Shown here: positions 1 through 64,000 of the stretch, piece after piece | How positions within the stretch are numbered: the stretch's first letter is position 1 | Layout of the letters: every line of letters begins with the position of its first letter | Source: a virus | Lineage: Duplodnaviria; Caudoviricetes | Direction: 5' to 3' (one strand) | IMG/VR virus record: IMGVR_UViG_3300017700_000721 | Location: 1-64,000 of that record | Length of the DNA stretch: 64,000 bases | Translations under genes and position numbers: made by a program | Notes under the pieces: model-generated | The model's input: the letters and a program-made list of their open reading frames with translations, nothing else | What the model was told of the DNA's origin: nothing | Database searches by the model: none

Positions 1-1362
1 GTTCGCCCAATCAGAGCCAATAAGGTGGGTTGCGCCTACGGCAAGGTTCACGATGGCCACTCGGTAGCCGGTCAGCTCCTGGAACACCTCGGCAAACCTA
101 GGCCAGGCTGATCCCTCAGACGAAGCGTCATTACCGGTCGGGTCGGCCATTGCCTGAAAAGCCTGGCCTGAGACAGACCACTTCATCGCCGTCGGGATGG
201 AGGGGCCGTAGCTCAAGGCTCGACCCGCACCGTTCGACTGGGACGGGAACACTCCAAACACCTTGATGGTCTGCAGTAGGTTTAGGCTGACGTTAGAGTA
301 AATGGATCCGAGGTGGAACCGGATCTCCGAGCTAAAGGTCCGGCTGAGGGTCGCATCGTCGAAGGTTGAGAAGCGACCGTCGTCGCTCACCCAGGCCCCA
401 AACCCGTCGTCCGATAGACGGTCTGTTCCGTTGGCGATCATCCCGCCCGCTGCTACATACATATAGTAGCCGACGGCCTGTCCCTTCTTGATCGGCACGT
501 CAACCTGCTCGGAGTTGGCTCCGAGCTTGATCTGGATAGGGATCCACTCGACGATCGTCTTGGTGTCACCCGATATGTCGAAGATGCCCCAGAACCCGGT
601 GCCTGTCAAGACTCCAAAGTAGTCAATCTGCCTGACACGGCCGTCGGCGACCGCGGTCCAGCCAAAAACTACCGTCTTGTTCGTGATGCCGCTTCGGGTG
701 ATCAGAGGGGTGCCGATGGGACGGCCAAGGTACTGGACCCTCTCGATCCCGCGTCGAACTTCCGTTCTCTCGACGGAGACGGCTGTCGTGGTCACCGCTT
801 GGAACGTTATGTCGAAACCCAGCTGCAGTCGCAGCGCTGCTGTGATTGCCGTCACGGTTCCGCTGGTCGATACGTCGCCTGTGAGGCGATAATATCCGAA
901 CCCGTCAGGCTTATCTGTAGCGGTGTCGAGGTACGACACCAAGTTGGGTCCGTAGAACCCTACGTATTGACCTTTGGTGACTGGGATCTCCAGTGCCAAC
1001 GTCTTCAGACCTGAGGTCAGGATAGGTACCGGCACGTTCTTCACAACTGTCATCGTCGTGCTGACCAGCTCGCCGATCCGGATAAAGCCTGTTCCTGCGG
1101 CTTTACCCCAATAACGCATTGCCCGTAGGACGCCGTCCTGCTTTATCGGAGTCATTGAGAAGTAGGTGTTAGCTCCGAAAGCCGATCCGTCGGCAAACTC
1201 CCCGTCGATCGGGCGCATGATCGATTGCATGGCCTCGAGGTTGGAAGTTACCTTCCTCGCGTCTCGATTAGCGTATCCGCGCGGTGTCCCCGACTCGGAT
1301 ATTCCGCCTCGTTCACGCCAGAGCTGCTGGCTGACGGACACGATGTCATCGGCTTCGGACAT
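1..1362 (-). CDS. SGNH/sialate O-acetylesterase-like domain protein, probably virion/tail-associated (partial, runs off left edge)
   Basis: Manually translated, absent from ORF track: ATG at 1362, open to window edge (MSEADDIVSV...VFPVQSNGAGRA...SAWPRFAEVFQELTGYRVAIVNLAVGATHL...). QSNGAG and the P-F-..-NLAVGAT block resemble SASA-type SGNH hydrolases; beta-rich N-terminus. Confidence 0.6.
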   Translation of the reverse strand, partial: MSEADDIVSVSQQLWRERGGISESGTPRGYANRDARKVTSNLEAMQSIMRPIDGEFADGSAFGANTYFSMTPIKQDGVLRAMRYWGKAAGTGFIRIGELVSTTMTVVKNVPVPILTSGLKTLALEIPVTKGQYVGFYGPNLVSYLDTATDKPDGFGYYRLTGDVSTSGTVTAITAALRLQLGFDITFQAVTTTAVSVERTEVRRGIERVQYLGRPIGTPLITRSGITNKTVVFGWTAVADGRVRQIDYFGVLTGTGFWGIFDISGDTKTIVEWIPIQIKLGANSEQVDVPIKKGQAVGYYMYVAAGGMIANGTDRLSDDGFGAWVSDDGRFSTFDDATLSRTFSSEIRFHLGSIYSNVSLNLLQTIKVFGVFPSQSNGAGRALSYGPSIPTAMKWSVSGQAFQAMADPTGNDASSEGSAWPRFAEVFQELTGYRVAIVNLAVGATHLIGSDWAN

Positions 1363-1370
1363 TTAGCTCT

Positions 1371-1429
1371 CGCGAATTGGGTTCTAGCCTTACGTTCGCA
1401 GTAAAGCTAGGGCGGGTCCCCAATTCGCG
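1371..1429. other. Intergenic stem-loop (terminator or processing site)
   Basis: CGCGAATTGGG (1371-1381) / CCCAATTCGCG (1419-1429) inverted repeat with inner CTAGC/GCTAG stem. Confidence 0.55.
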
Positions 1430-1435
1430 GTTAGT

Positions 1436-1603
1436 TTAGTCCTCACGGAGAAGCTGACTACGACCGCCCTTCAGGAGACGCTTCAGGATCGCACGGGAAC
1501 CGCGGTTGGCAGCACGGCGGGTCTGCTTATGAGGACGGCCCCAGCTACCGCCAGCACGGCGGCCGATCTTCATCACGGTGTTGTTCAAGCTACCCATTTC
1601 CAT
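1436..1603 (-). CDS. Small Arg/Lys-rich basic protein (55 aa)
   Basis: MEMGSLNNTVMKIGRRAGGSWGRPHKQTRRAANRGSRAILKRLLKGGRSQLLRED*; CGT/AAG/GGT-rich codons like the apparently highly expressed genes; below ORF-track cutoff. Confidence 0.65.
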   Translation of the reverse strand: MEMGSLNNTVMKIGRRAGGSWGRPHKQTRRAANRGSRAILKRLLKGGRSQLLRED

Positions 1604-1619
1604 TTCCCCATCTTTATAT

Positions 1620-1913
1620 AGGACCGCCCCGTTACTCGGTCTATGCTACGGAGTACAGGGTGACCAGAGCACCGCCGCGCACGACGATGATTAGTTCCCT
1701 TGGTTAGTTACCCGTTCGGGCGCATCATTGGGAGCGTCAGGTTGCTATCTTCGTTTCGGCTTCAACAATCCCCAAGGCGCTACCCCTTGGGTAATCTCAG
1801 CCTAACTCTATCGGGACTTACTTTTTTACCCCTCCTTAAGGATAGCCCGCCTGCTTTCACCAGTTACCCGGTGCTTCGTATCCAGCCTATGGACTCCCGC
1901 CGTTCTAATCTCT
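1620..1913 (-). ncRNA. Putative structured ncRNA or long structured leader (~300 nt)
   Basis: Directly downstream of consensus promoter 1920-1948; no credible ORF; hairpins CACCGG-GUAA-CUGGUG and CCCAAGG-N7-CCUUGGG; long-range GAUUAG/CUAAUC, GUUAGG/CCUGAC, GGGAG/CUCCC. Confidence 0.6.
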
Positions 1914-1919
1914 GCCCCT

Positions 1920-1948
1920 ATTATATCACAAGGTGAGCTCCTTGTCAA
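1920..1948 (-). promoter_or_regulatory. sigma70-type promoter
   Basis: TTGACA-17-TATAAT with extended TG. Confidence 0.9.
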
Positions 1949-1959
1949 CACTCTAATCC

Positions 1960-2617
1960 ATTCCGTCGGTGCAACCCTGCTATGCGTAGGTTGCATAAAA
2001 GTTCGGCTGCCGGGGCTTTTCTGGCGTCCTGAGAGGGACCGACCCTGGCTTCTGGTGCGAGGTATAAGCTCCACACCACTCTCTATTATCCCGGCCGACC
2101 GGGCACCTTCGCCGGGTGCACCCGGCTCTGGTCTCTTTGTCTGTATCGGGCTGGTATCCAGGAGAGCGGCGCCGCCCTTTGCCCCTCCACCACTTCGCTT
2201 GTCCGACGAGAATGGCCATCCCGTCCTTCCGCTCGACTTCCCTATTCGACTCGATCGCGTCGAGCCTACTGAGGGTTGTGCCCAATCTCTAATATCGAGG
2301 CCTGCGGAACGCGGTCAGTACGTCGACCAATCGGGGGAGAGATACGATTTCCCGCCGCGTCCGCCTGCCCGACGGTGCGATGCGACCCAGGGGATCGGTT
2401 ACGCCGCGTCGAAGAGGTTGGACTTGCCGCCTGCACCAGCTTCCTTTTCAGTCTACTGGAAGATCGACAAGTCCATTAGAGGGTATCCTATCGGATGATC
2501 CAGCCGGCCCCGCTTCAGTTGCCGGGCTGCCCCTCTCAAGACTTCCTCGCCTTCTAACGCACCCGGCGAGGTTGGGTGCCATCGTCGTGAGGATGCGCGT
2601 TCTGTTTCCCTCTTGAC
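1960..2617 (-). ncRNA. Putative large structured ncRNA (~660 nt)
   Basis: Own consensus promoter at 2624-2652; H-type pseudoknot 2545-2579; 12-bp long-range helix 2531-2542/2026-2037; 10-bp helix 2465-2474/2420-2429; mismatches are G-U on the minus strand only; no credible ORF. Confidence 0.75.
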
Positions 2618-2623
2618 CTCACT

Positions 2624-2652
2624 ATTATATCATAACGGAGTCAAGGTGTCAA
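2624..2652 (-). promoter_or_regulatory. sigma70-type promoter
   Basis: TTGACA-17-TATAAT with extended TG. Confidence 0.9.
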
Positions 2653-2668
2653 CTAACAATGCATGCAG

Positions 2669-3112
2669 TTAAGGAATACCTGTTATGCGTTCTTGATCAT
2701 CCTCGATTGGCCGGTAGGCGTAGTTGCCTGACTCGTAGGTTCTAGGCTCCGTTCCCTTCCCCAGGAACGCTCTCCGCCTTGACTTTCTCAGCCACTCTGT
2801 TAGACTCAGGGTCCCTGCTCCTGGTCCGCTGACGGGAACCCACTCGCCCAAGGGATGAAGGGTCCGGCGCTCCCACTGGGGCGGCAATCTCGCGACGGCG
2901 CCTTTCTGAGGCCGAGAGGTTCTCACTCGGGGTACTTGCCCCGAGAGGTCGGGCTGCTTTAACACCCACTTCCTGGCCAGGACTTTGCTCAGGAAGCTCT
3001 CCACCCTCTTTCCGTCTTTCTCGACGCTGTACACCCGGCTTTGGCTTGTTTTTACTCGTCGGATGAGGTGGCCGTTGAGAACGATCGGGGAACTCCTTGT
3101 TCCTTGCCTCAC
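2669..3112 (-). CDS. Hypothetical protein (overlaps RNase H C-terminal extension)
   Basis: 147-aa ORF, GTG start, globular-looking N-terminal half; ends just before next promoter. Confidence 0.5.
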   Translation of the reverse strand: MRQGTRSSPIVLNGHLIRRVKTSQSRVYSVEKDGKRVESFLSKVLARKWVLKQPDLSGQVPRVRTSRPQKGAVARLPPQWERRTLHPLGEWVPVSGPGAGTLSLTEWLRKSRRRAFLGKGTEPRTYESGNYAYRPIEDDQERITGIP

Positions 3113-3560
3113 GCATGGCCTCCTTCGCCATCTGGTCGCAGAGATTGTTCACACTAAACCTCGAGCCGTCTCCTGGCTGATGCCCTTTGACGTGCTTGGT
3201 TCGGAAGGTTAGGTTGAAACTCTCCGCCATCTTGAAAACGGCATCCCGGATCTCCTTGGACTCGGGGCTAAGTCTTTGCTTCGGTGTCCCGCCTACGTAG
3301 GTAAAGACTCCGAGCGCAGATAGACTGTCACACTGGACGAGGACCTCGTCGCCTACGAGGATGCCGCCTGCTTGAAGCCCTGAGTAAAGGACGTTTACGG
3401 CGGCTCGTGCCTCTGCGATGTCAGTCTTGTCTGTCTTTGCCTTTAGGACACCTTTGAACTGGAGTCCCTGCTGCATGCGATTGCTTTTAACCCAACCGCC
3501 ATATCCCACGATCCCCGTCTGTTGACAATGGGATGCGTCGGAGAAGAGCGTCACTAGCAA
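2742..3560 (-). CDS. rnhA: Ribonuclease HI
   Basis: FSDAS, AEARA, VQCDS, KHVKGH, NNLCDQMAK catalytic motifs; low-complexity tail. Confidence 0.9.
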   Translation of the reverse strand: MLVTLFSDASHCQQTGIVGYGGWVKSNRMQQGLQFKGVLKAKTDKTDIAEARAAVNVLYSGLQAGGILVGDEVLVQCDSLSALGVFTYVGGTPKQRLSPESKEIRDAVFKMAESFNLTFRTKHVKGHQPGDGSRFSVNNLCDQMAKEAMREARNKEFPDRSQRPPHPTSKNKPKPGVQRRERRKEGGELPEQSPGQEVGVKAARPLGASTPSENLSASERRRREIAAPVGAPDPSSLGRVGSRQRTRSRDPESNRVAEKVKAESVPGEGNGA

Positions 3561-3564
3561 ATCA

Positions 3565-4155
3565 TTACCTCCATGTTCGATGTTTGTCCTTGAAGTGTAA
3601 AACCTGTCGACGAGGGCTATCCTGCTCCTGCACGAGGAGTCGATCGTTGTATATAACTTCTACGGTCGCCGGTATTTCTACTTCGTTGGTGGTCCCGTCA
3701 ATGTTAAATTGCGTAAGGAGTATTGAAATCTCGTCCCCTTTCCCTGGTTGGGTCTGCTCGGGAGGCTCAAGGTCGCGAGCATGGACAGCGAACTTGGGTC
3801 CAATCTGGACAGGATAACCCATGTAGAAGGTGACTGGTGGGTACGGTACAATGTCCGGTGTGGCACACTTCCCGCTTTGAATGAGGTAATACTGCAGGTC
3901 CTTGTGCTCAATGTCCGTGATCTCAATCAGACAGACAAGAAGGTCCAATGTGTTGTAATGGGCAATCTCCTCGTTAATACGAAGGAGAATGTCCTCGGCG
4001 TTCCGCCAGATATGGTCTGATGTGGAACCCGGCGCCGGGCGGTCTGTGGGTAGGCCTACTATAGCGATGTTGTTCCAGTCGGGAGCGTTCCCAAACAATG
4101 AGTGGGCTACTGTCTTCAGTCCGCCAAGGAGAGTGTCCCATGCGTTAACCATCAC
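3565..4155 (-). CDS. Hypothetical protein
   Basis: 196-aa ORF coupled to neighbours. Confidence 0.7.
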   Translation of the reverse strand: MMVNAWDTLLGGLKTVAHSLFGNAPDWNNIAIVGLPTDRPAPGSTSDHIWRNAEDILLRINEEIAHYNTLDLLVCLIEITDIEHKDLQYYLIQSGKCATPDIVPYPPVTFYMGYPVQIGPKFAVHARDLEPPEQTQPGKGDEISILLTQFNIDGTTNEVEIPATVEVIYNDRLLVQEQDSPRRQVLHFKDKHRTWR

Positions 4156-4457
4156 GGTTCCCAGCTGTATCCCTTACCGTAGGTTGTCCTAATGGCTGAG
4201 AAGTCGGGGTCCACCCTGAGGAACTTCTTCTCCGTCCGGAGTTTGATCACCCGGATCGCGTTCGACCCTTGGTCCGCATTCTTCCAATCGGACTGGAAGA
4301 TGTGCTGGTAAGCCTCTTTGTACGAGCAAGGCTGCCCGTTCCTCCCCTTCACGAAGGCGAGGAACTTCTTCTCCGTCGGCGAGAATAGCAGTGGATTGCC
4401 CTTCCATTCGAAGGTCCTCGAGGCAGGCTCGCTTACGGGCAATGACGTTGAGGACAT
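4152..4457 (-). CDS. Stand-alone OmpR/PhoB-type winged-helix DNA-binding protein
   Basis: LLFSPTEKKFL...NAIRVIKLRTEKKF...IRTTYGKGY pattern of Trans_reg_C. Confidence 0.8.
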   Translation of the reverse strand: MSSTSLPVSEPASRTFEWKGNPLLFSPTEKKFLAFVKGRNGQPCSYKEAYQHIFQSDWKNADQGSNAIRVIKLRTEKKFLRVDPDFSAIRTTYGKGYSWEP

Positions 4458-4944
4458 GTTCGTCCATGCTCTTTATGTTGAGATTATGGAGGAGGTGGGG
4501 GTAGCCGTACTTCCAGTTTGCGTCGACCCGAGCCATACGGAGCTTAGTCTGTATGTCTGCGCAAGCATCCACGTAGTCAGGAGGGTCTGACATTACCGGC
4601 ACATGGTGCTCGTCGTGGATCGGAGGTGGATGGTTAAATGTGAATTCGTAAGCCTTGCGGAAGGCTGCTTCAAACTGCTCGTCGGACAGCTTGTCGAACT
4701 GAGCTCGGAAACCTGATCCGTTCTCGGGCAAAGTGCTTCCTAGCGTCTTGTAGCCGCAGCCGTAGCGCCATCCGTACATCAGCAGTTTCTGCACCTGCCT
4801 GATCTGGATGTGCTGGGCGATCGGAATGGTAGAGATTGGAGCCATCACCCGGGCTGCGGCCGTAGCTGTTTCCGGCATTGCCGGCTGAACGGCAGCGGCT
4901 GTCGCCAGGCCGAAGAAGCTCCGTCGGGTCAGGTTGACCTTCAC
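4189..4944 (-). CDS. Hypothetical protein with twin-arginine-like N-terminus
   Basis: GTG overlapping upstream TGA; NLTRRSFFGLATAAAV. Confidence 0.6.
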   Translation of the reverse strand: MKVNLTRRSFFGLATAAAVQPAMPETATAAARVMAPISTIPIAQHIQIRQVQKLLMYGWRYGCGYKTLGSTLPENGSGFRAQFDKLSDEQFEAAFRKAYEFTFNHPPPIHDEHHVPVMSDPPDYVDACADIQTKLRMARVDANWKYGYPHLLHNLNIKSMDEHVLNVIARKRACLEDLRMEGQSTAILADGEEVPRLREGEERAALLVQRGLPAHLPVRLEECGPRVERDPGDQTPDGEEVPQGGPRLLSH

Positions 4945-5078
4945 TTCGAAGCCTTCTTGTGGTTCTTTAGCATCTTGAGAGCTGCGTAAGGATCGCTGTG
5001 CTCGAAGCACAGCCCGCAACTACATGTCACCTTTGTGGTGGGTACGGCTGGCTCATAGCTCTTCAGGTTGTGCTTCAT
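4941..5078 (-). CDS. Small Cys/His protein (45 aa)
   Basis: MKHNLKSY...CSCGLCFEH...NH; fills gap, GTGA coupling. Confidence 0.55.
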   Translation of the reverse strand: MKHNLKSYEPAVPTTKVTCSCGLCFEHSDPYAALKMLKNHKKASK

Positions 5079-5087
5079 CGTAAGTCC

Positions 5088-5300
5088 CTATACAGGGAGA
5101 AGGTTTACACCCCAGGTCTGGGCGATGAAGCCGGCGCGGCGGAAGCGCATGGACTTACGATCCCCATACGCCATCGCCGGCTTCTTCAGGATCGATCGCT
5201 GGTCCTCTTTGACCAACTCCACGAGACGCGCTTGGTGGCGAGCATGGATCTTGCCTTCGTCGTAGGCTAGCTCGTGGAACCCGTCAAACTGCTCGGTCAT
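5088..5300 (-). CDS. Hypothetical early protein
   Basis: GGAGG SD, directly after promoter. Confidence 0.75.
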   Translation of the reverse strand: MTEQFDGFHELAYDEGKIHARHQARLVELVKEDQRSILKKPAMAYGDRKSMRFRRAGFIAQTWGVNLLPV

Positions 5301-5318
5301 GGTAGCCTCCAGGTCCTT

Positions 5319-5347
5319 ATTATATCACACCTGGGTAAGCTTGTCAA
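5319..5347 (-). promoter_or_regulatory. sigma70-type promoter
   Basis: TTGACA-17-TATAAT. Confidence 0.9.
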
Positions 5348-5613
5348 CTCGTCCGGATTGCTCGGTACTGGGTGTTAAGCCGCTTCATCAGCCCGATCTC
5401 GGAGTCCAGCTTCGCCCCGAGGTTGATAAGGGTTGAGCGTAGGTTCGCCGCCTCCACTTCGGTCAGGCCCAGGCTCTTGATCAGGGAGTGGTTGGAAAGG
5501 TTTGTGACCCGCTCCTTCAAATCACGGAGCTCGGCGCCGATGGTCGAAGTGGCCGAGATCTTGGCCCCTACGAGGACTTGGTTGCGGTTCCCAGCGTTCG
5601 TGTAACGAGCCAT
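5344..5613 (-). CDS. Hypothetical protein (helical)
   Basis: GGAGG SD; TAATG coupling. Confidence 0.7.
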   Translation of the reverse strand: MARYTNAGNRNQVLVGAKISATSTIGAELRDLKERVTNLSNHSLIKSLGLTEVEAANLRSTLINLGAKLDSEIGLMKRLNTQYRAIRTS

Positions 5614-5813
5614 TAGCGCTTCCTCCAACCGCCCACATAACCGAAGAAAGCCCAGAGCCTGTCTCCCCTCGTCGGGTTAGGGTCGTAGTCGACAGCCCAC
5701 CCTAGTCGTTTATAGGTCTGACCTTCTTCAGAAGTGAGACCCAACCAGATTGTTACACCCTTCCGAAAGATGCGATAGGTTGCTTTCGGTGCGGTTGGCT
5801 GCGGCTCGGTCAT
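5613..5813 (-). CDS. Hypothetical protein
   Basis: 66-aa ORF tiling the operon. Confidence 0.6.
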   Translation of the reverse strand: MTEPQPTAPKATYRIFRKGVTIWLGLTSEEGQTYKRLGWAVDYDPNPTRGDRLWAFFGYVGGWRKR

Positions 5814-6035
5814 CTAAGGCCTCTTGGGGAACTCGGCGGCACGGCTCAGCCACTTCTTCCTGAATACATGCCCGAGGTCCACGTTATGAGAAGAGCTAAG
5901 GAACCTCCCGCCCTTGGCTTCGTCGTAGTAAACCCCGGTAGGTATTCCGCCGGCGACTGGCCGGTGAGGCTTCCTCTTCACGGTGTACGGGCGGCCCAGC
6001 ATCATCCTCACGTCGGGCAGGCGATCTGCTACCAT
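5814..6035 (-). CDS. Hypothetical protein
   Basis: 73-aa ORF tiling the operon. Confidence 0.55.
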   Translation of the reverse strand: MVADRLPDVRMMLGRPYTVKRKPHRPVAGGIPTGVYYDEAKGGRFLSSSHNVDLGHVFRKKWLSRAAEFPKRP

Positions 6036-6457
6036 GGCTGTTGCGGGAAGTCAGCCGTCCGGTTCTTCCACAGCTCGTGGAAGTTGCGACCAAGGCCTCT
6101 GTGTGTCGCGTTGGTCTTGAACTGACCTGTCACGCCGTCCCAATAGATCCCTTGAGGGATCGGCAGGTTGTTCGACGGGGTTGCGTCCTTGACCTGCGGG
6201 TCGGTGAGGAAGCGGAGCTTCTGGATGGAGCGCTCGATCTCCTTCTCCATGTCGTCGAGTGCCTTCTCGGCCTTCATGACGGTGGCGTCACGGTCGAGAG
6301 CGAAGGTGACCATGGATATAGCGGCCACGCTCCCCTTCTCGGCTGTGGTGATGTGCGTCTTGCCGAACCAGAGCTTGAGCTCATGACCCTCGTCGACGAC
6401 CTTAATGTGCTTGAGTAGAGAGAAGAGGTTGGCAGTTTCGTTCGTCGACGAGGTCAT
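6029..6457 (-). CDS. Hypothetical protein
   Basis: 142-aa ORF, AAGGA SD. Confidence 0.75.
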   Translation of the reverse strand: MTSSTNETANLFSLLKHIKVVDEGHELKLWFGKTHITTAEKGSVAAISMVTFALDRDATVMKAEKALDDMEKEIERSIQKLRFLTDPQVKDATPSNNLPIPQGIYWDGVTGQFKTNATHRGLGRNFHELWKNRTADFPQQPW

Positions 6458-6466
6458 TATAAGTCC

Positions 6467-6694
6467 TTAGGTGTCGGCGCTTGAGGGGCGGCCCGTCTCG
6501 TAGTTGAAGAGGGCCTTGTTCTCCGGAATGGCCATGTCCGTGATCTCACCCCGGTAGCCGTCGGCGCGCACGGCCGGGAAGACTTCGGACGCCGGGCCCC
6601 GGTAGTCCTCCATCTCCACGTCGTTCTGGTCGAACACCCGTGTGGTTCCGTCGAGAAGCTGGAATACCTTCGTGATCCTACGCTGTTCGTCCAT
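6467..6694 (-). CDS. Hypothetical protein
   Basis: AGGAG SD before MDEQRR. Confidence 0.7.
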   Translation of the reverse strand: MDEQRRITKVFQLLDGTTRVFDQNDVEMEDYRGPASEVFPAVRADGYRGEITDMAIPENKALFNYETGRPSSADT

Positions 6695-6695
6695 G

Positions 6696-7151
6696 TCAAA
6701 ACTCCTGGCTGTCGTCAACGGTGTATACCTTGCTCACCCAATCAGAGTGATTAGCGAAAACAAAGCGATCCTGCTGGCCAACCTCCCCACCTACGTAGAA
6801 ACGCTTGTCGGCCGCAACGTGCACGAAGTCTGGCTTCCCGAAGAAGCGAACCATCCGGTCAAATTGCTCGGTTCCACGCTTCACGCCGACGAAGTGTAAG
6901 GCTGAGCTGTCCCCTGGGAACGAGTAGTAACCCCTGGTTACTTCAGCCATATCTCGGGTGACACCGCTGTAGGCTACGTGCACCTCCATCAAGGAGAAAG
7001 CCTGCGCCAACGAGAAGCCCATCGTCCGGTAGTTCCGACCAGACAAGAACTCGCTGTGCATCAACGTCTTGGGTATGGGCGGGCTCAAGGGAGGCGGCTC
7101 AGGCATCCCTCGCAACCTCTTAACCTTGGCCTTCATCTCGGGGCTCATCAT
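6696..7151 (-). CDS. Hypothetical early protein
   Basis: GAGGAG SD after promoter. Confidence 0.75.
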   Translation of the reverse strand: MMSPEMKAKVKRLRGMPEPPPLSPPIPKTLMHSEFLSGRNYRTMGFSLAQAFSLMEVHVAYSGVTRDMAEVTRGYYSFPGDSSALHFVGVKRGTEQFDRMVRFFGKPDFVHVAADKRFYVGGEVGQQDRFVFANHSDWVSKVYTVDDSQEF

Positions 7152-7174
7152 GGCATGTCTCCTCTGTTGTGCCC

Positions 7175-7203
7175 ATTATAACACAACCTAGGGTTGGTGT
7201 CAA
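7175..7203 (-). promoter_or_regulatory. sigma70-type promoter
   Basis: TTGACA-17-TATAAT. Confidence 0.9.
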
Positions 7204-7529
7204 CGTTCTATTTCAAGTCCTCGCTCCTCCATCCGGCGCTTCCATTCCTCACGACGAGTCTTGGTCCAGCCCCGGTAGTGCCAGTAATCAAACTCACCTG
7301 GCTGGAAAGGACCGTAGGTCCTAACTACAGGTAGGTGCCTCTGGACCACCTGAAATGCCATGAGGGTGCGGGCCGAGGTTCGCCTCATAGCAGGCGTCAG
7401 GTCCGATACGTTAAAGTCGTAGGCTGTCGCCTGACGGAGATCGCCTCGATCGGTGATCACTAAGGCTTCTGCGAGGGCGGCGGTCGCAATTATCCGTGCG
7501 TCTTCCAGGTTCATCTCTTGGCTCATCAT
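7200..7529 (-). CDS. Hypothetical protein
   Basis: AGGAGG SD before MMSQEM. Confidence 0.7.
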   Translation of the reverse strand: MMSQEMNLEDARIIATAALAEALVITDRGDLRQATAYDFNVSDLTPAMRRTSARTLMAFQVVQRHLPVVRTYGPFQPGEFDYWHYRGWTKTRREEWKRRMEERGLEIER

Positions 7530-7542
7530 AAGAGCCTCCTGT

Positions 7543-7761
7543 TTACAGCTGTGCCTTGATGACCATCGCGGCGTAGCGGGCGGCGGTGTTATCGTCACCC
7601 TCGATCCCGGCGGCCTTGGCCTTAGCCAAGGATTGCAGCATCTCCTTGAAGACGCTGTCGCGCGGCAGGATCGGCCCGTCACGCATCATCCAGATGACCT
7701 GCTCGAGGGTCGCCCGCATCTGACGGGCTGCGCTGTCTCGCTCGTTCTGCTCGGTGCTCAT
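7543..7761 (-). CDS. Hypothetical protein
   Basis: SD before MSTEQN; strong codon bias. Confidence 0.7.
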   Translation of the reverse strand: MSTEQNERDSAARQMRATLEQVIWMMRDGPILPRDSVFKEMLQSLAKAKAAGIEGDDNTAARYAAMVIKAQL

Positions 7762-7765
7762 GTCC

Positions 7766-8065
7766 TTACCTCCGGTGGGTGTTGGCGAAGCCGCTGAACA
7801 TGGCGCGCATGTTGCTGCGACGGGTTGTAGGACGAGGGGTCGGGAAGTCACCGATCTTCTTGATCTCGCACTGGACGATGCCCGTCTCCTCCTTCATCAG
7901 GGCAGCGAGCTCGCCGATCGTGTTGGCCTCGAAGGTGGCACGAACGCGGCGGCTTCCTTCGGCGCCGGTCATGAGAACTCCGCCGAGGGTGTATTGCGCG
8001 TCGCGGTCAGCGTGAAGGCTCTTGACTTCGAGGACCGGGTTCTCGTTGGAGGTGTTGAAGGCCAT
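7766..8065 (-). CDS. Hypothetical early protein
   Basis: AAGGAG SD after promoter. Confidence 0.75.
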   Translation of the reverse strand: MAFNTSNENPVLEVKSLHADRDAQYTLGGVLMTGAEGSRRVRATFEANTIGELAALMKEETGIVQCEIKKIGDFPTPRPTTRRSNMRAMFSGFANTHRR

Positions 8066-8089
8066 CTGTCTCTCCTTGTTGATGTCACT

Positions 8090-8118
8090 ATTATAGCACA
8101 GCTAGGGACAGATGTCAA
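8090..8118 (-). promoter_or_regulatory. sigma70-type promoter
   Basis: TTGACA-17-TATAAT. Confidence 0.9.
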
Positions 8119-8135
8119 CAAGAGAAGTTATGCTC

Positions 8136-8342
8136 TTAGCGCGTTCCTGGTATGCGCCGGACGATGACGGTTGTCGGTGTCCTCGTCATCCGCTCTATGG
8201 CTTTGTTGGCCGCATCCTCAGTCGGGTAGAACCCCATTGTGGAGTTGACCGTCTTCCAGGCGCCTTTAATGCCCCAGGTCACGGAGCCGTTCCGGTTGGT
8301 CATAGGGACGGCTCCGTAAACGGCAGGCTTACGAGCCGGCAT
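8136..8342 (-). CDS. Hypothetical protein
   Basis: MPARKPAVYG...; purine-rich SD. Confidence 0.6.
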   Translation of the reverse strand: MPARKPAVYGAVPMTNRNGSVTWGIKGAWKTVNSTMGFYPTEDAANKAIERMTRTPTTVIVRRIPGTR

Positions 8343-8589
8343 CTTCCTTCTCCAGCTGCTTGGCCTCGAACTCCTCGATAGCCTCGTCCAACTGATCATC
8401 GTATTCAGCCTGCCAGACCTCGTCTTTCGTGACCTCGGTGATGATCTCGCTGGGGAACTGGTTGGGAGCGGTCGCACAGAACCGCTCCAAGAAGGCGTCG
8501 GCTTGAGCCTTGGCGTGGTCCATCATCGCCCGCTTCTGCTGAGCGGAGCGGCCGGAGACAATCTCGTCTTCACGTAGGTTGCGGGTCAT
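8329..8589 (-). CDS. Hypothetical acidic protein
   Basis: 86-aa ORF with acidic C-terminus. Confidence 0.7.
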   Translation of the reverse strand: MTRNLREDEIVSGRSAQQKRAMMDHAKAQADAFLERFCATAPNQFPSEIITEVTKDEVWQAEYDDQLDEAIEEFEAKQLEKEDAGS

Positions 8590-8599
8590 TTTCTGTTCC

Positions 8600-8839
8600 T
8601 TACTGTTCCGGGTTGATGCTGTGCTTGGTGTCCAGCCATGTGAACTTGGGGTCCATACCCACGGGAACCACCTGATTGTTTAGAAGGTCTACCATGCTAG
8701 GCATGAAGCGCTCGTAGGTTGGGTGATCGTCATCGTACCGTTCGTAAACCCGTACCAACCAAGTGAGCAAGATCGGGCTCATCTGCAGGTGAATTATGAT
8801 CATCCCACGAATGTAATGGTCGGGTTTGGGCTCACTCAT
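8600..8839 (-). CDS. Hypothetical protein
   Basis: MSEPKPDH... tiling ORF. Confidence 0.6.
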   Translation of the reverse strand: MSEPKPDHYIRGMIIIHLQMSPILLTWLVRVYERYDDDHPTYERFMPSMVDLLNNQVVPVGMDPKFTWLDTKHSINPEQ

Positions 8840-9131
8840 TGTCGTAGGCCTTCTCGTGTCTAGCGTCCCAATCCTTCTGTAGCGAGAACTGGTTGGATCC
8901 ATCTTGTTTGGCCTTGATAGAGGCTCGGGCTGCTTTCAGCGCGCCGGTCTTGGTCCGGAACGGATATCCTGTGTGACCGTAGTTGTCCTGCACCCCGATG
9001 ATGTAGTTGCAGAACCAGGTTCTGGTCGGGATGAAGCTCGCGCCGTCGTCCCCGTCCATCTTCTCGATGAGATCAACGGCCTTGGCGTTCGGGTTCTGGG
9101 CACGATCCCAGACGGCGCTGTAGTTGGTCAT
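8832..9131 (-). CDS. Hypothetical early protein
   Basis: GAGGAG SD after promoter. Confidence 0.75.
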   Translation of the reverse strand: MTNYSAVWDRAQNPNAKAVDLIEKMDGDDGASFIPTRTWFCNYIIGVQDNYGHTGYPFRTKTGALKAARASIKAKQDGSNQFSLQKDWDARHEKAYDNE

Positions 9132-9156
9132 TCTGATGTCTCCTCGTTGATGCCCT

Positions 9157-9185
9157 ATTTTAGCACACTAGGGGCGTGGTGTCAA
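9157..9185 (-). promoter_or_regulatory. sigma70-type promoter
   Basis: TTGACA-17-TAAAAT with TG extension. Confidence 0.85.
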
Positions 9186-9214
9186 CAAGAAATGTATGCG
9201 CTAGTGCATTCTAG

Positions 9215-9601
9215 CTATGCACTAGGTACGTCAATCTCGTCCGCGATCTTCGCAAAGATCATCTTCTTGGCCAGCATTTCGAGGACTCGGCGGGCGGCGT
9301 TCTGCTCCTTCCGCTGATGACTCTCGAAACGAGCTGCGTAGGTTGATCCTTCGACCGCGTCGACAAGGATCGCCTTGTCAAGGTCCGTGAAAATCGGTGG
9401 GATGGTCCTGTCGTTCGCCCCAACTAGAATAGCCAGGTGTTGGGCCCGCTCGAGCACTTCTTCGTAGGTGTCGGAGACTGTTGGCTTCTCTCCTGGGAAT
9501 GCGTCCGTGAGGGCCGAGGCGATGCAGTCCGGCAGATTGAGCCGGTCCATAATTGCAGCATGTTCGTTCGGTGAGAGACGCACGTGGTCGGTTCCGGTCA
9601 T
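9215..9601 (-). CDS. Hypothetical protein
   Basis: 128 aa, AGGAG SD. Confidence 0.75.
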   Translation of the reverse strand: MTGTDHVRLSPNEHAAIMDRLNLPDCIASALTDAFPGEKPTVSDTYEEVLERAQHLAILVGANDRTIPPIFTDLDKAILVDAVEGSTYAARFESHQRKEQNAARRVLEMLAKKMIFAKIADEIDVPSA

Positions 9602-9610
9602 GATTGGCTC

Positions 9611-9751
9611 CTAGTGCACGGTCTTCGGCGGAACGTACCGCTTCACAAACTCTTCTTTGTCCGGGCAGTTACGCCCAAACCAGCGGTGCATGCCGGTTAC
9701 CAACTCGAAAGCGTATTCCATCTTGATTGCGATCAGAACTTGCTCGAACAT
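9611..9751 (-). CDS. Small early protein (46 aa)
   Basis: GAGGAGG SD; MFEQVLIAIKMEYAFELVTG... Confidence 0.65.
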   Translation of the reverse strand: MFEQVLIAIKMEYAFELVTGMHRWFGRNCPDKEEFVKRYVPPKTVH

Positions 9752-9775
9752 AAACCCTCCTCAGGCTACCATACA

Positions 9776-9804
9776 ATTATAGCATATTCGGAGGCATTTG
9801 TCAA
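9776..9804 (-). promoter_or_regulatory. sigma70-type promoter
   Basis: TTGACA-17-TATAAT. Confidence 0.9.
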
Positions 9805-9819
9805 CTATTCATTTCAGAC

Positions 9820-9862
9820 AAAAGAAAGGGCCGCCCGTCCCCGTGACTTAAGCGACCCTTTC
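9820..9862 (-). terminator. Intrinsic terminator
   Basis: GAAAGGGUCGC/GCGGCCCUUUC stem followed by U-tract. Confidence 0.75.
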
Positions 9863-10340
9863 CGTCTACCCATAAATGCACTGGCATGTGCTGCCTGGCG
9901 CTAGCTACAGGCCGTCCAGTGGGGCTGTTGCCCCTTGCCATCGGCGTGATGGGCGACATACGGGGAACTTGGTGAGAGGTTCTTGCTCGACGGCTGTGGC
10001 CGGAGCGCTCTCGACGATACAGTAAAAGAACGCTTCGCCCCGGAAGTAGGTTGATGCCGCGATTACGCGGAGCAGGCTGGGCCGGGTGACGTTCAATCTC
10101 ATCTACCGCCTTAGGCCGCACACTGTCTCTCGACAATGGCGGCCTTGATAAGGTGGGAGTGAGAAGGCGGATTGCAGCGGCCCTTCTACTATCCCTATGT
10201 GCCGCTTTACTGCTCCTTCATTCACTTTCTCCTGGGCCTCGGCCCGGTTCAGGTCTTTGGCTGCTTGTCTTCCACCTGGCTGCCCCTAGAGAACGGGGCG
10301 CCTGTCTGGTGTAGGACGCCGGCGCCGGCAGATCAGGTGC
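9820..10340 (-). ncRNA. Putative large structured RNA (~520 nt) downstream of a leader ORF
   Basis: No credible ORF; AGGCCGC-CAUUGUC-GAGA-GACAGUG-U-GCGGCCU hairpin (10113-10145), CACCUG/CAGGUG, GGAGCAG/CUGCUCC long-range pair, GGGGC-AACA-GCCCC, ends in terminator. Confidence 0.6.
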
Positions 10341-10389
10341 GGTCGAGCTTGGAATTCACACAAACCATGAGCCCGGTGAAACTTCGCAT
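10333..10389 (-). CDS. 18-aa leader/micro-peptide
   Basis: AAAGGAGG SD then MRSFTGLMVCVNSKLDRT*. Confidence 0.5.
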   Translation of the reverse strand: MRSFTGLMVCVNSKLDRT

Positions 10390-10459
10390 GTAAACCTCCT
10401 TTCTTTCCTTTGCACACCCGAGAACTGAGATGGAAACATGCCGGGTGTCTGCTTGCCCC

Positions 10460-11032
10460 TTATCTTACAGCCTCCAGCCTTCCGATCAAAGAGGGAAGCC
10501 TCATCTTGACCTGTACGAGGACTTGCTCGAGAGGGGTGTTGAAGATCTCGGGCTCCTCCACCCAGAACCGCTGAACAGCCTTCCAGCACTCGCCGGCCAT
10601 GTTCAGACCGTTGCGATCCTCACCCCATCCCCAGAAGGGGTCACGCCAGCTGTTCTCGATCGGCATCTTGTCACCGAGCTGGGAGAGCTTGTGCTGTACG
10701 TAGGTATGCTGGTGCGCTTTGCAGAACATGAGCACGGCCATCACTGGGACTTTGATCATGTCCCATTTCGGGTTGCGGTCCGCCTTGTATTCCTGCGCGA
10801 TCTTAAAGGCATCGTGAGCGGAGCGTGCCTTTAGAATATACTGCTGGGCCAGGAAGGCTGCGGGGGTCGGGCGGCTGTCGTAATGGAACTTCTCCCAGTG
10901 GTACGTGTGCTCGAGGGTGTCGAAGTCGTTGCCTCGCCAATTCAGCCGGAAGGCGGAGAAGTTCGAGAAAGGATAAAAGTCCTGCTCGTAAAAGAACGCC
11001 TGCTTCTCATTGTCGAGCGTAAGACGGGTCAT
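10460..11032 (-). CDS. NADAR family protein (YbiA-like)
   Basis: PFSNF, TLEHTYHWEKF, W...K..VM, IENS.RDPFWG.G.D..G.N..G motifs. Confidence 0.9.
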   Translation of the reverse strand: MTRLTLDNEKQAFFYEQDFYPFSNFSAFRLNWRGNDFDTLEHTYHWEKFHYDSRPTPAAFLAQQYILKARSAHDAFKIAQEYKADRNPKWDMIKVPVMAVLMFCKAHQHTYVQHKLSQLGDKMPIENSWRDPFWGWGEDRNGLNMAGECWKAVQRFWVEEPEIFNTPLEQVLVQVKMRLPSLIGRLEAVR

Positions 11033-11385
11033 TGTTTCGCTCTCAGCCAGGGCATTGGACCCTGGTCCACTGGTTCGTTGTACCACCCTTCAACATACAC
11101 TGCCATTGGCTGCCAGTTCGGCCGTTTGTCATCAGCACTGGAGCGCATGAAGGTTACACCCCTAGGGTCCATCCACTTACATACGTCGGCAATCCAGTCG
11201 CGGATTGAGGACTGCACCTGATCCGCATCCTCAAACTCCAGTGGGTCGAACTCTCGCTTGAATGTATAGTCGGGAGGTGCACATCCTTCGTCTGCCCCAA
11301 GGTCCACTTCCGTCCAGTCGGGCGGCTTCGGAGGCAGACTCAGTCTTGCCGCCCTGTCTCGGAGCATGTCGGTGAACTTGCTCAC
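11029..11385 (-). CDS. Hypothetical protein
   Basis: 118 aa, coupled. Confidence 0.7.
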   Translation of the reverse strand: MSKFTDMLRDRAARLSLPPKPPDWTEVDLGADEGCAPPDYTFKREFDPLEFEDADQVQSSIRDWIADVCKWMDPRGVTFMRSSADDKRPNWQPMAVYVEGWYNEPVDQGPMPWLRAKQ

Positions 11386-11756
11386 CTAGCGATCCTCTGA
11401 GGCACGGCCGGGCTACCGTCGGCCTTCCTCACGTGGATGCAGAGGCAGTCAGAACCTGCTTCGAACTCCTTGCACATGTCGGGCCTTGTCTCGTAGGTTC
11501 CACAGCGCCCGTTTGGAAGAAGAGCGCGACACGCCCAGAACCACATACGAGGTTGACCGTCTAATTCCAAGGGCACGGTCAGTGGACGCAAGGCCTCAAA
11601 GAGAGGCCCGTGACGCTCCATTCCTGCGCCGTGTGACACTAAGTAGGCTTCAGCTTCTTGCCTGTCTGTGATCTCGAAAGGAATACGAAGGCTGATCGGG
11701 ATAGCCCGGCAGCACGACCCCGGTGCAACACAGAGGTCGCAAGAGATCTCAGCCAT
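11382..11756 (-). CDS. YkgJ-family cysteine-cluster (Zn/Fe-chelating) protein
   Basis: CDLC...SCCR, C..L...RC..YE.RP.MC..F. Confidence 0.85.
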   Translation of the reverse strand: MAEISCDLCVAPGSCCRAIPISLRIPFEITDRQEAEAYLVSHGAGMERHGPLFEALRPLTVPLELDGQPRMWFWACRALLPNGRCGTYETRPDMCKEFEAGSDCLCIHVRKADGSPAVPQRIAR

Positions 11757-12006
11757 AGAACTTCTTCAGTTCTGTGTCGGTGGGATGTTGGTCAAGGTTG
11801 ATGCGCCGGAGCGGGTGTGCGATGCCCTCGCTCAACAGCTGGTCCTCGTCTGAACGAAAGCGGAACCGGAGGTCTGCCTCGTTCATTGCGTCCAGAATCT
11901 GGAGGTGGAAGTCAGCTTCGATTGCGGCATCGCACCAATCAGACTTGTCTCTATCAAGCAGCACGGGACCCTGCTTCCAGATCAGGCGTAGGTTCGCTCC
12001 CATCAT
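11749..12006 (-). CDS. Hypothetical protein
   Basis: ATGA coupling; shares DW..AA..ADF.L motif with neighbour. Confidence 0.65.
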   Translation of the reverse strand: MMGANLRLIWKQGPVLLDRDKSDWCDAAIEADFHLQILDAMNEADLRFRFRSDEDQLLSEGIAHPLRRINLDQHPTDTELKKFYG

Positions 12007-12263
12007 CGAGGCTGGGAGCCGCCGCTGAGCCACAGGAGGTCTCCTTCCGTTGCGTATCGCATTGGCTGAGAGGTTGCTTCAGCCAGACGATGATCCCGCT
12101 CCACGAGCTCATAGTCCTTGCGGCGCAGCTTGTCAGGCGGAGGGTTGAGCTCAAGCAGGAAGTCTGCGTTGACGGCTGCCTCCAGCCAATCCCGTCGATC
12201 TTTCTCGTCAAACTGACGACGCAAGTTGGCAGGACGGGGCTGTCCGAAGCGATGTCGGTTCAT
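12003..12263 (-). CDS. Hypothetical protein
   Basis: ATGA coupling. Confidence 0.65.
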   Translation of the reverse strand: MNRHRFGQPRPANLRRQFDEKDRRDWLEAAVNADFLLELNPPPDKLRRKDYELVERDHRLAEATSQPMRYATEGDLLWLSGGSQPR

Positions 12264-12454
12264 CTTCCTTGCATCCTTCGAAGGGCTCTCGGCTTGATCT
12301 TCTTGTTCGGCAGGTACTTGTGCCCGTCCTTTTTGTTGGCCCGAGGCGGAGGGTAAAAGGAAGGCTGTTTCTCGCTTGGCTCCGGTACGTGGAGTGTCCT
12401 CGGCAAGCCGGTCAACATGAGCGATGCTGCTGCGAGGATTGCGTGGCGGTTCAT
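12260..12454 (-). CDS. Hypothetical basic protein with hydrophobic N-terminus
   Basis: MNRHAILAAASLML...; ATGA coupling. Confidence 0.6.
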   Translation of the reverse strand: MNRHAILAAASLMLTGLPRTLHVPEPSEKQPSFYPPPRANKKDGHKYLPNKKIKPRALRRMQGR

Positions 12455-12540
12455 TTCAGGGTCTTGTAGATCGCTGCTGTGATCATTACAAAGAGGACAA
12501 TCGTGAAGAACGCCCAGAAAGCAGATTCGAGGAAGCTCAT
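12451..12540 (-). CDS. Single-pass membrane micro-protein (29 aa)
   Basis: MSFLESAFWAFFTIVLFVMITAAIYKTLK; ATGA overlaps at both ends. Confidence 0.65.
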   Translation of the reverse strand: MSFLESAFWAFFTIVLFVMITAAIYKTLK

Positions 12541-12629
12541 TTCCAGCGGTGAGCCAGATAGAGGAAGATGTAAGCCAAGGCGCCAATGAGTCCAGCGCCT
12601 CCGATGAGTCCGATTGCGAGCGGGGTCAT
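12537..12629 (-). CDS. Single-pass membrane micro-protein (30 aa)
   Basis: MTPLAIGLIGGAGLIGALAYIFLYLAHRWK; ATGA overlaps at both ends. Confidence 0.65.
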   Translation of the reverse strand: MTPLAIGLIGGAGLIGALAYIFLYLAHRWK

Positions 12630-12778
12630 TTTCGGGTTGCCTTCCAAATAGCTATTGCGACAACTACAAATACCCCGAGGCAAGTTACCAGAAAGATGCC
12701 TGCGTCAGATATTGAGGACCCTTGGACACAGAGCACCTGGCCGCATGTGACTAGGCTGTGTCCCACGTAGTAGGTCAC
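12626..12778 (-). CDS. Small membrane protein (50 aa)
   Basis: GTGA/ATGA coupled; C-terminal TM then WKATRK. Confidence 0.6.
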   Translation of the reverse strand: MTYYVGHSLVTCGQVLCVQGSSISDAGIFLVTCLGVFVVVAIAIWKATRK

Positions 12779-12999
12779 TGGTCAGTCCAAAGCTTGTTGC
12801 TGGCGAATTGCTCCATTTCCCTGGGACCAAGGGAGCATATGATCTCGTCATGAAGGCACAGGCAGATGTACGGGTCGCCTTGCTCTCCGGCGTGGTACTC
12901 CGGTCGGCGCCTTATCTCCAGGGTGAAGGCGTCTCGAAGGGCTTGGATCAAGAGAGGATCCTTGAGGAAGCTTGCAATCTGGTCAGTGGAGAGGTTCAT
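12775..12999 (-). CDS. Hypothetical protein
   Basis: MNLSTDQIASF...; TGATG coupling. Confidence 0.6.
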   Translation of the reverse strand: MNLSTDQIASFLKDPLLIQALRDAFTLEIRRRPEYHAGEQGDPYICLCLHDEIICSLGPREMEQFASNKLWTDQ

Positions 13000-13178
13000 C
13001 AGATCCGCCGCTTCATGGCAGCCAGGAAGGCGATGATCCCCAACATGACTATGGCGAGCGACATAAAGGTGATTGCGTCGACGTGGTGCCCAGATCGGTT
13101 GGCCACGAGTGACACGGCGAGGGCACCAATGAAATCGAAGAAGCCCAGGCACATAAGGAAGTTGATCGCGGTCTTCAT
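12999..13178 (-). CDS. Two-TM small membrane protein (59 aa)
   Basis: MKTAINFLMCLGFFDFIGALAVSLV...SLAIVMLGIIAFLAAMKRRI; coupled at both ends. Confidence 0.65.
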   Translation of the reverse strand: MKTAINFLMCLGFFDFIGALAVSLVANRSGHHVDAITFMSLAIVMLGIIAFLAAMKRRI

Positions 13179-13414
13179 TCTGACCCCTTTGCCATTCTGA
13201 TGGCTTCTCGGCAGATACTTCGGTCAAGCATCCGCAATAGCGTTACGTAGGTTGCAAACGCTACGGTCCAGCAGAGCCTGCCGAACGACCAATCGCTGGC
13301 TTCCCACCACATGATCCCTATGAAACCAAGCGGGATGTGGATCGTTAGATGGATAAACCTGCCCAAGCTTGGGGACCAGATCTTTGCGATGAAGTCTGCG
13401 GCTTTGGTGCTCAT
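13175..13414 (-). CDS. Small membrane protein
   Basis: Two hydrophobic segments; ATGA coupling. Confidence 0.65.
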   Translation of the reverse strand: MSTKAADFIAKIWSPSLGRFIHLTIHIPLGFIGIMWWEASDWSFGRLCWTVAFATYVTLLRMLDRSICREAIRMAKGSE

Positions 13415-13605
13415 ATTAACACGCAGCGGGGCCAGTCCTGGCACGCCGACTCGTGATAGGTTCCGCAAGGGCATTTGTCCTTATTCTTCGCGGGCTTAGA
13501 AAGGTCCGCAGACGGTTCGTTGTCATGAACCAGATCCACGTTGGTCGGCCGGGAACCTGAGTTCCGGAACTTGCCTCGTATCATGGGCGTGAGCTCGTCG
13601 GTCAC
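13411..13605 (-). CDS. Small Cys-rich protein
   Basis: CPCG..H...C...P.C; GTGA coupling. Confidence 0.55.
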   Translation of the reverse strand: MTDELTPMIRGKFRNSGSRPTNVDLVHDNEPSADLSKPAKNKDKCPCGTYHESACQDWPRCVLI

Positions 13606-13877
13606 AGGTGATCTCCTTCGTGAGCCTTGACTTGGGCCGGGCTCTTGGTGTCGAAGCGCAGGCCGCATTTGACACACTTCTTGAGAAGCCTCTCGTTGGC
13701 GAAGAAGATCTGGTTCTTCATGTCGTTGGCAATCTTCTCCTGGTCCGTAAGTTCACGGCGAGGAGGCTCGGATACGGGACGGCCCTTCTTCACCTTAAGA
13801 GAGGGTTCCGGAACTTTGGATGCCTCGGCAGAACCGTTGATGGCGGCGAGGAGAGCTTCTTGGATTGTCTTAGCCAT
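13602..13877 (-). CDS. Zinc-finger-like protein, probably leaderless
   Basis: CVKCG...H...H; ATG 6 nt after the -10 box. Confidence 0.75.
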   Translation of the reverse strand: MAKTIQEALLAAINGSAEASKVPEPSLKVKKGRPVSEPPRRELTDQEKIANDMKNQIFFANERLLKKCVKCGLRFDTKSPAQVKAHEGDHL

Positions 13878-13882
13878 GACCT

Positions 13883-13911
13883 ATCTTACCATACCCAAGG
13901 CAGGGTGTCAA
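13883..13911 (-). promoter_or_regulatory. sigma70-type promoter (leaderless transcript)
   Basis: TTGACA-17-TAAGAT. Confidence 0.8.
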
Positions 13912-14187
13912 CTATTCTGCGAGCTTGTCTTTGATGTAGCGCTCCTTGTGGACTTCCATCCTACCAAGGAGCCAGATCAAGAGCCATATCCAGGTGTGAA
14001 CCCAGAGAAGACATCCTAGGAGCTTGTCCTGGAATACCAAGGTTAGACCGAAGAACAGTAGGCTCACCAAGCAGATGCCTGCGCGGACTACCTGCAGCGC
14101 CTCGTACTTCTCGAGTGCTTCATCCCGGGTGGCTGCTTTGAGGTTCAACCACTGTACGAAGATGTAAGGCGCTTTGAGCCAGATCAT
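13912..14187 (-). CDS. Membrane protein
   Basis: Two TM segments. Confidence 0.7.
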   Translation of the reverse strand: MIWLKAPYIFVQWLNLKAATRDEALEKYEALQVVRAGICLVSLLFFGLTLVFQDKLLGCLLWVHTWIWLLIWLLGRMEVHKERYIKDKLAE

Positions 14188-14196
14188 GAGGTTTCC

Positions 14197-14445
14197 TTAC
14201 CTTAAGGCCCAAGCATACCATTTCGTGAACAAAGCAGGGCAGAGCGTAGACTCAGGTCTTGTCACGTTACAGTAGTACCAGTCTGCCCCTACCCAAAGGG
14301 TAGCAGTATAGAGAAAGAGGCAAGCCCAGATCACTAGCCACCCTCTCCAGCCCGGCGACGTCAACGGCATGTCCAAGAAACCGCCCGTAGGTTTCCTTGT
14401 CGAGAGCCATATCGCCAACCAGGCGCCAGGATTCGGAGCCATCAC
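14197..14445 (-). CDS. Membrane protein
   Basis: Trp-rich TM segments. Confidence 0.65.
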   Translation of the reverse strand: MMAPNPGAWLAIWLSTRKPTGGFLDMPLTSPGWRGWLVIWACLFLYTATLWVGADWYYCNVTRPESTLCPALFTKWYAWALR

Positions 14446-14771
14446 TTAGGAGGGCCAGCAAGGGCTTTGTGATGGGCCACGACGTCGGCCGGCAGCTTTC
14501 GGGCGAGCTGGGCGATGGTCTCGAGCATCAGCTTGTGGTTCGATCCGCCCTTCGACTTGTTTCGGGTCCAGGTCTCTTCGTGCGTGAGCAGCTTGTGCAG
14601 CGCTGTGTAGAGCTCGATCGAGGGTTCCCAGATGATCTTGCCGTTGCCAGGAGCATCGGTGATCTTGTGCTTGAACAGCTCGATCTTGAGCGGCGCGTTG
14701 TCCGCTTTGTTGAGCTGAGTCTGTAGACGTGACCAAACGGTGTTGCTGATGGAGAAGCGTTCGATTGCCAT
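14442..14771 (-). CDS. Hypothetical protein
   Basis: 109 aa, strong codon bias. Confidence 0.75.
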   Translation of the reverse strand: MAIERFSISNTVWSRLQTQLNKADNAPLKIELFKHKITDAPGNGKIIWEPSIELYTALHKLLTHEETWTRNKSKGGSNHKLMLETIAQLARKLPADVVAHHKALAGPPK

Positions 14772-14780
14772 TGTCGTTCC

Positions 14781-16157
14781 TTAGTTAGGTTTCCAGCCCC
14801 GTTCGTCGTGGTCTGATCTCCAAGATCTACCCTTGGAGATCGGCGTTATTGTTACCTGGTTGCCCGTTGGCATGTTGCGTCGATAGGTTGACATACTCAA
14901 ACGGTGATCGAACTCCGCACGTGTGACCGGCTCGTCCCAGCTGGCGTCAAAGTGAGCTCGGTCCCAGCCGTCGTGGTCAAGTATTGTGATCCCTTTGTAG
15001 TGGCCTGAGTCAAGCCACTCACCTGAGGATTTAAGAGGAGGGTCCGCGGGCTCAGGGTCGGCCATCAGCTTTCCAAGGCGGTCGAGTATGTAATCGTCAG
15101 GTTCTTCCCCTAAGCCTACTCCGGAGTGGCTCGGATCGCGCTGGTTAACGACTGTCGGCTTGGACGGAGGGTTAGCGCGGTACTGGGCGATGGATTGAGC
15201 CGACATGGGCATACTCCCCATCCCGGTCTGGCCTGCCTTGAGCTCCGCTTCCTCAAGTTGCTGTTGCCTGTTCCTACCTAGGACAACCTGGATGTCAATG
15301 ATTGCGGACTCAGGCAGAACTCCCAGACCCGCCCGATCGCGGAATTGGTTGACCTCTTGCGGAGTCATCGCGATGAAGCGATCCGGTTCGGTCGCAAGAA
15401 GGCTTGCCCATTCCTGGGCTGCTATGTCCTCCATGTCCTTCTTTGACAAAGGTTCCGTAGGCCCTTCGTCGAGCAGATCCACAATCTCTTTCTCGGTCGC
15501 GGACTTCTTGCCCTGCTCCTCAATCACGCTGGCCCGGAGCCCTAAGGTCTGACCTGAGTCGGGTGCAGCCAATATTTGAGTTGCTAGGTCAAAAGAAGGC
15601 TCAACCGGAGCAAGCTCGGGCCATAGCTCGACAGGGGTTATCCTGTTGTCGGCGGTGTAGTAGAATTCACCGGCTGCGGTGGCTCGTCTCGTGCTGTCAA
15701 TCTCCGCCAGGGTTAGAGGCCGCTTGTTCGCTAGACCTCGGTTGGCGTTTATGGTGGTTTGGGTGTCGTTAACTGACGCCGCGTTGCGAACCATGATCCG
15801 CGACAGGTCGTTGGCTGCGGCTGTCGATTGGGTGGGGCGCATTGCTCCTTCTTCCACGAGACGCGCTTCGACATCCTGTCGGAGCTGCTCGTCTTCGGTG
15901 GAGACAGGACGGTACATCTTCGGGTCGTGGTACTTGGTCTGTGCCCGACTGATAAAACTGAGCGCCTGGGATTTAAAGCTTGGGCCAAAAGGATCAAGGA
16001 ACACCCGCTCCCGCTGGGTCTCGTCGCCCTGAGGGTTCTTGATTGAGTCCCAGATCGACAGCTCTACGTTCTGAGTGTTCCTGCTAAGAGACAGGCGGTG
16101 CCTGCAGTCCGGAAGCAAGAACGTCAGTTCGTAAACGCGGTTGAGGTCGATCTTCAT
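14781..16157 (-). CDS. Large hypothetical protein
   Basis: ~458 aa; ATGA coupling; C-terminal ILDHDGWDR...W.EPVT..EF..RL module. Confidence 0.8.
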   Translation of the reverse strand: MKIDLNRVYELTFLLPDCRHRLSLSRNTQNVELSIWDSIKNPQGDETQRERVFLDPFGPSFKSQALSFISRAQTKYHDPKMYRPVSTEDEQLRQDVEARLVEEGAMRPTQSTAAANDLSRIMVRNAASVNDTQTTINANRGLANKRPLTLAEIDSTRRATAAGEFYYTADNRITPVELWPELAPVEPSFDLATQILAAPDSGQTLGLRASVIEEQGKKSATEKEIVDLLDEGPTEPLSKKDMEDIAAQEWASLLATEPDRFIAMTPQEVNQFRDRAGLGVLPESAIIDIQVVLGRNRQQQLEEAELKAGQTGMGSMPMSAQSIAQYRANPPSKPTVVNQRDPSHSGVGLGEEPDDYILDRLGKLMADPEPADPPLKSSGEWLDSGHYKGITILDHDGWDRAHFDASWDEPVTRAEFDHRLSMSTYRRNMPTGNQVTITPISKGRSWRSDHDERGWKPN

Positions 16158-16450
16158 CTCTGACCGTATACCTCGCCGGTCAAGGTCAAAAGCTTGTAGG
16201 CCCACTCGTAGGTGTAATCGTCGTCCTCGGGGCGGGCGATCTCGTGGAGCTCAGCCTGGATGCCTGCCGGGAGGTCGTAAACCCGCATTGAGGTCTGGCA
16301 GAGCTTAACCCCGCGGCTGTCGGTCCTGCCGGGTAGCGTCTGGTTGACGGTGATGCGGAACTGGCTCGTGGTTCCGATCAGGAAGTCGAGGCTGAGGGGA
16401 CCTTCCGGAGCCGCCCCGAAGGCGGTCAATGCGTCACGGTAGTAGCTCAT
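16154..16450 (-). CDS. Hypothetical protein
   Basis: 98 aa, coupled. Confidence 0.7.
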   Translation of the reverse strand: MSYYRDALTAFGAAPEGPLSLDFLIGTTSQFRITVNQTLPGRTDSRGVKLCQTSMRVYDLPAGIQAELHEIARPEDDDYTYEWAYKLLTLTGEVYGQR

Positions 16451-16662
16451 TGGTCTTTATTCCTGGCGCCTTGGAAGATGGTCGAATGGTCCGTCATCTT
16501 CTCGACTGTCTTGTTCATCCCGGAGAGGATCTCCAGGGCCAAGGACATGACAGTTGTGAAGTACCAAGCCAGGACGGCGACCAGTGCAGCAGGCACCATG
16601 GTCACGGCCATCATGAACATGATGACGACGTTCAGACTGAGGTCCTTCAGGTATTGTGTCAC
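16447..16662 (-). CDS. Small membrane protein
   Basis: Hydrophobic core; coupled. Confidence 0.65.
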   Translation of the reverse strand: MTQYLKDLSLNVVIMFMMAVTMVPAALVAVLAWYFTTVMSLALEILSGMNKTVEKMTDHSTIFQGARNKDQ

Positions 16663-16757
16663 GGCCAGTTCCCTAGCGTCAAGCCGAGTAGGACCAGCCC
16701 TATGATCACTGCGGCGGAGATTACGAGGACGATCCGGGTGCGTTCTTTGGGTTCCAT
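16659..16757 (-). CDS. Single-pass membrane micro-protein (32 aa)
   Basis: MEPKERTRIVLVISAAVIIGLVLLGLTLGNWP; GTGA coupling. Confidence 0.55.
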   Translation of the reverse strand: MEPKERTRIVLVISAAVIIGLVLLGLTLGNWP

Positions 16758-16894
16758 GAGCTCAGATACCCATCAGACAGGGGGCCGTGACTTCCCGTAA
16801 AGACCTAGGTATTTGTAGGTCTGACCTTTGCGGAGGTAGGCTGTGTCTTGTTTGGCTATTAGCTTGTCGCCAGGCTCAAGGGCAAGGAGCTTGG

Positions 16895-17101
16895 TCATCC
16901 TGGAACCTTTACGCAGCGGTATCGAGGGACGTTGTGGATGATCATCTTCTTTCGTCTCTCCACCTTACCTTGCAGGTCAATGACGTGCACGTTGTGAGGT
17001 GAAGCACCAACTACCTTGTAGGTTCGGCCTTTAACGAGGGGCCACAAGGTGAGCTTGGCTCTAACCTCGTCGCCGACTTTGAGGGTAATGGGCTTGGTCA
17101 T
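16895..17101 (-). CDS. Small SH3/KOW-like protein
   Basis: LKVGDEVR...GRTYKVV pattern. Confidence 0.6.
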   Translation of the reverse strand: MTKPITLKVGDEVRAKLTLWPLVKGRTYKVVGASPHNVHVIDLQGKVERRKKMIIHNVPRYRCVKVPG

Positions 17102-17290
17102 CTACTTCCTCTTAGGGAGCTCGTCGGTTATGATGCGGATGCGCTCCTGCTGGGTCATACCGTTGAGCCACTCCTTGAGCTCAGCTCGGGTCCGCTTGCA
17201 GCCGTCACAGGCCTGGGTCATCTTGTTGATCGTACAGATGCCGATGCAGGGGGTTGCAATACCGCCGCGGGATAGTCGGATTACGGTCAC
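17102..17290 (-). CDS. DUF1289-like protein
   Basis: TPCIGIC......CDGCKRT..E...W..MT..ER. Confidence 0.85.
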   Translation of the reverse strand: MTVIRLSRGGIATPCIGICTINKMTQACDGCKRTRAELKEWLNGMTQQERIRIITDELPKRK

Positions 17291-17676
17291 GAAGAGGGCT
17301 CTTCCCCAGCACGATCGGAGGAGAAAACAATAGGCCCTGCCAGCATCGTAGGCTGCCCCTCCGATGCACCAAGGCAAAGGGAGCGCTCGGGCTCCCCCGG
17401 AGGCAACTTGAATGTGGATGTAACGACATAAAAACCCGACCCGGGAATTGCCTCGACGTCCTTCTGAAACGCGGGCAGGATAACGTCGCCCACCGCGAGG
17501 GTTATACCATCTATTTCAGGGCCGCTGACATAACATCTTGCCGTCAGAAAGTGATTTATTTCCGGCTTGAGCACACTGACCGGCATCAGGCTGGACGCCC
17601 TGACAATTGCCGGAGCCATTAGAAGGGAACCAGCCCCGAACAGGAAGCCGCGTCTCTTGGAGAGCATTATCGTCAT
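17287..17676 (-). CDS. Twin-arginine leader-containing phage protein
   Basis: LSKRRGFLFGAGSLLMAPAIVRASSLMPV; AGGAG SD. Confidence 0.75.
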   Translation of the reverse strand: MTIMLSKRRGFLFGAGSLLMAPAIVRASSLMPVSVLKPEINHFLTARCYVSGPEIDGITLAVGDVILPAFQKDVEAIPGSGFYVVTSTFKLPPGEPERSLCLGASEGQPTMLAGPIVFSSDRAGEEPSS

Positions 17677-17690
17677 TGGTTGCTCCTAAA

Positions 17691-17855
17691 GGGGCTGCGG
17701 GCCGGACTGGGTACCGGCTCCTCTGAGCTACGGTCAGCTTTCAGCGGGCCGACCGGAAGACCACGACGCTCTTCGTCCTTCCGCTTACAAAGCGGCTGCT
17801 CTCTTCGTGGCGGGCGCCTTTGCGTGCCGCAGGTCAATCCCTGCCGCCGCAACCC
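17691..17855 (-). ncRNA. 165-nt RNA with circularly permuted tRNA-Thr(UGU)-like domain
   Basis: Closing stem GGGUUGCGG/CCGCAGCCC; AGAGCA-GCCGC-UU-UGU-AA-GCGGA-AGGAC, T-like stem GAAGA/UCUUC, acceptor-like CGGUCGGC/GCUGACCG closed by a loop, then UAGCUCAGAGG; upstream TG-G-TATGGT extended -10. Confidence 0.7.
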
Positions 17856-17913
17856 GAAATCACCATACCAAACTTTTGCAATTATTTAGAACCTTCCGGG
17901 GGTGGGATAAGGC

Positions 17914-18147
17914 TCATTCGACGGGTTCCACTTTAAAGCACTCCGAGTCCACCTTGATGGTATTCCACTTCCCGCCCTTCAGCTTCTCGAAGTGCTTGTA
18001 CTCAGCCTCGCGGGACTTACAGGCAGCTTCGGTTGCAAAGCCTCGCTCCATGTAGGGTACGATCTGGCGCGGCGATGAGTTTGAGGTCGCGTCGTGGTTG
18101 GTGAACACAGCGGCGATGAGGGTCCAGGTTGCAACTAGGGGCGTCAT
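17914..18147 (-). CDS. Small secreted protein
   Basis: Hydrophobic N-terminus, F.TE.AC...C. Confidence 0.65.
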   Translation of the reverse strand: MTPLVATWTLIAAVFTNHDATSNSSPRQIVPYMERGFATEAACKSREAEYKHFEKLKGGKWNTIKVDSECFKVEPVE

Positions 18148-18205
18148 AGTGAGCTCGTCGTGGTGATCTCCTGGTAGGCTACCTCGTGCTCCGGCTTGGC
18201 TACGG

Positions 18206-18778
18206 TCATGTCAGCGCCTTGATTTCTTGTTCCTTGATCAGGTTCAGGTAGTAGCCGCAGAGGCGTTGGACCGTCTCCGTGATCCAGTCGCCGGGCGGGA
18301 AAGATCGATGCCCCTCGCTGTAGGCTACGGCGCTCTCGACGATGCGAGTGCTAGCCCCGGAGGTTGAGGGGAGGTACGGATGCTTGGCGGTCTGCATCAC
18401 GTTGATCGTGTAGCGCATCTGGTCCGAAGCCGGCAGGAGCTCCGTCTTGAAGCTCAGCTGGTAAAGCTGCTGCTCGTCGATGAACATGTCGAAGGCGGTG
18501 AGCTTGGTCGAGTGGAAACCCGTAAGCTCGCCGACGACTCCGAGGATGCTGAGCTCGCTTGCCTTTACCAGGGGCTCGTCCTGTTTGCGCAGGGCCTTGA
18601 TCTCCTCGCGCTCGATGAAAAAGGCGGCCTCTTGGATCAGGAAGTCGAGGTCCGTCCACTCCTGGTCGGCCGGACGAAGTGTTTCACGGAGACGTTCCTT
18701 GAGAGGCTTCAACGGCGAGACCGAGATCGTGTACGGCGGCTGCTTGAAGGGATAGCCAGGGGCGGTGTTCAAGACCAT
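18206..18778 (-). CDS. Hypothetical protein
   Basis: 190 aa. Confidence 0.75.
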   Translation of the reverse strand: MVLNTAPGYPFKQPPYTISVSPLKPLKERLRETLRPADQEWTDLDFLIQEAAFFIEREEIKALRKQDEPLVKASELSILGVVGELTGFHSTKLTAFDMFIDEQQLYQLSFKTELLPASDQMRYTINVMQTAKHPYLPSTSGASTRIVESAVAYSEGHRSFPPGDWITETVQRLCGYYLNLIKEQEIKALT

Positions 18779-18779
18779 G

Positions 18780-19406
18780 TCAGACTCTTTCGAGGCTTGA
18801 GTAGAAGATGTGACCGGAGTCGTCGGGATCCCGGGCTGTCACCTTATACTCATTGGCCCACTCCGGAGGCCACGTAGTCGCCCAACTCGGTGCTGCGATA
18901 GTGTGGTAGTGATCCGCTCCGTTGGTGGGATCCGGGACCAAGCCTTCGAGAACGTCGCGGGCTACCTTGAGCTGGGTTGTCATGCCCATGGGCTCGGGTG
19001 TGACAAGATCGTCGAAGCGCCTCAGGCGATCGTTAAGAACCCTGGAGTTGGGGTCGTTCACGTTCCAGCAGGAGAACTGCCAGGGAGCAAGGCATACTGT
19101 CGTCACACAGCCGGGTGTGCCAAACTGTGAGCCCACGAACTGCTTCCGTTCGGCTCGGTTCCGGATCACCCAGGCGACCTTGGTCTGCCCTTCTTCCGGT
19201 AGGCCTCGAGCCTCTCCGTAAAGCGTGAGGGCCATAACGAAGAGGTCACGATCGGAGAACGCTGCCATCGGCTTCGTCATGTTCGGCCTTTCTAGGGGAA
19301 GGAGCTTCAAGATCTGGTCGAGCCATTCCCGCGTGACTATGAAGGTGTCGCCGTTCTCTTTGTCCATCTGGACGTTGAGGACGGCGCGGAGTTCCTTGAG
19401 GGTCAT
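18780..19406 (-). CDS. Cell wall hydrolase, SleB/Hydrolase_2 family
   Basis: LTLYGEARG, VAWVIRNR, WQFSCWN, DPTNGADHYH. Confidence 0.92.
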   Translation of the reverse strand: MTLKELRAVLNVQMDKENGDTFIVTREWLDQILKLLPLERPNMTKPMAAFSDRDLFVMALTLYGEARGLPEEGQTKVAWVIRNRAERKQFVGSQFGTPGCVTTVCLAPWQFSCWNVNDPNSRVLNDRLRRFDDLVTPEPMGMTTQLKVARDVLEGLVPDPTNGADHYHTIAAPSWATTWPPEWANEYKVTARDPDDSGHIFYSSLERV

Positions 19407-19687
19407 CAGGATTGCTTCCTGGGTCCGCGAGTCACCCTGTAGGGATCCTTAATCCATTCGTTGACTTTGGCCTGTACAGCCTCGTCGCCGTCGCTGTAGG
19501 TTGCGACCGTGAGCATCCGGAGGGCGAGATCCGTCAGGTCGTCGAAGTTTAGGTCCTTCACGGATAATTCCAGGTCACCCATCCTCGTCTTCCGCTCGAA
19601 GCGAAGGTCGTGTATTGACGAGTGCTCGTCCAGAGAGATCGTTGTGCGACCGTCCTTGCTGATGAGGAGGGTGTGGTCGGTGCTCAT
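19406..19687 (-). CDS. Hypothetical protein
   Basis: Coupled ORF. Confidence 0.7.
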   Translation of the reverse strand: MSTDHTLLISKDGRTTISLDEHSSIHDLRFERKTRMGDLELSVKDLNFDDLTDLALRMLTVATYSDGDEAVQAKVNEWIKDPYRVTRGPRKQS

Positions 19688-19890
19688 TGCTCGGAGTCCA
19701 ACAGACGCTGGGCGGTGTCAAGACGATCCCGTGCCTGGTCGAGGTGACGGCGCAGGGTTTCCCTGTCCACGATGGTGACGTTGGCAATGCGGAGGAAGGT
19801 GCTGGCTGCGACCATACAGTTCTGGGCCTTTTCCAGCCTTGTCGGGGTTTGTACCCCGGAGCGGTCGCCTTCGGTGGTGAGTGTGTTCAT
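19684..19890 (-). CDS. Hypothetical protein
   Basis: ATGA coupling at both ends. Confidence 0.65.
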   Translation of the reverse strand: MNTLTTEGDRSGVQTPTRLEKAQNCMVAASTFLRIANVTIVDRETLRRHLDQARDRLDTAQRLLDSEQ

Positions 19891-20006
19891 GGGCGGCTCT
19901 CCTGCGAGGCAATGAGACGGTCGATCTCCTCCCACATCTCCTTCTCAGAGATTAAGCCTCGCTCGTGGTTCCGTTCAAGGGTCTCGATCTGGTGTTCGAT
20001 GTCCAT
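19887..20006 (-). CDS. Small acidic protein (39 aa), probably leaderless
   Basis: MDIEHQIETLERNHERGLISEKEMWEEIDRLIASQESRP; ATG 6 nt after the -10 box. Confidence 0.65.
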   Translation of the reverse strand: MDIEHQIETLERNHERGLISEKEMWEEIDRLIASQESRP

Positions 20007-20011
20007 GGCTT

Positions 20012-20040
20012 ATTATAGCATGGTTTAGGATTGATGTCAA
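20012..20040 (-). promoter_or_regulatory. sigma70-type promoter (leaderless transcript)
   Basis: TTGACA-17-TATAAT. Confidence 0.9.
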
Positions 20041-20510
20041 CTAAAATCGAAGGTGTGGAGAGTACGGAAGATGGTCACAACCTGAGCTTTCTCGAGGTCA
20101 AGCCACCTCTTGTAGGTTTGCTCGCCGGTCGATGGGTCAAAGACCCGCTGGCCGTCATAAAAGACCATGTGCCAGCCGGGCGGGTTGTTCAGGCTGGGGA
20201 GTGTGATAAGGGCTTGGCGACCCCACGCGAGGAAAAGAAAGGCTCGATCGTTGTCGTCCGGTTCCTTCGTGACAATCGTTGCCGTGGGCTCCTTGAAGCC
20301 GGTGAAGGGGCCGTCGATAACGTGACCTAGCCGCGTAAGGGCAGCACTCAGGTTGGTCAAACCGTCTTTCTCGTTCCAAGCGTCGCCGATCTTGTTCTTG
20401 ACGTATCCGTAGGGGCCGTCCTTGACTTCGCGGAGGTCAAATACGGTCGCCATGTGCATTGCCAGACAACAGATTGCACAGTCCGATTGGTTCCGCTGCC
20501 TGATTAGCAC
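20037..20510 (-). CDS. Peptidase C39-like (papain-fold) protein
   Basis: IRQRNQSDCAICCLAM, WHMVFYDG, VFDP. Confidence 0.75.
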   Translation of the reverse strand: MLIRQRNQSDCAICCLAMHMATVFDLREVKDGPYGYVKNKIGDAWNEKDGLTNLSAALTRLGHVIDGPFTGFKEPTATIVTKEPDDNDRAFLFLAWGRQALITLPSLNNPPGWHMVFYDGQRVFDPSTGEQTYKRWLDLEKAQVVTIFRTLHTFDFS

Positions 20511-20953
20511 GAGTATAACTCTCCGTGGTGCAGGAACCCGTGAAACTGGCTGGTCTGGATTGACCCGGCGCCGGCTTGACAGGTGAGTCCGTTCTTGTCC
20601 ACGTGTATAATACCTGGACGGGAACCGTGACGAACCCAACACCTATGCTCGGTGTCGCTAGGTTTGGTACAATTGCGGGCCATGCCGTCAATGTACCACT
20701 GGTTGTTATCCGGTAGGACACAGACCACACATTCGCCGTCGAACCCGCCAGAGCGATGGCCGCGGAATGCGCGCTCGGGGTCGGTTACGAATAGCGCCCC
20801 GGCTGGAAGTGAGCCGCGCAGTTCTTCACCTGTGTCTTGGCGCCGGTAACGAGGTCGGCCTATTCCGTCGTTCCAGTCGAGGATCTCGGGCTCGATCTTT
20901 TCGACCCAAAAGCATTTGACGCGGAAGCCCTGAAACTTGCTCATAATCCTCAA
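20504..20953 (-). CDS. Cys/His-rich conserved phage protein (DUF6527-like)
   Basis: WYIDG..RNC...HRCW.RHG...GSI....FHGFL.HG. Confidence 0.6.
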   Translation of the reverse strand: MRIMSKFQGFRVKCFWVEKIEPEILDWNDGIGRPRYRRQDTGEELRGSLPAGALFVTDPERAFRGHRSGGFDGECVVCVLPDNNQWYIDGMARNCTKPSDTEHRCWVRHGSRPGIIHVDKNGLTCQAGAGSIQTSQFHGFLHHGELYSC

Positions 20954-20982
20954 ACCTTCTAGGTAAAATGACTGCCCGTTGT

Positions 20983-21234
20983 TTATTTGTCGGGGCTTTG
21001 TTCTCCGAGCTCGATGTGTGGTGTCAGGAGGTGGAGTGCTAGCCGGAAGACGGCGAAGAACACGAGAGCTGCTAGCGTTGAGTACCAGGCGTATTCGTAG
21101 TAGCCTGAAATCAGCTGACCTAGCGCGTGCACCGTGAATGCCACGGTCGCCAGCCCGCTTGCTAGGATCGTGGTCCCGAAGACCCAGAGCCCCATTTCTT
21201 CCTCCCGGCTCCAGTCCGTGCGGCTCAGGGACAT
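20983..21234 (-). CDS. Two-TM membrane protein
   Basis: Two hydrophobic helices. Confidence 0.65.
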   Translation of the reverse strand: MSLSRTDWSREEEMGLWVFGTTILASGLATVAFTVHALGQLISGYYEYAWYSTLAALVFFAVFRLALHLLTPHIELGEQSPDK

Positions 21235-21395
21235 ACTCCCGTCCAACCCATGGCTTAGAAGCTCTGTGAAGTGTTGCTTTAAGGCTCTAGTAAAGCTAGT
21301 CCGTTAAGTTAAGAGGGGTCTAGAGAACTTCTGTGATAAGTCAGGGCTCGAACGAAGACCTACGTTGGAATAAGAACAGGGCTGTTGAGGGAAGG

Positions 21396-21923
21396 TTACT
21401 CGTTTGTGGGCTTGTGCTCGCGGGTGAGTTGGGGTTGCGGCTTGCCGTCGGAGGCTGAGATAAGGCGGAGGGGTGAGCGCAGGCCTGTGTTGCTGGGAGG
21501 TCCGGATGCGTTGTTTTGCTCCGTCGCGGCGGGGGTGGGGTAGAATGGTTGGCGAGTGAAGTCCTCTGTGGGCTCGGGGCCTGTCTCGTGGTTCATGCTC
21601 CCGCTGGAGGGGTCGTATCCGGGCAAATGCACGGTGGCCTGGATGCTCTCGTCGTGCTTGGCTGTCATGATGAGGGTGCGAGAGCCGTCTTGAAGAGAGA
21701 ACCCCACGGTGACGATGCATGGGACTGTCGACTTTATGTTCGTGATCCCTGGGATGGTCTGTGGCATGATCTTGAATGGCTTCTTCGTGAGCTTGAACAG
21801 GTGAGCACGGAAGAGGAAGCCGGCGAATGCTCCCGACAGGTAGGGTACAGGGTTCTCCGAGGTCAAGACCACGAGGGCCAGAACGACGGTTGCCAGGAAG
21901 AAGACGGACCGGGAGTGGTTCAT
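21396..21923 (-). CDS. Membrane-anchored hypothetical protein
   Basis: N-terminal TM pair, Pro-rich tail; ATGA coupling. Confidence 0.65.
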   Translation of the reverse strand: MNHSRSVFFLATVVLALVVLTSENPVPYLSGAFAGFLFRAHLFKLTKKPFKIMPQTIPGITNIKSTVPCIVTVGFSLQDGSRTLIMTAKHDESIQATVHLPGYDPSSGSMNHETGPEPTEDFTRQPFYPTPAATEQNNASGPPSNTGLRSPLRLISASDGKPQPQLTREHKPTNE

Positions 21924-22141
21924 TGGAGGTTGACCCCGTAAAGGGCGGCTGCACATCCGGCGAAGTATTCCCGTTCCTCCGCGTAATGGATGGGGTAAGC
22001 GGCCCAAGCTTTGATGATGGACCCTATCTTGCTGACCAAATCAGGGTCGTCTTGGTTGAAATCAAGCTTGAAGAGGACGTCGCCAACCCCGGTGTGATAG
22101 TTCATCGGGAAGGGGTAAGGGAGGATGTGACGGTCGCTCAT
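21920..22141 (-). CDS. Hypothetical protein
   Basis: Coupled; similar to next ORF (Y.TGV.D...F.AG..A...GV.L). Confidence 0.7.
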   Translation of the reverse strand: MSDRHILPYPFPMNYHTGVGDVLFKLDFNQDDPDLVSKIGSIIKAWAAYPIHYAEEREYFAGCAAALYGVNLQ

Positions 22142-22347
22142 GCGAACCTCGACAGGTCAACCCCGAACGCCTGGGCTGTGAAGCCGGCGAGAAACCTCAT
22201 CAGGTCTGGATTCTTCGGAGGGACGGGCCAGTGAGTGTACATGTAGTCAAGACCGGCCACGTAGTCTTCGACGTACTCGAAGGTGTGGGTTGCGTCGCTG
22301 ACTCCTGTCTCGTAGGACAGCTTCAGGGCTTTGGCGAGGGTGGTCAT
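22138..22347 (-). CDS. Hypothetical protein
   Basis: Coupled; apparent paralog of previous ORF. Confidence 0.7.
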   Translation of the reverse strand: MTTLAKALKLSYETGVSDATHTFEYVEDYVAGLDYMYTHWPVPPKNPDLMRFLAGFTAQAFGVDLSRFA

Positions 22348-22559
22348 TGACCCAGCTCCTTGTCCAAATTGATGGCGTCCGGATCCTCGCCTTTCGGCAG
22401 CTTCGGGTCAATCAGCTTGAGGAAGCGATCCTTGGGCTTGATACCCATCTTCCGGAGGAACTTGGCGTGCTCGACACGAGCAGCCGTCAGCTCCTTGCTC
22501 ACCTTCGGCTTTTTGTCCGAGCGGCCCAGGTGGTTGTATTTCGGGTGGAGCATTCCCAT
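22344..22559 (-). CDS. Small basic protein
   Basis: EHAKFLRKMGI; coupled. Confidence 0.7.
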   Translation of the reverse strand: MGMLHPKYNHLGRSDKKPKVSKELTAARVEHAKFLRKMGIKPKDRFLKLIDPKLPKGEDPDAINLDKELGQ

Positions 22560-22562
22560 GAT

Positions 22563-22751
22563 CTACTCCTGATCCCAGCCGGTGTCACGGTTGAACAGGG
22601 AGTAGACCAACCCGGCGATCCCCACGGCCACGAAAAGGGCGGCCAGGTAAATAACAGGCAGGTCACGCGGCGAGGGGGTGAGAGCACACAAGATGAGCTG
22701 GCAGATGCCGGCCCCGAGTGAAATCCAGCTGGCGAACTCGAACTTAATCAT
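22563..22751 (-). CDS. Small membrane protein
   Basis: Two TM segments; after promoter. Confidence 0.7.
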   Translation of the reverse strand: MIKFEFASWISLGAGICQLILCALTPSPRDLPVIYLAALFVAVGIAGLVYSLFNRDTGWDQE

Positions 22752-22774
22752 TGACGACTCCGGGTTACAGGAGT

Positions 22775-22803
22775 ATTATAACATACCCTGTCCTTGGTGT
22801 CAA
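22775..22803 (-). promoter_or_regulatory. sigma70-type promoter
   Basis: TTGACA-17-TATAAT. Confidence 0.9.
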
Positions 22804-22851
22804 CTAACCAGTTACGCCCCTAGTGAATAGCTGATATGCTTCTAGAACAGA

Positions 22852-23073
22852 TCAGACGTGCCAGGAAAGGAGGGTGTAGGCATTCCTCGAGATCTTCATG
22901 GCTGCCAGCACCGTTTCGCGGGTCACAATCTTGTCCTTCTCCCTAAGCTTGGAGCAAAGCTTGTCTGCGGCGGAGGAAGGATTTACGGCTTCGCCGATAC
23001 GATCTCCGTTCAGAAGTACGGGAACCCTGGCAGGATTGAAAGGCTTTAGTGCTTTTCGCCTCTTAGATCCCAC
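22852..23073 (-). CDS. Hypothetical protein
   Basis: 73 aa, GTG start. Confidence 0.55.
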   Translation of the reverse strand: MGSKRRKALKPFNPARVPVLLNGDRIGEAVNPSSAADKLCSKLREKDKIVTRETVLAAMKISRNAYTLLSWHV

Positions 23074-23552
23074 AGGCTGTGCTCCATGATGGCTGGCTGA
23101 GGGCCGGCCGGTTGGTTCTGGTACTTCCCGGAATACATCTGCTCGGTGGGCTTGTCCAGCTGCTTGAAAACAATCTGGGCGATCGGGGTGCCCTTCTTCA
23201 GTAGGATTGGCCAGGGCTTGAAGCGAGTCAGTTCAAGGGTCAGGTAGCCTTTCCAACCCGGCTCGATGATCGTGTTCTGCACGAAGACGAAGAGCCTGGC
23301 GTTGGTCGACTTATCCTTGACCTCCGCACAGACATCAGCAGGCATGCTGATGTGCTCGATGATGGAGCCCAAACGACCCCAGAAAGGCCAGAGCCAGATG
23401 TCCTGGTCAAGCCTGACGTCGTAGCCACACGACGACAGTCCGAATGAACGGCCGTGGATCTTCTCCCGCTCGTTGAACGGGTGGATCATGGTGTGATGAA
23501 GGTCCACGACGGGGTGGCATCGCGCACGGATAGACTGAGCGGAGAGGATCAT
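23046..23552 (-). CDS. dcd: dCTP deaminase
   Basis: MILS, GLSSCGYDVRL, KSTNAR, IEPGWKGYLTLEL, IAQIVF, Y.GKYQNQ. Confidence 0.92.
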   Translation of the reverse strand: MILSAQSIRARCHPVVDLHHTMIHPFNEREKIHGRSFGLSSCGYDVRLDQDIWLWPFWGRLGSIIEHISMPADVCAEVKDKSTNARLFVFVQNTIIEPGWKGYLTLELTRFKPWPILLKKGTPIAQIVFKQLDKPTEQMYSGKYQNQPAGPQPAIMEHSLWDLRGEKH

Positions 23553-23887
23553 TGCTTCCTTATAGGCAGACGGCCTGTGGTACGCTTGGCTAAATGGAAC
23601 CTACCCGTACCTGGGTGGCCGAAAGCACGACGGAGACGCCAATCATCTCTGTCGGTGAAGTCGCCCAACAAGAATACCGGTGAATGCCTGACGTAAATAG
23701 GACGGTTGTTCACCACTTCTGTGTTAGCTCTCGTCCAGTAAGTCAGAGCGCTGCGGGCTCCATCAATTACTGTAAGTTTACCCCGCTCTGGGTAAGGAGC
23801 TTTGAAGAAGAAGCCGTTCAAGCTAATGTGCGTAAAGGCATAGGCTTTCCCGTCAGAAAGCCTGGCAATAATCTCCGCAAAGGTCAT
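23549..23887 (-). CDS. Hypothetical protein
   Basis: 112 aa, GGAGG SD. Confidence 0.7.
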   Translation of the reverse strand: MTFAEIIARLSDGKAYAFTHISLNGFFFKAPYPERGKLTVIDGARSALTYWTRANTEVVNNRPIYVRHSPVFLLGDFTDRDDWRLRRAFGHPGTGRFHLAKRTTGRLPIRKQ

Positions 23888-23934
23888 TTAATCCTCCATC
23901 TGTCTCGATCCATACCAAAACAAATGGATTCCAC

Positions 23935-24783
23935 CTAGACCTGAATCAGAGGTTGACAGATTGGACAGAAGTATGAACCTCGTTTCCCGTTCTTTCCGTC
24001 TTTTGTGTAAAGGATTGACTGCTCAGCGTGAATAGGGCATTGCTTGCCAGCTTTGTCAAAGACGTTCCAGTGTGCGTGTGAGTCAGAGGCCAGCGAGTCG
24101 TTTACGATCTTCGCTGCAGCTCGACCTAGATGTCTCTTCGTGTGATCAGTAAGAGCGCTCCAACGAGCGTGAGGGTGGATACCGGCAAGGAAACAAGCTT
24201 CCACAGCCAGATAATTTCCCAGACCAGCGGAAATTGATTGGTCGCAAAGAACATCTTTAACTGTCCGCTTGGATTGATAAGATTGGAGGGCCAAGATAGC
24301 CGCAGGCTGATCTGAGATCCAATCTGGACCCCGAGAAGGAGTGCTTAAAAGAGGAGAACGGATCTCCCACTTACCCCAGGTGCGAGGATCGTGATAGTTC
24401 CAGATCTGACCGTCGTCTAAATGAAAGCGGACTCGGACATTGCCATCATTCACGCTGTGTAGGAAGTTCTTGTAGATGCCGTCGGTCTTCGCTACAGCCA
24501 TTGCAGCTTCGTTACCAGGCATAAACCACCCTGTCGAGCTGAGGTGAATATACCAATACTCCGCCGTGTTGGCAAAGCTCACCTCAAGGCTCTTCCCGTG
24601 GCGGCGTAGGTCGTCTATCGGTCGAGCACGAACAAACTGCGAGAAAAATGACCACTCGCAGCCTGTTGCATATTTCTTCGGGTTGGGACTCGAAGCGGGA
24701 GCGGTGATCTTCGTGATCGTCCGCCCAATCCAAGCGCCTATCAATTGGCGCTTGAGCTTCTCGTATTCTGGTACTTCCGGGAT
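23935..24783 (-). CDS. mutM: Fpg/Nei-family DNA glycosylase/AP lyase (apparent ATC start)
   Basis: In-frame (M)PEVPE upstream of the track start, RRHGK, HL..TG, DPR.WG, DQ...AGLGN.LA.E, C-terminal CPIH...CPICQ finger. Confidence 0.9.
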   Translation of the reverse strand: MPEVPEYEKLKRQLIGAWIGRTITKITAPASSPNPKKYATGCEWSFFSQFVRARPIDDLRRHGKSLEVSFANTAEYWYIHLSSTGWFMPGNEAAMAVAKTDGIYKNFLHSVNDGNVRVRFHLDDGQIWNYHDPRTWGKWEIRSPLLSTPSRGPDWISDQPAAILALQSYQSKRTVKDVLCDQSISAGLGNYLAVEACFLAGIHPHARWSALTDHTKRHLGRAAAKIVNDSLASDSHAHWNVFDKAGKQCPIHAEQSILYTKDGKNGKRGSYFCPICQPLIQV

Positions 24784-24796
24784 GACTTACCTACGA

Positions 24797-27127
24797 TCAG
24801 GAACAGTCCGACTTTCCACAGTTCATACACGTCTTGCAGCCTGAGTTCGAAATCACTGCCGGCGTGTTACAAGAGGAGCAGAGCATTCCAAGGACCTTGT
24901 CCAGGGCCTTTGACTTCTCGGTAGGCTCGGCTTCAGGTGCCTCAATCGTCACGTCGTCAGGGATCAGCCCCAGCCATTTGAAGTGCTCTTCGATCTTGAA
25001 GCCGATCGCGGCCACGAGAGAGTTGATGTAGGATCCCTCGTGCCACATACCACCGAGAGCTGAGCGAACCTGCTTCAATTCCTCGATGATAAAGGTTACG
25101 TCACCTCCACGACGGAAGATGGCGGTGATAAGGAGGGTGATGGCCTTCGTCCACTCCTCGTGCTGTGCCGACTTCGAGATGATAAACATCTCGAAGGGAC
25201 GACGCTGACCGGCTTCGTCCTTGTAGTCGTTGATCACGATGTAAAATGCCTGGTCCGTCGTCGGCCACTTCACCCGATAGCGACGACCTTCGAGGGTATC
25301 CTTCATCGGAACTTTGTCGACAGGAGCCTTGACTGCGGTCTTCTTCGCCAGAACTGTTCCGCGACCGCTTTCCGGGTTCGGGCGATAAGTCGTACAGCCC
25401 TTGAGGCCGAGCTCGTAGGCCCGGCTGTAAACCTTCTGGAAAGACTCGAAGGTCATGTCCTGCGGACAATTGATTGTCTTGGAGATCGACGAGTCAATCC
25501 ACTCCTGGCAGGCTGCCATCACGGCAACATGCTCATCCACTGTGAGTGTGTCAGCCGTGCAGGTGATGTAGTCCGGAAGGGCGTTCCCACCGTCGAGAGG
25601 CAAGCCCTTCACCTCATGGTACTTGAGATAGCCGTAGTCGTACAGCTCGAAGGTCTTGAAGGATCCGTCGGCCTGGAGCACGCGGCGGGTGCCTTCAAGG
25701 CTGAAAACAGGCTCGATCCCCGACGATGTGTTACCGGCTGTGACAGATGTCGTCCCGGTCGGAGCGATGGTCATTAGCACGGCGTTGCGGATGCCGTAGG
25801 CTGCTATCCCTTCCACGATGTCCTCCGGGAGCTTCTTGATGAAGTTTCCCTGGAGGTATTGCTCCTTCCGGAAAGCAGGAAAGGAGCCGCGCTCCTTCGC
25901 AAGGTTAATCGACGCCCTGTAAGCGGCGCAGGTCATTTCCTTCGTGATCTCGCTTGTGATCTCGATTGCCTTGGCCGACCCATATTTCACACCCAGCATC
26001 TGTAGGGCGTTGGCCAATCCCGTGAAGCCAATGCCTGTTCGACGCTTGGCCTGAGCTTCTTCCTTCTGGCTGGGCGTCGGGAAAAGACTCACATCCAATA
26101 CGTTGTCCAAGAAGCGGACAAGGACCCCGGCCGTCCACCTCAAAGCGGCATAGTCGAAAGAGGCTTCTGGCGTGAAAGGGTCGGTCACCATCACAGCGAG
26201 ATTGATGTGGCCCAGGTTGCAGTCACCGTTGGCCGGCAAAGGCTGCTCACCACACGGATTGGTACAGTGAATGTACTCGCAGTAGTGCAGGTTGTTCCAG
26301 TAGTTGATCCGGTCAACGAAGATTATGCCCGGTTCGGCGTGCTCATAGGTGTTCCTGATGATCTCGTCCCAGAGCACACGCGCCTTGATGCGCTCGTAAA
26401 CGTACCTGGTCTGACCATCACGCTCATATGTGTCGACGTGCTTGCGGTCTCGGCGAGGGACAGTGAAGAACAGATCCCAATCAAGATCCTTCTCCAGGCA
26501 TTCCATGAAGACGTCCGTCACCAGGACGGAAACGTTGAAATTGGTCAAACGACCAGGTGTCCGCTTGGCCTTGATGAACTCCCGAATGTCGGGATGATGG
26601 ATGGCCAGAGTTGCCATCATTGCGCCGCGGCGAGAACCCGAAGACATGATCGTCGAGCACATCGAGTGCCACATGTCCATGAAATGGAGCACGCCAGATG
26701 ACTCAGAGAAAGTGCGTAGGACCTCGGCACCGCGCGGCCGGAGGGGTGTGAAATCCATTCCGATGCCACCGCCCATCTGCTGGGTGAGGGCGGCCTGCTT
26801 CAGGGCGTCCATGATGCCAAGGCCGGGCTTGTCTCGCTCGGTGTCCATGCTGTCTTGGATGTCGTCACTGACGAAACAGTTGATCAGCGTGACCCTCTTC
26901 TTCGTGCCAGCACCAGACATAATACGTCCGGCCGGGACCATCCGGCGACTCACAAGGGCTGACAGCACCTCGTCATGGAATGAGTTCTTCGGGTCCTTCT
27001 CGGACACCGCCTTCGCGAGCCTGGCAAAGGTCTCGTCGATCGTCTTCTCGTTGTCGTAGGAGTACTTATCTTTCCAGATCTCGTGCACGATCGGCTGCAC
27101 AGTCTCGGCCGGATTGGTCATTTCCAC
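24797..27127 (-). CDS. nrdJ: Class II (adenosylcobalamin-dependent) ribonucleotide reductase
   Basis: PAGRI, LINCFV, GGGIGMDF, RRGAMM, TNPCGEQPL, TIAPTGT, ISKTIN, C-terminal domain with Cys pairs; no small subunit nearby. Confidence 0.95.
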   Translation of the reverse strand: MEMTNPAETVQPIVHEIWKDKYSYDNEKTIDETFARLAKAVSEKDPKNSFHDEVLSALVSRRMVPAGRIMSGAGTKKRVTLINCFVSDDIQDSMDTERDKPGLGIMDALKQAALTQQMGGGIGMDFTPLRPRGAEVLRTFSESSGVLHFMDMWHSMCSTIMSSGSRRGAMMATLAIHHPDIREFIKAKRTPGRLTNFNVSVLVTDVFMECLEKDLDWDLFFTVPRRDRKHVDTYERDGQTRYVYERIKARVLWDEIIRNTYEHAEPGIIFVDRINYWNNLHYCEYIHCTNPCGEQPLPANGDCNLGHINLAVMVTDPFTPEASFDYAALRWTAGVLVRFLDNVLDVSLFPTPSQKEEAQAKRRTGIGFTGLANALQMLGVKYGSAKAIEITSEITKEMTCAAYRASINLAKERGSFPAFRKEQYLQGNFIKKLPEDIVEGIAAYGIRNAVLMTIAPTGTTSVTAGNTSSGIEPVFSLEGTRRVLQADGSFKTFELYDYGYLKYHEVKGLPLDGGNALPDYITCTADTLTVDEHVAVMAACQEWIDSSISKTINCPQDMTFESFQKVYSRAYELGLKGCTTYRPNPESGRGTVLAKKTAVKAPVDKVPMKDTLEGRRYRVKWPTTDQAFYIVINDYKDEAGQRRPFEMFIISKSAQHEEWTKAITLLITAIFRRGGDVTFIIEELKQVRSALGGMWHEGSYINSLVAAIGFKIEEHFKWLGLIPDDVTIEAPEAEPTEKSKALDKVLGMLCSSCNTPAVISNSGCKTCMNCGKSDCS

Positions 27128-27213
27128 TCGCTGATTGTAAGGTTAGGCTGATGCGAAAGGAAACAATCAAGGATTGCCTCTCCCTTCCGATCATACACCT
27201 AAGCATTCGACCG

Positions 27214-27507
27214 TTAATCGGAGAAGCGATCCTTGGTTGCCCAAGCGTAAATTGCCACGATGGCCAAAGACCAAAAGCGCTCCGGCTGGCATTCCATTTT
27301 CTCTACGTCCCGCTTGGCGACGGTGGCAGCAGAGATCTGCTCCCTCAACCCTTCGTAGATCAGCCAGACCTCGCGAGGACTCTCCGGTATCATCTCCATT
27401 TGCAGTCGGTCCAAGGCTGACTTCAAGGCTATCAGCTGGGTGTCCATCTGCAAAAGGGCGATCTCCTTCGTGTGCCATGAAGGGATCTTGATCTTAGGTT
27501 TAGCCAA
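27214..27507 (-). CDS. Hypothetical protein
   Basis: TTG start after GAGGT SD. Confidence 0.6.
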   Translation of the reverse strand: MAKPKIKIPSWHTKEIALLQMDTQLIALKSALDRLQMEMIPESPREVWLIYEGLREQISAATVAKRDVEKMECQPERFWSLAIVAIYAWATKDRFSD

Positions 27508-28081
27508 TGTGACCTCGCCTGATCTCTGTAAGCTCGGCCATTGACCTTTCCCTGTTCCAGATAAAGGAGAAGGTGAACTCTTGGTAGTGGTAGTTTTGCT
27601 CAGAGTCAATGGGGTTGGACACGCACTTCCCGCGGCGAACAATCTCCCGGCAGAACTCTTGTGTCCATTCCAAGAACCGGGCCGTCTTGTTGGTCCGGAT
27701 GATGAATTCCTTCAGGAAAAGATCCAGCAGGTCTTCGACCGCGGCGTAGGACGGGAAGAACTGATCCTGGTGGGAAAGGGGCCGGTTCTGCACTTGGACA
27801 GCATCGCTGATAAGATCAGGTTCATCGCCCCCTGGCACAGCCGGCAAGTTCACGACGTTGGGGTCGTTGACCTTTCCGCCTTCCTTCCGCCGCTGGATCT
27901 CTAGACGGGCGAGCTTCTCCCAATCCTTTCCAAAGTAATCCAGCTTGTAGAGCTCACCGCTGGCGTTCTTCTTGTTGGGGAGAGACATCCACCTCAAGTA
28001 ACCATCGCTGAGCTCTGACAGGCGGAGGTTGCGATGTTGACCCCAGCCGAGGGCAAGATCAGGAAAAGGTGCCGTGCTCAT
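27500..28081 (-). CDS. DUF3820-like (exonuclease X C-terminal-like) domain protein
   Basis: LGWGQHRNLRLSELSDGYLRW. Confidence 0.65.
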   Translation of the reverse strand: MSTAPFPDLALGWGQHRNLRLSELSDGYLRWMSLPNKKNASGELYKLDYFGKDWEKLARLEIQRRKEGGKVNDPNVVNLPAVPGGDEPDLISDAVQVQNRPLSHQDQFFPSYAAVEDLLDLFLKEFIIRTNKTARFLEWTQEFCREIVRRGKCVSNPIDSEQNYHYQEFTFSFIWNRERSMAELTEIRRGHIG

Positions 28082-28093
28082 GTTCCACCATAC

Positions 28094-28125
28094 AAGAAGG
28101 GGCAAGGATTGCTCCCTGCCCCTTC
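28094..28125 (-). terminator. Terminator-like hairpin
   Basis: GAAGGGGCAGGGA-GCAA-UCCUUGCCCCUUC-UU. Confidence 0.7.
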
Positions 28126-28126
28126 A

Positions 28127-28235
28127 GGGGGCTCCCCGGTCAGAGCGTCCTTCAACTCAGAAGCAACACTTGGGTTCAGCCTCACGGCGCCCGCTGCCAA
28201 CCACGTCCACACTCTCCAGGAGCTGGAGCCCTCCC
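28127..28235 (-). ncRNA. Putative ~110-nt rod-like RNA element
   Basis: Nested GGGCUCC/GGAGCCC, CCUGG/CCGGG, AGAGUG/CGCUCU, GGCAGC/GUUGCU, GCC-GUGA-GGC. Confidence 0.45.
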
Positions 28236-28242
28236 ACCGTTC

Positions 28243-28803
28243 CTACGACTCCCTCATCAGCAAGGCCAAATAAGCAGCCCGGCTGGTGGGTTCATCGTCA
28301 GGAACCTCGTCGTAACGGTTCATGAATCCCAGGTCTTCGAGAAGGCCTCGAGCCATGAAATCCCATGCAATACGGCTGGCGTAGCTGTTCTCGCGAATGG
28401 GATCAAGAGGTGCCGACCATTCACAGATCGGGAAATAGAAGAGCCGGTCGTAGGACTCGAGGTTCTCCTTGACCAAGATCATCATGCTCTTGCATGTGCT
28501 GTCGTCGATCGACGAGCGGGCCCAGAGCATGCAGTAAACGAAGTGGTCTAGGAGGGTTCGGTCGAAAAGACCGTGCTTGTGGTTGCGGTCCTGCTCGATC
28601 TTCCGGTCGAAGCCGGTCTTCTGCAGGCGCCAGGTAAGTTCGTCGCTCATATCTCTTTGAGCGCCCTCGCTACCCACGGACAGCTCTTGCAGAACCTGGC
28701 GCATCACACCGGGGACATAAGCTTCCTTGACACGAGGCTCGAGAAGCTTGAGCGTCGTCGTCTTTCCTGTCGCACCGGTACCGATGCATCCAACTTTCAA
28801 CAT
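28243..28803 (-). CDS. P-loop NTPase / nucleotide kinase (AAA_28-like)
   Basis: IGTGATGKTT, FDRTLLDHFVY, YDRLFYFP. Confidence 0.85.
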   Translation of the reverse strand: MLKVGCIGTGATGKTTTLKLLEPRVKEAYVPGVMRQVLQELSVGSEGAQRDMSDELTWRLQKTGFDRKIEQDRNHKHGLFDRTLLDHFVYCMLWARSSIDDSTCKSMMILVKENLESYDRLFYFPICEWSAPLDPIRENSYASRIAWDFMARGLLEDLGFMNRYDEVPDDEPTSRAAYLALLMRES

Positions 28804-29453
28804 CACGGCTCCACTCGACGATGGCTGAGGTAGGTTCGGGTTTCCATCCGGGCCAGGACATTCCCTGACATCTCGTCCAGAAGATAGCAGAGCTTTGCGA
28901 GCACGCTGCAATCCCAGGGCTTGATCTTCGAGAAGCCGCCTTCAGCCCAGCAGAGGGCGTTCAGCTGCTGCGGGTCGAGCTGGATCTCGTGCTTGTTGAG
29001 TAGCCACAGAGACTTGATGTCCGTGGTCATCAGATCCTCTTCGGGATCCTTCGCGTAATCACATTGCCAGGGATCCTCTGACAGCAGCTTGTAGGTTCGA
29101 TGCGCTTTGTGAAGATCGTGGTAAAGGATCGCCTTGAACACCCGCTCGTCGTTAACAAACGCCGGGTCGGTCTTGTGGTTCAGGATGGTGTGGCTGAGTG
29201 AGCAGTAAATGCCCCACATCTCCAGAAGATGGTGAATGAGGCCGCCTTCGAAAGCGTGGTGGTTGCCTTTGGCAGCGGGGGCGCGCTTGAAGCCTACCAA
29301 AGTCATCTTCAATTCATCATCGACGGTGTCGGCCTCCAAGGAGGCAAGCATCGAAGTATGAGCCTGGCTGTCACGAGCGTCGGGGATCATTGCAACAGCC
29401 AACTGGTTGAGGCGGATCCAATTGTCGTTGATGTCCAGTTGACTGAGCTTCAT
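28803..29453 (-). CDS. HD-domain phosphohydrolase (YhaM-like HD)
   Basis: APAA..NHHAFEGGLIHH, ILYHDLHK. Confidence 0.85.
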   Translation of the reverse strand: MKLSQLDINDNWIRLNQLAVAMIPDARDSQAHTSMLASLEADTVDDELKMTLVGFKRAPAAKGNHHAFEGGLIHHLLEMWGIYCSLSHTILNHKTDPAFVNDERVFKAILYHDLHKAHRTYKLLSEDPWQCDYAKDPEEDLMTTDIKSLWLLNKHEIQLDPQQLNALCWAEGGFSKIKPWDCSVLAKLCYLLDEMSGNVLARMETRTYLSHRRVEP

Positions 29454-30346
29454 AGCCCCACCAAAGAGTTGATATGCTCCATCATTGAGCGAAACTCGAG
29501 CTTGACAAAGAGCTCTGTGAGCTTAGCTTTGTCCCGCTGACCTTTGGTGATATTGAGCTTCGGCGGGCTGTGAAGCGTCATTGCGTGGTAGTTCCGCTCG
29601 ACGATCGCCATGGACTCAGCTGCGTCTCCAAACAGAGAGCCTTCAGGCAGCTTGGCCTTCAGGTCCTCGAGGGTCAGAACCTTGTCGGTTGGAAATGTGT
29701 TCGTGAGGTAGGTCGCCAGCTTCGCTTCGTCCGCTGCCCCCGAAACCACCCCGGCCACATGGTCAGACTTGTCGCCAACCATAGAACGGTACACGAGAAG
29801 ATGCTCGGGCCATACGCCGAAAATCTCGCGGACTGACTCGCGGGTCAGGAACTGATCCTTGGTGGCAGGGCGGTTCGGCTTCTTTGCCTTGCCTTGCCGG
29901 AAGATGTCAATCCGACCGCCAATCAGCTGCAACATGTCGTTGTCCGAACTGATGATCGTCACGTCGGCCCCGTTGGAAGCCTTCGTGCGAGCTAGATGTC
30001 CGATGACGTCGTCGGCTTCGTAACCCTCGGAGTCGAGTTGAGCGTATTTGGTGTAGCTAAGCATTTCCCGCAGATCCGGGATCTGGTCGTACATCGTCTG
30101 CTTTTCTTGGGTCCAGACGCGATCCGATTTGTACTCCGGAAGCTCAGCAGCCTTCAAGATCGGACCCTTCACGTCGAAGACGATAGCGACGAGGTCGGCC
30201 TTCGTCTTTTTCTCGTAGGACCTGATCGAGCGGAGGAAGCCGTAGCGAAGGCCGGTTGGGATGTCAGTCTTCGTCTTCAGATATCCCTGGGTGTTAAACA
30301 CCGAGTAGATCAGAGGTGAAGCGTCCACTACCAAGATCTTCGTCAT
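29450..30346 (-). CDS. 5'-3' exonuclease / flap endonuclease
   Basis: ILVVDAS, IVFD, YK.DR, GYEADDVI, SSDNDMLQL, VGDKSD.V.GV. Confidence 0.92.
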   Translation of the reverse strand: MTKILVVDASPLIYSVFNTQGYLKTKTDIPTGLRYGFLRSIRSYEKKTKADLVAIVFDVKGPILKAAELPEYKSDRVWTQEKQTMYDQIPDLREMLSYTKYAQLDSEGYEADDVIGHLARTKASNGADVTIISSDNDMLQLIGGRIDIFRQGKAKKPNRPATKDQFLTRESVREIFGVWPEHLLVYRSMVGDKSDHVAGVVSGAADEAKLATYLTNTFPTDKVLTLEDLKAKLPEGSLFGDAAESMAIVERNYHAMTLHSPPKLNITKGQRDKAKLTELFVKLEFRSMMEHINSLVGL

Positions 30347-30782
30347 CAGCCTTCTTCTCAACTATTTCGAGGCGATCAAGCTCACGTTCGTATACACGGT
30401 TGAAACCCTGCATCGCACAGAGGAACTTCTCTCCTCCATTCCTTACCTCAAGGACCTCCCCATCCAAACCTGAGGCTACGCCCACCACTGCAAGGATCCT
30501 GGCTCCCTTGTCAATTGGTGAAAGGGTCTTGGTAAACATTCGCATCATGTCCCTATAGGACACTGTTGAGTAATCTTCCTTAGCCTTCAAGAAGGCCACG
30601 CAAAGCTCGGTCTGTTTCCTTAGCAGGCGCTCGTTCTTCTCGCTTACCTCCAAGAAAACGTAGTCGTCCATCGCCGGGTAAAAGGTGATAAACCCCCGGT
30701 CTCGAAGCTTGTTAAAGTCAGGCCCGCGGGTGTGTGCAACCCAATACCGAGCAGCTGATATAGCGTCGGGGGTTAATTCCAT
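30294..30782 (-). CDS. NusG/RfaH-like transcription factor
   Basis: WVAHT, F.P...YVF.E NGN-like part; KG....V.G...GL.GEV.EV KOW-like part. Confidence 0.65.
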   Translation of the reverse strand: MELTPDAISAARYWVAHTRGPDFNKLRDRGFITFYPAMDDYVFLEVSEKNERLLRKQTELCVAFLKAKEDYSTVSYRDMMRMFTKTLSPIDKGARILAVVGVASGLDGEVLEVRNGGEKFLCAMQGFNRVYERELDRLEIVEKKADDEDLGSGRFTSDLLGV

Positions 30783-31972
30783 CAGGTCCCCGGCTTCCGG
30801 AAACCATTCACCGGGACAGCTGGCCCTGCCGGCATTTGCGGCCGGAGCGATGAGACCGGACCGCCTGGACGAATCGTGGCCGGCGTATCCGTCAAAAGCA
30901 CGTTGCCGATTGAGGCAATCCCGAAGTTGATGGTGGCATAGTCCATTGGTAAACCAAGGATCGCTTCCGCTGTCGGGAGCAGGCTGTCCTTGCCACGAGC
31001 CTCCACAACACGAGCCAGCCAGGCCTTGTCGGTTGCCGTCGAGTTGTCGATGTTGATCGTCAGGCGATATGCGTTGATAAGCACCTCACCAATGCTTGCG
31101 GTAAGGTCGGCAGCTGCGAGGGTGCAAAGAAGGGCCTCTAGCTGCTCGAAGGCCGACTTCTTGTCCTTCTCGCACAGCAGCTTGTAGACCTCGACGTAGC
31201 GATCCAGCTTGAGGAACTGACGGACCAGATCTTCGGTAACAACCGGAGCCATCTGCGACAGTTGCTCCAGGAAGACCATCGAGTCACGGGCATGGCCACG
31301 AACGTAGGTTGCGATGATGCTGAGTGCCTTCGGCTCGAAGTTGATCGCCTCCCTGGTTGCCACTTCGGTCAGACGGGCTGCAATGAGCTCCGTCTTCAGA
31401 AGCCTCATCTGGAGCTCGATGCAACGTGACAGGATGGTCGGCAACATCTTGCCGCTCTCCGTCGTACAGAAGCCGAACATCACGTGCTCTTGACCCTCCT
31501 CGAGGATCTGGAGTAGTGCATTCTGAGCTGGCACGGAGAGCATGTGCGACTCATCGTAGACAATGATCTTGATCTTGTCGCCGGTGCGATACTGAACCAT
31601 GTCCTTCATGGCGCGCACGTCGTTCACCGCACCCTGACTGGCGGCGTCCACCTCGACATAGTTCGGATGGTTCTCGTTGTCCATCGCCTGGCAGCTGTCA
31701 CACAGACCGCAAGGCTCATAGGGCTTGCCCCGTAGGTTCTCCGGCAAGCCCATCTGGACGGTCGAAAAGGTCGGGCTGTCGCAAAGAAGGGCCCGAGCCG
31801 TGAGGCGTGCGAGGGTCGTCTTACCTGTGCCGAAAGGGCCGGTGTAAGCCAGAGCGTTGGGACGCCAGGCCTCCTGAACGATCTTGAGCAGAACCTGGAC
31901 TGCCCCTTCCTGACCCATCACCTCCCCAAACTTGCGGGGGCGCATACGATTGGCAAGTGTACCCGTAGCCAT
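30782..31972 (-). CDS. dnaX: Clamp loader subunit gamma/tau
   Basis: LA.R.RP..F.EVMGQ, GPFGTGKTT, PCG.C.SC, EVDAAS, DESHMLS, TILSRC, G.ARD. Confidence 0.95.
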   Translation of the reverse strand: MATGTLANRMRPRKFGEVMGQEGAVQVLLKIVQEAWRPNALAYTGPFGTGKTTLARLTARALLCDSPTFSTVQMGLPENLRGKPYEPCGLCDSCQAMDNENHPNYVEVDAASQGAVNDVRAMKDMVQYRTGDKIKIIVYDESHMLSVPAQNALLQILEEGQEHVMFGFCTTESGKMLPTILSRCIELQMRLLKTELIAARLTEVATREAINFEPKALSIIATYVRGHARDSMVFLEQLSQMAPVVTEDLVRQFLKLDRYVEVYKLLCEKDKKSAFEQLEALLCTLAAADLTASIGEVLINAYRLTINIDNSTATDKAWLARVVEARGKDSLLPTAEAILGLPMDYATINFGIASIGNVLLTDTPATIRPGGPVSSLRPQMPAGPAVPVNGFRKPGT

Positions 31973-32595
31973 TAGATCTCCAATGAGCGAATTTGCCGCT
32001 CCACTATTTCTTTTGCTCGCCGCTCGCCACGATCCTCAATCAGCTTAGAAGGATCTTTCGAGGGGATCATCAGCCTGTTGATTTCCAACGAGTCTCTCAG
32101 CCTCTGGTCCGCAGCGTCAGTAGCTTTCTCGCCGGGACCGTCGTGATCAAAGGCGGTCCAGACTTGGCGAGCGTATCTCTTCAAGAAGACTAGTAGGTGC
32201 TTAGCTATACCTTTAGAGAGACGGGCGTAGACCGCATAGTCCGGCACGCATCTCTTGATTGCTGCACGGTCGAACAGCCCCTCGGTCAGGATCACCCGAC
32301 CGTTCAAGTAGAGTAGTTCGTGGTCCTGCTCTGATCCGTAAAGGATCGGCAGGTGGCTCGCGTTCGTTCCAACAGCCCATCGGTATTCATGGACGTCAGC
32401 TCTGCGTGTCTGAACACCGGCAATCTGCCCTCCCATGCTTCGGCAGGGCCAGGCTATCACAGGGTTGTCGGTTCGTATTGTCACACCCTCGACGTTGTGT
32501 ACCCCCTCACCTAAAGACCTGATATCCTCCTGCTCGATCAAAGCAGGGGTATAAGATCTGGTGAGTAGGTACGCTCGATGGGCGTCTGAAAGCAT
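31972..32595 (-). CDS. DNA primase catalytic (Toprim) part lacking zinc finger
   Basis: YL..R, ILTEGLFD, AFDHDGPG..A, KDP. Confidence 0.85.
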   Translation of the reverse strand: MLSDAHRAYLLTRSYTPALIEQEDIRSLGEGVHNVEGVTIRTDNPVIAWPCRSMGGQIAGVQTRRADVHEYRWAVGTNASHLPILYGSEQDHELLYLNGRVILTEGLFDRAAIKRCVPDYAVYARLSKGIAKHLLVFLKRYARQVWTAFDHDGPGEKATDAADQRLRDSLEINRLMIPSKDPSKLIEDRGERRAKEIVERQIRSLEI

Positions 32596-32601
32596 GGGAC
32601 C

Positions 32602-32757
32602 TTAGATACGGCCCAGCAGGAGCAGGATCAGCACGATGACCAGCACGATGCCAATGCCGCCGCTCGGATAAAACCCCCAATTGATAGAGTGCGGCCACTG
32701 AGGCCACGCGCCAACCAGCAATAGTATCAGGATGACTAGAAGGATTGTTCCAAGCAT
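32602..32757 (-). CDS. DUF3309-family small membrane protein
   Basis: MLGTILLVILILLLVGAWPQWPHSINWGFYPSGGIGIVLVIVLILLLLGRI. Confidence 0.85.
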   Translation of the reverse strand: MLGTILLVILILLLVGAWPQWPHSINWGFYPSGGIGIVLVIVLILLLLGRI

Positions 32758-32760
32758 GGC

Positions 32761-35700
32761 TTACTCCGCTGCAACTAGCTCGTGCCCAACGTCGATCGCC
32801 TGCAGCTGGCGTGTGAAGAACACGTCCATATCTACAGGATAGTTGATGTCGAGGCCGTTGTCGGCTACAAGCGAGATACCCGACTTCAGCTTCTCGCCTC
32901 GGAAGAGGTCCATCTCAAGCGGCCCGCCAGTCACAGAACAGGTCTGCACTTCACCCGCAAGGGCTGCGAAGACGTCGGTTTCGCCCGTCTCCTTCGCCAG
33001 CTGCAGGTAGCCGTCGCAATAAATGGGGTAAGCCTTCCAGCTGAAACCCTTTCGGCCGGTGACTGCCTCCAGCATGGCCATCGGATTGTAGTTACCCGAG
33101 ATCACCATTCGCACAAGGGTGCCGCGCTGGTCAGGCATCCACTGGTAGGTTACCTGGCGGACGTCCTTCGCTCCGAGAGCCTGCTCGATGGTGACGAACA
33201 CACCCTTGCCCTGGGTCTTCTTGATCTTGATCTGACCTAGCTTGCCTTCGTACTTGCGCTCGAAATAACGCTCGATGTCACCTCGAATACGGGCGTGACT
33301 CATACCCGAGTTCGGGATGAACATCGAGTAGATGGCATAGTCCACGTCGTTTCGCAGGACGGTAAGATGAGTGTCCATGCGAATGTCGATGATCTCGCCT
33401 TCCCTGATGTAGGTGTTAGCCTCGGCGATCATCCCGCGGAGCTCGCTCTCTGAGACAGGGCTCGAGAGCGAGAAGTCATAGATGTTGTGCCCGAAGGTCC
33501 AGTCCTTCGCCATGTTGGCACCAGCCGCAATGCGCGCATGCCCAATCGAGCCCACGAAAGCATCGTTGAACTTCTTGGACACGTTCATCAGGGCGCGGGG
33601 GATCTGGTACTGGAAGTAGCCCTTCATGACGAACCTGTAGATCGGGTCCGTTGTCCGGAAAAGCACTCGAAGGTGATAGCTCTTTTCGCGAGACTGGGCG
33701 GCGGCCGAGATCTTCTCGGTCGGGATGGTCGGTGCAACTCGGCGGCCTACAATGGCCTTGATAAGGGCAGTGTTAGGCTTACCATCCTTGTCCGGGTCAC
33801 AGGCGCCGCACTCGTTGACATGGCAAACACCCTTGATCGTCCGGGTGCTGAGGCAATAAGCCACACCCTGGTAAGCAACTGCCTTCACGTAGCCGCGCCA
33901 AAGGATCTCCTTCGAGGTCGAGTAAGCGATGTCTTCCCACGGGAAGATGTACTCGAAGGACTTCTCGCCCCAGGTGATCTCCAAGTCAATATTCGGGTCG
34001 CGCTTGACACGCTCAGCCCACCTGGTCCAAGTTCCCTTCGGGACGTTACCGTAGAAGCGGAAGCCGTCCTTGAAGTGCGACTGGATCAGAAGGCCGGTGA
34101 TGTTGCGACCACCGTGGTTAATGGTGTTCGAGACAAGGGGCTCCTCTCCGGAGACGGAAAGACGACGACCCCAGCCCAGCTCTTTTGCTCTTCCGAAGAG
34201 CTTATCCAGACTGCGGGTGCCATGCATGATCGCAGCATTGCAGGGAGCAAACTGGAGGGCAGTGAAAGCAGAAGGGAAGAGCGGGGTGAATGAAACACGA
34301 AAACGGGTCGAAGCTCCCAGCTTTTGTCGGAGGGCATTGACTTTCTCCATCAAGGAGCAGAACTCCTGGACGTCGTGATCCTGCTCGAGCCCGGTCACGA
34401 TCTGGAAGAACTTGAGCTCACCTGCCCCTTCCTTCATCATCTCGGCCGCACACATCAAGATCTCCCACTCCTGGAGGTTCTTGTTGAGGTAGGCTCGGGT
34501 GCGGCCGCTGATGCCCTCGACGCCGAGGGTAAAGTTGGACTTCTTCAGCCAACGCTGAACCTTGACCTGCTCCGGCGTCTCGGCCAGCATGTCAATACGC
34601 TGGGAGATCAAGCCCACCTTGTAACCGCGCTTAACGCTCTCGGCCACGAGGGGGAAGAAGTCGGAATACTGGTTGAAGTTCAGCGAGAAGAAGCTGACTT
34701 CCTTGGTACCTTGGTTGCGTGTGGCGTTGTCGAGGGCGTCCATCACCTTCCCGAGCGAACGCTCCCGGTAGGGGCCCTCAGACCCTTCTCGGCAGAAAGA
34801 GCAAGCACCCCAACCGGCAGATCCAATGCAGCCAACGGAGCCTGCGATAGCCACATCGACTGACGCACCGTCTCCTGTGTAAGGGAGAATCTTCTGCTCA
34901 AGGGTTCGCACGGTGTCGAGGTTATCGACGTTCGACCGCGTGACGGGAAACTGAGCATAGTCACAGCCTTCCTTCCGACGGATGGAAGTTATCGAGCCCT
35001 TACCGTCGAACTCGTGGACGTAGCAATCCGGCTCGTAAAAGCCCATCACTCGTCCGTGGCAGTTGCGGAGGATCTCCCGCTTGGACCAGCCCTTCTGCTT
35101 GCCCTCACGGACAATACGCATGAACTCCTTACCCGCTTCCTCGCCATCGCCGTAGATCACGGCGTCTACCAAGGTCGAGTATTTTGTCCCATCCGAGGCA
35201 ATAAACTCCCCGGCCAGGGGCGCGGTCGTTCCGGAATTGGCTCCACCGACGAGGATAATCGGAATGTCCTCGCGCTCCATCCGCTGCTCCTTGAAGAGCG
35301 GGATGCCCGAGTCGTGAAGCAACGGCACGAAGTTTAGCTGCTCCATCGACACGGCATGGGTGATTGAAAGAACATCGAAGCGATGAGCCTTCAACTTGGT
35401 TCCAACACCAAACCAGACCGGAAAGTTGTTCTCCAGAAGGAGACGATAGTCGTTCGGCTTGGGAAGGAAGGCCAGGTCGCAGAAGGTGTAATCCTCCTCG
35501 CCGTAGATCTGCGCCATCAGCGAGTGCGACATCGAGAGACTCACACTCTCGTAGGTCGATAGCCGGGCGATCAAGATCCGGACTTCAGCGCTCTGGTAAC
35601 GCTCCATGTCAGGGCTGTTCGCTTCGCCTCCGATGTAGGCGTACGGGCTGTCGAATTTGTGGAGGTTGTTTCGGAAGAAATCGAGGAGGGGCGGACCGTC

Positions 35701-35934
35701 CAGAACCGGCTTCGGGTTCAGGATGAAGTGCTCATCCATTTCCTTCTCGTCCTGCAGCTGCAGGAAGTCACGGGTGTTTCCGCCCGTTAGAAATGTTCCT
35801 TCGATCTGGTTTTCCTCGGAGGTCATCGCCTGTTCGAGCGCTGACATCTCCTCGTACAAATCCTCGTTGACCTCCTCGACCGGGGTGGCGTTCACTTCGA
35901 GGGCGTCCACTGAGGGCTTGTCGGTCATATACAA
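32761..35934 (-). CDS. Large radical SAM protein (TIGR03960-like, with radical-SAM-linked C-terminal region)
   Basis: DLAFLP, FDVL, PIILVGG, DAVIYGDGEE, GC-X8-CSFC, C-terminal C..C....CGAC. Confidence 0.8.
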   Translation of the reverse strand: MYMTDKPSVDALEVNATPVEEVNEDLYEEMSALEQAMTSEENQIEGTFLTGGNTRDFLQLQDEKEMDEHFILNPKPVLDGPPLLDFFRNNLHKFDSPYAYIGGEANSPDMERYQSAEVRILIARLSTYESVSLSMSHSLMAQIYGEEDYTFCDLAFLPKPNDYRLLLENNFPVWFGVGTKLKAHRFDVLSITHAVSMEQLNFVPLLHDSGIPLFKEQRMEREDIPIILVGGANSGTTAPLAGEFIASDGTKYSTLVDAVIYGDGEEAGKEFMRIVREGKQKGWSKREILRNCHGRVMGFYEPDCYVHEFDGKGSITSIRRKEGCDYAQFPVTRSNVDNLDTVRTLEQKILPYTGDGASVDVAIAGSVGCIGSAGWGACSFCREGSEGPYRERSLGKVMDALDNATRNQGTKEVSFFSLNFNQYSDFFPLVAESVKRGYKVGLISQRIDMLAETPEQVKVQRWLKKSNFTLGVEGISGRTRAYLNKNLQEWEILMCAAEMMKEGAGELKFFQIVTGLEQDHDVQEFCSLMEKVNALRQKLGASTRFRVSFTPLFPSAFTALQFAPCNAAIMHGTRSLDKLFGRAKELGWGRRLSVSGEEPLVSNTINHGGRNITGLLIQSHFKDGFRFYGNVPKGTWTRWAERVKRDPNIDLEITWGEKSFEYIFPWEDIAYSTSKEILWRGYVKAVAYQGVAYCLSTRTIKGVCHVNECGACDPDKDGKPNTALIKAIVGRRVAPTIPTEKISAAAQSREKSYHLRVLFRTTDPIYRFVMKGYFQYQIPRALMNVSKKFNDAFVGSIGHARIAAGANMAKDWTFGHNIYDFSLSSPVSESELRGMIAEANTYIREGEIIDIRMDTHLTVLRNDVDYAIYSMFIPNSGMSHARIRGDIERYFERKYEGKLGQIKIKKTQGKGVFVTIEQALGAKDVRQVTYQWMPDQRGTLVRMVISGNYNPMAMLEAVTGRKGFSWKAYPIYCDGYLQLAKETGETDVFAALAGEVQTCSVTGGPLEMDLFRGEKLKSGISLVADNGLDINYPVDMDVFFTRQLQAIDVGHELVAAE

Positions 35935-36099
35935 CTCCAGATGAGAGGATTGGGGCTTGCCGCTTCCGCGTTAACCTTGTTTGGTTAACAAGGTGCCCGT
36001 TCCAGCTATCCAATACCAGTGGAGGTGCTCAGTAGCAAGGGCTTAAACCCACCTCCCTTCCACGTGTTCCCAAGTTACATCCCTCGTAATAGAGCTAGA

Positions 36100-36732
36100 T
36101 CAAGGCTTCTTGACTAAGTCAAAGGTCACTCCAGCCTTTGACTCTTTCGCCTCGTAATGGGCAGTGGCATGACGCACGAAGCCTTCCTGATGGGTGATCA
36201 TCAAGATACTAAACCCTAGCTCCCGACAGATCTTCTGGAGAAGGGCAGAGGCGTTCTCGTGGTACTGCACAGAGAGATGGGAAAGAGACTCGTCCAGCAT
36301 AAGGAAGCGCTTCTTCTTCAGGACGATGATCGTCACGACCCTGAGTAGTACGCCGGAGAGCACGAGGACTCCACCACCGAAGCTCTCAAGGAGAGGAGCA
36401 CTCTTTCCGTTGTGGTAGAGCTCGAACTTCATGCTGGTCTTGCCGCGGTATTTGTCCACCACGGTCTTAAATTCCAGCTTCTGGTCGTAAAACACAGCCT
36501 TCAGTCCGGCTGTGACCAGCTTGTCGATGGTGTCTGTAGATTGGTTGAGGGCCTTAGCTGAGACAGCCTGGAGGGTGGCTTCCACCTTCTCCAAAAGGTC
36601 AACTTCTTTCGTCAAGGCTAGGTATTCAGCCTCCAAACGAAGAAGGTCGTCCTTCCGATCAGAGAGTTGCCGCTCCCTTACGGCAACCCCCTGCTCTAGT
36701 TCGACTAGCTTTTTGTCGATCTCCGGTATCAC
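36100..36732 (-). CDS. SbcC/Rad50-like ATPase, C-terminal half
   Basis: Coiled coil, FGGG signature, FLMLDESLSHL Walker B, MITHQ. Confidence 0.85.
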   Translation of the reverse strand: MIPEIDKKLVELEQGVAVRERQLSDRKDDLLRLEAEYLALTKEVDLLEKVEATLQAVSAKALNQSTDTIDKLVTAGLKAVFYDQKLEFKTVVDKYRGKTSMKFELYHNGKSAPLLESFGGGVLVLSGVLLRVVTIIVLKKKRFLMLDESLSHLSVQYHENASALLQKICRELGFSILMITHQEGFVRHATAHYEAKESKAGVTFDLVKKP

Positions 36733-37250
36733 TGGGTGACCAGGTCCGCCGTCTCGGTCAGGTCGGGCTCGGCGCCGGGTTCCGTCTTCTTCTTGGACTT
36801 CGACTTCGCGAAGGCCACGAGGAACTGACGGAGGTTCTTATGGTAGGCTCCGTGGCGTTCGAGCACTTCCTCGAACTCCTCGATTGAGTGCGTCTTGATG
36901 TAGGTCTTGGGTCGGCCGGCATCGTCGTACAGGATGTCCTGCTCGTCGTCGGGGTTCACCCGGAGACCGCAATGACCCAGCTCGTGGTCCATCAGGGCTT
37001 CCTTGAACTCGTCCGTCGCCGTCTCCCAGAGATCATAGGCAATCTCGATGATGAAGTCATAGGCGTGGATGGTTCGGTTCCGGTCGTCGACCTTGATGCA
37101 ACGACCGGCTATCACCTTGTCGTCGGAGATCGACGCTTCGGACCGAAACATGTACTGGATCTTGAGGTGACCCAGCATCGGACGGTGCTTGTTGATAATC
37201 TCTTTGCCGAGCTTCTCGAGGTCGGCGTCAATCCGATAGGTGATCGGCAT
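36729..37250 (-). CDS. Putative phage metallopeptidase
   Basis: DFII.I..D.W, ALMDHELGH, HSIEEF..V.ERHG. Confidence 0.8.
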   Translation of the reverse strand: MPITYRIDADLEKLGKEIINKHRPMLGHLKIQYMFRSEASISDDKVIAGRCIKVDDRNRTIHAYDFIIEIAYDLWETATDEFKEALMDHELGHCGLRVNPDDEQDILYDDAGRPKTYIKTHSIEEFEEVLERHGAYHKNLRQFLVAFAKSKSKKKTEPGAEPDLTETADLVTQ

Positions 37251-37259
37251 GGTGTCTCC

Positions 37260-37517
37260 TCAGAGAAGGCCTTCGCGGCTGAGCTTCTTCTCGATTGCGT
37301 TAATCACGTCTTTCCGGGAGGTTGAAAGATCCCACCGGAAACCTTGTGACCTGATACCTTGAAGGGCTGATCTTGTGAAGCCCTCCTCGTAGTCAGTCAG
37401 AACCTCGTCTCCGATCGCCGTCTCCGCTGCCTCGAGCACCCGTTTAGCTTCCGAGTGCTCGAGCGGAAGGATCTGACGAACAGAGCCGAAACCGACCTGT
37501 TCGCCGTTGCTACTCAA
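37260..37517 (-). CDS. Hypothetical protein
   Basis: Tiling ORF; start uncertain. Confidence 0.55.
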   Translation of the reverse strand: MSSNGEQVGFGSVRQILPLEHSEAKRVLEAAETAIGDEVLTDYEEGFTRSALQGIRSQGFRWDLSTSRKDVINAIEKKLSREGLL

Positions 37518-38799
37518 GGGAGACGTCTTCCAGGGCGCCTTCGGCCAGCTCGGTTGAGGACTCGGTTCCGTCGACACCTGCGTTGGTGACTGGAGTCTCC
37601 TTCGTGCGAGCCTTCTCGGCTGCCGCAGCGTCGGCCTTCTCCTTCTCGATCTGGGCGTCGGTCCGGAACGGGATCACGGTCACGACCTCACGGTCGTTTG
37701 TATGATCGCGAACCAGAAGCAGGTGCTTCTTCTGGATGATCGACAGGTCGACGACCGAGTCACCCTTGAAAACAGAGAGGGTGTCGTTGAGGTGCTTGAA
37801 GGACACCGGGAATGAGGTCGCGGTCGTTCCGGTGCGGCCGCACGAGCAGCGTTCGTAGGAGCGACGGCCGAGGCTGTTCTTCGAGGAGACCTCGAGGTAC
37901 TGCTCCGGCTTCTGGCCGTCCGCGTCGAAGATCACCTTGACTTCCTGGGAGTCGAGACCCAGGGCGACGCCGGCGATCATGGCCTGCAGGACCTTCTTGT
38001 CGATGGAGATCTCGTCGTCGGGGGTGCCGACAGCGGTGATCATGCCCTCGACCTGTGGGAAGTGGCGCTCAACCTTGCGGATGCCGAAGGTGAAGCCGTT
38101 CAGCTTACCCCGCATGTAGTAGTAGTTTTGGCCGTCGATGAGCTGGACGCTCTCGGCCTCGGTGTTCTTGATGGCCGTGATGACAGCGCTGAGGATCGCG
38201 GCCGGCACTTTGTAGGACAGGCTCTTGTCGAAGCCGTCATGGGAGTAAATCATGATCTTGCTGCCGTCCGACGACAGAACACGGCCGCCACGAAGCTCGA
38301 CATGTGTCACGTCGGGGCGGAGGTTGTTCGCTGTCGTGCAGCTCTTGGCGCAGGTGAGGGCTTCCTCGAAGGAGGAGCGGTCGATCGACGTGCCTTCCAT
38401 CGTAAGATGGTCCGAAACGCCTTGCTCGATCTGCTTGAGCGTCGCCGAGTCATAGAGGACCAGGTTGACAGTGAGAAGACCAGACTGAACTTCGAGACCT
38501 TCCTGGTCGGCCTTGAAATAGACCCGCTCGGCTTCGGTGCTGTTCACGAGGTTGATGAGCTTGGCGCCCATGACGCCGAAGGATCCGTCGACCGGCGTCT
38601 CTTCGGTCCGCGTGATCGGCTGTTCGGTACGGCAGAACATCTCCTTGCCGGAGGTGAACATCGTCAGCTTGTTGCCGGTGACGTTGAAACGAATGAGAAG
38701 GCCGGGAAGATCCGTCTTGAGGGAACCGAGGCCGTTGCGGACGAAGTTGACGCGCTGGCGCAACTCCTTCATCTCGACTGAGAAGTTCACGTCTGCCAC
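37510..38799 (-). CDS. dnaN: Sliding clamp (DNA polymerase III beta-like)
   Basis: Three-domain length, SSDGSKI (cf. ATDGHRL), FPQV, VIPFR near C-terminus; context with dnaX. Confidence 0.8.
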   Translation of the reverse strand: MADVNFSVEMKELRQRVNFVRNGLGSLKTDLPGLLIRFNVTGNKLTMFTSGKEMFCRTEQPITRTEETPVDGSFGVMGAKLINLVNSTEAERVYFKADQEGLEVQSGLLTVNLVLYDSATLKQIEQGVSDHLTMEGTSIDRSSFEEALTCAKSCTTANNLRPDVTHVELRGGRVLSSDGSKIMIYSHDGFDKSLSYKVPAAILSAVITAIKNTEAESVQLIDGQNYYYMRGKLNGFTFGIRKVERHFPQVEGMITAVGTPDDEISIDKKVLQAMIAGVALGLDSQEVKVIFDADGQKPEQYLEVSSKNSLGRRSYERCSCGRTGTTATSFPVSFKHLNDTLSVFKGDSVVDLSIIQKKHLLLVRDHTNDREVVTVIPFRTDAQIEKEKADAAAAEKARTKETPVTNAGVDGTESSTELAEGALEDVSLE

Positions 38800-38825
38800 G
38801 AATAGTCTCCTTGCTGCGTCATTGA

Positions 38826-39227
38826 TTAGCCGATGTCGATATCGTCGGCCGGGTTGGTCGGTTTCGGCGGAGGTTCAGCAGCCGGAGCTGGTGAGGTCTC
38901 GACGACGGTTGGTTCGGCCGAGGTCAAGATCTCTCCGATCGAGGTCGCCGTCGTTGGGGGTTCCACAGGGATGGTTCCCTTGAGTTTACCCTCAAACTCA
39001 TCCAGAGACGCGCGGGCCGACGTCATAAAGGACTCGATGTCCCCTTTGAGGCGCTGCATCTCTTCCTGAGGCTTGTCCGGGTCAACCCCGAGTAGGATAA
39101 GGTCGGCGCGGATCTTGTCTTTCCGCTCCAGGGTCGAGCGCTGCTGCTCGGTGAGCACGGCGTGCTGACGGATGAGGTTCTGATGCCTGTCCTGCAGGCC
39201 ACGGAACTCTTCTTCGGGGGTGGGCAT
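38826..39227 (-). CDS. Coiled-coil hypothetical protein
   Basis: 133 aa. Confidence 0.75.
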   Translation of the reverse strand: MPTPEEEFRGLQDRHQNLIRQHAVLTEQQRSTLERKDKIRADLILLGVDPDKPQEEMQRLKGDIESFMTSARASLDEFEGKLKGTIPVEPPTTATSIGEILTSAEPTVVETSPAPAAEPPPKPTNPADDIDIG

Positions 39228-39233
39228 TGCTTC

Positions 39234-40076
39234 TCATACCTTCGGGTTGGGATCCCCGAAGCCTACCTGGGTCGGGGTTACGTCGGTTACTTCTTCCTTG
39301 GCTTTGAAGGCGCTGCGGCAGACCTTGTTCCAGTTGCAGTTCCAACAACGGTCACGTTCCGGCCTGGCTTCAAGGTCACCCGGTATCCCCTTCTTCAGTT
39401 CTTCGAACAGGGGCTGGACAGATTTTACCTCGGTGTTGCCAAAATCGTATAGCGACTTGGGGGTCACGTCAACCGGCACGTAATCGTGGTTGAAGTAGAG
39501 TAGGCCACCGCCCGCTATTTTCCGGCCTGAGCTGGCTCGGTTAAGGGCGTAGTATTTGACTTGCCTCTCGTCAGCATTCTTTGCTGCGTGGCCCTTACCG
39601 TCGATGATAAAGTCGCCGGATTTTCCTTCTCTAAGGAAGTCCACCATTGCAAACATACGGAAGCCGTTGAAGACTCCGTTCAACATAACCTCGGACCTAA
39701 GCTCGAGGTTCAGCATGCCCAGGTCTCGCATGATCTTCATGCCGTTGAGTACCTGAAAACGAGTCCTCTTCTCGAGCTCGGCCTGGTCCATTCCGTAAGG
39801 ATAAGACGGCTGGAGCTCGTAGTTAAACCAGTGAGAGGCGAACACCCGGTCCACGATCTTCATCATGACCTCGGGTGTGTCGCACCCTGGCCGGAGGTTC
39901 ACCCTCTGATTAAAGTACTGCTCGAAGGTGTATTGGACGATCTTGCCCAGGGCCTGGTAAAAGTTGGTTCTGACCTTCCCTGTCGGACGCTTCTCGATCG
40001 CGTATTGCAGCGATAGAGGACATTCAAGGGCAAGGACTAGCTTTGACCACGAGACAGAGTGACGCCAATAAGTCAC
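39234..40076 (-). CDS. PD-(D/E)XK exonuclease (RecB/Cas4-like)
   Basis: SWS....ECP, VDF, IIDGK, Q..YY, C.NC....VC. Confidence 0.85.
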   Translation of the reverse strand: MTYWRHSVSWSKLVLALECPLSLQYAIEKRPTGKVRTNFYQALGKIVQYTFEQYFNQRVNLRPGCDTPEVMMKIVDRVFASHWFNYELQPSYPYGMDQAELEKRTRFQVLNGMKIMRDLGMLNLELRSEVMLNGVFNGFRMFAMVDFLREGKSGDFIIDGKGHAAKNADERQVKYYALNRASSGRKIAGGGLLYFNHDYVPVDVTPKSLYDFGNTEVKSVQPLFEELKKGIPGDLEARPERDRCWNCNWNKVCRSAFKAKEEVTDVTPTQVGFGDPNPKV

Positions 40077-41116
40077 TTCTTGTCGCCTTTTAGCTCGGCG
40101 GCCTGGATGTATTCAAGGGCACGCTTGCGAACCTCCTCAGAGGGTGCGACCTCGGATAATATATCGACGGGGTCGGCCGACTTGACTTCCGCCGAGGCCA
40201 GGGTGGTAATGAACTCGTCCATTTCCTTGCGCTCGGCTTTGATTTCGGCATGCTTTTCCAGGTCCAGTAAGTCCTCGATCGGGGGCATCTTGGGGCGGAG
40301 AAGGGTGAACTTCCGCTCGATCTTGCCGTCGACCTTAGATACCTCGATGAGGCATGCAGCGGGACGGCGATTGAGGTCATGACTGTGAGAGCCTGTGATA
40401 GACATTGAGCCTTGCGAGACGTAGTGGCGCCCGGCTACCTCGGCAACACCTTTGTCCTCGTGGTGGTGACCCACGCAGATGATGTCAGACTCTGACTCCT
40501 TGAAGAAGTCGAAGCCGTAAAGGGCCTCGCCGAAGAACTCGCCGGTCTGGGCCCCTAGCCAGAAATGACCCATTGTGATAAGGGTGTCGGCTCCGAGCTT
40601 CTTCTTGTCACGGATGTGTTGAGCCTGGCCGTGATGGTAGGAACCGCCTGCGATACGCACGGTGTGCCCGTCGCATTGATACAGGTAGTCGGCTCGGTCA
40701 AGGAGGTGATAGGCTCCGGCCTCGATGAGGACTTCGATCGGCTGGCCCTTGAGACCCGTCTCGAGGGAGCCGTATTTGATGTCGTGGTTCCCGGCTACGC
40801 CAAGGTTCTTGAGCGCCCCTTGGATTTGAACCTCTTTGAACTCCCGGATGGTCTTTGCGACTAGCCACAGGGGGTTGTTTCGAGGTTCCTTGAGGTGAAA
40901 AAGGTCCCCAGACCAAAGAATAGCGTCGACCTTTAGGCGAATAGCCGCCTGGAATACCTGGGATAGCATGCTGTCCAGGTGCTCAGGGTAAGGCACCTTG
41001 AAGGCTGGCGGTGACGAGGCTGCGATATGCGGATCGTTGATCTCGATCGCCCGGAAGGTGGTCGGATCCTTCGCTTCACATTTAACGGTGATCACCTCAG
41101 ACATGGACGTGATCAC
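40073..41116 (-). CDS. SbcD/Mre11-like metallophosphoesterase
   Basis: DPH, GDLFH, GNHD, GH.H. Confidence 0.9.
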   Translation of the reverse strand: MITSMSEVITVKCEAKDPTTFRAIEINDPHIAASSPPAFKVPYPEHLDSMLSQVFQAAIRLKVDAILWSGDLFHLKEPRNNPLWLVAKTIREFKEVQIQGALKNLGVAGNHDIKYGSLETGLKGQPIEVLIEAGAYHLLDRADYLYQCDGHTVRIAGGSYHHGQAQHIRDKKKLGADTLITMGHFWLGAQTGEFFGEALYGFDFFKESESDIICVGHHHEDKGVAEVAGRHYVSQGSMSITGSHSHDLNRRPAACLIEVSKVDGKIERKFTLLRPKMPPIEDLLDLEKHAEIKAERKEMDEFITTLASAEVKSADPVDILSEVAPSEEVRKRALEYIQAAELKGDKK

Positions 41117-42161
41117 CCTGGAATGCTCTCTGACACGTGGGACAGATACCCAACTTGGCTTCCAGCTCCAATCTCTTGGTGTCTGCGACAGCCATTTCCC
41201 TGAGGGTCAGGTCCAAGCCTTGCTCGATCATTTGTTCCTTGGTGGTGAGCTCGCTGTACTCGATGAGAGCTTTGAGCTCGACAAGGGAGGGGATGGTCTG
41301 GTGGTCAAACTCGACGGCTGCAGGAAGGGGTCGGGTGTGGAGAGTGAACAGCTCAAGGATCAAGGTGATGGCCTGACTGTTCTGCGGGGGAGACGGGAGC
41401 GGAGGAGGCTCGGGGAGAGGTCGAAGGAGGGAGAGGAGACGTTCGTACTCCTCGATCTCCCCCATCCTCTTGTAGGATTGCTCGATCTGGGTCTTGAGCT
41501 CGGCCGTCTCTCGCTGGAGGTCAATCAGCTGGGACCGAAGGGCTGGGACGTGGTCGAGCTCCTTCACTCGGGCTCGTTGGGTCTCGGTGTCCTCCCGACG
41601 GATGGCCTTGCGGTCCGTGTTCTCCTTCAGGTCCTTCTTCGCCTCTTTCTGGGCGTCGGTCACGATATCGGCTCGACCCAGGATCTTGAAGACCTCGGCT
41701 ACAGCCGTCTCGTTGGCTCCTATGAGAAAGATCTGGTCGAACTGACCTGCGACCTGGGGGCGGAACCGAGCGGTTGTGGTCTCAATCTCCGCTATGCCGT
41801 AGGGTGCGACGAGGTCCTTGTGGTCACGGCCGATCTTGGTGTGGACGTGGCCGTTGATCGCCAGGACTGGCTGGAGGTTGGGTGTCCGGGCCTGCGTCTT
41901 GACCTTCCGCCACTGAACTTTGAACTCACCCTGCCCATCCTCAATAACAATCGCTCCGCCTGCCCAAGCTTCTCCGTTCTTTATAAACGACTCGCCGGGG
42001 GCTCCGAAGAGCATGGCCGTTGCTGCCCTGATGAGGGCCGACTTGCCGATATTTGACTTGCCGGTCACGACGGTGAGGCCGCTGACTTCGATCTTCGCGT
42101 CGGCGATGGACTGGTAGTTGCGAACTCGGATCTTGGTTGAGGTCGGAGGAGGAGAGGTCAT
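41097..42161 (-). CDS. SbcC/Rad50-like ATPase, N-terminal half with zinc hook
   Basis: NYQSI, GKSNIGKS, Q-loop GQFD, coiled coil, terminal CPTC. Confidence 0.9.
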   Translation of the reverse strand: MTSPPPTSTKIRVRNYQSIADAKIEVSGLTVVTGKSNIGKSALIRAATAMLFGAPGESFIKNGEAWAGGAIVIEDGQGEFKVQWRKVKTQARTPNLQPVLAINGHVHTKIGRDHKDLVAPYGIAEIETTTARFRPQVAGQFDQIFLIGANETAVAEVFKILGRADIVTDAQKEAKKDLKENTDRKAIRREDTETQRARVKELDHVPALRSQLIDLQRETAELKTQIEQSYKRMGEIEEYERLLSLLRPLPEPPPLPSPPQNSQAITLILELFTLHTRPLPAAVEFDHQTIPSLVELKALIEYSELTTKEQMIEQGLDLTLREMAVADTKRLELEAKLGICPTCQRAFQGDHVHV

Positions 42162-43234
42162 TGAAGGAGGTCCGAGCTGAGGTCAAGATCGTCGACGTCA
42201 AGGTCTGCGCCGATAAGTGGGTCTTTCGGTCGAGGGGCGGGCTTGGGAACTAGCTTTGGTTTGTCTTCCGTGGCTAGTACTTCCAGGGCGAAGAAGGAGT
42301 TACGAACGTAACGCACTGTACCGTATCGGGTGTAAAGGCCTGAGCCCATCCCGTCGGTGTCAACTCGTACGCTTTTCCCTTGGAGGGAGGAGTTGATGTC
42401 GTGTACGGTGGTCACGTACACGAGGTTTAGAACCCTCTCGATCTTGGTGAAGGGAAACGCTGTGGTTTTCCCGCCCTCCCTCTCGACGGTGACATGGGTG
42501 GATCCGATGTTGGTGAAATCCTCGTATCGACGATGGGTCCGAGCCTTAAGTGCTTCTAGGACCTCTGCGGACTTGCCTGTGGCTTGAAGCCAAGGGTCGA
42601 TGATAGCGTTGAAGCGGTCCACGTCTCGACCACGAAGATCCTCGGCTTCGGTCACGTAAGTAAATCTGAGGTTGCGACCCTTTTCCAAGGCAGGACCAAA
42701 CTTCTGCTGGACCAATTCCCTACCGCGTCGCTCGGTGGACGTTAGGATTAGAACGTCCTCTTCCGCGTTAGGGTCCCAAGAGCCAAGGATCTGTTCCTTG
42801 AAATCCTTGTCCGTCATCTGACGTTTGTCTCGTAGGAACTGAGCGGCGGCTTCAGAGGTCACGGTCTGCATCGGGGTACCTGGGGCCGGCTTCCCTAAGA
42901 CAGCGTGGTCGTGGATGGTCTGGATAATCTTCCGGTAGTCGGCGAATTGACCCGGCTCCAGGTCTTTGACCATGTCGGGTAGGTTCACCATCGGTAGGCT
43001 GGCGAGGTCGAGAATTTTGGGCGGGGGCTCTTGGACAAAATTGGTTGAGCACATCAGCCCCGTCTTGGGGTCGACCTCGAGGGCTGTGGTCTGAGACGGC
43101 TTGGTTGAGAGATCTTGGCCTACGTACATCCACTTGCGCTCGCGGTCCCCGATTGTGGTCACGTCGAGGTAATCGGGCCCTGGCTTTGGGGTCTCGATGA
43201 GAGTCGACGAGGTCTTTGGTCTGCGGGAGGGCAT
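42158..43234 (-). CDS. Hypothetical protein
   Basis: 358 aa. Confidence 0.75.
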   Translation of the reverse strand: MPSRRPKTSSTLIETPKPGPDYLDVTTIGDRERKWMYVGQDLSTKPSQTTALEVDPKTGLMCSTNFVQEPPPKILDLASLPMVNLPDMVKDLEPGQFADYRKIIQTIHDHAVLGKPAPGTPMQTVTSEAAAQFLRDKRQMTDKDFKEQILGSWDPNAEEDVLILTSTERRGRELVQQKFGPALEKGRNLRFTYVTEAEDLRGRDVDRFNAIIDPWLQATGKSAEVLEALKARTHRRYEDFTNIGSTHVTVEREGGKTTAFPFTKIERVLNLVYVTTVHDINSSLQGKSVRVDTDGMGSGLYTRYGTVRYVRNSFFALEVLATEDKPKLVPKPAPRPKDPLIGADLDVDDLDLSSDLLQ

Positions 43235-43413
43235 TGGAGCTTTGTTGCCTGGCCTTCGATCGGGGTCGGTTGGGTTGTGGTTACTGATACCGTCTTGAAG
43301 CAGTCACGGCAGGTTCCGGTTGCTCTGATGGGTCCGACTGCCCATCTCATCCGGTGGCCACGAGCTTTAACTATGATCGTGGCCCGGTCTTTCAGGGCCT
43401 TGAGGCTGGTCAT
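43159..43413 (-). CDS. Small Cys/His protein
   Basis: GH...CRDC...C. Confidence 0.5.
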   Translation of the reverse strand: MTSLKALKDRATIIVKARGHRMRWAVGPIRATGTCRDCFKTVSVTTTQPTPIEGQATKLQCPPADQRPRRLSSRPQSQGPITST

Positions 43414-43423
43414 CCGATCCCTG

Positions 43424-44146
43424 TTAGAAGGCGTGCGGGGGGTTGACCCGGAGCTGGAGCTGGGAAACGGTGACGTAGCCCTGGGCGAGGTGGGTCACGT
43501 CGGAGGACTCTTGTTCGGCGCGGGGGACCATCGACGTGGGAGGGGTCCGGTAGCGGGAGTAGTGGGCGACCTTGGTGGCCTTGAACCCCATCGAGGCCGT
43601 TACGGGGAAGTTCACGTTGAAGCAATCCCCGTGAGAGGGGTTGGTCCTGCGTAGGATGTCGAGGAGGGCCCTGTCGGCGGAGTTGAAGAGGCGACGGTCC
43701 GCTTGGGCGTCGAAGATCTTGGACGCGTCGGGGAGGTCCTGGGAGAACGCGATGGCCGGGGTGGCGTAGAATGATGCGGCCATCATCGCCATGGATACGG
43801 TCGCGGAGAGGTACACGTCCAGGCCCACGTTGGATCCGTGGTTCACGCCGGTGAGCACGAGGTCCCAGGGCCGGTCCGTGATGGGGTCCGGGATGAGGAA
43901 GGCTCGGGTGAGCACGTCTCCGGGGGTGAGGTCGTAGGTGTAGGTGTCCTTTCCGACGAGGGTGGGCTCGATCGTCTTCCAGCGCTCCCATCCGTCCGAG
44001 CAGGAGAACGATTTCCCGCTCTGCTGTGTCGCGGTCGTGATCTGGATGATGCGCGAGGAGGGGTAAGCCTGCTGTGCGGCGTCTCGAAGCACCTTGAGGC
44101 CGGTCGCGTCGGGGCCGTCGTCGCCTGTGATGAGGATCTGTCTCAT
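43424..44146 (-). CDS. surE: SurE-family 5'/3'-nucleotidase
   Basis: ILITGDDG..A.GL, QSG.S, TP.D, GVNHGSNVG, NVNFP, GYVTVS.L. Confidence 0.9.
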   Translation of the reverse strand: MRQILITGDDGPDATGLKVLRDAAQQAYPSSRIIQITTATQQSGKSFSCSDGWERWKTIEPTLVGKDTYTYDLTPGDVLTRAFLIPDPITDRPWDLVLTGVNHGSNVGLDVYLSATVSMAMMAASFYATPAIAFSQDLPDASKIFDAQADRRLFNSADRALLDILRRTNPSHGDCFNVNFPVTASMGFKATKVAHYSRYRTPPTSMVPRAEQESSDVTHLAQGYVTVSQLQLRVNPPHAF

Positions 44147-44305
44147 GGTCTGTTCCTGTCTCTGATCTGTGGGCTGTTCTGTGGTGCGATGTGCGCTTCT
44201 GGACGGGCCGGGAACGGCGATATCCTCGGCGGGATATCTTACCCTTGGATTGGTCCTTGAGCTCTGAACCCATCCCGTCGGTCAGCTTCTGTCTGGTCCG
44301 AAGGG

Positions 44306-45511
44306 TTAACCGTCCGTTACTGCTAGATCCGTACCTGTTCCAAAGGGTGCAACCGGGGCAGAAGGGCTATCCAGAACTAGACCTGGATTATCCTCCAACT
44401 CCTTCGCCTTTCCAATCACTTCAATCTTATCTAGTCCAAGAGACTTGGCATGCTCATCTTTGAGAAGGCTAAGTACTGCGTCTTCGATTTCATTTGCTGT
44501 TGCCGGATGGTCCTTGAGGTGTTGCAGAAACGCGTCGCGGCCCCGGCATGCGACTGACGTTTCCGTTGTTCTCCCCTTGTAGTTGAAGAAGCCTGCGCCG
44601 GCCATAATTCCGAGCTTTGCTTCTGCCAACTCCGCGATGGAGGCAAGGTTGTTGATCCCTTTTCCGTATTCAATCACAAACTCTCCGCGCATAAACGGCG
44701 GGGCAAGCTTGTTCTTTACGGCGGTGATCCTAATCTTGTTGCGAGTATAAACCTGGTCAGTTCCCTTCGTTCCTCGAGCCTCGTCTCCTTCAGATCCAAG
44801 GAACGCAAGCTCGAGACGAAGAGAGGAGTAGAATTTGATGGCGTTGCTTGCTGCCGATTGCTCTTTCGGCGCGTTCTTCTGCGGCCGGCCTCCAATGTTA
44901 ATCACAGCACGCATCTGGTTGATGATCACCACGGCCGGTTTGCGGCCCTTCGAGATCTTCTTCGTCAGACGCTCGAGGAAGCGAGCCATCAAGGCCGCTT
45001 GAGTGCCTTTCTGCGTACCTCCCTCCACGTCCATTATCCCTTCCATGTCGGAGCGAGGGGTCATAGCTGCGGCGGAGTCAATCACAACAAGGTCTACCGC
45101 CCCGCTGTCAACGAAGTCGAGGGCAATGTCGGCCCCCATCTCGAAGTACTCGGGCTGAGACCAGATGAACCGATCTGGGTTCAGATCAATGCCCAACTTC
45201 TTGCCGTATATGGCGTCAAAGGCGTGCTCATAATCGATGAGCAAAGCCGTTCCTCCGGCTGCCTCATGGCACGAGGCGATAACCTCGGTCGCGATAGTTG
45301 TTTTACCCGACGAGAAAGGACCAAAGATCTCGGTCACTCGACCTCTCGGTAGGCCGCCAATGCCACTAACCGCGTTGATGATGGTTGACTTCGTCGGGAT
45401 GACAGGGCATTCGACGGCGGTATTCAGACTCTGGAAAAGCTCGGTACTATCCTTGTACTTCTTCTCCATACGAGCGCGGATTTGCCTGACTACGTCAGCG
45501 TTAGTCGCCAT
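44306..45511 (-). CDS. recA: RecA recombinase
   Basis: GGLPRGRVTEIFGP.SSGKTT, IDYEHA, VIDS.AA, INQMR, KFYSSLRL, KNKLAPPF. Confidence 0.97.
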   Translation of the reverse strand: MATNADVVRQIRARMEKKYKDSTELFQSLNTAVECPVIPTKSTIINAVSGIGGLPRGRVTEIFGPFSSGKTTIATEVIASCHEAAGGTALLIDYEHAFDAIYGKKLGIDLNPDRFIWSQPEYFEMGADIALDFVDSGAVDLVVIDSAAAMTPRSDMEGIMDVEGGTQKGTQAALMARFLERLTKKISKGRKPAVVIINQMRAVINIGGRPQKNAPKEQSAASNAIKFYSSLRLELAFLGSEGDEARGTKGTDQVYTRNKIRITAVKNKLAPPFMRGEFVIEYGKGINNLASIAELAEAKLGIMAGAGFFNYKGRTTETSVACRGRDAFLQHLKDHPATANEIEDAVLSLLKDEHAKSLGLDKIEVIGKAKELEDNPGLVLDSPSAPVAPFGTGTDLAVTDG

Positions 45512-46034
45512 TTATTGTCCCCCAGGGGTGCAGAGCTTGCTCGGCTGACACTAAGTTGTAGCGCCATTTCTTGTTAACTACATCCTCGCCTAGCCTTGTC
45601 AAGTAATACCCATCGACTTTATGGATGGAGATACGATGAGGCCAATTCATTGTAGCCTGGAAATGCTTCACGTAAGGATCACCGTCAGCCGCAGGGGCGC
45701 CGTGTCTTTTCTTTACGTAGGACTGGAGCTGGATTGGGAGCGGCATCACTATTTGTGTGGCTCCGGTCTCTTTGATCAGCTCAAGCATGTTCATCTGACA
45801 GTGGAACATGAGCGAGGAACTCTTCCCACCAACAGATAACTGCTTCTCGATGCAGAAGATCGCGTTGCTTGCGCCGTGTTTCTTCAGAAAAGCCCGAAAG
45901 TCGGCTCGTATCTGCTTGCAGGAGGTTAGCACGTCCTGCTTCCCGGTCTTTATCTCATCAAAAAGAAACTCTGCCCCCTCTCGAAGGCAGAGTCCCGTGT
46001 GACGTAATGACGGGTCGATCCCGACAAACTTCAT
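45501..46034 (-). CDS. RuvC-like Holliday junction resolvase
   Basis: FVGIDPSLRHTG, CIE, terminal D; next to recA. Confidence 0.8.
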   Translation of the reverse strand: MKFVGIDPSLRHTGLCLREGAEFLFDEIKTGKQDVLTSCKQIRADFRAFLKKHGASNAIFCIEKQLSVGGKSSSLMFHCQMNMLELIKETGATQIVMPLPIQLQSYVKKRHGAPAADGDPYVKHFQATMNWPHRISIHKVDGYYLTRLGEDVVNKKWRYNLVSAEQALHPWGTINGD

Positions 46035-46760
46035 CTAACCAACGATGTCGCTCAGGTCGATCGCGCCTGCGTTGTCGGTCGATCCCGGAGAGGCCGAAGC
46101 ACCACCGCCGAGGAGAGTCATGATCTCGAGGTCGGTCAGGCGCCGGCCGAAGTACCGCTTCATGGCTTCGGTGACCTTCGGTTCCTTGGCCTTGACGTGA
46201 TCGTACCAGGCCTGCTTCGACTTCCAGTGAGCCGTGGGGGTAGGCGTGAAGGTCCCCTTCTGGTACTGGTCGTCGGTGCACTTGAACATGATGTCAACCT
46301 GCTTCTCGTCGAAGCCGCCGTCGAGGATGGTCCACTGCTTGTGCAGTTCACTCAGCTCGGCGTAACGGTTCTCGGAGATCAGCCAGGGCTTGAACTTGCC
46401 CTGCAGCTTCTCGGTGGTCATCAACTCACCGGTCTCGGAGGTGGTGTAGTGGAAGGTGATCATCCCGAACCGCTGTTCGGGTTCGCCGAGCGTCTTCTTC
46501 ACGAAGGCAAGGGTTTCGGCGTTGGTCGGGGCGATGAAGCGGGTACCCTGCTTCGCCTGGCCCTGGTAGTAGAAGGTGAACATTCGGGTGAGTGAGCTGC
46601 TGATGATCCCGAAACGCTCCGTTCGACCTTTGGCACCCTTGAAGCGGTCGAAGGTCGAGAGTTCAACCTTCTTGTCTCCGAAGGCAACCTGGTCGCCTCC
46701 TTCGGCCGGCGGGGGCTTCTGCTCGGTAACGTCGGCAAGGGCGGCTGATGTGTCCGTCAT
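46035..46760 (-). CDS. Putative single-stranded DNA-binding protein
   Basis: Size, aromatic-rich beta core, acidic-hydrophobic tail (IDLSDIVG), strong codon bias, context. Confidence 0.55.
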   Translation of the reverse strand: MTDTSAALADVTEQKPPPAEGGDQVAFGDKKVELSTFDRFKGAKGRTERFGIISSSLTRMFTFYYQGQAKQGTRFIAPTNAETLAFVKKTLGEPEQRFGMITFHYTTSETGELMTTEKLQGKFKPWLISENRYAELSELHKQWTILDGGFDEKQVDIMFKCTDDQYQKGTFTPTPTAHWKSKQAWYDHVKAKEPKVTEAMKRYFGRRLTDLEIMTLLGGGASASPGSTDNAGAIDLSDIVG

Positions 46761-46825
46761 TTTCCGTTCCTGTGTTGTCCTGTCCGGTGTGGACTCAGGC
46801 TAACCTGAGTGGTCAATCATACAGC

Positions 46826-46857
46826 AAAAAGCCCAGCTAGTTAAAGCCGGGCTTTTC
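46826..46857. terminator. Intrinsic terminator (possibly bidirectional)
   Basis: AAAAAGCCCAGCT...AGCCGGGCTTTT. Confidence 0.7.
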
Positions 46858-46879
46858 ACTCACCTACCGAGGTAGGTCT

Positions 46880-47368
46880 TTAATCGAGCTTGTCGCCGGG
46901 CGCCACGGTGGCGGCAGCCGGGGCCGTCTCGGTGGCCGGCTTGGCCTCCTCGTCCTTGCTGACACGCGAGCCGCGGACCTTGTAGGCCTCCTCGAGGTTG
47001 CCGCCGTTGGCCACCAGGGCCTTCACGACGACGCCTTCCTCGTAACGGAGCTTGTGGCGGACGCCGAACGTGACTTCCTGGCCGGACGGGAGGCGGCGGG
47101 AGCCTTCCGTGTACTCGCGGATGTGGAAGGAGCCGAAGCCGCCGTTCAGGCGGACGGTCTTGTCGCGCGCGCCGAGGGCGAAGATCTCGTCGATCGCCAT
47201 GTCGAACAGGGCACGGCCACCGGCCTTGCCGATGCGCTTGCCGGTCTTGGTGTGGACGAACTCGGCCAGCTTGCTGTAGATAGCTTCCTTGCCGGCGCTC
47301 TCGACTTCGGTGTTTGCTTCGGTAACTGCGGCCGCGACGGCCGGGTCTGCTGCATTGACGTTTTCCAC
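46880..47368 (-). CDS. HU/IHF-like DNA-binding protein
   Basis: VRLNGGFGSF, R.LPSGQEV arm. Confidence 0.85.
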   Translation of the reverse strand: MENVNAADPAVAAAVTEANTEVESAGKEAIYSKLAEFVHTKTGKRIGKAGGRALFDMAIDEIFALGARDKTVRLNGGFGSFHIREYTEGSRRLPSGQEVTFGVRHKLRYEEGVVVKALVANGGNLEEAYKVRGSRVSKDEEAKPATETAPAAATVAPGDKLD

Positions 47369-47385
47369 GACATTCTCCTTTGGGT

Positions 47386-47925
47386 TCAGATCTCAATCTC
47401 ACCGACCTTTGCGCCGGTGTAAGAAGCTGGTGAGGTTGCGCCTGCTGCGACTTTCTGCTCGTAAAGCCTGGAATGTAGCCGAATGTCGGAGTCCAGACGC
47501 TTCATCGTGCCAGCACGCTCGTTCACCACTGTCTTGATCTCCGATACTACGAAGACCAAGCCCTGCCAGTTTTCTGATGCCTGGGTAAGGTCTTGGAGTT
47601 GGTTTGCCAACCAGAACCCCTTCTGGTGCACTGGCGTCTCCGCGTACTCGTCGCTAGCCTTGAGCTCCTTCTCTTTCATGGCCAGGAGGGCTTTGTTTGC
47701 CCTCGCCACACGGATGATCTCAAGGGAATGACGGGTCAGCTTCATCTGGATATCGCTGAGACGCTCAAGGTAGGTTGAGACGAGGGCCAGCTTCGCACTG
47801 ATGAAGTTGAGGTCATAGTGACTATCATCCTCGGACATACGCACCTCCATCGCGGTGGCATCGTCGAGGAGACCCATTAGCTGGGCTTCGATGGCCTCAG
47901 GCTTAAGAGGCTTTGCTTCCGTCAT
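47386..47925 (-). CDS. Coiled-coil hypothetical protein
   Basis: Helical ORF. Confidence 0.75.
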   Translation of the reverse strand: MTEAKPLKPEAIEAQLMGLLDDATAMEVRMSEDDSHYDLNFISAKLALVSTYLERLSDIQMKLTRHSLEIIRVARANKALLAMKEKELKASDEYAETPVHQKGFWLANQLQDLTQASENWQGLVFVVSEIKTVVNERAGTMKRLDSDIRLHSRLYEQKVAAGATSPASYTGAKVGEIEI

Positions 47926-48235
47926 CTGAGCTACTACTCCGTTTGAGGATCTTGTCAAAGAGTGCGGTCATCCGATTTCGCCAGGCCTCAAAGCGAGAGC
48001 GCTCGAAGGCACCCGAGGCCACTTCCATTACACCGGCAAGACGGTTGAGTATTTCCTTCTCCTCGAGCATCCTCTGCCTGAGCATAGGCCGGTCCATCCC
48101 TTGCGGGACGTCGAAGGTCATGGCTAGAGTGGTTCCGCTGCTCATGCCGTTCTGGAGTTCAAACAGCTTGAGGTTTGACTCAACGGTCACTGAGCGGGGA
48201 ATAAGTTGAAGTTCAGAGGGGCTTGACTCGGTCAT
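47903..48235 (-). CDS. Hypothetical protein
   Basis: 110 aa. Confidence 0.7.
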   Translation of the reverse strand: MTESSPSELQLIPRSVTVESNLKLFELQNGMSSGTTLAMTFDVPQGMDRPMLRQRMLEEKEILNRLAGVMEVASGAFERSRFEAWRNRMTALFDKILKRSSSSDDGSKAS

Positions 48236-48263
48236 GGTGTATGATACCATACCCGCTGATAGA

Positions 48264-48286
48264 AACAGGCCCGAGAAGGGCCTGTT
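48264..48286 (-). terminator. Terminator after ligase
   Basis: AACAGGCCC/GGGCCTGTT inverted repeat. Confidence 0.7.
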
Positions 48287-48319
48287 CGTCGCTTGACATT
48301 CAACCTAGAATGTGCTAGG

Positions 48320-49525
48320 TTAGCCAACCCAATTGGCTGCCTCTTCCAGATCAGCGTAGGACTGGATGCACTCTTGGCTGGTCTTGGCATCCGGGCCTAC
48401 CTTAGCCCGCCACCGCTCGATGGTGCAGTGAGACAGCCGCAAGCTCCTCGAGCTGACATCCTGGCCGGAGATCTCGGCCACCTTCCCCATGATCGCAGGG
48501 ATCAGGCTGACTTGGTTGGTTGCAGGGTCATACACCGAGATCTTTTTACGGGTCTCAAGTGTAATATTGCTGGCATTGCCCAGCTCGTGGAGCCCCTTCT
48601 CCGTGTGAACGGAGAAGGTGAGGGCACCGACCAGGTTCTCCCAGCCTGATCCCGGCTCCCCACGGACGAACCCGGTGACGAAAGCGTCGAACTCGATACG
48701 CTTCTTGACCTTGACCCAGCCGTTCCGGCTTCGGCTCGAGCTGTCCTCGTAAACAGCGTTGAGGTTCTTGAGGATGCCACCTTCGCCGCCGTTGGCGATG
48801 ATGCCGTCCACGAAGGCCTTCTTTCCTTCGATGACGAGCGGCGGGAAGTGGAAGATGTTGGCCATCGGCAGAAGGGCCATACGATCCTTGAACTTGGCCC
48901 GGTACACCTCTCGGTCGACGAGCCGCTTGCCGCGCAGATCGCTTCCTTCGTAGGACAGGATGTCAAACACATGCACGTTGAGCGGTGCGTCCTGCTCGAT
49001 CTGGAGACGCTTCGAGCTTTCGGGCGCCAGGCTGAGGACAGCCGTTGTCGAGTGGAGGGATGACTTGGTCTTGACCCCTTTCGCCGTGTAAGGCGTGGTG
49101 TCGACAGCCTTCTCAATCATGACCTCGCAGTCGATCGTGGCAGAGAAGTCCGGCACGAAGTTGCCCCAGAGAAGCTGCTCCGTCAGTTCCTCGAACCGGT
49201 AGGTCTTGACCGACACCGTCCTTGAATGAGCGAAGACACCAACGTCCTTTACGAAGTGGATCATGAGACGGCAGCCGTTGAACTTGATCTGGGCTGCCCA
49301 ACTCGGACTGGTCCAGACTTTGGTCAGTTCGTCTGGCTTGAGGTTCCACGAGGCAAAGCAGAGCATGGGTTCACGCTCTTCGAACTTCAGACCACCAGGT
49401 GGCAGGAAATGAGCCCGAAGGACGTCGACATAATCCGACTTGGCCGGTCGCTTCCCTTTCTGGGTGACAGCGAGGCCCAACTTCTGGCAGGTCAAGGCAA
49501 GTTTGTCGAGGTTCGGAAGGCCCAT
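48320..49525 (-). CDS. ATP-dependent DNA ligase
   Basis: KFNGCR (motif I), IDCE, VFDIL, EGGILK, WVKVK, OB domain. Confidence 0.92.
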   Translation of the reverse strand: MGLPNLDKLALTCQKLGLAVTQKGKRPAKSDYVDVLRAHFLPPGGLKFEEREPMLCFASWNLKPDELTKVWTSPSWAAQIKFNGCRLMIHFVKDVGVFAHSRTVSVKTYRFEELTEQLLWGNFVPDFSATIDCEVMIEKAVDTTPYTAKGVKTKSSLHSTTAVLSLAPESSKRLQIEQDAPLNVHVFDILSYEGSDLRGKRLVDREVYRAKFKDRMALLPMANIFHFPPLVIEGKKAFVDGIIANGGEGGILKNLNAVYEDSSSRSRNGWVKVKKRIEFDAFVTGFVRGEPGSGWENLVGALTFSVHTEKGLHELGNASNITLETRKKISVYDPATNQVSLIPAIMGKVAEISGQDVSSRSLRLSHCTIERWRAKVGPDAKTSQECIQSYADLEEAANWVG

Positions 49526-49550
49526 CTAATTCTCCATACCAACTACGCCT

Positions 49551-49579
49551 ATTATAGCATAGTCGGAGGGTGGTGTCAA
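49551..49579 (-). promoter_or_regulatory. sigma70-type promoter
   Basis: TTGACA-17-TATAAT. Confidence 0.9.
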
Positions 49580-49596
49580 CATCTTATTTCGCGGCC

Positions 49597-49605
49597 TGTG
49601 GATAA
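49597..49605 (-). promoter_or_regulatory. Consensus DnaA box
   Basis: TTATCCACA just upstream of the ligase promoter -35. Confidence 0.45.
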
Positions 49606-49608
49606 CTT

Positions 49609-50391
49609 TCACCACACGGTGTCAACGGGCATGTCCCCAATATAATCTTGCACCGGCAGGCCACCAACCGGGGCAGCATGGGTCCGCTTGGCCAGTCGCA
49701 AGGCCTTGGAGCGACTTTCGTTCTTGTCCGGCCTCGTCTCCAGAACAGCCTTGACCTCGATGGCCATGGTCTTGAGCACGGCCAGCCAATTGTGTATCGT
49801 TGAGGGAGTGACCCCGAGAGCTGCGCCACACTCCTTCGGATCGTTCTGCTCGAGGAGCAGCTTGAGCAACGGATAGAGGCTCTCGTCTCGCTTGTGGCGG
49901 GGGTTCTCGAAGAGCTTGCGAGCGCGACGGGCCAGCTCGGTCACGATCACGATCGCCGTCATGCGTGACTCATGGTCCGGAGACTCGATACCGAAGATCC
50001 GATCCAAGCTGTAGACCCCAGGCTCGAACTCGCCGTCGTCATCCGTCCCGGTCGTTGCGAGCGACCCGCCATGTAGGCCGGTGATCGGGTTGCGGCTCTT
50101 CTTCGACAGGTGATTGACACAGATTGTCCGGGTGGTGAAGAAGATCACTCCCCCGAAGTTGCCCTTCTGGGGGTCGAACTTCTCGATCATCCCCTTTTCG
50201 ATGAGACGCTCGGCGATTGCTTGGCTCAGCTCTTCCGTCTCAGTGGGGGTGGCGTACGGAAGGAACTTCCGCATGATCTGGCGGCACAGGCTGTTGCCGT
50301 GACCGTCACCCAGGATATAGTAGCGATAGAGGTCGTCGTAATCCCGAGGCACATAGTCATTCGGGTTCGGCTTGTCTGAATTGCGCGGCAT
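49609..50391 (-). CDS. RNA polymerase sigma factor-like protein
   Basis: IEKFDPQKGNF region 2, YSLD, C-terminal HTH KECGAALGVTPSTI. Confidence 0.8.
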   Translation of the reverse strand: MPRNSDKPNPNDYVPRDYDDLYRYYILGDGHGNSLCRQIMRKFLPYATPTETEELSQAIAERLIEKGMIEKFDPQKGNFGGVIFFTTRTICVNHLSKKSRNPITGLHGGSLATTGTDDDGEFEPGVYSLDRIFGIESPDHESRMTAIVIVTELARRARKLFENPRHKRDESLYPLLKLLLEQNDPKECGAALGVTPSTIHNWLAVLKTMAIEVKAVLETRPDKNESRSKALRLAKRTHAAPVGGLPVQDYIGDMPVDTVW

Positions 50392-50423
50392 GTCTACCCC
50401 TTTAAGCCTTAATCAACACCCTT

Positions 50424-50452
50424 AATAAACCATAATCAGAAGGGTTTGTCAA
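50424..50452 (-). promoter_or_regulatory. Weaker sigma70-type promoter for sigma gene
   Basis: TTGACA-17-TTTATT with TG extension. Confidence 0.55.
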
Positions 50453-50555
50453 GTCTTCTTTTCAGATCCACGCCCTAGAACCTCCCGCATCGCATTATGC
50501 TTGTGATTTCTTGTGGGTTCCGGGCGGCCCATTGAAGCAAGAAATGCAGCCGTAA

Positions 50556-51503
50556 TCAACGTTTCACCCGTATCGGCGAGTTCAAGATCAGCAGCTGTAG
50601 TCCCACGTCACCAAGTCGTTGAACCAGAGGATCCAGCTTTACTACCCGCTCGGCCATCAGCTTCAAATCCTCGGCGGTGATCATCTTCGCCACTTCCTCT
50701 AGCTCGTTGGCCCTCCAATCTCGGAGATCCATCTCCCTCTTGACCCTAGCCTCGTCGAGGCCCATCAAACGAAGGCTTCTGTAGTGAATGATCTCGGCTA
50801 GGTTCTGGATCAGCTGGTTGTAGATCTGCTGGTAACCCCGTCGCTCGATCATGTCGAAGACGGGCTTGAGATCAGACCTCTTGATCAGAGTCAGTAGGTT
50901 TCCTCGGTCGGCCGTCTCGAGACCCTTTCCGATCTCCTCCTCGGTCCAGCCCATCACCTGGGCTTTGCGGAGGATGGGCTCAAACTCCTCAAACTTGGCC
51001 ACCCCCGACCAGTCCAGTTTCACAAGCTCCCGCAAGGAGTAGTTTAGGCTGACCTTCGCAGGGAGTGCTCCCGCGGTCATCATTCTTGGGGTGTCCACGA
51101 TCACAGACAGGGCCTTGAGCGCGTCCCGCCTTTTACCGTAGGCCCTGCCAAAGCTCTCTGTCTTTAGCAGCCCGTCATCAACCTCGGCTACCACGTATAT
51201 CCCAGGCGGGAGGTCCAGCTTCGATACGAAGGATCCGGCAAAGCCTTCCAGCACAAAGAGCTGGTCGGTGGGTGACATTTCCCGGAACAAGGAGTACTCC
51301 TCGAGTAGTCCTTTCACCCGCTCGACGTAGTTCTTCTTGGCCTCAAAGGCGATGAAGACAGGCTTCACCCGAAGCCTCTTCTTGAGAGCCTGGACCAAGA
51401 GCATGAACTGATACTTCGAGTCGCTCGTCCTCTCTACGGTGAGGATCTGCGGTATCTTCGAGGTTAGGTGCTCTATGTAGTTAAATACGGTTTGGTCAGT
51501 CAC
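50556..51503 (-). CDS. Clamp loader delta (HolA)-like subunit
   Basis: Size, SLF motif, helical collar-like C-terminus, coupled to HolB-like gene. Confidence 0.55.
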   Translation of the reverse strand: MTDQTVFNYIEHLTSKIPQILTVERTSDSKYQFMLLVQALKKRLRVKPVFIAFEAKKNYVERVKGLLEEYSLFREMSPTDQLFVLEGFAGSFVSKLDLPPGIYVVAEVDDGLLKTESFGRAYGKRRDALKALSVIVDTPRMMTAGALPAKVSLNYSLRELVKLDWSGVAKFEEFEPILRKAQVMGWTEEEIGKGLETADRGNLLTLIKRSDLKPVFDMIERRGYQQIYNQLIQNLAEIIHYRSLRLMGLDEARVKREMDLRDWRANELEEVAKMITAEDLKLMAERVVKLDPLVQRLGDVGLQLLILNSPIRVKR

Positions 51504-52228
51504 AGCATCCGACCCATCGCTAGGAAGAGGGCAAGTTTCTTCCGTTCATTGCTGGGGTTCCTTCCGAGGAACCGAAGCTCAGCGGCATTCATCTTCTCTC
51601 GGGTAGCAGACTCGAAGGCCAAAGAGTCCAGCACTTCCGGCGCAAAGACAGAGGCAATCCCTCGGAGACCTTTGCTCATCTCACGCTGGATAAGGATCGT
51701 TGTATCCTTCATCCCCAGAGCCTTGATGGTTCCAGCCAGGGTACCATCGTAAAGGTTCAACTCGTCGGCCGTCCGAGCATCGTGGTTCATCGAACGTAGG
51801 TTAGCTAAGACCACGTTCTTCGGCAGGAAAGGTAGCTTCACTACCGATGACCGTGACTTCAAGGTCAGGATCTTCCTCGGCACTGATTGAGCCTGGAAGA
51901 TAAAGCGGGAGAACTTCGCGTCCTCGACCGCTTTCAAAAGCGGACCCACGCTGTCCTGAGGCAATTTCTGGAGACCATAGATGAAGAAGTGCTGTAGGTC
52001 CGAGCCGCCTCGCCCTGCTGTTCTCGCCTCGGTCTCTATCTGCCGGGCCTTGTCCTTCGTGATGCCCTCAGCGTCGTAAAAGATGATGTCCTCGCTCACG
52101 GCGATACGAGCGAGGGCTCCTTGCAGGAGCATCCCCAGACCCAGGTTGTCCGGAGCTTGGACAAAGTAATTCAACCGCCCTGGTCGGCCAATCAACTTCA
52201 GGAACTCTTGGATCTTTATTGGATGCAC
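51500..52228 (-). CDS. Clamp loader delta-prime (HolB)-like subunit
   Basis: LLKAVED....FIF......IL.TLKSRS. Confidence 0.75.
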   Translation of the reverse strand: MHPIKIQEFLKLIGRPGRLNYFVQAPDNLGLGMLLQGALARIAVSEDIIFYDAEGITKDKARQIETEARTAGRGGSDLQHFFIYGLQKLPQDSVGPLLKAVEDAKFSRFIFQAQSVPRKILTLKSRSSVVKLPFLPKNVVLANLRSMNHDARTADELNLYDGTLAGTIKALGMKDTTILIQREMSKGLRGIASVFAPEVLDSLAFESATREKMNAAELRFLGRNPSNERKKLALFLAMGRML

Positions 52229-52260
52229 TCCGCTACAGGAGCGTTGATACCACCTAGACC

Positions 52261-52572
52261 CTAGTCCAGAAGGGTTGCCGCGAATGGCGACGGGTCGCTG
52301 TTTCCTACCAGGAGACCCAAAAGGCTGGCCTGATTGGCGTCGAGCTTCCCGAGGTTAGGGTTCAAGAGCACTTGAAGCTGCTCCGAGGAGCGTACAGCAT
52401 CAGGATACGGAGCATCCGGGAGTTCAGCCACCATCTGGTCGATGGAGTCACCCAAGATGGTGAAACCATCGCTCACGAGCACAGCCTTGCAACGTCGCTG
52501 GGCTGTGCAGTTCTTGCAGGCTGCAAGAGACTCGCCGCCGAAGAAACCAAAGCAGCTTTCCTTGGTCGTCAT
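52261..52572 (-). CDS. Cys-containing hypothetical protein
   Basis: CFG...C..C.....C. Confidence 0.7.
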   Translation of the reverse strand: MTTKESCFGFFGGESLAACKNCTAQRRCKAVLVSDGFTILGDSIDQMVAELPDAPYPDAVRSSEQLQVLLNPNLGKLDANQASLLGLLVGNSDPSPFAATLLD

Positions 52573-54293
52573 TTCGCAATTTCCTTCAGCATCTCGAGGA
52601 TGGCGTTTGGCAGTTCATGGACTCCATCCACATACCGATGAGTATCACAGACCTCCTTCGTCCGCCGATGGGAGCCACCAATGTTCATGCTGATGACTTC
52701 GATCTTGTGCCTCTTGCACCGCTTGTAGATGTTCTTCATCAGCAGGAATTCATTGTGCTCCCTGTTCCCGATGGTCAATTCAGGAGCTCCGTCGGTCACA
52801 ATCCAAAGGATCCGGCGAGGCTCTTTACGAACGATAAGGCGATCGAGGCCTTGAGCATAGGCATCCCCGAGTGGGGTCAAGCCCGACGTCTCCATCGACC
52901 CCAGACGTCCGCAAGAGGAGGCATAGCTCTCCCCAAAGTCCTTGAACAGCGGGAAGTAGAGATTACTCATACGACCACCACCGTTGTTCGGATAGGACTC
53001 AGAGCCCGTTGTGAACCCAGCGATCGAGGTCTTGATGGAAGGCACTCCGTTCAAAGCCTCAGCCAGCATGATCCCAGCCAATCGGATAGCTGATGGGGAC
53101 ATGCTCCCGCTCAAGTCGATTAGAACCTGAACCGCTGTGTCTATCATCGTCCGAGTCCGCTTCTCCTTGAAGATGTCGGTGTTCCCAACATGCAAGCGAG
53201 ACAGCTGCTCGGTGTCCAGAGTACCTTCCTGTAGGCCACGCTCCCAGGCTTTTTTGCTCCTGGTCTGGAGATAGATTTGGAGCATACGCTTCACCGAGGT
53301 GACCTCGGTCTGGACAGACGCCCGGATCATCTGGAATTGAGCCAGGTCAGGCTCAATCGGCTCGAAAAGCTTATCCTTATCCATCCCACAGGGAGGAAGG
53401 ACGTGGTTACCATCCCACATATCCTCACCCACGTTATGACCGTCGATCTGGAGGTCGTTATCCGCTGCGATCGCCTGCAGGGTCATCCCTACGGTTTTCG
53501 CTCGGTCATTCTCCTCCAGGAAGATCAAGATGGCATTGTTCAACGCTTCAATCATCTCAGGTGTCATGGGACGGGCTTGACCCATTCCGCCACCGCCCAC
53601 AAAGATGATCAGCGGCAACTCACCGTTGGGACCCAGCGGGAAATCTCCCAGATCGGCGCCGTAGTTGACGTCCTTCGGAAGGAGCTCGTAGATCCGCCGA
53701 GCGAGAACCAAAGAGTGGCGGCTAGAGGTCAGCCCTTTGATCTTCGTCAATTCCTGCCTGAGCTCCTCGAACTCCGGGAAATCAGCCAGGTTTCGCTTCT
53801 CCTCAAAGAGGACGTCAGCGTTACGGTGGACTCCGTAGCACTCCTTATAAAGGAGGTTGAATGCAAGGTTAGCCACAGTCTCGGGCTTCGGGTTCTTCTC
53901 TTCCTCGTCAGCTGCTCGCTTGTCGTATTCAAGCTGCTGGGTGCAGGCATCCAGATAGATCTTGGTTGTCGGGAAATCCCTGATGGACAGGTTCTCGATC
54001 CTGATGTCCTCGACCAGGTTCCACAGCCCACGAATGGCCGGGTTCAAGGTCTTGTCCTTGCTCAGGTCCGGCATCCACTCGGTGTACTTCAGATGGCCAA
54101 TCTCGTGATCGAGGTAGCCGTTGTAAACGTCCACCTGCCAATTAGACAGGACGGTCCCAGGCGGAAGTGCTGGGAGGTTTATGTGACGCCCAGACACGAA
54201 GGCCGTCGTTCCGCCGAAGGTTACGTAGGTCCCCCGCCCGGATCGGGCCCTGGCATATTGCTGGGCAAAGTGAGTGAACGACTGGTGTCTCAT
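52569..54293 (-). CDS. CobT-like vWA domain protein
   Basis: HEIGH, N.VED.RIE, DLSGSM MIDAS, TP, VTDG.P. Confidence 0.88.
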   Translation of the reverse strand: MRHQSFTHFAQQYARARSGRGTYVTFGGTTAFVSGRHINLPALPPGTVLSNWQVDVYNGYLDHEIGHLKYTEWMPDLSKDKTLNPAIRGLWNLVEDIRIENLSIRDFPTTKIYLDACTQQLEYDKRAADEEEKNPKPETVANLAFNLLYKECYGVHRNADVLFEEKRNLADFPEFEELRQELTKIKGLTSSRHSLVLARRIYELLPKDVNYGADLGDFPLGPNGELPLIIFVGGGGMGQARPMTPEMIEALNNAILIFLEENDRAKTVGMTLQAIAADNDLQIDGHNVGEDMWDGNHVLPPCGMDKDKLFEPIEPDLAQFQMIRASVQTEVTSVKRMLQIYLQTRSKKAWERGLQEGTLDTEQLSRLHVGNTDIFKEKRTRTMIDTAVQVLIDLSGSMSPSAIRLAGIMLAEALNGVPSIKTSIAGFTTGSESYPNNGGGRMSNLYFPLFKDFGESYASSCGRLGSMETSGLTPLGDAYAQGLDRLIVRKEPRRILWIVTDGAPELTIGNREHNEFLLMKNIYKRCKRHKIEVISMNIGGSHRRTKEVCDTHRYVDGVHELPNAILEMLKEIAK

Positions 54294-55450
54294 TTGCCCT
54301 TCGCCACCAAACCGTGGTTCTCGAGGATCTTCTTCGCAACGGCGCTGTTGTCGCGACCCATCCAGTTGAGGATGGCGCAACGGATAGCTTCCTCGCGGCC
54401 GAGTACTGGTTCCATGTCAAACACGTCGATCAGCTTGCGCGTCGAGATGGTGACAGGCAAGACACCGTCGCTGAACGACTTGCGGATCTCCATCGCGGCT
54501 TCCACAAACTTCTGGACCACCGCAGGATCACTGTCTGGAAACCGGGCTTTAAGCATGGCGATCTCCTTGTCCTTCGCCAGGTAGCCCACCGTCAGCTTGA
54601 TCGGGAAGCGGTCGAGCAGCGCGGTGTTCATCACCTCGGTGCCGGTGTACATTCCGCTGTCGTCACCTTTGCCACCCGTGTTGCCAGTCCCTACGACGGT
54701 GAACCCAGGCGAGGCTACAATCGTTTCGCCCGTCTCGGGGAGGTAAAGGGTACGCTTCTTCTCCAGAACGGGGTTCAAGACAGCCGCGATGCTGGCCGGG
54801 GTGTAGTCCATCTCGTCAATCAGCAGCGTGATCCCAAGCTTCATGGCAGTCGGAAGGGCGCCGTACATGAAGTAGGTTCCCTTCGACGGATCTGCGCGCA
54901 TCGATCCGATGAAGTTGCCCACGGTCACGTCGCCGTTCATGTTCACCCGCTTGAGCGGTCGGCCCAGCTGAGCATGGATCTGCTCGACACCGTCGGTCTT
55001 ACCGCAGCCAGTCGGACCTTCGATATAGACGTTCGATCCCTTCACGAGGCCGAAGGCAACGGCCTTCACGACGGCCGGCACGAAGACAAACTCGTTGTTG
55101 ATCGTCGGCACCATCCCCGCAATGGACGGGTCGACAGTGACCGGAAACTGCTTCTTCAGGTCAGTGAAGAGATCAGACGCAACTTCGGCTTGGAAGGCCT
55201 TCAGGAACGGCTCGAGGTCGTCGGAAGACTTGCTCTTCCGACCCACCATCCGGAGCAGCTCGGCCGTGATCGGCGACACAAGCGAAGCAGCTTGACCGAA
55301 CTCGTTCTTGTACTGGCCTGCACTCTTGCCGTGCTTATCTTGAAGATGCTTCACGAGCGAATGAGCCTGAAACCCACAGTATTTGCAGGATGGGCACGAG
55401 GCTGCCACTCGATCCCTGAATTCAGCTACTGTCAAAGTCCCGGCCATCAA
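54290..55450 (-). CDS. CobS/MoxR-family AAA+ ATPase with N-terminal C2H2 finger
   Basis: GPTGCGKT, LLIDEMD, GNT.G.GD, ALLDRF, STR.L. Confidence 0.92.
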   Translation of the reverse strand: MMAGTLTVAEFRDRVAASCPSCKYCGFQAHSLVKHLQDKHGKSAGQYKNEFGQAASLVSPITAELLRMVGRKSKSSDDLEPFLKAFQAEVASDLFTDLKKQFPVTVDPSIAGMVPTINNEFVFVPAVVKAVAFGLVKGSNVYIEGPTGCGKTDGVEQIHAQLGRPLKRVNMNGDVTVGNFIGSMRADPSKGTYFMYGALPTAMKLGITLLIDEMDYTPASIAAVLNPVLEKKRTLYLPETGETIVASPGFTVVGTGNTGGKGDDSGMYTGTEVMNTALLDRFPIKLTVGYLAKDKEIAMLKARFPDSDPAVVQKFVEAAMEIRKSFSDGVLPVTISTRKLIDVFDMEPVLGREEAIRCAILNWMGRDNSAVAKKILENHGLVAKGK

Positions 55451-55471
55451 TCACTCCTTGAGAAGTGGTGT

Positions 55472-55500
55472 ATTATACCACGTCCCAATGGCGATGTCAA
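55472..55500 (-). promoter_or_regulatory. sigma70-type promoter
   Basis: TTGACA-17-TATAAT. Confidence 0.9.
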
Positions 55501-56339
55501 GCACTCGCTTTTTGCTTCTCCAAGGGCTGTCCTAGCACCTTCCTCACGTAGCTGTTGTCCAGCTGCTGCACCTGTAGGGAGCGCCGCTCGAGGATCATGG
55601 GAAACTCAGCCCAATCCTTGATGAAAGGAGGGTGGTTCATCTCGGGACGTGCCTCGAAAGCCGTGTTGTGGCGATCCAGATGAGAGCCCAGACCCACTTC
55701 CTTGTCCGGGACGTTCAGGTGAATAAGACTGGTTAGGTCCCTATATTCGTCGATGAAGTCCTTACGGATCTTCTCGTCCCAGAGGTCCACGCCACGAGCA
55801 TACATGTGGGTCGTATCTACGCACATCCGCACGGTGACTGACTGAACAGCGCGGGCGACTTCGGCAATGAACTCAGGGCTCCCGATCGCCGATCCGTTCT
55901 TGCTCCCGCTGTCAGTCTCCAGAAGAAAGTCTACGTCCCACTTCTCGTCCCAGACATCGTTCAGGAAATCAACGATGTTCTTGAAGGCTTCCGGCTCGGA
56001 GAGCTCCTTCTTGAAGCCAGGGTGTAGGACCACCCGCCTGGCGCCTAGTGCTTCCGCTGTGGCAATCTGCTCCTTGAAGTGGCGCTTGTAAAAGCCACGG
56101 CGCTGCTTCATTCCTTCGCAAGGGTTGATTACATACGGAAGATGGAGCGTCACGGCCATCTCATACGACATCTTCCGGAAAGTGGCGGCCACTTCGTCGG
56201 TGATCTCCCACGGAGCGTAGTCGCGCCCTTTCCCATTCATCAGCTGGATCTCGTTGTAGCAAAGGCCGCGGGCCGTTGCTATGGCGTAGGACAGCCCTTC
56301 ATCGGCTCCCAGGTGACCGCCTAGTTTGAGGTGGCTCAT
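55497..56339 (-). CDS. nfo: Endonuclease IV (AP endonuclease family 2)
   Basis: GGH, HLPYVIN, HPG, LLE, DTTH, HLN, DRH, ILE. Confidence 0.9.
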   Translation of the reverse strand: MSHLKLGGHLGADEGLSYAIATARGLCYNEIQLMNGKGRDYAPWEITDEVAATFRKMSYEMAVTLHLPYVINPCEGMKQRRGFYKRHFKEQIATAEALGARRVVLHPGFKKELSEPEAFKNIVDFLNDVWDEKWDVDFLLETDSGSKNGSAIGSPEFIAEVARAVQSVTVRMCVDTTHMYARGVDLWDEKIRKDFIDEYRDLTSLIHLNVPDKEVGLGSHLDRHNTAFEARPEMNHPPFIKDWAEFPMILERRSLQVQQLDNSYVRKVLGQPLEKQKASA

Positions 56340-56353
56340 GAATACTCCTTGTC

Positions 56354-58597
56354 TCAGGCTGCCAGCAGCATCTTGTCATACTCGCCCGCTGCGAGCTTGG
56401 CCAGGTCAATCTCCTTTTGGAGGCCCCAGACATCGCCCACCTTCGGGGCGACAGTGAGTTGAACCTGCCAGGTCTTGACCTCGAACTCCATGGCCTTCTT
56501 GATGATCGGAGCTACTTCCTGAACCAGCTCGTTCCGCACGAGGAACGCAAGCTCGTCATGGATCTGCATGGCGAAGGCCACGTCACGCCATTTGTAGCCG
56601 TGAAGCTTGAGAGCCTTGTCCACCTTCACCATCGCAATGCGCGTCACCTCAGCGGCGGTTCCCTGAATAGCGGTGTTCACCGCGGACCGATTGGCGAAAG
56701 CATGGATCTTCGGGTCGGGGTTATCATAGAACGACTTCAGGCTCCGCTTCCGACCGAAGAATGTGGTTGTGTAGCCGTTCTTCCTGGCAAAAACATGGAC
56801 CTTACCCATCCATCCGAATAGAACAGGGTGACCACGGACAAACCCGTCGTAGACCTGCTCGGCCGCGGCTCTGGGAATGTCAGCCTTAATAGCCAGAGTG
56901 TAGGCCGTTGCCCCGTAGAATGTTGCAAAGTTGAGCACCTTGCCCACGTCGCGCTTTCTCTTCTTCTCTTCCTTCGACAAGGCGTGGAATGTGTCAATCG
57001 GAATGCCATAAGCAGCGGCTGCCGTGAGAGAGTGGAGGTCATCTCCCTTGGCCAGAGCTCTGAGCCACCTAGGCTCGCCCGACATATTGGCACCAATGAC
57101 CAATTCCTGGCGGTCGTAGTCGAAGGAGAGTAGTTTGTAGCCCTTCGGAGCACGGAAGGCTTGGCGCACTGATGGGATCATCAGCACGCCCTTCTGTACT
57201 CGTCGCGTGGTGTCAATGTTGACTGACTCACACTGAGCTGGGCAGCCTACACACGTCTCGCGGATGCAAACAATAGGCTCGCGGCCTTCTTCGTCCTCAT
57301 CACCCTCTCTAGGGATGACATAAGGAAGGCTACGAACAACAGTCTGCCAATCAGCAGGAGCTTGAGGCGCTTCGCCAGGCTCTAGCCCTGCTCTCAGATC
57401 GATGAGGATGTCCGAGTCGTCAACCTGCGATATGTAATCGGCAGAGTCAGGCGTACCCTTCAAATCTACGGCCATCACTTCGCGAGCTTCGCCGTTAGAG
57501 ACGGCCTGAATGTTCACTCCTGTGGCGCCGTCGACGTCCGGATCACCGCCTGGGGCAGAGAACCTGAAAGTCGGAGCTGCAAAGGTGTTGAAGTTGAACC
57601 TAGGTTTGATCTCTCGATCGGAGAGTGCCTGTAGCTTATTGAAGTAGGAACTACGGGCCTTCACAATCTTCTTGTAAGCGATGATCGTCTCTACGATCGG
57701 ATTGGCTCGGGCGAGCTTCTCCAGCGCCTCTTCCTTGGTAACGTGGATTGGGTTCTTGCCCTTGGTCTTGCCTGGCGAAGGCAAGCCGCCCCGCTCGAAC
57801 AGAGCGTCGCCGAGCTGCTTAGGGCTGTTGATCTCGAAGGTGTAGCCGATCACCCGGAATATCTGCTCCCGCATGGTAGCAGCCCGGGTCTCAAGCATCG
57901 CCATCTGATTATCGATGTACTCCCGGTTGAGTTCCATCCCGCCGTTGTGTTCCATCCGGCGGACAATGTCGATGAGCAGGGTGTCAATCTGCACAGCCAT
58001 CGGGTTCTCAGTCGCAACGTAGGCGTAGTGATCCCACATCTGCATGCCTACGTCGGCGTCAGCACAGGCGTAGTCGGTGCATCGCTCCGGTGATTTGGTG
58101 GTAATATCCAGGCGACCTGCTTTGATCTCCTCGGGGGTGAAGAGGTCCTCGAACTTGGTCATGTCGATGCCCAAGTCTTCATGGGCCACCGTCTTCAGAC
58201 CAATCTTCTTCCGATCAGGGTCAGCTAGGTAGACAAGCTCAAGCGCATCGTTGAACTTGAAGTCAGGTTTCCACTTCAACCCCTTCTTGACCACCTGCAC
58301 CTGCAGGATGTTCAAGTCATACTTGGCGTTGTAGAAGATGGGGGTGTGAGACTCCATCTTCTCTTCCATGAGCTCCCAGACAGGCTCAAACGGTAGGTTC
58401 GCCTCGGGGTTCACTCGATGGTTAAATGGGACATAAAGGGCTGAGCCCTTCGCAAGAGACACTGACATTCCGGCAATGCCTGCGCGGCGAGTGTCAAGAC
58501 TCTTTGCCTCAGTATCCATCCCCATCTGGTTCTTGGGGTGGACTGTGGACAGATATTGCTTCACGTGGTCGAGTGACCTAGCTAACTCGTACGCCAT
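56354..58597 (-). CDS. polA: Family A DNA polymerase with 3'-5' exonuclease
   Basis: DTE, NAKYD, YA..D; motif A DY..QEL, motif B R...K..NF...YG, motif C IHDEL. Confidence 0.95.
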   Translation of the reverse strand: MAYELARSLDHVKQYLSTVHPKNQMGMDTEAKSLDTRRAGIAGMSVSLAKGSALYVPFNHRVNPEANLPFEPVWELMEEKMESHTPIFYNAKYDLNILQVQVVKKGLKWKPDFKFNDALELVYLADPDRKKIGLKTVAHEDLGIDMTKFEDLFTPEEIKAGRLDITTKSPERCTDYACADADVGMQMWDHYAYVATENPMAVQIDTLLIDIVRRMEHNGGMELNREYIDNQMAMLETRAATMREQIFRVIGYTFEINSPKQLGDALFERGGLPSPGKTKGKNPIHVTKEEALEKLARANPIVETIIAYKKIVKARSSYFNKLQALSDREIKPRFNFNTFAAPTFRFSAPGGDPDVDGATGVNIQAVSNGEAREVMAVDLKGTPDSADYISQVDDSDILIDLRAGLEPGEAPQAPADWQTVVRSLPYVIPREGDEDEEGREPIVCIRETCVGCPAQCESVNIDTTRRVQKGVLMIPSVRQAFRAPKGYKLLSFDYDRQELVIGANMSGEPRWLRALAKGDDLHSLTAAAAYGIPIDTFHALSKEEKKRKRDVGKVLNFATFYGATAYTLAIKADIPRAAAEQVYDGFVRGHPVLFGWMGKVHVFARKNGYTTTFFGRKRSLKSFYDNPDPKIHAFANRSAVNTAIQGTAAEVTRIAMVKVDKALKLHGYKWRDVAFAMQIHDELAFLVRNELVQEVAPIIKKAMEFEVKTWQVQLTVAPKVGDVWGLQKEIDLAKLAAGEYDKMLLAA

Positions 58598-58625
58598 CCA
58601 TCCGCCTTTGCTTTGACGAACGCTC

Positions 58626-59453
58626 CTAAGCTAGGGTCTGCAGAAGGCCCAGGGAGAGGTGTGCGCTCGGGTCGGAGAGGTGCTTCTTCTTCAAGGTGAT
58701 GCTCGACGTCTGCCAAACACCGGCCTTCAAGAAGCTGATCCCCACTAGGTTCTCCATACCCTTATCATAGCACATGGCCACGATGGTGTCACAGTTGGCA
58801 GCCTTGCCACTGATCTTCCAGAAGAGGGGATCATCCTTCCTCGTCTGGGCCCGATAGCGGTACTGACGCGAGGACTTCACGTTAACCCGACCCAGCACAG
58901 AGTCGTCAAAGTCATAGTCAGCCTGGGAACCCTGCGTCAGGTTCTTGTCCTCGGTGACAAGCGAACCACGAAGCCGAGCGAAGTCGAGCTCAGCGCGGCG
59001 GCCCTTGTTCACGCTGTTGGCTCCCACCGTATAGTCAATGAGATCGGCAATCTCGAGCTCGTACTTCTCCACACACTTCCGAATGAGGGAGTCATTCACG
59101 TCGTGAATGTGAGCGACGAGACGGACTGAACGGTACTTCTCAAACTGCTCGAGCAAGAACTCCTCGGTCCAATCCAGCTCACGGACAGGCTCACCCATGA
59201 AGATGGGTCGAAGAGCAGAGTCGCTACAGCCAATGCTCTCGGCCAGTTTGGCCAGCGAGCCCTTCTTGGCAAGCATCTCCAGCTGTTCTTCCCGAGTCTT
59301 CGACTTAATCCAAGTCAACGGACTCATCAGGCTCTTCGAACGCCAGAGCTCGTCTGTTTGCTTGGGGTCCAGACCCAGGTAGGTTCCCAGCGCCTTCTTT
59401 GATCCCAGCATCAGGACCAGTTTCTGGTATTCGTTGTCCGTCAATGAAAGCAT
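58626..59453 (-). CDS. HTH-repeat protein with PD-(D/E)XK-like C-terminal domain
   Basis: Repeated HTH-like segments; GRRAE, D.D, VNVKSS. Confidence 0.6.
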   Translation of the reverse strand: MLSLTDNEYQKLVLMLGSKKALGTYLGLDPKQTDELWRSKSLMSPLTWIKSKTREEQLEMLAKKGSLAKLAESIGCSDSALRPIFMGEPVRELDWTEEFLLEQFEKYRSVRLVAHIHDVNDSLIRKCVEKYELEIADLIDYTVGANSVNKGRRAELDFARLRGSLVTEDKNLTQGSQADYDFDDSVLGRVNVKSSRQYRYRAQTRKDDPLFWKISGKAANCDTIVAMCYDKGMENLVGISFLKAGVWQTSSITLKKKHLSDPSAHLSLGLLQTLA

Positions 59454-59955
59454 TCTTCGCCTCTCTAACTCTATTATAACATATTTCGAGTGCTTTGTCA
59501 AGCTTTGATTTATCAGCCTGGCCGCGTTCGTAGGCCAGGAGCACCCGGTCAAAAGTCTCAGCTAGAGTGGCGTGCTCTCTCCTTGGGAGGTGGCGGGCTG
59601 TCTTTAGTACAGCCTCCACCTGGTTGCGCAACTTGGCGACTGTGTGGCGATCTGTTCGGTCATGCTCCTCCCCGAGGTCCACACCAAAGATCTTCTCCAG
59701 ATCCTTGAGTGAGTCCCTCCAAGGGACTCCATCGTTTACGTTCTTCACCTTCGCGTAGAACAGGTGAGGCGGTAGGGTGTAATCACACGAGAAGCAGTGC
59801 GCTAGGCTTGTCGTATGGTAAAAACCCGCAGAGGGGTCTCGGTCATCGTGAATTGGGCAGCAGAATGCAAACCGACCTGACTTCTCCAGGTAACTGATGC
59901 CCAGCAGCTTCAGTATCTGCTCAGGACTTATGAGCGGTTTCTGTTCGTGGTCCAC
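59305..59955 (-). CDS. CHC2 primase zinc-finger protein
   Basis: CPIHDDRDPS.......HCFSC. Confidence 0.85.
   Translation of the reverse strand: MDHEQKPLISPEQILKLLGISYLEKSGRFAFCCPIHDDRDPSAGFYHTTSLAHCFSCDYTLPPHLFYAKVKNVNDGVPWRDSLKDLEKIFGVDLGEEHDRTDRHTVAKLRNQVEAVLKTARHLPRREHATLAETFDRVLLAYERGQADKSKLDKALEICYNRVREAKNAFIDGQRIPETGPDAGIKEGAGNLPGSGPQANRRALAFEEPDESVDLD
59473..59501 (-). promoter_or_regulatory. sigma70-type promoter (intragenic)
   Basis: TTGACA-17-TATAAT. Confidence 0.85.
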
Positions 59956-60212
59956 GATCTCACGTTGCTTGGTCTATTCTCGTCAAAGACCCGGTAAGGC
60001 TCACCTTCGGTGATATTCAAATCCGCCTGGGTCTGATTGCCTATTGACTGACCCGACGTGGTGAAACACACCAAATGGCCGGGCGTCGTCTTGTAGGTCC
60101 AGCCGGAGATCTCCTTTGATCGGCGGTTGGCTACCTTCTGTATCTCTGCCAGCAGCTCCTCCCTCGACCCTCGAAAGTAGTTCACTGCAAAGGCCTGGGT
60201 TATCAAACTCAC
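59928..60212 (-). CDS. Hypothetical protein
   Basis: GTGA coupling. Confidence 0.65.
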   Translation of the reverse strand: MSLITQAFAVNYFRGSREELLAEIQKVANRRSKEISGWTYKTTPGHLVCFTTSGQSIGNQTQADLNITEGEPYRVFDENRPSNVRSWTTNRNRS

Positions 60213-61648
60213 AGCGTCACCTGGTCCGCTCCACCGCTCGTCGGGGCGTATCCAGTCTGAGGGTTCATTCCTCCAGACATATCAATGATACGACGACTGT
60301 CCGGCTCAATAAAGAGACTCACGGGTTTCGAGGGCACCTGACCCCAACGGGATTTCATGATTCCGGCCTTTGGCTCACTGGTCGCCATCTCCTCGGTATC
60401 ATAGAAGATGTAGGTGATGACATCGGCTTCCTTCTCGGCTGCGTTATAATCCGCCAGGGCCGTCTTGTCCATTACCCCTTCGTTAGCCTGGGCGGCTTTA
60501 TAGCCTGTCCGGTTGATCTGAAATGGAGAGCAGACAGGCAGCCCGATGCCCTTGTTGAAGCCCATCGCAAACCGCTTCGCGTCGGCCAAGGTCTCGTTGC
60601 GTGCTGCACGCACGTCCATCCGTAGGTATTTAGCGTCGATCGGGAGGCGGGTGATGTAATCACACCAAAGAACGTCGACCTCTTCCTCTGAATGCTCTCT
60701 GACCGTCCGCTGCATCACTGAACCCCACGTGGAGAACTCGGATGAGTCAATCACCCGAATGTTCCCGTGCTGGGTGTTGTTCAGCAGGTCGTCTTTCACC
60801 GTCTGGTAAAAATCTTCCTCCTCAGGACGAAGGGCCCCCAAGAGGAGTCGGAAGGAGTTGATTGGCCGACCCACCGACTGGAACTTGGGGTCCGCACTGT
60901 GCATCGCTATCAGCTTTTGCTGCACGTCCTCGGCCGGCTCCTCAGAGGTGAAGAGCAAGGGGTTCCAACCCGAAACCACTGCGTTGAGCATATGGTTGTG
61001 CATTAGCGTTGACTTGAGATGACCACCAAAGCCAGCAACCAGATAAAACTGTTTCTTTCTGATGCCTGCGGTTGACTGGTCGAAAATACCGTATCCGGTC
61101 ATCACGCCGTAGGTGTGGAGCGGGTTGGTCTTCCTCTGCTGGTACAGCTCGTCCAACTTCACAGAGTTCTGACGCATTGAGGCCTTCAGTCGTCCGCTGT
61201 CCTCTTTCGGCGTTCCTTGAAGAGCGGAGAAGGCGTGGGCAACAGCAGCGTCGGTTCCCTTGATCAGGGTCCCGTTCATTGTCACGCCAACCGTCGCTAT
61301 CTTGATCCCCTCCTTCAAAACGCTTACGGCGCTCTGGCTCGCCTGCTCTTCCACAATCCCTTCGAACAGGACCTTGAAGCTGGCGCTCTCGTAGAATTGC
61401 TCGGCTTGAGCCTCCGTCAGAAACGAGACTTCCTCGCTCCTTGAGAGGTTGTCGAAATGGTCGAAGACCAGCTTGAAGCTCGGAGCTTCACCCGAGGCTG
61501 TAAAGAAATCCACGATATGCTCAAGGACTTCCTTCTCAGTCTTGGTGAGGTTGAGGAGTCGCTCGATCTTGGAGAAGCCGAGATTTATCTTCGCCTCAAG
61601 CTTCTCTCGCGGGTCCATGTAGGTTAGCGAGCGGATTACTCTACGCAT
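60209..61648 (-). CDS. dnaB: DnaB-like replicative helicase
   Basis: GV.TGY..FD..T.G, AG.GG..KS, F.SEE, DYI, QINR, E.EAD, KSR.G. Confidence 0.9.
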   Translation of the reverse strand: MRRVIRSLTYMDPREKLEAKINLGFSKIERLLNLTKTEKEVLEHIVDFFTASGEAPSFKLVFDHFDNLSRSEEVSFLTEAQAEQFYESASFKVLFEGIVEEQASQSAVSVLKEGIKIATVGVTMNGTLIKGTDAAVAHAFSALQGTPKEDSGRLKASMRQNSVKLDELYQQRKTNPLHTYGVMTGYGIFDQSTAGIRKKQFYLVAGFGGHLKSTLMHNHMLNAVVSGWNPLLFTSEEPAEDVQQKLIAMHSADPKFQSVGRPINSFRLLLGALRPEEEDFYQTVKDDLLNNTQHGNIRVIDSSEFSTWGSVMQRTVREHSEEEVDVLWCDYITRLPIDAKYLRMDVRAARNETLADAKRFAMGFNKGIGLPVCSPFQINRTGYKAAQANEGVMDKTALADYNAAEKEADVITYIFYDTEEMATSEPKAGIMKSRWGQVPSKPVSLFIEPDSRRIIDMSGGMNPQTGYAPTSGGADQVTL

Positions 61649-62205
61649 TACCTGGATCCCGCCTTCTCAAAGCCAGCTAAGACAGTCTGCAGCTCGGTGT
61701 TATACTTGGTGGAGACCATCGCAAGGTCTACGCCCATCAACACCCAGGTCGGCTTGTCGTCTAGAGCCCTACGCGACAGAGCCTGGATCAGCAACTCAGG
61801 AAGGTAACGGTTCCTAGGATCTCCGAACCCTAAGAGGATAATCAAAAGGTCCGTTTCGATGGCTGGCCGAGACGAGGCGAACTCTTCGTCCTTCTCCAAG
61901 AAGATCTCAATCAGCCTGTAGGCGTCCATCACCACGAAGCTCTCGTTCCGCTCGATCATTGAGAGGAGTGCGCCAGCTATGTGAGGGCGTAGTGTGTCTA
62001 GTGGACCCTCAAGCCTCAGGTTTGTGCTTGTCTTGCCTCGCAGGGGGCTGTCCTTCTTCGGGTTCTTGCAGAACATCTTCCCGAGCTTGAGCCGGTGAAT
62101 ATCCAAGATCAGGCAGGGGCATCGGACCCACTTACCGTTTTCTTGGTAGTGACCTGTCGCTCCGCAGCGATCGCGGTGGTCACACTGTTCCCGTAGCTTG
62201 CTCAT
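61648..62205 (-). CDS. Degenerate DnaC/IstB-like helicase loader
   Basis: C..G..RCPC, L.L.G, DLLII.LG, R....KPT; adjacent to dnaB. Confidence 0.55.
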   Translation of the reverse strand: MSKLREQCDHRDRCGATGHYQENGKWVRCPCLILDIHRLKLGKMFCKNPKKDSPLRGKTSTNLRLEGPLDTLRPHIAGALLSMIERNESFVVMDAYRLIEIFLEKDEEFASSRPAIETDLLIILLGFGDPRNRYLPELLIQALSRRALDDKPTWVLMGVDLAMVSTKYNTELQTVLAGFEKAGSR

Positions 62206-63755
62206 GCCGCCATCCTATAAGAGTCTTTGATGGCCTCGTAGATTTCCTTCAACTCACCGTCGCCGGTCTGGATGGTGTTAGCCTGTGACTCGCCGGTCAC
62301 AGCCTTGAAGAGCTCATACTTCTTCATCAAGATGTTCAAGGTGTGGTGATCCACGGTCTTGTCCGTGCCTATGTTAGCGGCAAGGTCAGGGTGAAGTTGG
62401 GCTAGGAACCTATATACCCCAATGATCTTGAAGGTGCTGCCGGTCCTCTTGAGGCGACCAATAAGCTGACGATAATCATCGTAAGCCCACGGAAGGTCAA
62501 AGAAGATGAAGTGGCCGCCTTTCTGGAGGTTGATTGCCCGCTTTCCTGCGTTGGTCAGAAGGAGGATAGAGTTCTCGGCGGCTTCCTCGTCTGACATGAA
62601 GAAGTCTTTGGCCGCTTCTTTCTCTTCCCAGGACTCCTTCCCAGTTATACGTAGGACTGGGTAGTTGGTCGACTTACGTATTTGCTGCTCCAGCAGGTCA
62701 ACTACGGACCTAAACTTGGAGAAGATCACAATCCGCTGACCGTTCAGACTTCCGTTCACCATCTCGAGAAGGGCTTGAGTCTTCTCCCCTGGTATGTCGA
62801 AACCCTTTAAGCGAGGGTCGTCAACCATTTGCTGGGCCATCGTCAAGCCTGGCAAGAGGCCCAATGCCTTGACCTCTCCGTCAGGCATCTTGATAAGGCG
62901 ATCCATCGCCTCGACCACTTTCCGACTCTGGTCCTTAGACATGGTTATCTCCACGTCCTTGGTTATCACCTCGGGTAGGTCCTGCTTGACCTCGGGGTCG
63001 TCCTGCATTCTCCCGAAGAAAACAGGCTCAATTAGCTTCCGGAACTCGTCAAGGTTCTTGTAGCCCTTGATCACCTTTCGGTTGTTCACGTAAGCTACGA
63101 TGCAGAAGTTGTCCTCAAAGAACTTCCAGGACTCGATGGCACCTGGACATACGATGCGGAGGATACCGAAGGCCTCGGTCAGTCGATTACCCACAATGGT
63201 GGCGGTCAGACCGTAGACTCTAGCTGGACCACCCTCGGTGTTCACCATGTCAAAGGCTATCTGATGGGCAGCAGACTCCGTGTTCTTAAAAAGATCCGGC
63301 TCATCGAAGATGCAGATCCACCTCGTACCCATCCCCTCCTTCAGGTACTTGGAGAAGTTGTAAAGCATTGAGTAGGATGTAAACACCACGTCCGCTTCAG
63401 GGTTCCTCATCACCCGGATGCGTTGCTGCGTGTCCGGGTAAAGCTCGGCGGTGATGATGCGGGTTGTGAAGGAAGGGCAGAGGTTCTGCGACTCCTTCCG
63501 CCACTGCTTCAGAGCCGTCTTCTCAGTGAAGACCAGGAACCTAGTCTTCTGGTTCTGAGCCTTCATGTAGGATGTGGCAAGGAGAGTCTCGAGGGTCTTT
63601 CCTAAGCCTACGTCGTCTCCGAGCACCATTCTCGGTGTGACCAGCATCACAAGGCTGCCCTTGCGTTGGTACTGGTAAGGCATGTCTGTGTTTGCGAACA
63701 CCCCGTTGGACTTCAGGGTCAGGTTCTTGGCGGCCTTGATGCTTGCTAGGTCCAT
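62202..63755 (-). CDS. SNF2-family helicase/translocase
   Basis: YQ, LGDDVGLGKT, FDE, LTAT, IVIFS, INLQ, Q..GR..R.G. Confidence 0.92.
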   Translation of the reverse strand: MDLASIKAAKNLTLKSNGVFANTDMPYQYQRKGSLVMLVTPRMVLGDDVGLGKTLETLLATSYMKAQNQKTRFLVFTEKTALKQWRKESQNLCPSFTTRIITAELYPDTQQRIRVMRNPEADVVFTSYSMLYNFSKYLKEGMGTRWICIFDEPDLFKNTESAAHQIAFDMVNTEGGPARVYGLTATIVGNRLTEAFGILRIVCPGAIESWKFFEDNFCIVAYVNNRKVIKGYKNLDEFRKLIEPVFFGRMQDDPEVKQDLPEVITKDVEITMSKDQSRKVVEAMDRLIKMPDGEVKALGLLPGLTMAQQMVDDPRLKGFDIPGEKTQALLEMVNGSLNGQRIVIFSKFRSVVDLLEQQIRKSTNYPVLRITGKESWEEKEAAKDFFMSDEEAAENSILLLTNAGKRAINLQKGGHFIFFDLPWAYDDYRQLIGRLKRTGSTFKIIGVYRFLAQLHPDLAANIGTDKTVDHHTLNILMKKYELFKAVTGESQANTIQTGDGELKEIYEAIKDSYRMAA

Positions 63756-63823
63756 TTACTCACTCTAAGGCTATGCGTACATACCCTGAATGAGTAGCCG
63801 CTTAAACAGACGCGGATGGGAGG

Positions 63824-64000
63824 TTAGTCTTTTTCGATGGCGTCGATTAGACGCTCCATCTTTGCCTTACACATCACAAAGGCGGTCGCCACGTTGATCC
63901 CGGCCTCGGAGTTATAACTTATGCTCCTCGTAGGATCCGGCACCGTCTCAGGGTCTTCGCACCGACGAAGGAGCTCAGCGCCTGGTTTGACCTTGATTAC
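63824..64000 (-). CDS. Hypothetical protein (3' end only)
   Basis: Open frame ...VATAFVMCKAKMERLIDAIEKD* entering from the right edge. Confidence 0.55.
   Translation of the reverse strand, partial: VIKVKPGAELLRRCEDPETVPDPTRSISYNSEAGINVATAFVMCKAKMERLIDAIEKD

What the first reader, a model, noticed from the sequence alone, without database searches (positions are those of the whole stretch)
9820..10460. 18-codon leader ORF coupled to a ~520-nt structured RNA ending in a terminator
Seen: after the NADAR stop there is a hairpin (CACCCGG/UCGGGUG), a very strong SD (AAAGGAGG), an 18-aa ORF, then ~520 nt of dense pairing with no credible ORF: GAGA-capped 14-bp hairpin (10113-10145), GGAGCAG/CUGCUCC (10210-10216/10069-10075), a competing CAGUAAA/UUUACUG pair, several small GC hairpins and an intrinsic terminator. 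The leader's stop codon overlaps helix CACCUG/CAGGUG (10334-10339/10273-10278). No gene lies downstream in the same transcript to attenuate, since the next gene has its own promoter. Inference: the RNA is itself the product and may be loaded on, or folded by, ribosomes.
Basis: partly seen in the sequence, partly recalled or inferred. Interest (0 to 1): 0.78.

Follow-up and report, generated by a model that had tools for sequence, protein, structure and literature searches.

The report
Untranslated operon tail with strong mini-ORF
Behind a phage anti-defence (NADAR) gene lies about 600 bases of protein-free RNA that starts with the genome's strongest ribosome-binding site on an 18-codon ORF and ends in a terminator, but only one hairpin domain and the terminator fold better than chance, so it looks like an operon tail and not a proven large structured RNA.

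Summary
In order these are the NADAR stop, an 8-bp hairpin, a polypurine tract with the SD AAGGAGGU, and an 18-codon ORF (10389->10333). About 470 nt without a credible gene follow, then an intrinsic terminator (9863-9818) and a perfect sigma-70 promoter (9804-9776).

The claim of about 520 nt of dense pairing does not hold. The core MFE z-score (-2.6) lies inside the range of ordinary coding windows of the same genome (mean -1.4, 4 of 17 as low). Perfect 6-7-bp complements are no more frequent than in shuffles. Only the 10050-10230 domain, which holds the 14-bp GAGA hairpin, and the terminator are local outliers.

Rfam, Pfam, PHROGs, 1.84 billion protein representatives, 50,697 phage genomes and 149 fetched loci gave no homolog of the stretch. 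Relatives exist (flanking proteins at 59-63% identity), but their contigs could not be fetched, so covariation is untested.

Best reading (about 0.4): an untranslated 3' tail of an early operon whose strong SD and mini-ORF load ribosomes. A predicted distal anti-SD helix is suggestive only. Rivals are a gene remnant, small proteins, or a stand-alone RNA. Interest is modest.

The parts
10460..11032 (-). NADAR gene (190 aa from ATG 11032). It is the last long gene of the early operon. Its ATG overlaps the stop of the upstream 118-aa ORF (ATGA).
   Evidence: Pfam PF08719 E 7e-16; phrog_1017; own gene call P0001 of 190 aa and 1,205 homologs
10414..10448 (-). 8-bp hairpin ACACCCGG/UCGGGUGU with a 19-nt loop, 12 nt after the NADAR stop. 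It has no U-tract, so it is not a terminator.
   Evidence: MFE helix, probability 0.89; local z not significant
10394..10411 (-). Polypurine tract AAAGGAAAGAAAGGAGG running into the SD AAGGAGGU (10401-10394), 4 nt before AUG.
   Evidence: Sequence. It is the longest SD match before a start codon in any gap of the genome.
10333..10389 (-). 18-codon mini-ORF MRSFTGLMVCVNSKLDRT plus UGA.
   Evidence: codon LLR -6.0 and GRAVY 0.10, so neither clearly coding nor a membrane peptide
10050..10233 (-). The only internal domain folding better than chance. It comprises a long interrupted hairpin (10226-10158) and the 14-bp, one-bulge, GAGA-capped hairpin (10145-10113).
   Evidence: 120-nt windows z -3.4 to -5.9 against a genome background with none <= -4.7; helix probabilities 0.79-1.00
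9964..9991 (-). Distal strand predicted to pair with the SD and mini-ORF. The three segments are GUCGAGC with 10348-10342, GAACCUCU with the SD 10399-10392, and UUCC with 10408-10405.
   Evidence: Pair probabilities 0.85-0.99. The SD is long-range paired at P 0.98, against >= 0.9 in 2 of 63 downstream shuffles. It forms only once nt ~490 is made. Prediction only.
9813..9863 (-). Intrinsic terminator: a 14-bp stem (GGAAAGGGUCGCUU/GGGCGGCCCUUUCU) followed by a U-rich tail.
   Evidence: P 0.95; z -4.6; sub-threshold terminator-like Rfam alignment
9776..9804 (-). Perfect TTGACA-17-TATAAT promoter with extended -10 TG, which drives the next operon (46-aa and 128-aa genes).
9905..10102 (-). Candidate 65-aa ORF (AUG right after the GAGA hairpin, SD-like UAAGGCGGU 2 nt before the AUG). 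Neither supported nor excluded.
   Evidence: Codon LLR -4.0, similar to the genuine CxxCxxCC gene at -2.2. No homolog or self-hit in 1.84e9 representatives. PHROGs found nothing.

Best explanation
The stretch is the untranslated 3' tail of a phage early operon. Host RNA polymerase starts at the sigma-70-type promoter at 13911, reads through small early genes ending with NADAR, and stops at the intrinsic terminator at 9863-9813, 10 nt before the next perfect promoter. (Shown: gene order, promoters, terminator and absence of coding signal.)

About 70 nt after the NADAR stop, a polypurine tract with an 8-nt SD reloads ribosomes onto an 18-codon ORF. By analogy with polypurine/STAB-SD stabilisers and the hbs mRNA, I infer that this ribosome binding covers the start of the tail. 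That would shield the tail from nucleases and from Rho, so that transcription reaches the terminator.

The hairpin domain at 10050-10230 and the terminator hairpin would act as 3' decay barriers and insulate the operon from the next promoter. A distal anti-SD segment (9991-9964) is predicted to close over the SD and the mini-ORF once it is transcribed, which would shut off the mini-ORF. That step is prediction only.

The tail is not shown to be a large ornate RNA with a function of its own.
For: Operon layout: eight near-consensus minus-strand promoters between 13911 and 1920, none between 13911 and 9804, and the terminator directly before P9804. No coding signal and no protein homolog. The SD is the strongest before any start codon in a gap. 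Only the 10050-10230 domain and the terminator are structural outliers. The global z is ordinary for this genome. Long-range SD sequestration is predicted at P 0.98 and is rare in shuffles, 2 of 63. Precedents for ribosome- or SD-dependent RNA stabilisation and for 5'/3' pairing onto an SD: PMC2358910, PMC5737220, PMC3868564, and PMC3997798 (references 106 and 179).
Against: There are no RNA data and the host is unknown, so the anti-SD sequence and the RNase set are assumed. No homologous sequence could be obtained, so nothing shows that selection acts on the SD, the mini-ORF or any helix. A 470-nt tail is far longer than stabilisation or insulation needs. Elsewhere in the same early region genes abut promoters without such tails (for example the gene ending at 9215 before P9185). 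The SD is predicted to be partly paired (0.55-0.8) even in nascent RNA.
Confidence: 0.4

Rival explanations
1. Gene remnant. The SD and the first 18 codons are the surviving start of a gene that once followed NADAR. The rest has decayed into neutral spacer that happens to contain hairpins.
For: In 111 other NADAR loci, all five strong SD+ATG sites found within 200 nt after NADAR open normal genes of 102-215 codons, never a mini-ORF. The tail's fold and complementary-word content are at background level. The genome is otherwise compact.
Against: No frame keeps residual coding signal or similarity to any protein. Stop depletion is absent. Phage genomes usually delete dead DNA quickly. The perfectly kept, unusually long SD and the well-formed terminator argue for continued use.
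Confidence: 0.2
2. Small proteins are the products: the 18-aa peptide, the 65-aa ORF (10102->9905), or both. In that case the RNA structure is incidental.
For: The mini-ORF has the best RBS in the genome's gaps. The 65-aa ORF has an SD-like UAAGGCGGU ending 2 nt before its AUG, and its codon score (-4.0) is no worse than that of the genuine CxxCxxCC gene (-2.2). The phage encodes other tiny ORFs nearby, for example the 29-59-aa membrane-like ORFs at 12451-13178. Lack of homologs is uninformative, because the clear 46-aa neighbour gene also has none.
Against: The read-through of the 40-aa and 65-aa frame found no homolog and no self-hit in 1.84e9 representatives, so the source pipeline did not call a gene there. 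PHROGs and Pfam found nothing. The 18-aa peptide has no membrane-spanning stretch or other recognisable feature. The 40-aa ORF scores clearly non-coding at -14.9.
Confidence: 0.2
3. One reading: a stand-alone stable non-coding RNA of about 0.5-0.6 kb, cut out of the operon transcript. Its 5' end would be capped by ribosomes on the SD and mini-ORF, and translation would time or steer its folding.
For: A hairpin and polypurine-SD arrangement at the 5' side and a terminator at the 3' side. A predicted 19-bp three-segment closing stem joins the SD and mini-ORF to 9991-9964. A GNRA-capped hairpin domain is in the top ~0.5% of local structure. The same phage has other protein-free early stretches (earlier notes e1-5959743 and e1-5959746).
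Against: The global fold is not better than that of coding windows. There is no excess of complementary words, no Rfam family even at E<=10, and no own promoter. There is no paralog in the genome and no match in 99 fetched loci searched by covariance model or 149 loci searched by nhmmer/blastn. Covariation is untestable here.
Confidence: 0.15

Closest known systems
Polypurine / STAB-SD 5' mRNA stabilisers and ribosome-protected mRNAs (B. thuringiensis cryIIIA STAB-SD; the B. subtilis polypurine 5' mRNA stabiliser of Hue et al. 1995; mycobacterial katG; B. subtilis hbs). Sources: PMC2358910, PMC5737220, PMC3997798 refs 106 and 179.
   Same: A long purine run with extended complementarity to the 16S 3' end, placed ahead of RNA that needs no long translation. 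A short translated stretch follows; katG stability needed about 20 codons. hbs also uses a 5'/3'-UTR interaction.
   Different: Those elements sit near a mapped 5' end of a protein-coding mRNA, and their effect was measured. Here the element is internal, 70 nt behind a stop codon, and what follows is non-coding. No 5' end or half-life is known, and neither is the host.
3'UTR-to-SD pairing in bacterial mRNAs (S. aureus icaR, PMC3868564) and fold-back inhibition in type I toxin mRNAs of the hok type (the latter from my own knowledge).
   Same: A distal downstream segment with an anti-SD word is predicted to pair with the SD hundreds of nucleotides upstream and close the RNA.
   Different: In icaR and hok the sequestered SD belongs to a functional protein gene. 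Here it serves an 18-codon ORF whose peptide is not hydrophobic enough for a type I toxin (GRAVY 0.10). No antisense promoter was found. The pairing is only a single-sequence prediction.
Large ornate phage-associated non-coding RNAs (ROOL, GOLLD) and other Rfam large RNAs.
   Same: A protein-free stretch of several hundred nucleotides in a phage genome, with GNRA-capped helices.
   Different: No covariance-model match even at E<=10. The fold is not above genome background. No conservation is demonstrable.
Leader-peptide transcription attenuators (trp/his type) and Rho-dependent leader-ORF switches (tnaC, mgtL; from my own knowledge).
   Same: A short ORF with a good SD lies upstream of structured RNA and a terminator.
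   Different: The terminator is 470 nt from the ORF stop, not immediately behind it. The ORF has no run of regulatory codons. The downstream genes have their own perfect promoter.

Membership tests
Any Rfam 15 RNA family (including ROOL, GOLLD, OLE, HEARO, raiA, tmRNA, 6S, riboswitches, introns) | Covariance-model score at or above the family's gathering threshold | tested here: not met
   0 matches in the whole window at gathering thresholds. With E<=10 on 9500-10800 there were only three chance-level hits of 12.5-15.5 bits against gathering scores of 50-100. One of them merely aligns the terminator hairpin.
Leader-peptide transcription attenuator | Terminator/antiterminator alternatives directly behind the leader ORF, so that ribosome position decides termination | tested here: not met
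   The ORF stop is at 10333 and the terminator at 9863-9813, about 470 nt away.
Leader-peptide transcription attenuator | Regulated structural genes downstream on the same transcript | tested here: not met
   The next genes follow a 12/12 TG-extended promoter placed 10 nt after the terminator.
Leader-peptide transcription attenuator | Clustered regulatory codons in the leader peptide | tested here: not met
   MRSFTGLMVCVNSKLDRT has no repeated residue run.
STAB-SD / polypurine ribosome-dependent RNA stabiliser | Purine-rich sequence with extended complementarity to the 16S rRNA 3' end | tested here: met
   AAAGGAAAGAAAGGAGGU contains an 8-nt match to the canonical SD consensus, the longest before a start codon in any gap. 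The host's anti-SD is assumed to be canonical.
STAB-SD / polypurine ribosome-dependent RNA stabiliser | Position near a native or processed 5' end, and a measured stabilising effect that depends on ribosome binding | not testable with these tools
   No transcript-end or half-life data; the phage is uncultured and its host unknown.
Type I toxin mRNA (hok/aapA1-like) | Small hydrophobic membrane peptide | tested here: not met
   GRAVY 0.10; the longest hydrophobic run is about 8 residues.
Type I toxin mRNA (hok/aapA1-like) | Long-range 5'-3' pairing that hides the SD, plus an antisense RNA | tested here: inconclusive
   The pairing is predicted. No plus-strand promoter was found in the stretch.
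Intrinsic (Rho-independent) terminator | G+C-rich stem-loop followed by a U-tract | tested here: met
   14-bp stem, P 0.95, followed by a U-rich tail; z -4.6. The simple scanner missed it because its loop limit is 3-8 nt.
NADAR domain protein (flanking gene) | Pfam PF08719 match above the gathering score | tested here: met
   59.3 bits against a cut-off of 35.1.

The most novel reading that the evidence does not exclude
The tail is a genuine phage early non-coding RNA of about 0.6 kb, processed out of the NADAR operon. A ribosome parked on a super-strong SD and 18-codon ORF protects its 5' end while the RNA is being made. An anti-SD segment 420 nt downstream then locks that SD away. This would be a translation-timed folding switch for an RNA product and not for a protein gene.
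Probability: 0.12. Interest if true: 0.65.

Novelty: new member of a known kind. Interest (0 to 1): 0.3.

Why it matters
If the tail is only an operon 3' end or a gene remnant, it is ordinary. It would then mainly warn that lists of 6-7-bp complements in 59% G+C DNA do not indicate a fold.

The one oddity worth a bench test is that the phage's best ribosome-binding site serves an 18-codon ORF with nothing to translate behind it, next to an anti-DarT-type (NADAR) counter-defence gene. If ribosome loading there controls the life-time or folding of the RNA, it would extend SD-dependent RNA stabilisation to a phage non-coding transcript.

Tried and rejected
- Rfam: searched at gathering thresholds and at E<=10; nothing.
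- tRNA/tmRNA scan: none.
- blastn against 50,697 phage genomes: nothing.
- tblastn of read-through frames against phage genomes: nothing.
- Pfam and PHROGs on every ORF of 40 aa or more in the stretch: nothing.
- phmmer of the 40+65-aa frame against 1.84e9 representatives: the only hit, P0123, is a translated tandem satellite repeat whose 17 weak stretches add up. I rejected it as spurious.
- Six-frame tblastn, blastn and nhmmer against the NADAR and hairpin-pattern loci and against the phage's own genome: only promoter look-alikes.
- Single-sequence covariance model of 10233-10100 against the window, 99 loci and the whole genome: self-hit only.
- Relatives: NADAR at 63% identity (P0002, 9.5-kb contig) and p128 at 59-63% (P0125-P0127, contigs up to 37 kb) exist. 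Scans of viral contigs, metagenome contigs and genome contigs did not return them.
- Hairpin pattern scan of viral contigs: 22 unrelated stretches, most of them terminator hairpins on small contigs.
- Long open frame (138 codons) as a sign of coding: rejected, P=0.13 in shuffles.
- TAG recoding, raised because all three stops in one frame are TAG: rejected, since TAG ends 32 of 140 called genes.
- Attenuator, type I toxin, and replication-origin or iteron readings: rejected (see membership tests). No repeats apart from promoters were found.
- NADAR-linked conserved companion: rejected. No other NADAR locus has a mini-ORF or a similar tail.

Full report
**Setting.** The window is the first 64 kb of a complete 118,081-bp IMG/VR phage record whose ends repeat 123 bp. 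In the training set of 83 long ORFs, 77 lie on the minus strand. The finding must therefore be read on the minus strand, from 10460 down to 9812. Eight near-consensus sigma-70 promoters, six of them 12/12 with an extended -10 TG, lie on the minus strand between 13911 and 1920. This is therefore an early region read by host polymerase. No promoter-like site lies between 13911 and 9804, so the stretch is transcribed as the end of the operon that starts at 13911.

**Anatomy.**
- The NADAR gene (PF08719, E 7e-16) runs from 11032 to 10460. Its ATG overlaps the stop of the preceding ORF.
- After its UAA comes an 8-bp hairpin (10448-10414).
- A 17-nt polypurine tract follows and runs into AAGGAGGU (10401-10394).
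- Four bases later AUG opens an 18-codon ORF (10389-10333, MRSFTGLMVCVNSKLDRT, stop UGA).
- About 470 nt follow, down to a 14-bp terminator stem (9863-9850/9836-9823) with a U-rich tail.
- Ten bases further on is the -35 box of a perfect promoter (9804-9776), which drives a 46-aa and a 128-aa gene.

**Is it coding?**
- A codon log-likelihood model trained on 83 long ORFs of this genome is low in all six frames across 9816-10440. The flanking genes score +10 to +17 per 96 nt.
- Per ORF the scores are: mini-ORF -6.0, 40-aa ORF -14.9, 111-aa ORF -22.1, 65-aa ORF -4.0.
- The 65-aa value is no worse than that of the genuine CxxCxxCC gene (-2.2), so this ORF (10102-9905) cannot be excluded.
- The long stop-free frame is not significant (P 0.13).
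- Pfam, PHROGs, tblastn against 50,697 phages and six-frame tblastn against the NADAR loci and the phage's own genome gave nothing.
- phmmer of the read-through 40+65-aa frame against 1.84 billion representatives gave only a spurious satellite-repeat protein and no self-hit. The source pipeline therefore called no gene there.
- As a control, the well-formed 46-aa neighbour gene also has no homolog other than itself. Missing homologs thus say little for small ORFs.

**Is it a structured RNA?**
- No Rfam family matches.
- The whole stretch folds with z -1.7 to -1.9, and the core 10332-9866 with z -2.57 (2 of 200 shuffles as good).
- Seventeen 467-nt coding windows of the same genome have mean z -1.41 (sd 1.19), and four reach -2.46 or lower. 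The value is therefore ordinary here.
- Perfect complementary 6-mers and 7-mers are no more frequent than in shuffles: 40 and 8 against 46 and 12. Only CACCUG/CAGGUG appears in the fold at all, as a 5-bp helix at probability 0.47; the other two are absent.
- In 120-nt windows only two places stand out. One is 10050-10229 (z -3.4 to -5.9), which holds the GAGA-capped 14-bp hairpin and a neighbouring interrupted hairpin. The other is the terminator.
- In 381 background windows, 0.8% reach -4 and none reaches -4.7.
- Strong stem-loops in gaps are common in this phage.

**Two features remain noteworthy.**
- The SD and AUG of the mini-ORF form the longest SD match before a start codon in any gap of the genome. 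Called gene starts reach at most 6-nt matches.
- The thermodynamic ensemble pairs this SD (10399-10392) with GAACCUCU at 9982-9975. It also pairs codons 14-16 of the mini-ORF (10348-10342) with 9991-9985, at probabilities 0.96-0.99. Such long-range SD pairing at P>=0.9 arose in 2 of 63 runs in which the downstream part was shuffled. It appears only once about 490 nt have been made. This is suggestive, but it is a single-sequence prediction.

**Comparative evidence could not be obtained.**
- NADAR has a 63%-identical relative (P0002) and p128 has three relatives at 59-63% (P0125-P0127), so kin of this phage exist.
Scans of viral, metagenome and genome contigs did not return those contigs.
- The 125 other NADAR loci that were fetched show no similarity to the tail and no neighbour synteny.
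- Among the 111 of these loci with enough downstream sequence, every strong SD+ATG behind NADAR opens a normal gene of 102-215 codons.
- A hairpin-pattern scan and a single-sequence covariance model found only unrelated sequences, mostly terminator hairpins, and the query itself.

**Interpretation.**
- The best-supported reading is an untranslated operon tail that reloads ribosomes on a mini-ORF and ends in a terminator.
- Published cases show that polypurine or SD elements plus a short translated stretch stabilise downstream RNA (PMC2358910; PMC3997798 refs 106 and 179).
- They also show that initiating ribosomes at a strong SD block exonucleolytic decay, together with a 5'/3'-UTR interaction (PMC5737220), and that a 3'UTR can pair with an SD (PMC3868564).
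- I infer, and have not shown, that this tail works in that way.
- A gene remnant, small proteins, or a stand-alone RNA remain open alternatives.
- NADAR itself fits the known phage counter-defence against DarT ADP-ribosylation (PMC11257639, PMC11543638), but nothing links the tail to that function.

**Earlier notes.** Earlier notes of this scan on the same genome (e1-5959743, e1-5959746) reached a similar verdict for two other protein-free early stretches. I confirmed only their promoters.

Noticed in passing
window 1920-13911, minus strand (second-hexamer ends / first-hexamer starts at 13911, 9804, 9185, 8118, 7203, 5347, 2652, 1948): Eight near-consensus TTGACA-17-TATAAT promoters with an extended -10 TG, six of them 12/12. 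They mark a multi-promoter early region. blastn also finds promoter look-alikes near 49.6, 50.5 and 59.5 kb, and at 106.2 and 108.9 kb of the genome.
   Followed up: partly
window 12451-12540, 12537-12683, 12999-13178 (minus strand): Three tiny ORFs of 29, 48 and 59 aa with membrane-helix-like sequences lie in an apparent 'gap' of the same operon. They are probably unannotated small membrane peptides.
   Followed up: no
window 11382-11756 (minus strand): A 124-aa CxxCxxCC zinc/iron-chelating domain protein (PF03692, E 3e-6) has a codon score near zero. Codon statistics therefore miss some true early genes of this phage.
   Followed up: partly
window 9215-9601 (minus strand): The 128-aa ORFan downstream has three homologs at 59-63% identity (P0125-P0127) with a conserved AVEGSTYAA motif. 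These mark the only detectable kin of this phage in the protein collection.
   Followed up: partly
window 24797-27127 (minus strand): The 776-aa protein is a class II (B12-dependent) ribonucleotide reductase. Its best cultured matches are roseophage enzymes at 45-47% identity, which is too distant to name a host.
   Followed up: no
window 28096-28125; genome 67858-67892 and 75814-75845 (minus strand): Perfect 13-14-bp stem-loops lie in intergenic gaps. Some have a U-rich tail (28125->28096, GCAA loop) and others do not. They may be RNA processing or stability hairpins of the same kind as the GAGA hairpin.
   Followed up: no
protein P0123 in the representative library: A 1,424-aa 'protein' made of 17 or more copies of a ~60-aa repeat is evidently a translated satellite DNA. 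Summed weak repeat hits gave it a misleading E-value of 6e-12.
   Followed up: yes

What the first reader, a model, noticed from the sequence alone, without database searches (positions are those of the whole stretch)
32761..35934. 1057-aa radical SAM enzyme with non-canonical CX8CX2C motif embedded in the replisome operon
Seen: cluster motif CIGSAGWGACSFC instead of CX3CX2C, a second Cys group (YC...C....CGAC), a long C-terminal extension, and a position between the SbcC/clamp genes and primase/clamp loader. A C-terminal EMDLF loosely resembles the QL[S/D]LF clamp-binding motif. Known: TIGR03960-like radical SAM proteins are uncharacterised, and some phage radical SAM enzymes hypermodify DNA. 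Inference: a new DNA or nucleotide modification chemistry, possibly supported by dcd, the kinase, HD protein and SurE.
Basis: partly seen in the sequence, partly recalled or inferred. Interest (0 to 1): 0.7.

Follow-up and report, generated by a model that had tools for sequence, protein, structure and literature searches.

The report
Conserved phage radical SAM fusion enzyme
This uncultured 118-kb phage carries a very strongly conserved iron-sulfur "radical SAM" enzyme fused to a domain shaped like RNA-modifying pseudouridine synthases; it is a viral cousin of a widespread but unstudied bacterial enzyme pair and probably modifies RNA or DNA chemically, though which one is not known.

Summary
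The ORF is real (window 32761-35934, minus strand; the likely start is ATG 35928, giving 1055 aa). The CX8CX2C motif is real and conserved in its clade. It is a 5-residue loop insertion into a canonical CX3CX2C; sister lineages carry CX5-CX7, and bacterial relatives CX3.

The "C-terminal extension" is a divergent DUF2344/TIGR03936 domain (hhalign 96%, E 2e-9) with a pseudouridine-synthase fold (Z 11 to PUS10/TruA), followed by a degenerate zinc ribbon. The whole protein is therefore a viral form of the uncharacterised bacterial TIGR03960-TIGR03936 pair, which sits just upstream of RNase E/G.

Relatives only 24-29% identical occupy the same slot (SbcC C-half, rSAM, clamp loader) on 12 viral contigs, but sister phages with the same module lack the gene. 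It is more conserved than RecA, RNR and the clamp. Homologs carry inteins at six or more sites, including cluster cysteines.

The dcd, RNR and CobS genes are absent from other carriers, so the proposed "support genes" are not linked to it. EMDLF lies inside the ribbon; clamp binding could not be tested.

Best reading: a two-cluster radical SAM enzyme acting on a polynucleotide, with RNA versus DNA unresolved. I class it as a new variant of a known uncharacterised family, of moderate-to-high interest.

The parts
32761..35934 (-). Radical SAM fusion protein ORF (1057 codons from TTG; probable true start ATG at 35928, 1055 aa)
   Evidence: homologs 60-91% identical
35755..35934 (-). Acidic, predicted-disordered N-terminal region (res 1-60) with a motif conserved only in the close clade (LYEE.SALEQAM.SEE)
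   Evidence: pLDDT below 50 for res 1-53; alignment A1
34945..35637 (-). Rossmann-like, B12-binding-like N-terminal domain (Pfam Radical_SAM_N2, res 142-302)
   Evidence: structural matches to the cobalamin-dependent rSAM enzymes MgmA, TsrM, OxsB, CysS and TokK
33865..34857 (-). Radical SAM core barrel (Pfam res 377-527) and post-barrel helices
34792..34830 (-). SAM-cluster motif C369-x8-C378-x2-C381 (CIGSAGWGACSFC): a canonical CX3CX2C with a 5-residue Gly/Ser/Ala loop insertion
   Evidence: inteins inserted at C381 in several homologs
33799..33855 (-). Auxiliary cluster candidate C694-x9-C704-x4-C709-x2-C712
   Evidence: nearly invariant in A2; bacterial TIGR03960 has C-x5-7-C-x2-C here; inteins at C704 in P0008 and P0040
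32995..33681 (-). DUF2344/TIGR03936-like domain with pseudouridine-synthase fold (res about 752-980); conserved H799-x-R801, D820, N840, Y869
   Evidence: hhalign Prob 96.2%, E 2.3e-9 against bacterial DUF2344; Foldseek and VIA top hits TruA/Pus1/PUS10, Z 10.5-11.5
32860..32949 (-). Degenerate zinc-ribbon-like hairpins (res 996-1025) containing EMDLF (32902-32916); homologs have CxxC...LExDLFTG...CxxC
36100..36732 (-). Upstream neighbour: C-terminal half of a split SbcC/Rad50 ATPase (signature motif, Walker B, H-loop)
   Evidence: sequence; conserved position upstream of the rSAM on 12 viral contigs
31972..32595 (-). Downstream neighbour: 207-aa Toprim protein (close clade only)
   Evidence: present in L002 and L003
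30782..31972 (-). DnaX-like clamp loader, the conserved downstream partner of the rSAM gene
   Evidence: the genes overlap in L107, L108, L109 and L112
37510..38799 (-). Probable beta-type sliding clamp (429 aa; no Pfam hit for this copy)
   Evidence: ESM Atlas neighbours carry DNA_pol3_beta domains, score 0.95; three homologs carry PF00712

Best explanation
The gene encodes a viral, highly diverged form of the bacterial TIGR03960 (radical SAM) plus TIGR03936/DUF2344 ("radical SAM-linked") system, fused into one polypeptide.

Shown here:
- The order of parts is: a Rossmann/B12-like domain; a radical SAM barrel whose [4Fe-4S]-binding loop is lengthened to CX8CX2C; a four-Cys site for a second cluster; a DUF2344-type domain with the pseudouridine-synthase fold; and a degenerate zinc ribbon.

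Inferred:
- The SAM cluster cleaves SAM to a 5'-deoxyadenosyl radical.
- That radical abstracts a hydrogen from one nucleotide of a polynucleotide held, probably flipped out, in the cleft of the pseudouridine-synthase-like domain.
- The second cluster, and possibly a cobalamin in the N-domain, completes a C-H functionalisation. Methylation or a related carbon-carbon or carbon-sulfur addition is the most likely class, given the nearest solved structures.
- The target is RNA slightly more probably than DNA.

The gene is an accessory but, where present, exceptionally constrained member of the RecA-SbcCD-clamp-loader module of a group of large uncultured phages.
For: Family and domain identity:
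- TIGR03960 aligns over 91-712 of the protein and 4-605 of the 605-position model. PF19864 and PF04055 pass their cut-offs.
- The C-terminal profile matches bacterial DUF2344 at Prob 96.2%, E 2.3e-9, over 194 columns. Phage GHAR aligns to the bacterial PHPK motif.

Structure:
- AlphaFold models reach pLDDT 89.8 (full length) and 91.8 (C-terminal part).
- For the C-terminal domain, the top 19 Foldseek hits and top 16 VIA hits are all pseudouridine synthases: PUS10 Z 11.5, TruA Z 11.0, Pus1 Z 10.5. Unrelated folds score about 6.
- The N-domain plus core best match MgmA, TsrM, OxsB, CysS, TokK and MiaB.

Bacterial relatives:
- DUF2344 is fused to or directly downstream of bona fide TIGR03960 in 73 of 80 loci.
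- RNase E/G follows in 5 of 5 genomes and in 42 of 63 loci with enough downstream sequence.
- A split viral form exists (L113: a 576-aa rSAM plus a 385-aa C-domain gene).

Signs that the enzyme is active and constrained:
- The catalytic Cys and core motifs are invariant.
- Inteins sit at C381, about S417, about T514 and C704, among other sites.
- The protein is 63% identical to its L002 counterpart, against RecA 48%, RNR 53% and clamp loader 46%.
Against: - No biochemical data exist for any member of the family; literature searches for TIGR03960, DUF2344 and "radical SAM-linked protein" found nothing functional.
- Sequence-level homology to TruA is not significant (hhalign Prob 0.1-20%). No Asp is found in the loop that should correspond to the pseudouridine-synthase catalytic loop, so the domain may have a role other than nucleotide binding.
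- The protein scores far below the TIGR03960 cut-off (170 against 462 bits), and Pfam DUF2344 does not detect it.
- The phage has no RNase E/G and no tRNA genes in the window, so the bacterial RNA context does not carry over directly.
- Cobalamin binding is only suggested by fold.
Confidence: 0.5

Rival explanations
1. DNA hypermodification at the replication fork. The enzyme modifies a base in phage DNA during or just after synthesis. It may be recruited by the sliding clamp through the LExDLF element, marking phage DNA as self against host restriction or against the phage's own nucleases.
For: - The gene holds a fixed slot between the SbcC C-half and the clamp loader on 12 viral contigs, even at 24-29% identity.
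- The rSAM and clamp-loader genes overlap on four contigs.
- A beta-clamp candidate lies in the same operon.
- LExDLF resembles the Qx[SD]LF clamp-binding consensus (my own knowledge) and is conserved in the close clade.
- The accessory distribution is typical of anti-restriction modification genes.
- The many inteins match the pattern seen in phage DNA-metabolism genes.
Against: - All solved pseudouridine-synthase-fold enzymes returned by the searches act on RNA, and the bacterial relatives are linked to RNase E/G.
- No partner genes for a hypermodification pathway are conserved: dcd and RNR are absent from other carriers, and the own genome has no ThyA-type hydroxymethylase.
- EMDLF is internal and lies in a confidently folded hairpin.
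- Gene position in a phage operon may reflect timing of expression only.
Confidence: 0.25
2. The substrate is not a nucleic acid: the enzyme modifies a protein, cofactor or small molecule. One example would be a cobalamin-dependent methylation like that of MgmA, or cofactor chemistry serving the B12-dependent RNR. In this reading the pseudouridine-synthase-like domain is only a scaffold or a ligand-binding module.
For: - The best structural match of the catalytic part is MgmA, a protein Gln C-methylase.
- The window also encodes a class II RNR, CobS and CobT.
- The first ferredoxin-like half of the C-terminal domain also resembles ACT and SEA domains at Z about 6.
- No catalytic Asp of the pseudouridine-synthase type was found.
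Against: - RNR and CobS are absent from five other carrier phages, including three that are at least 93% complete, while PolA is found in all five.
- The full pseudouridine-synthase fold match (195-218 aligned residues, Z 10.5-11.5) stands well above the half-domain matches.
- The bacterial operon partner is a ribonuclease.
Confidence: 0.2
3. The protein is catalytically dead or purely structural, kept for a non-enzymatic role in the replication/recombination complex.
For: - The cluster loop is expanded.
- The zinc ribbon has lost three of its four Cys in this phage.
Against: - All three SAM-cluster Cys, the four auxiliary Cys and the core motifs (E473-G474, R446/D448, K508, I512, G515, E517, D521) are invariant or nearly so.
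- Inteins target these very residues.
- Overall conservation is very high.
Confidence: 0.03

Closest known systems
Bacterial TIGR03960 radical SAM protein plus TIGR03936/DUF2344 'radical SAM-linked protein' (separate or fused; uncharacterised)
   Same: Same domain order: PF19864 N-domain, rSAM core, C-terminal Cys cluster, then a DUF2344-type domain. End-to-end alignment to TIGR03960. Profile-profile homology of the C-domain. Both fused and split versions exist in viruses, as in bacteria.
   Different: The protein scores 170 bits against the 462-bit cut-off, and Pfam DUF2344 does not detect it. The cluster motif is CX8CX2C instead of GCxRGCRFCQAG. There is a fourth auxiliary Cys, an added zinc ribbon and an acidic N-tail. 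The bacterial clade is separated by a long branch. The genomic partner is SbcC/clamp loader rather than RNase E/G.
MiaB/RimO/MtaB methylthiotransferases
   Same: Three-part logic: an N-terminal flavodoxin/Rossmann-like domain, a two-cluster radical SAM core, and a C-terminal domain that holds the macromolecular substrate. Structural hits 7mjz, 7mjv and 4jc0.
   Different: In those enzymes the auxiliary cluster lies in the N-domain and the substrate domain is TRAM. Here the extra Cys lie after the barrel and the substrate domain has the pseudouridine-synthase fold.
Cobalamin-dependent (class B) radical SAM enzymes: MgmA, TsrM, OxsB, CysS, TokK
   Same: These are the best structural matches for the N-domain plus barrel (9ccb E 9.6e-13; 6wte; 5ul4) and the best PDB sequence hit (9ccb, E 1.3e-7).
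   Different: There is no PF02310 B12-binding hit. Cobalamin binding was not tested. None of those enzymes has a pseudouridine-synthase-like domain or a post-barrel four-Cys site.
TruA/Pus1/Pus3/PUS10 pseudouridine synthases
   Same: The fold of residues about 751-1015 (Z 10.5-11.5, 195-218 aligned residues).
   Different: Only 8-12% identity and no significant profile match. The loop expected to carry the catalytic Asp carries a conserved H-x-R/K instead; this is inferred from topology and a weak alignment.
Phage DNA-modification radical SAM enzymes (QueE in 7-deazaguanine pathways; the rSAM of thymidine hypermodification clusters) - from my own knowledge
   Same: They are phage-encoded radical SAM enzymes connected with nucleic-acid chemistry. 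QueE also shows expanded cluster loops.
   Different: Those are small single-domain enzymes that act on free precursors or sit within defined multi-gene pathways. No such pathway genes are conserved with this protein.

Membership tests
Radical SAM superfamily (PF04055) | Three-Cys motif binding the SAM [4Fe-4S] cluster | tested here: met
   C369, C378 and C381 are invariant in 78 sequences. The spacing is CX8CX2C, formed by a loop insertion into CX3CX2C.
Radical SAM superfamily (PF04055) | Pfam model above the gathering score, and a partial TIM-barrel fold | tested here: met
   32.5 bits against 29.5. Foldseek matches to many solved rSAM enzymes at prob 1.0.
Radical SAM superfamily (PF04055) | Reductive cleavage of SAM | not testable with these tools
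   This needs anaerobic biochemistry.
TIGR03960 (NCBIfam rSAM_fuse_unch) | Score at or above the curated cut-off (462.3 bits) | tested here: not met
   170 bits. All sampled metagenomic relatives score 87-187 bits.
TIGR03960 (NCBIfam rSAM_fuse_unch) | Full-length collinear architecture, including the PF19864 N-domain | tested here: met
   Model positions 4-605 of 605 are aligned to residues 91-712. PF19864 scores 66 bits against 29.
TIGR03960 (NCBIfam rSAM_fuse_unch) | Linked or fused TIGR03936/DUF2344 partner | tested here: met
   hhalign Prob 96.2%, E 2.3e-9. The bacterial linkage holds in 73 of 80 loci.
TIGR03960 (NCBIfam rSAM_fuse_unch) | Operon with RNase E/G (seen in the sampled bacteria) | tested here: not met
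   No PF10150 match in the complete phage genome. In bacteria: 5 of 5 genomes and 42 of 63 loci.
DUF2344 (PF10105) / TIGR03936 | Pfam model hit | tested here: not met
   No hit at E<=10 on the C-terminal 359 aa, nor in the genome at E<=1.
DUF2344 (PF10105) / TIGR03936 | Profile-profile homology over most of the domain | tested here: met
   194 of 236 template columns aligned, Prob 96.2%.
Pseudouridine synthases (TruA/Pus1 family) | Pseudouridine-synthase catalytic-domain fold | tested here: met
   VIA Z 11.5 (2v9k), 11.0 (1vs3), 10.5 (4iqm, 7r9g). Foldseek E 2e-5.
Pseudouridine synthases (TruA/Pus1 family) | Universally conserved catalytic Asp | tested here: inconclusive
   The hhalign alignment to TruA is not significant. 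The topologically equivalent loop (res 799-812) starts with H-A-R and has no Asp at the aligned position. No residue-level superposition was possible.
Cobalamin-dependent radical SAM enzymes | Cobalamin-binding Rossmann domain | tested here: inconclusive
   The fold resembles MgmA, TsrM and OxsB, but there is no PF02310 hit. Binding cannot be tested here.
Beta-clamp-binding proteins | Qx[SD]LF-type pentapeptide in an accessible, usually terminal or disordered, segment | tested here: inconclusive
   EMDLF (1007-1011) lacks the Q. It lies between the zinc-ribbon knuckles in a region of pLDDT about 88 and is 46 residues from the end. Co-folding was not available.

The most novel reading that the evidence does not exclude
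The enzyme rides with the phage replisome. It would be recruited to the beta-type clamp through its LExDLF hairpin and co-translated with the clamp loader. It would use radical chemistry, with a base flipped into a pseudouridine-synthase-like pocket, to write a so far unknown modified base into nascent phage DNA. That would be the first DNA-directed use of the pseudouridine-synthase fold, and it would give the first function for the TIGR03960/TIGR03936 family.
Probability: 0.15. Interest if true: 0.85.

Novelty: new variant of a known kind. Interest (0 to 1): 0.55.

Why it matters
TIGR03960 and TIGR03936 form a widespread bacterial gene pair with no known function. This work links the pair to a pseudouridine-synthase fold and to RNase E/G, and it shows a large, much more diverse viral radiation of the same system.

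In these phages the enzyme is the best-conserved gene of the replication/recombination block. Inteins have invaded it repeatedly at its catalytic cysteines, a pattern otherwise typical of polymerases, helicases, RNR and terminases. That marks it as important to phage fitness.

If the substrate is DNA or RNA, this would be a new radical-based nucleic-acid modification. It would bear on phage-host conflict and could serve as an enzymatic tool. If it is not, the family still supplies a well-defined target with strong structural models for assigning a function to an "orphan" radical SAM clade.

Tried and rejected
Searches that found nothing:
- PHROGs gave no family.
- The ESM Atlas search on the C-terminal part gave only a 0.81 hit, which is uninformative.
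- The tblastn hit in "Microcystis phage MaAM05" lies among ispG, ispH and trpS. It is an ordinary bacterial-type TIGR03960, so it was rejected as a phage relative.
- No cultured phage in the INPHARED copy carries the phage-type protein. BFVD holds no full-length structural counterpart.

Ideas tested and rejected:
- Extra-long homologs might have carried informative fused domains. P0170 and P0086 carry only inteins/homing endonucleases.
- A functional link to class II RNR and CobST is rejected, because those genes are absent from other carriers. The same holds for dcd.
- The idea that the rSAM is a universal part of this replisome module is rejected. Only 3 of 80 loader-centred viral loci have it. 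In L144, L155, L161 and L206 the SbcC C-half abuts the clamp loader directly.
- The promoter/terminator scan around the gene found nothing above background.

Limits of what was done:
- The 820-870-aa clade (A4) was not found on IMG/VR contigs, and all sampled relatives are metagenome-only, so their hosts remain unknown.
Clamp binding and the environmental source were therefore not examined.
Full report
**1. The observation**

The minus strand of the window carries one open frame from 35934 to 32761 (1057 codons). The TTG chosen by the ORF finder directly follows a GGAG. The ATG two codons later (35928) has that GGAG at a 6-nt spacing, and it is also where the closest homolog and the Atlas record begin. 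The protein is therefore most likely 1055 aa. I keep the 1057 numbering below.

Pfam finds Radical_SAM_N2 (res 142-302, 66 bits) and Radical_SAM (res 377-527, 32.5 bits). NCBIfam TIGR03960 aligns from end to end (res 91-712 to model positions 4-605 of 605), but at 170 bits against a cut-off of 462. PHROGs has nothing.

The motif CIGSAGWGACSFC (C369-x8-C378-x2-C381) and the second group C694/C704/C709/C712 are both present. They are invariant or nearly invariant across 78 aligned relatives. The genome is a complete 118,081-bp IMG/VR phage with direct terminal repeats.

**2. What the unusual motif is**

About 50 metagenomic proteins of roughly 1050 aa are 60-91% identical to this one, and almost all carry C-IGSAGWGA-C-SF-C.

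An alignment with more distant viral relatives and with bona fide bacterial TIGR03960 proteins shows how the motif arose. The bacterial proteins have GCxRGCRFCQAG (CX3CX2C), and most viral relatives have GCxxxCSFCxE (also CX3). Gly/Ser/Ala/Pro-rich insertions of 2, 3, 4 or 5 residues then appear in particular lineages: CX5 in L105, L106 and P0182; CX6 in P0074; CX7 in P0066 and P0046; and CX8 in the window's clade.

The CX8 spacing is therefore a loop expansion of the standard site, not a different cluster arrangement. Expanded spacings from CX4 to CX11, including CX8CX2C, are already catalogued for other radical SAM clusters (PMC9477430).

**3. The C-terminal extension**

Pfam and NCBIfam see nothing after residue 712. 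AlphaFold2 with family alignments gives confident models: full length pLDDT 89.8 and pTM 0.89, and residues 715-1057 alone pLDDT 91.8. Only the acidic N-terminal 53 residues are predicted to be disordered.

For the C-terminal model, the 19 best Foldseek PDB hits are all TruA, Pus1, Pus3 or PUS10 (E from 2e-5). In an exhaustive VIA search, the 16 best chains are all pseudouridine synthases:
- PUS10: Z 11.5, 205 residues aligned.
- TruA: Z 11.0.
- Pus1: Z 10.5.
- Cbf5: Z 8.3.
- TruB: Z 7.7.
- TruD: Z 7.6.

Unrelated ferredoxin-like half-domains score Z about 6.

I then fetched bona fide bacterial TIGR03960 loci. In 73 of 80 loci, a DUF2344/TIGR03936 domain is fused to the radical SAM gene or encoded directly downstream of it. 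A profile of the phage C-terminal region aligns to a profile of these DUF2344 domains with Prob 96.2%, E 2.3e-9, over 194 columns. The conserved phage G-H799-A-R801 falls on the bacterial P-H-P-K, and the shared D820, N840 and Y869 positions also line up.

The extension is therefore a divergent DUF2344 domain, and that domain has the pseudouridine-synthase fold. Direct profile comparison with TruA is not significant. The loop that should correspond to the catalytic-Asp loop carries H-x-R/K instead. This last point rests on topology and a weak alignment only.

After this domain comes a small hairpin module. In many homologs it reads CxxC-G-x-LExDLFTG-...-CxxC, a zinc ribbon. In this phage and its nearest relatives, three of the four Cys are lost.

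**4. The catalytic part**

The N-domain and barrel best match the cobalamin-dependent radical SAM enzymes MgmA (9ccb, E 9.6e-13; also the best sequence hit, E 1.3e-7), TsrM, OxsB, CysS and TokK. The methylthiotransferases MiaB, MtaB and RimO come next.

The four post-barrel Cys look like an auxiliary cluster site. Bacterial TIGR03960 proteins have C-x5-7-C-x2-C at the same place.

**5. Genomic context and distribution**

In the window, read along the minus strand, the gene order is: RecA, SbcC N-half, SbcD, PD-(D/E)XK nuclease, a probable beta-clamp, a metallopeptidase, SbcC C-half, rSAM, Toprim protein, DnaX-like clamp loader, FEN, and class II RNR.

A 72-kb IMG/VR contig (L002) is fully syntenic. 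There the rSAM is 63% identical, against RNR 53%, RecA 48%, clamp loader 46%, SbcD 40% and Toprim 32%. Examples are 55% against 78%, 50% against 75%, and 43% against 64%.

Eleven further viral contigs of 20-165 kb (L105-L115) encode relatives only 23-29% identical. Every contig that extends far enough shows the rSAM gene lying between the SbcC C-half and the clamp loader. In four of them the rSAM gene overlaps the loader gene. L113 has the split form: a 576-aa rSAM plus a 385-aa C-domain gene.

The gene is nevertheless not obligatory for the module. Among the 80 best viral loci retrieved with the clamp loader, only 3 carry the rSAM. Several sister phages have the SbcC C-half directly abutting the loader (L144, L155, L161, L206) or the whole RecA-to-FEN block without the rSAM (L146, L147).

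A FastTree of the core region places all bacterial TIGR03960 proteins in one clade (support 100) on a long branch. The viral and metagenomic sequences form the remaining, more diverse part of the tree. None of the sampled relatives has an NCBI accession. No cultured phage in the INPHARED copy carries the protein, and BFVD holds no full-length counterpart.

**6. Inteins**

Twenty-two homologs are 1150-2660 aa long. BLAST against the window protein shows clean insertions at several sites:
- at C381, the third cluster Cys;
- at about S417;
- at about T514;
- at about 550-565;
- at C704, an auxiliary Cys;
- at about 363;
- within the N-terminal about 105 residues.

The extra segments match intein and homing-endonuclease families (Pfam columns; PI-PkoII and the V-ATPase intein).

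Repeated invasion at catalytic residues, together with the very high conservation, argues for an active enzyme under strong selection.

**7.

- dcd is real (23046-23552). The genome also has a weak ThyX-like gene (27 bits) and no ThyA, which looks like ordinary dTTP supply.
- Five other carrier phages, three of them at least 93% complete, lack dcd, any RNR barrel and CobS. PolA is found in all five, which shows that the search works on these records. No conserved "support" pathway exists.
A 222-aa AAA_28 protein at 28243-28911 may be the kinase.
- A DnaG-type zinc-finger gene sits next to DnaB at 59305-59955. The 207-aa Toprim protein beside the rSAM is therefore not the only primase-like gene.
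- EMDLF (1007-1011) lies inside the degenerate ribbon, in a confidently modelled region. It resembles Qx[SD]LF but lacks the Q. Co-folding with the clamp candidate was not available.

**8. Interpretation**

Secure: the protein is a viral, fused, highly diverged form of the TIGR03960-TIGR03936 system. It has an intact SAM cluster site, a probable second cluster, and a pseudouridine-synthase-fold domain.

Inferred: the pseudouridine-synthase-like domain presents a nucleotide of a polynucleotide to the radical SAM site, much as the TRAM domain of MiaB presents tRNA.

Two lines point to RNA. All solved proteins with this fold act on RNA. In bacteria the gene pair is followed by RNase E/G, in 5 of 5 genomes and in 42 of 63 loci with enough downstream sequence.

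One line points to DNA: the fixed place in the replication/recombination operon.

The phage itself has no RNase E/G and no tRNA genes in the window.

My estimates are about 0.5 for a polynucleotide-modifying enzyme with RNA slightly favoured, 0.25 specifically for replication-coupled DNA modification, 0.2 for a substrate that is not a nucleic acid, and very little for an inactive protein.

No paper in the searched library deals with the family.

**9. Verdict**

The headline feature (CX8CX2C) is a minor variation. The more interesting results are the identity of the C-terminal domain, the link to an orphan bacterial system, the deep synteny, the extreme conservation and the intein load. I class this as a new variant of a known but uncharacterised kind, with interest 0.55.

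Noticed in passing
window 41097-42161 (-) and 36100-36732 (-): The SbcC/Rad50 ATPase is split into two genes about 4.4 kb apart: an N-half with Walker A and coiled coil, and a C-half with the signature motif, Walker B and H-loop. SbcD, a PD-(D/E)XK nuclease, the clamp candidate and a metallopeptidase lie between them. The same split is seen on all related viral contigs.
   Followed up: partly
window 37510-38799 (-): A 429-aa protein with no Pfam hit is probably a divergent beta-type sliding clamp. Its ESM Atlas neighbours carry DNA_pol3_beta domains (score 0.95), and three of 98 homologs carry PF00712.
   Followed up: partly
homologs P0008, P0026, P0037, P0040, P0043, P0048, P0053-P0055, P0058, P0080-P0089 (metagenome proteins): There are at least six or seven independent intein insertion sites in one protein family. 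Some members carry up to three or four inteins (P0080 is 2662 aa). The cluster cysteines C381 and C704 appear to serve as the +1 residues.
   Followed up: partly
window 58626-59955 (-): A DnaG-type CHC2 zinc-finger ORF (59305-59955) overlaps, in another frame, a 308-aa ORF (58626-59552) that has no Pfam hit, just downstream of DnaB. This may be a primase with a frameshift, programmed or otherwise, or mis-called starts.
   Followed up: no
window 52569-55450 (-) and 24797-27127 (-): CobT-like (VWA) and CobS-like (AAA_5/CbbQ_C) genes occur together with a class II RNR that carries a TSCPD domain. This is a B12-related set, but other rSAM-bearing phages do not share it.
   Followed up: partly
L006 (Ga0307378_10018569) 743-8558: A 33%-identical, 865-aa relative sits in a quite different neighbourhood: a family-2 glycosyltransferase, a B12-binding rSAM, a SPASM rSAM and a carbamoyltransferase. 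This looks like a multi-enzyme modification cluster of unknown target.
   Followed up: no
window 35935-36099 (-): The 165-nt gap upstream of the rSAM start contains a small hairpin (CCTTG-TTAACCAAA-CAAGG). No promoter or terminator consensus was found.
   Followed up: no
MW495066.1 1-12585 (L007): The first 12 kb of the GenBank record 'Microcystis phage MaAM05' encode ispG, ispH, trpS, mqnC, fliA and a bacterial-type TIGR03960 protein. This looks like cellular rather than phage sequence.
   Followed up: no
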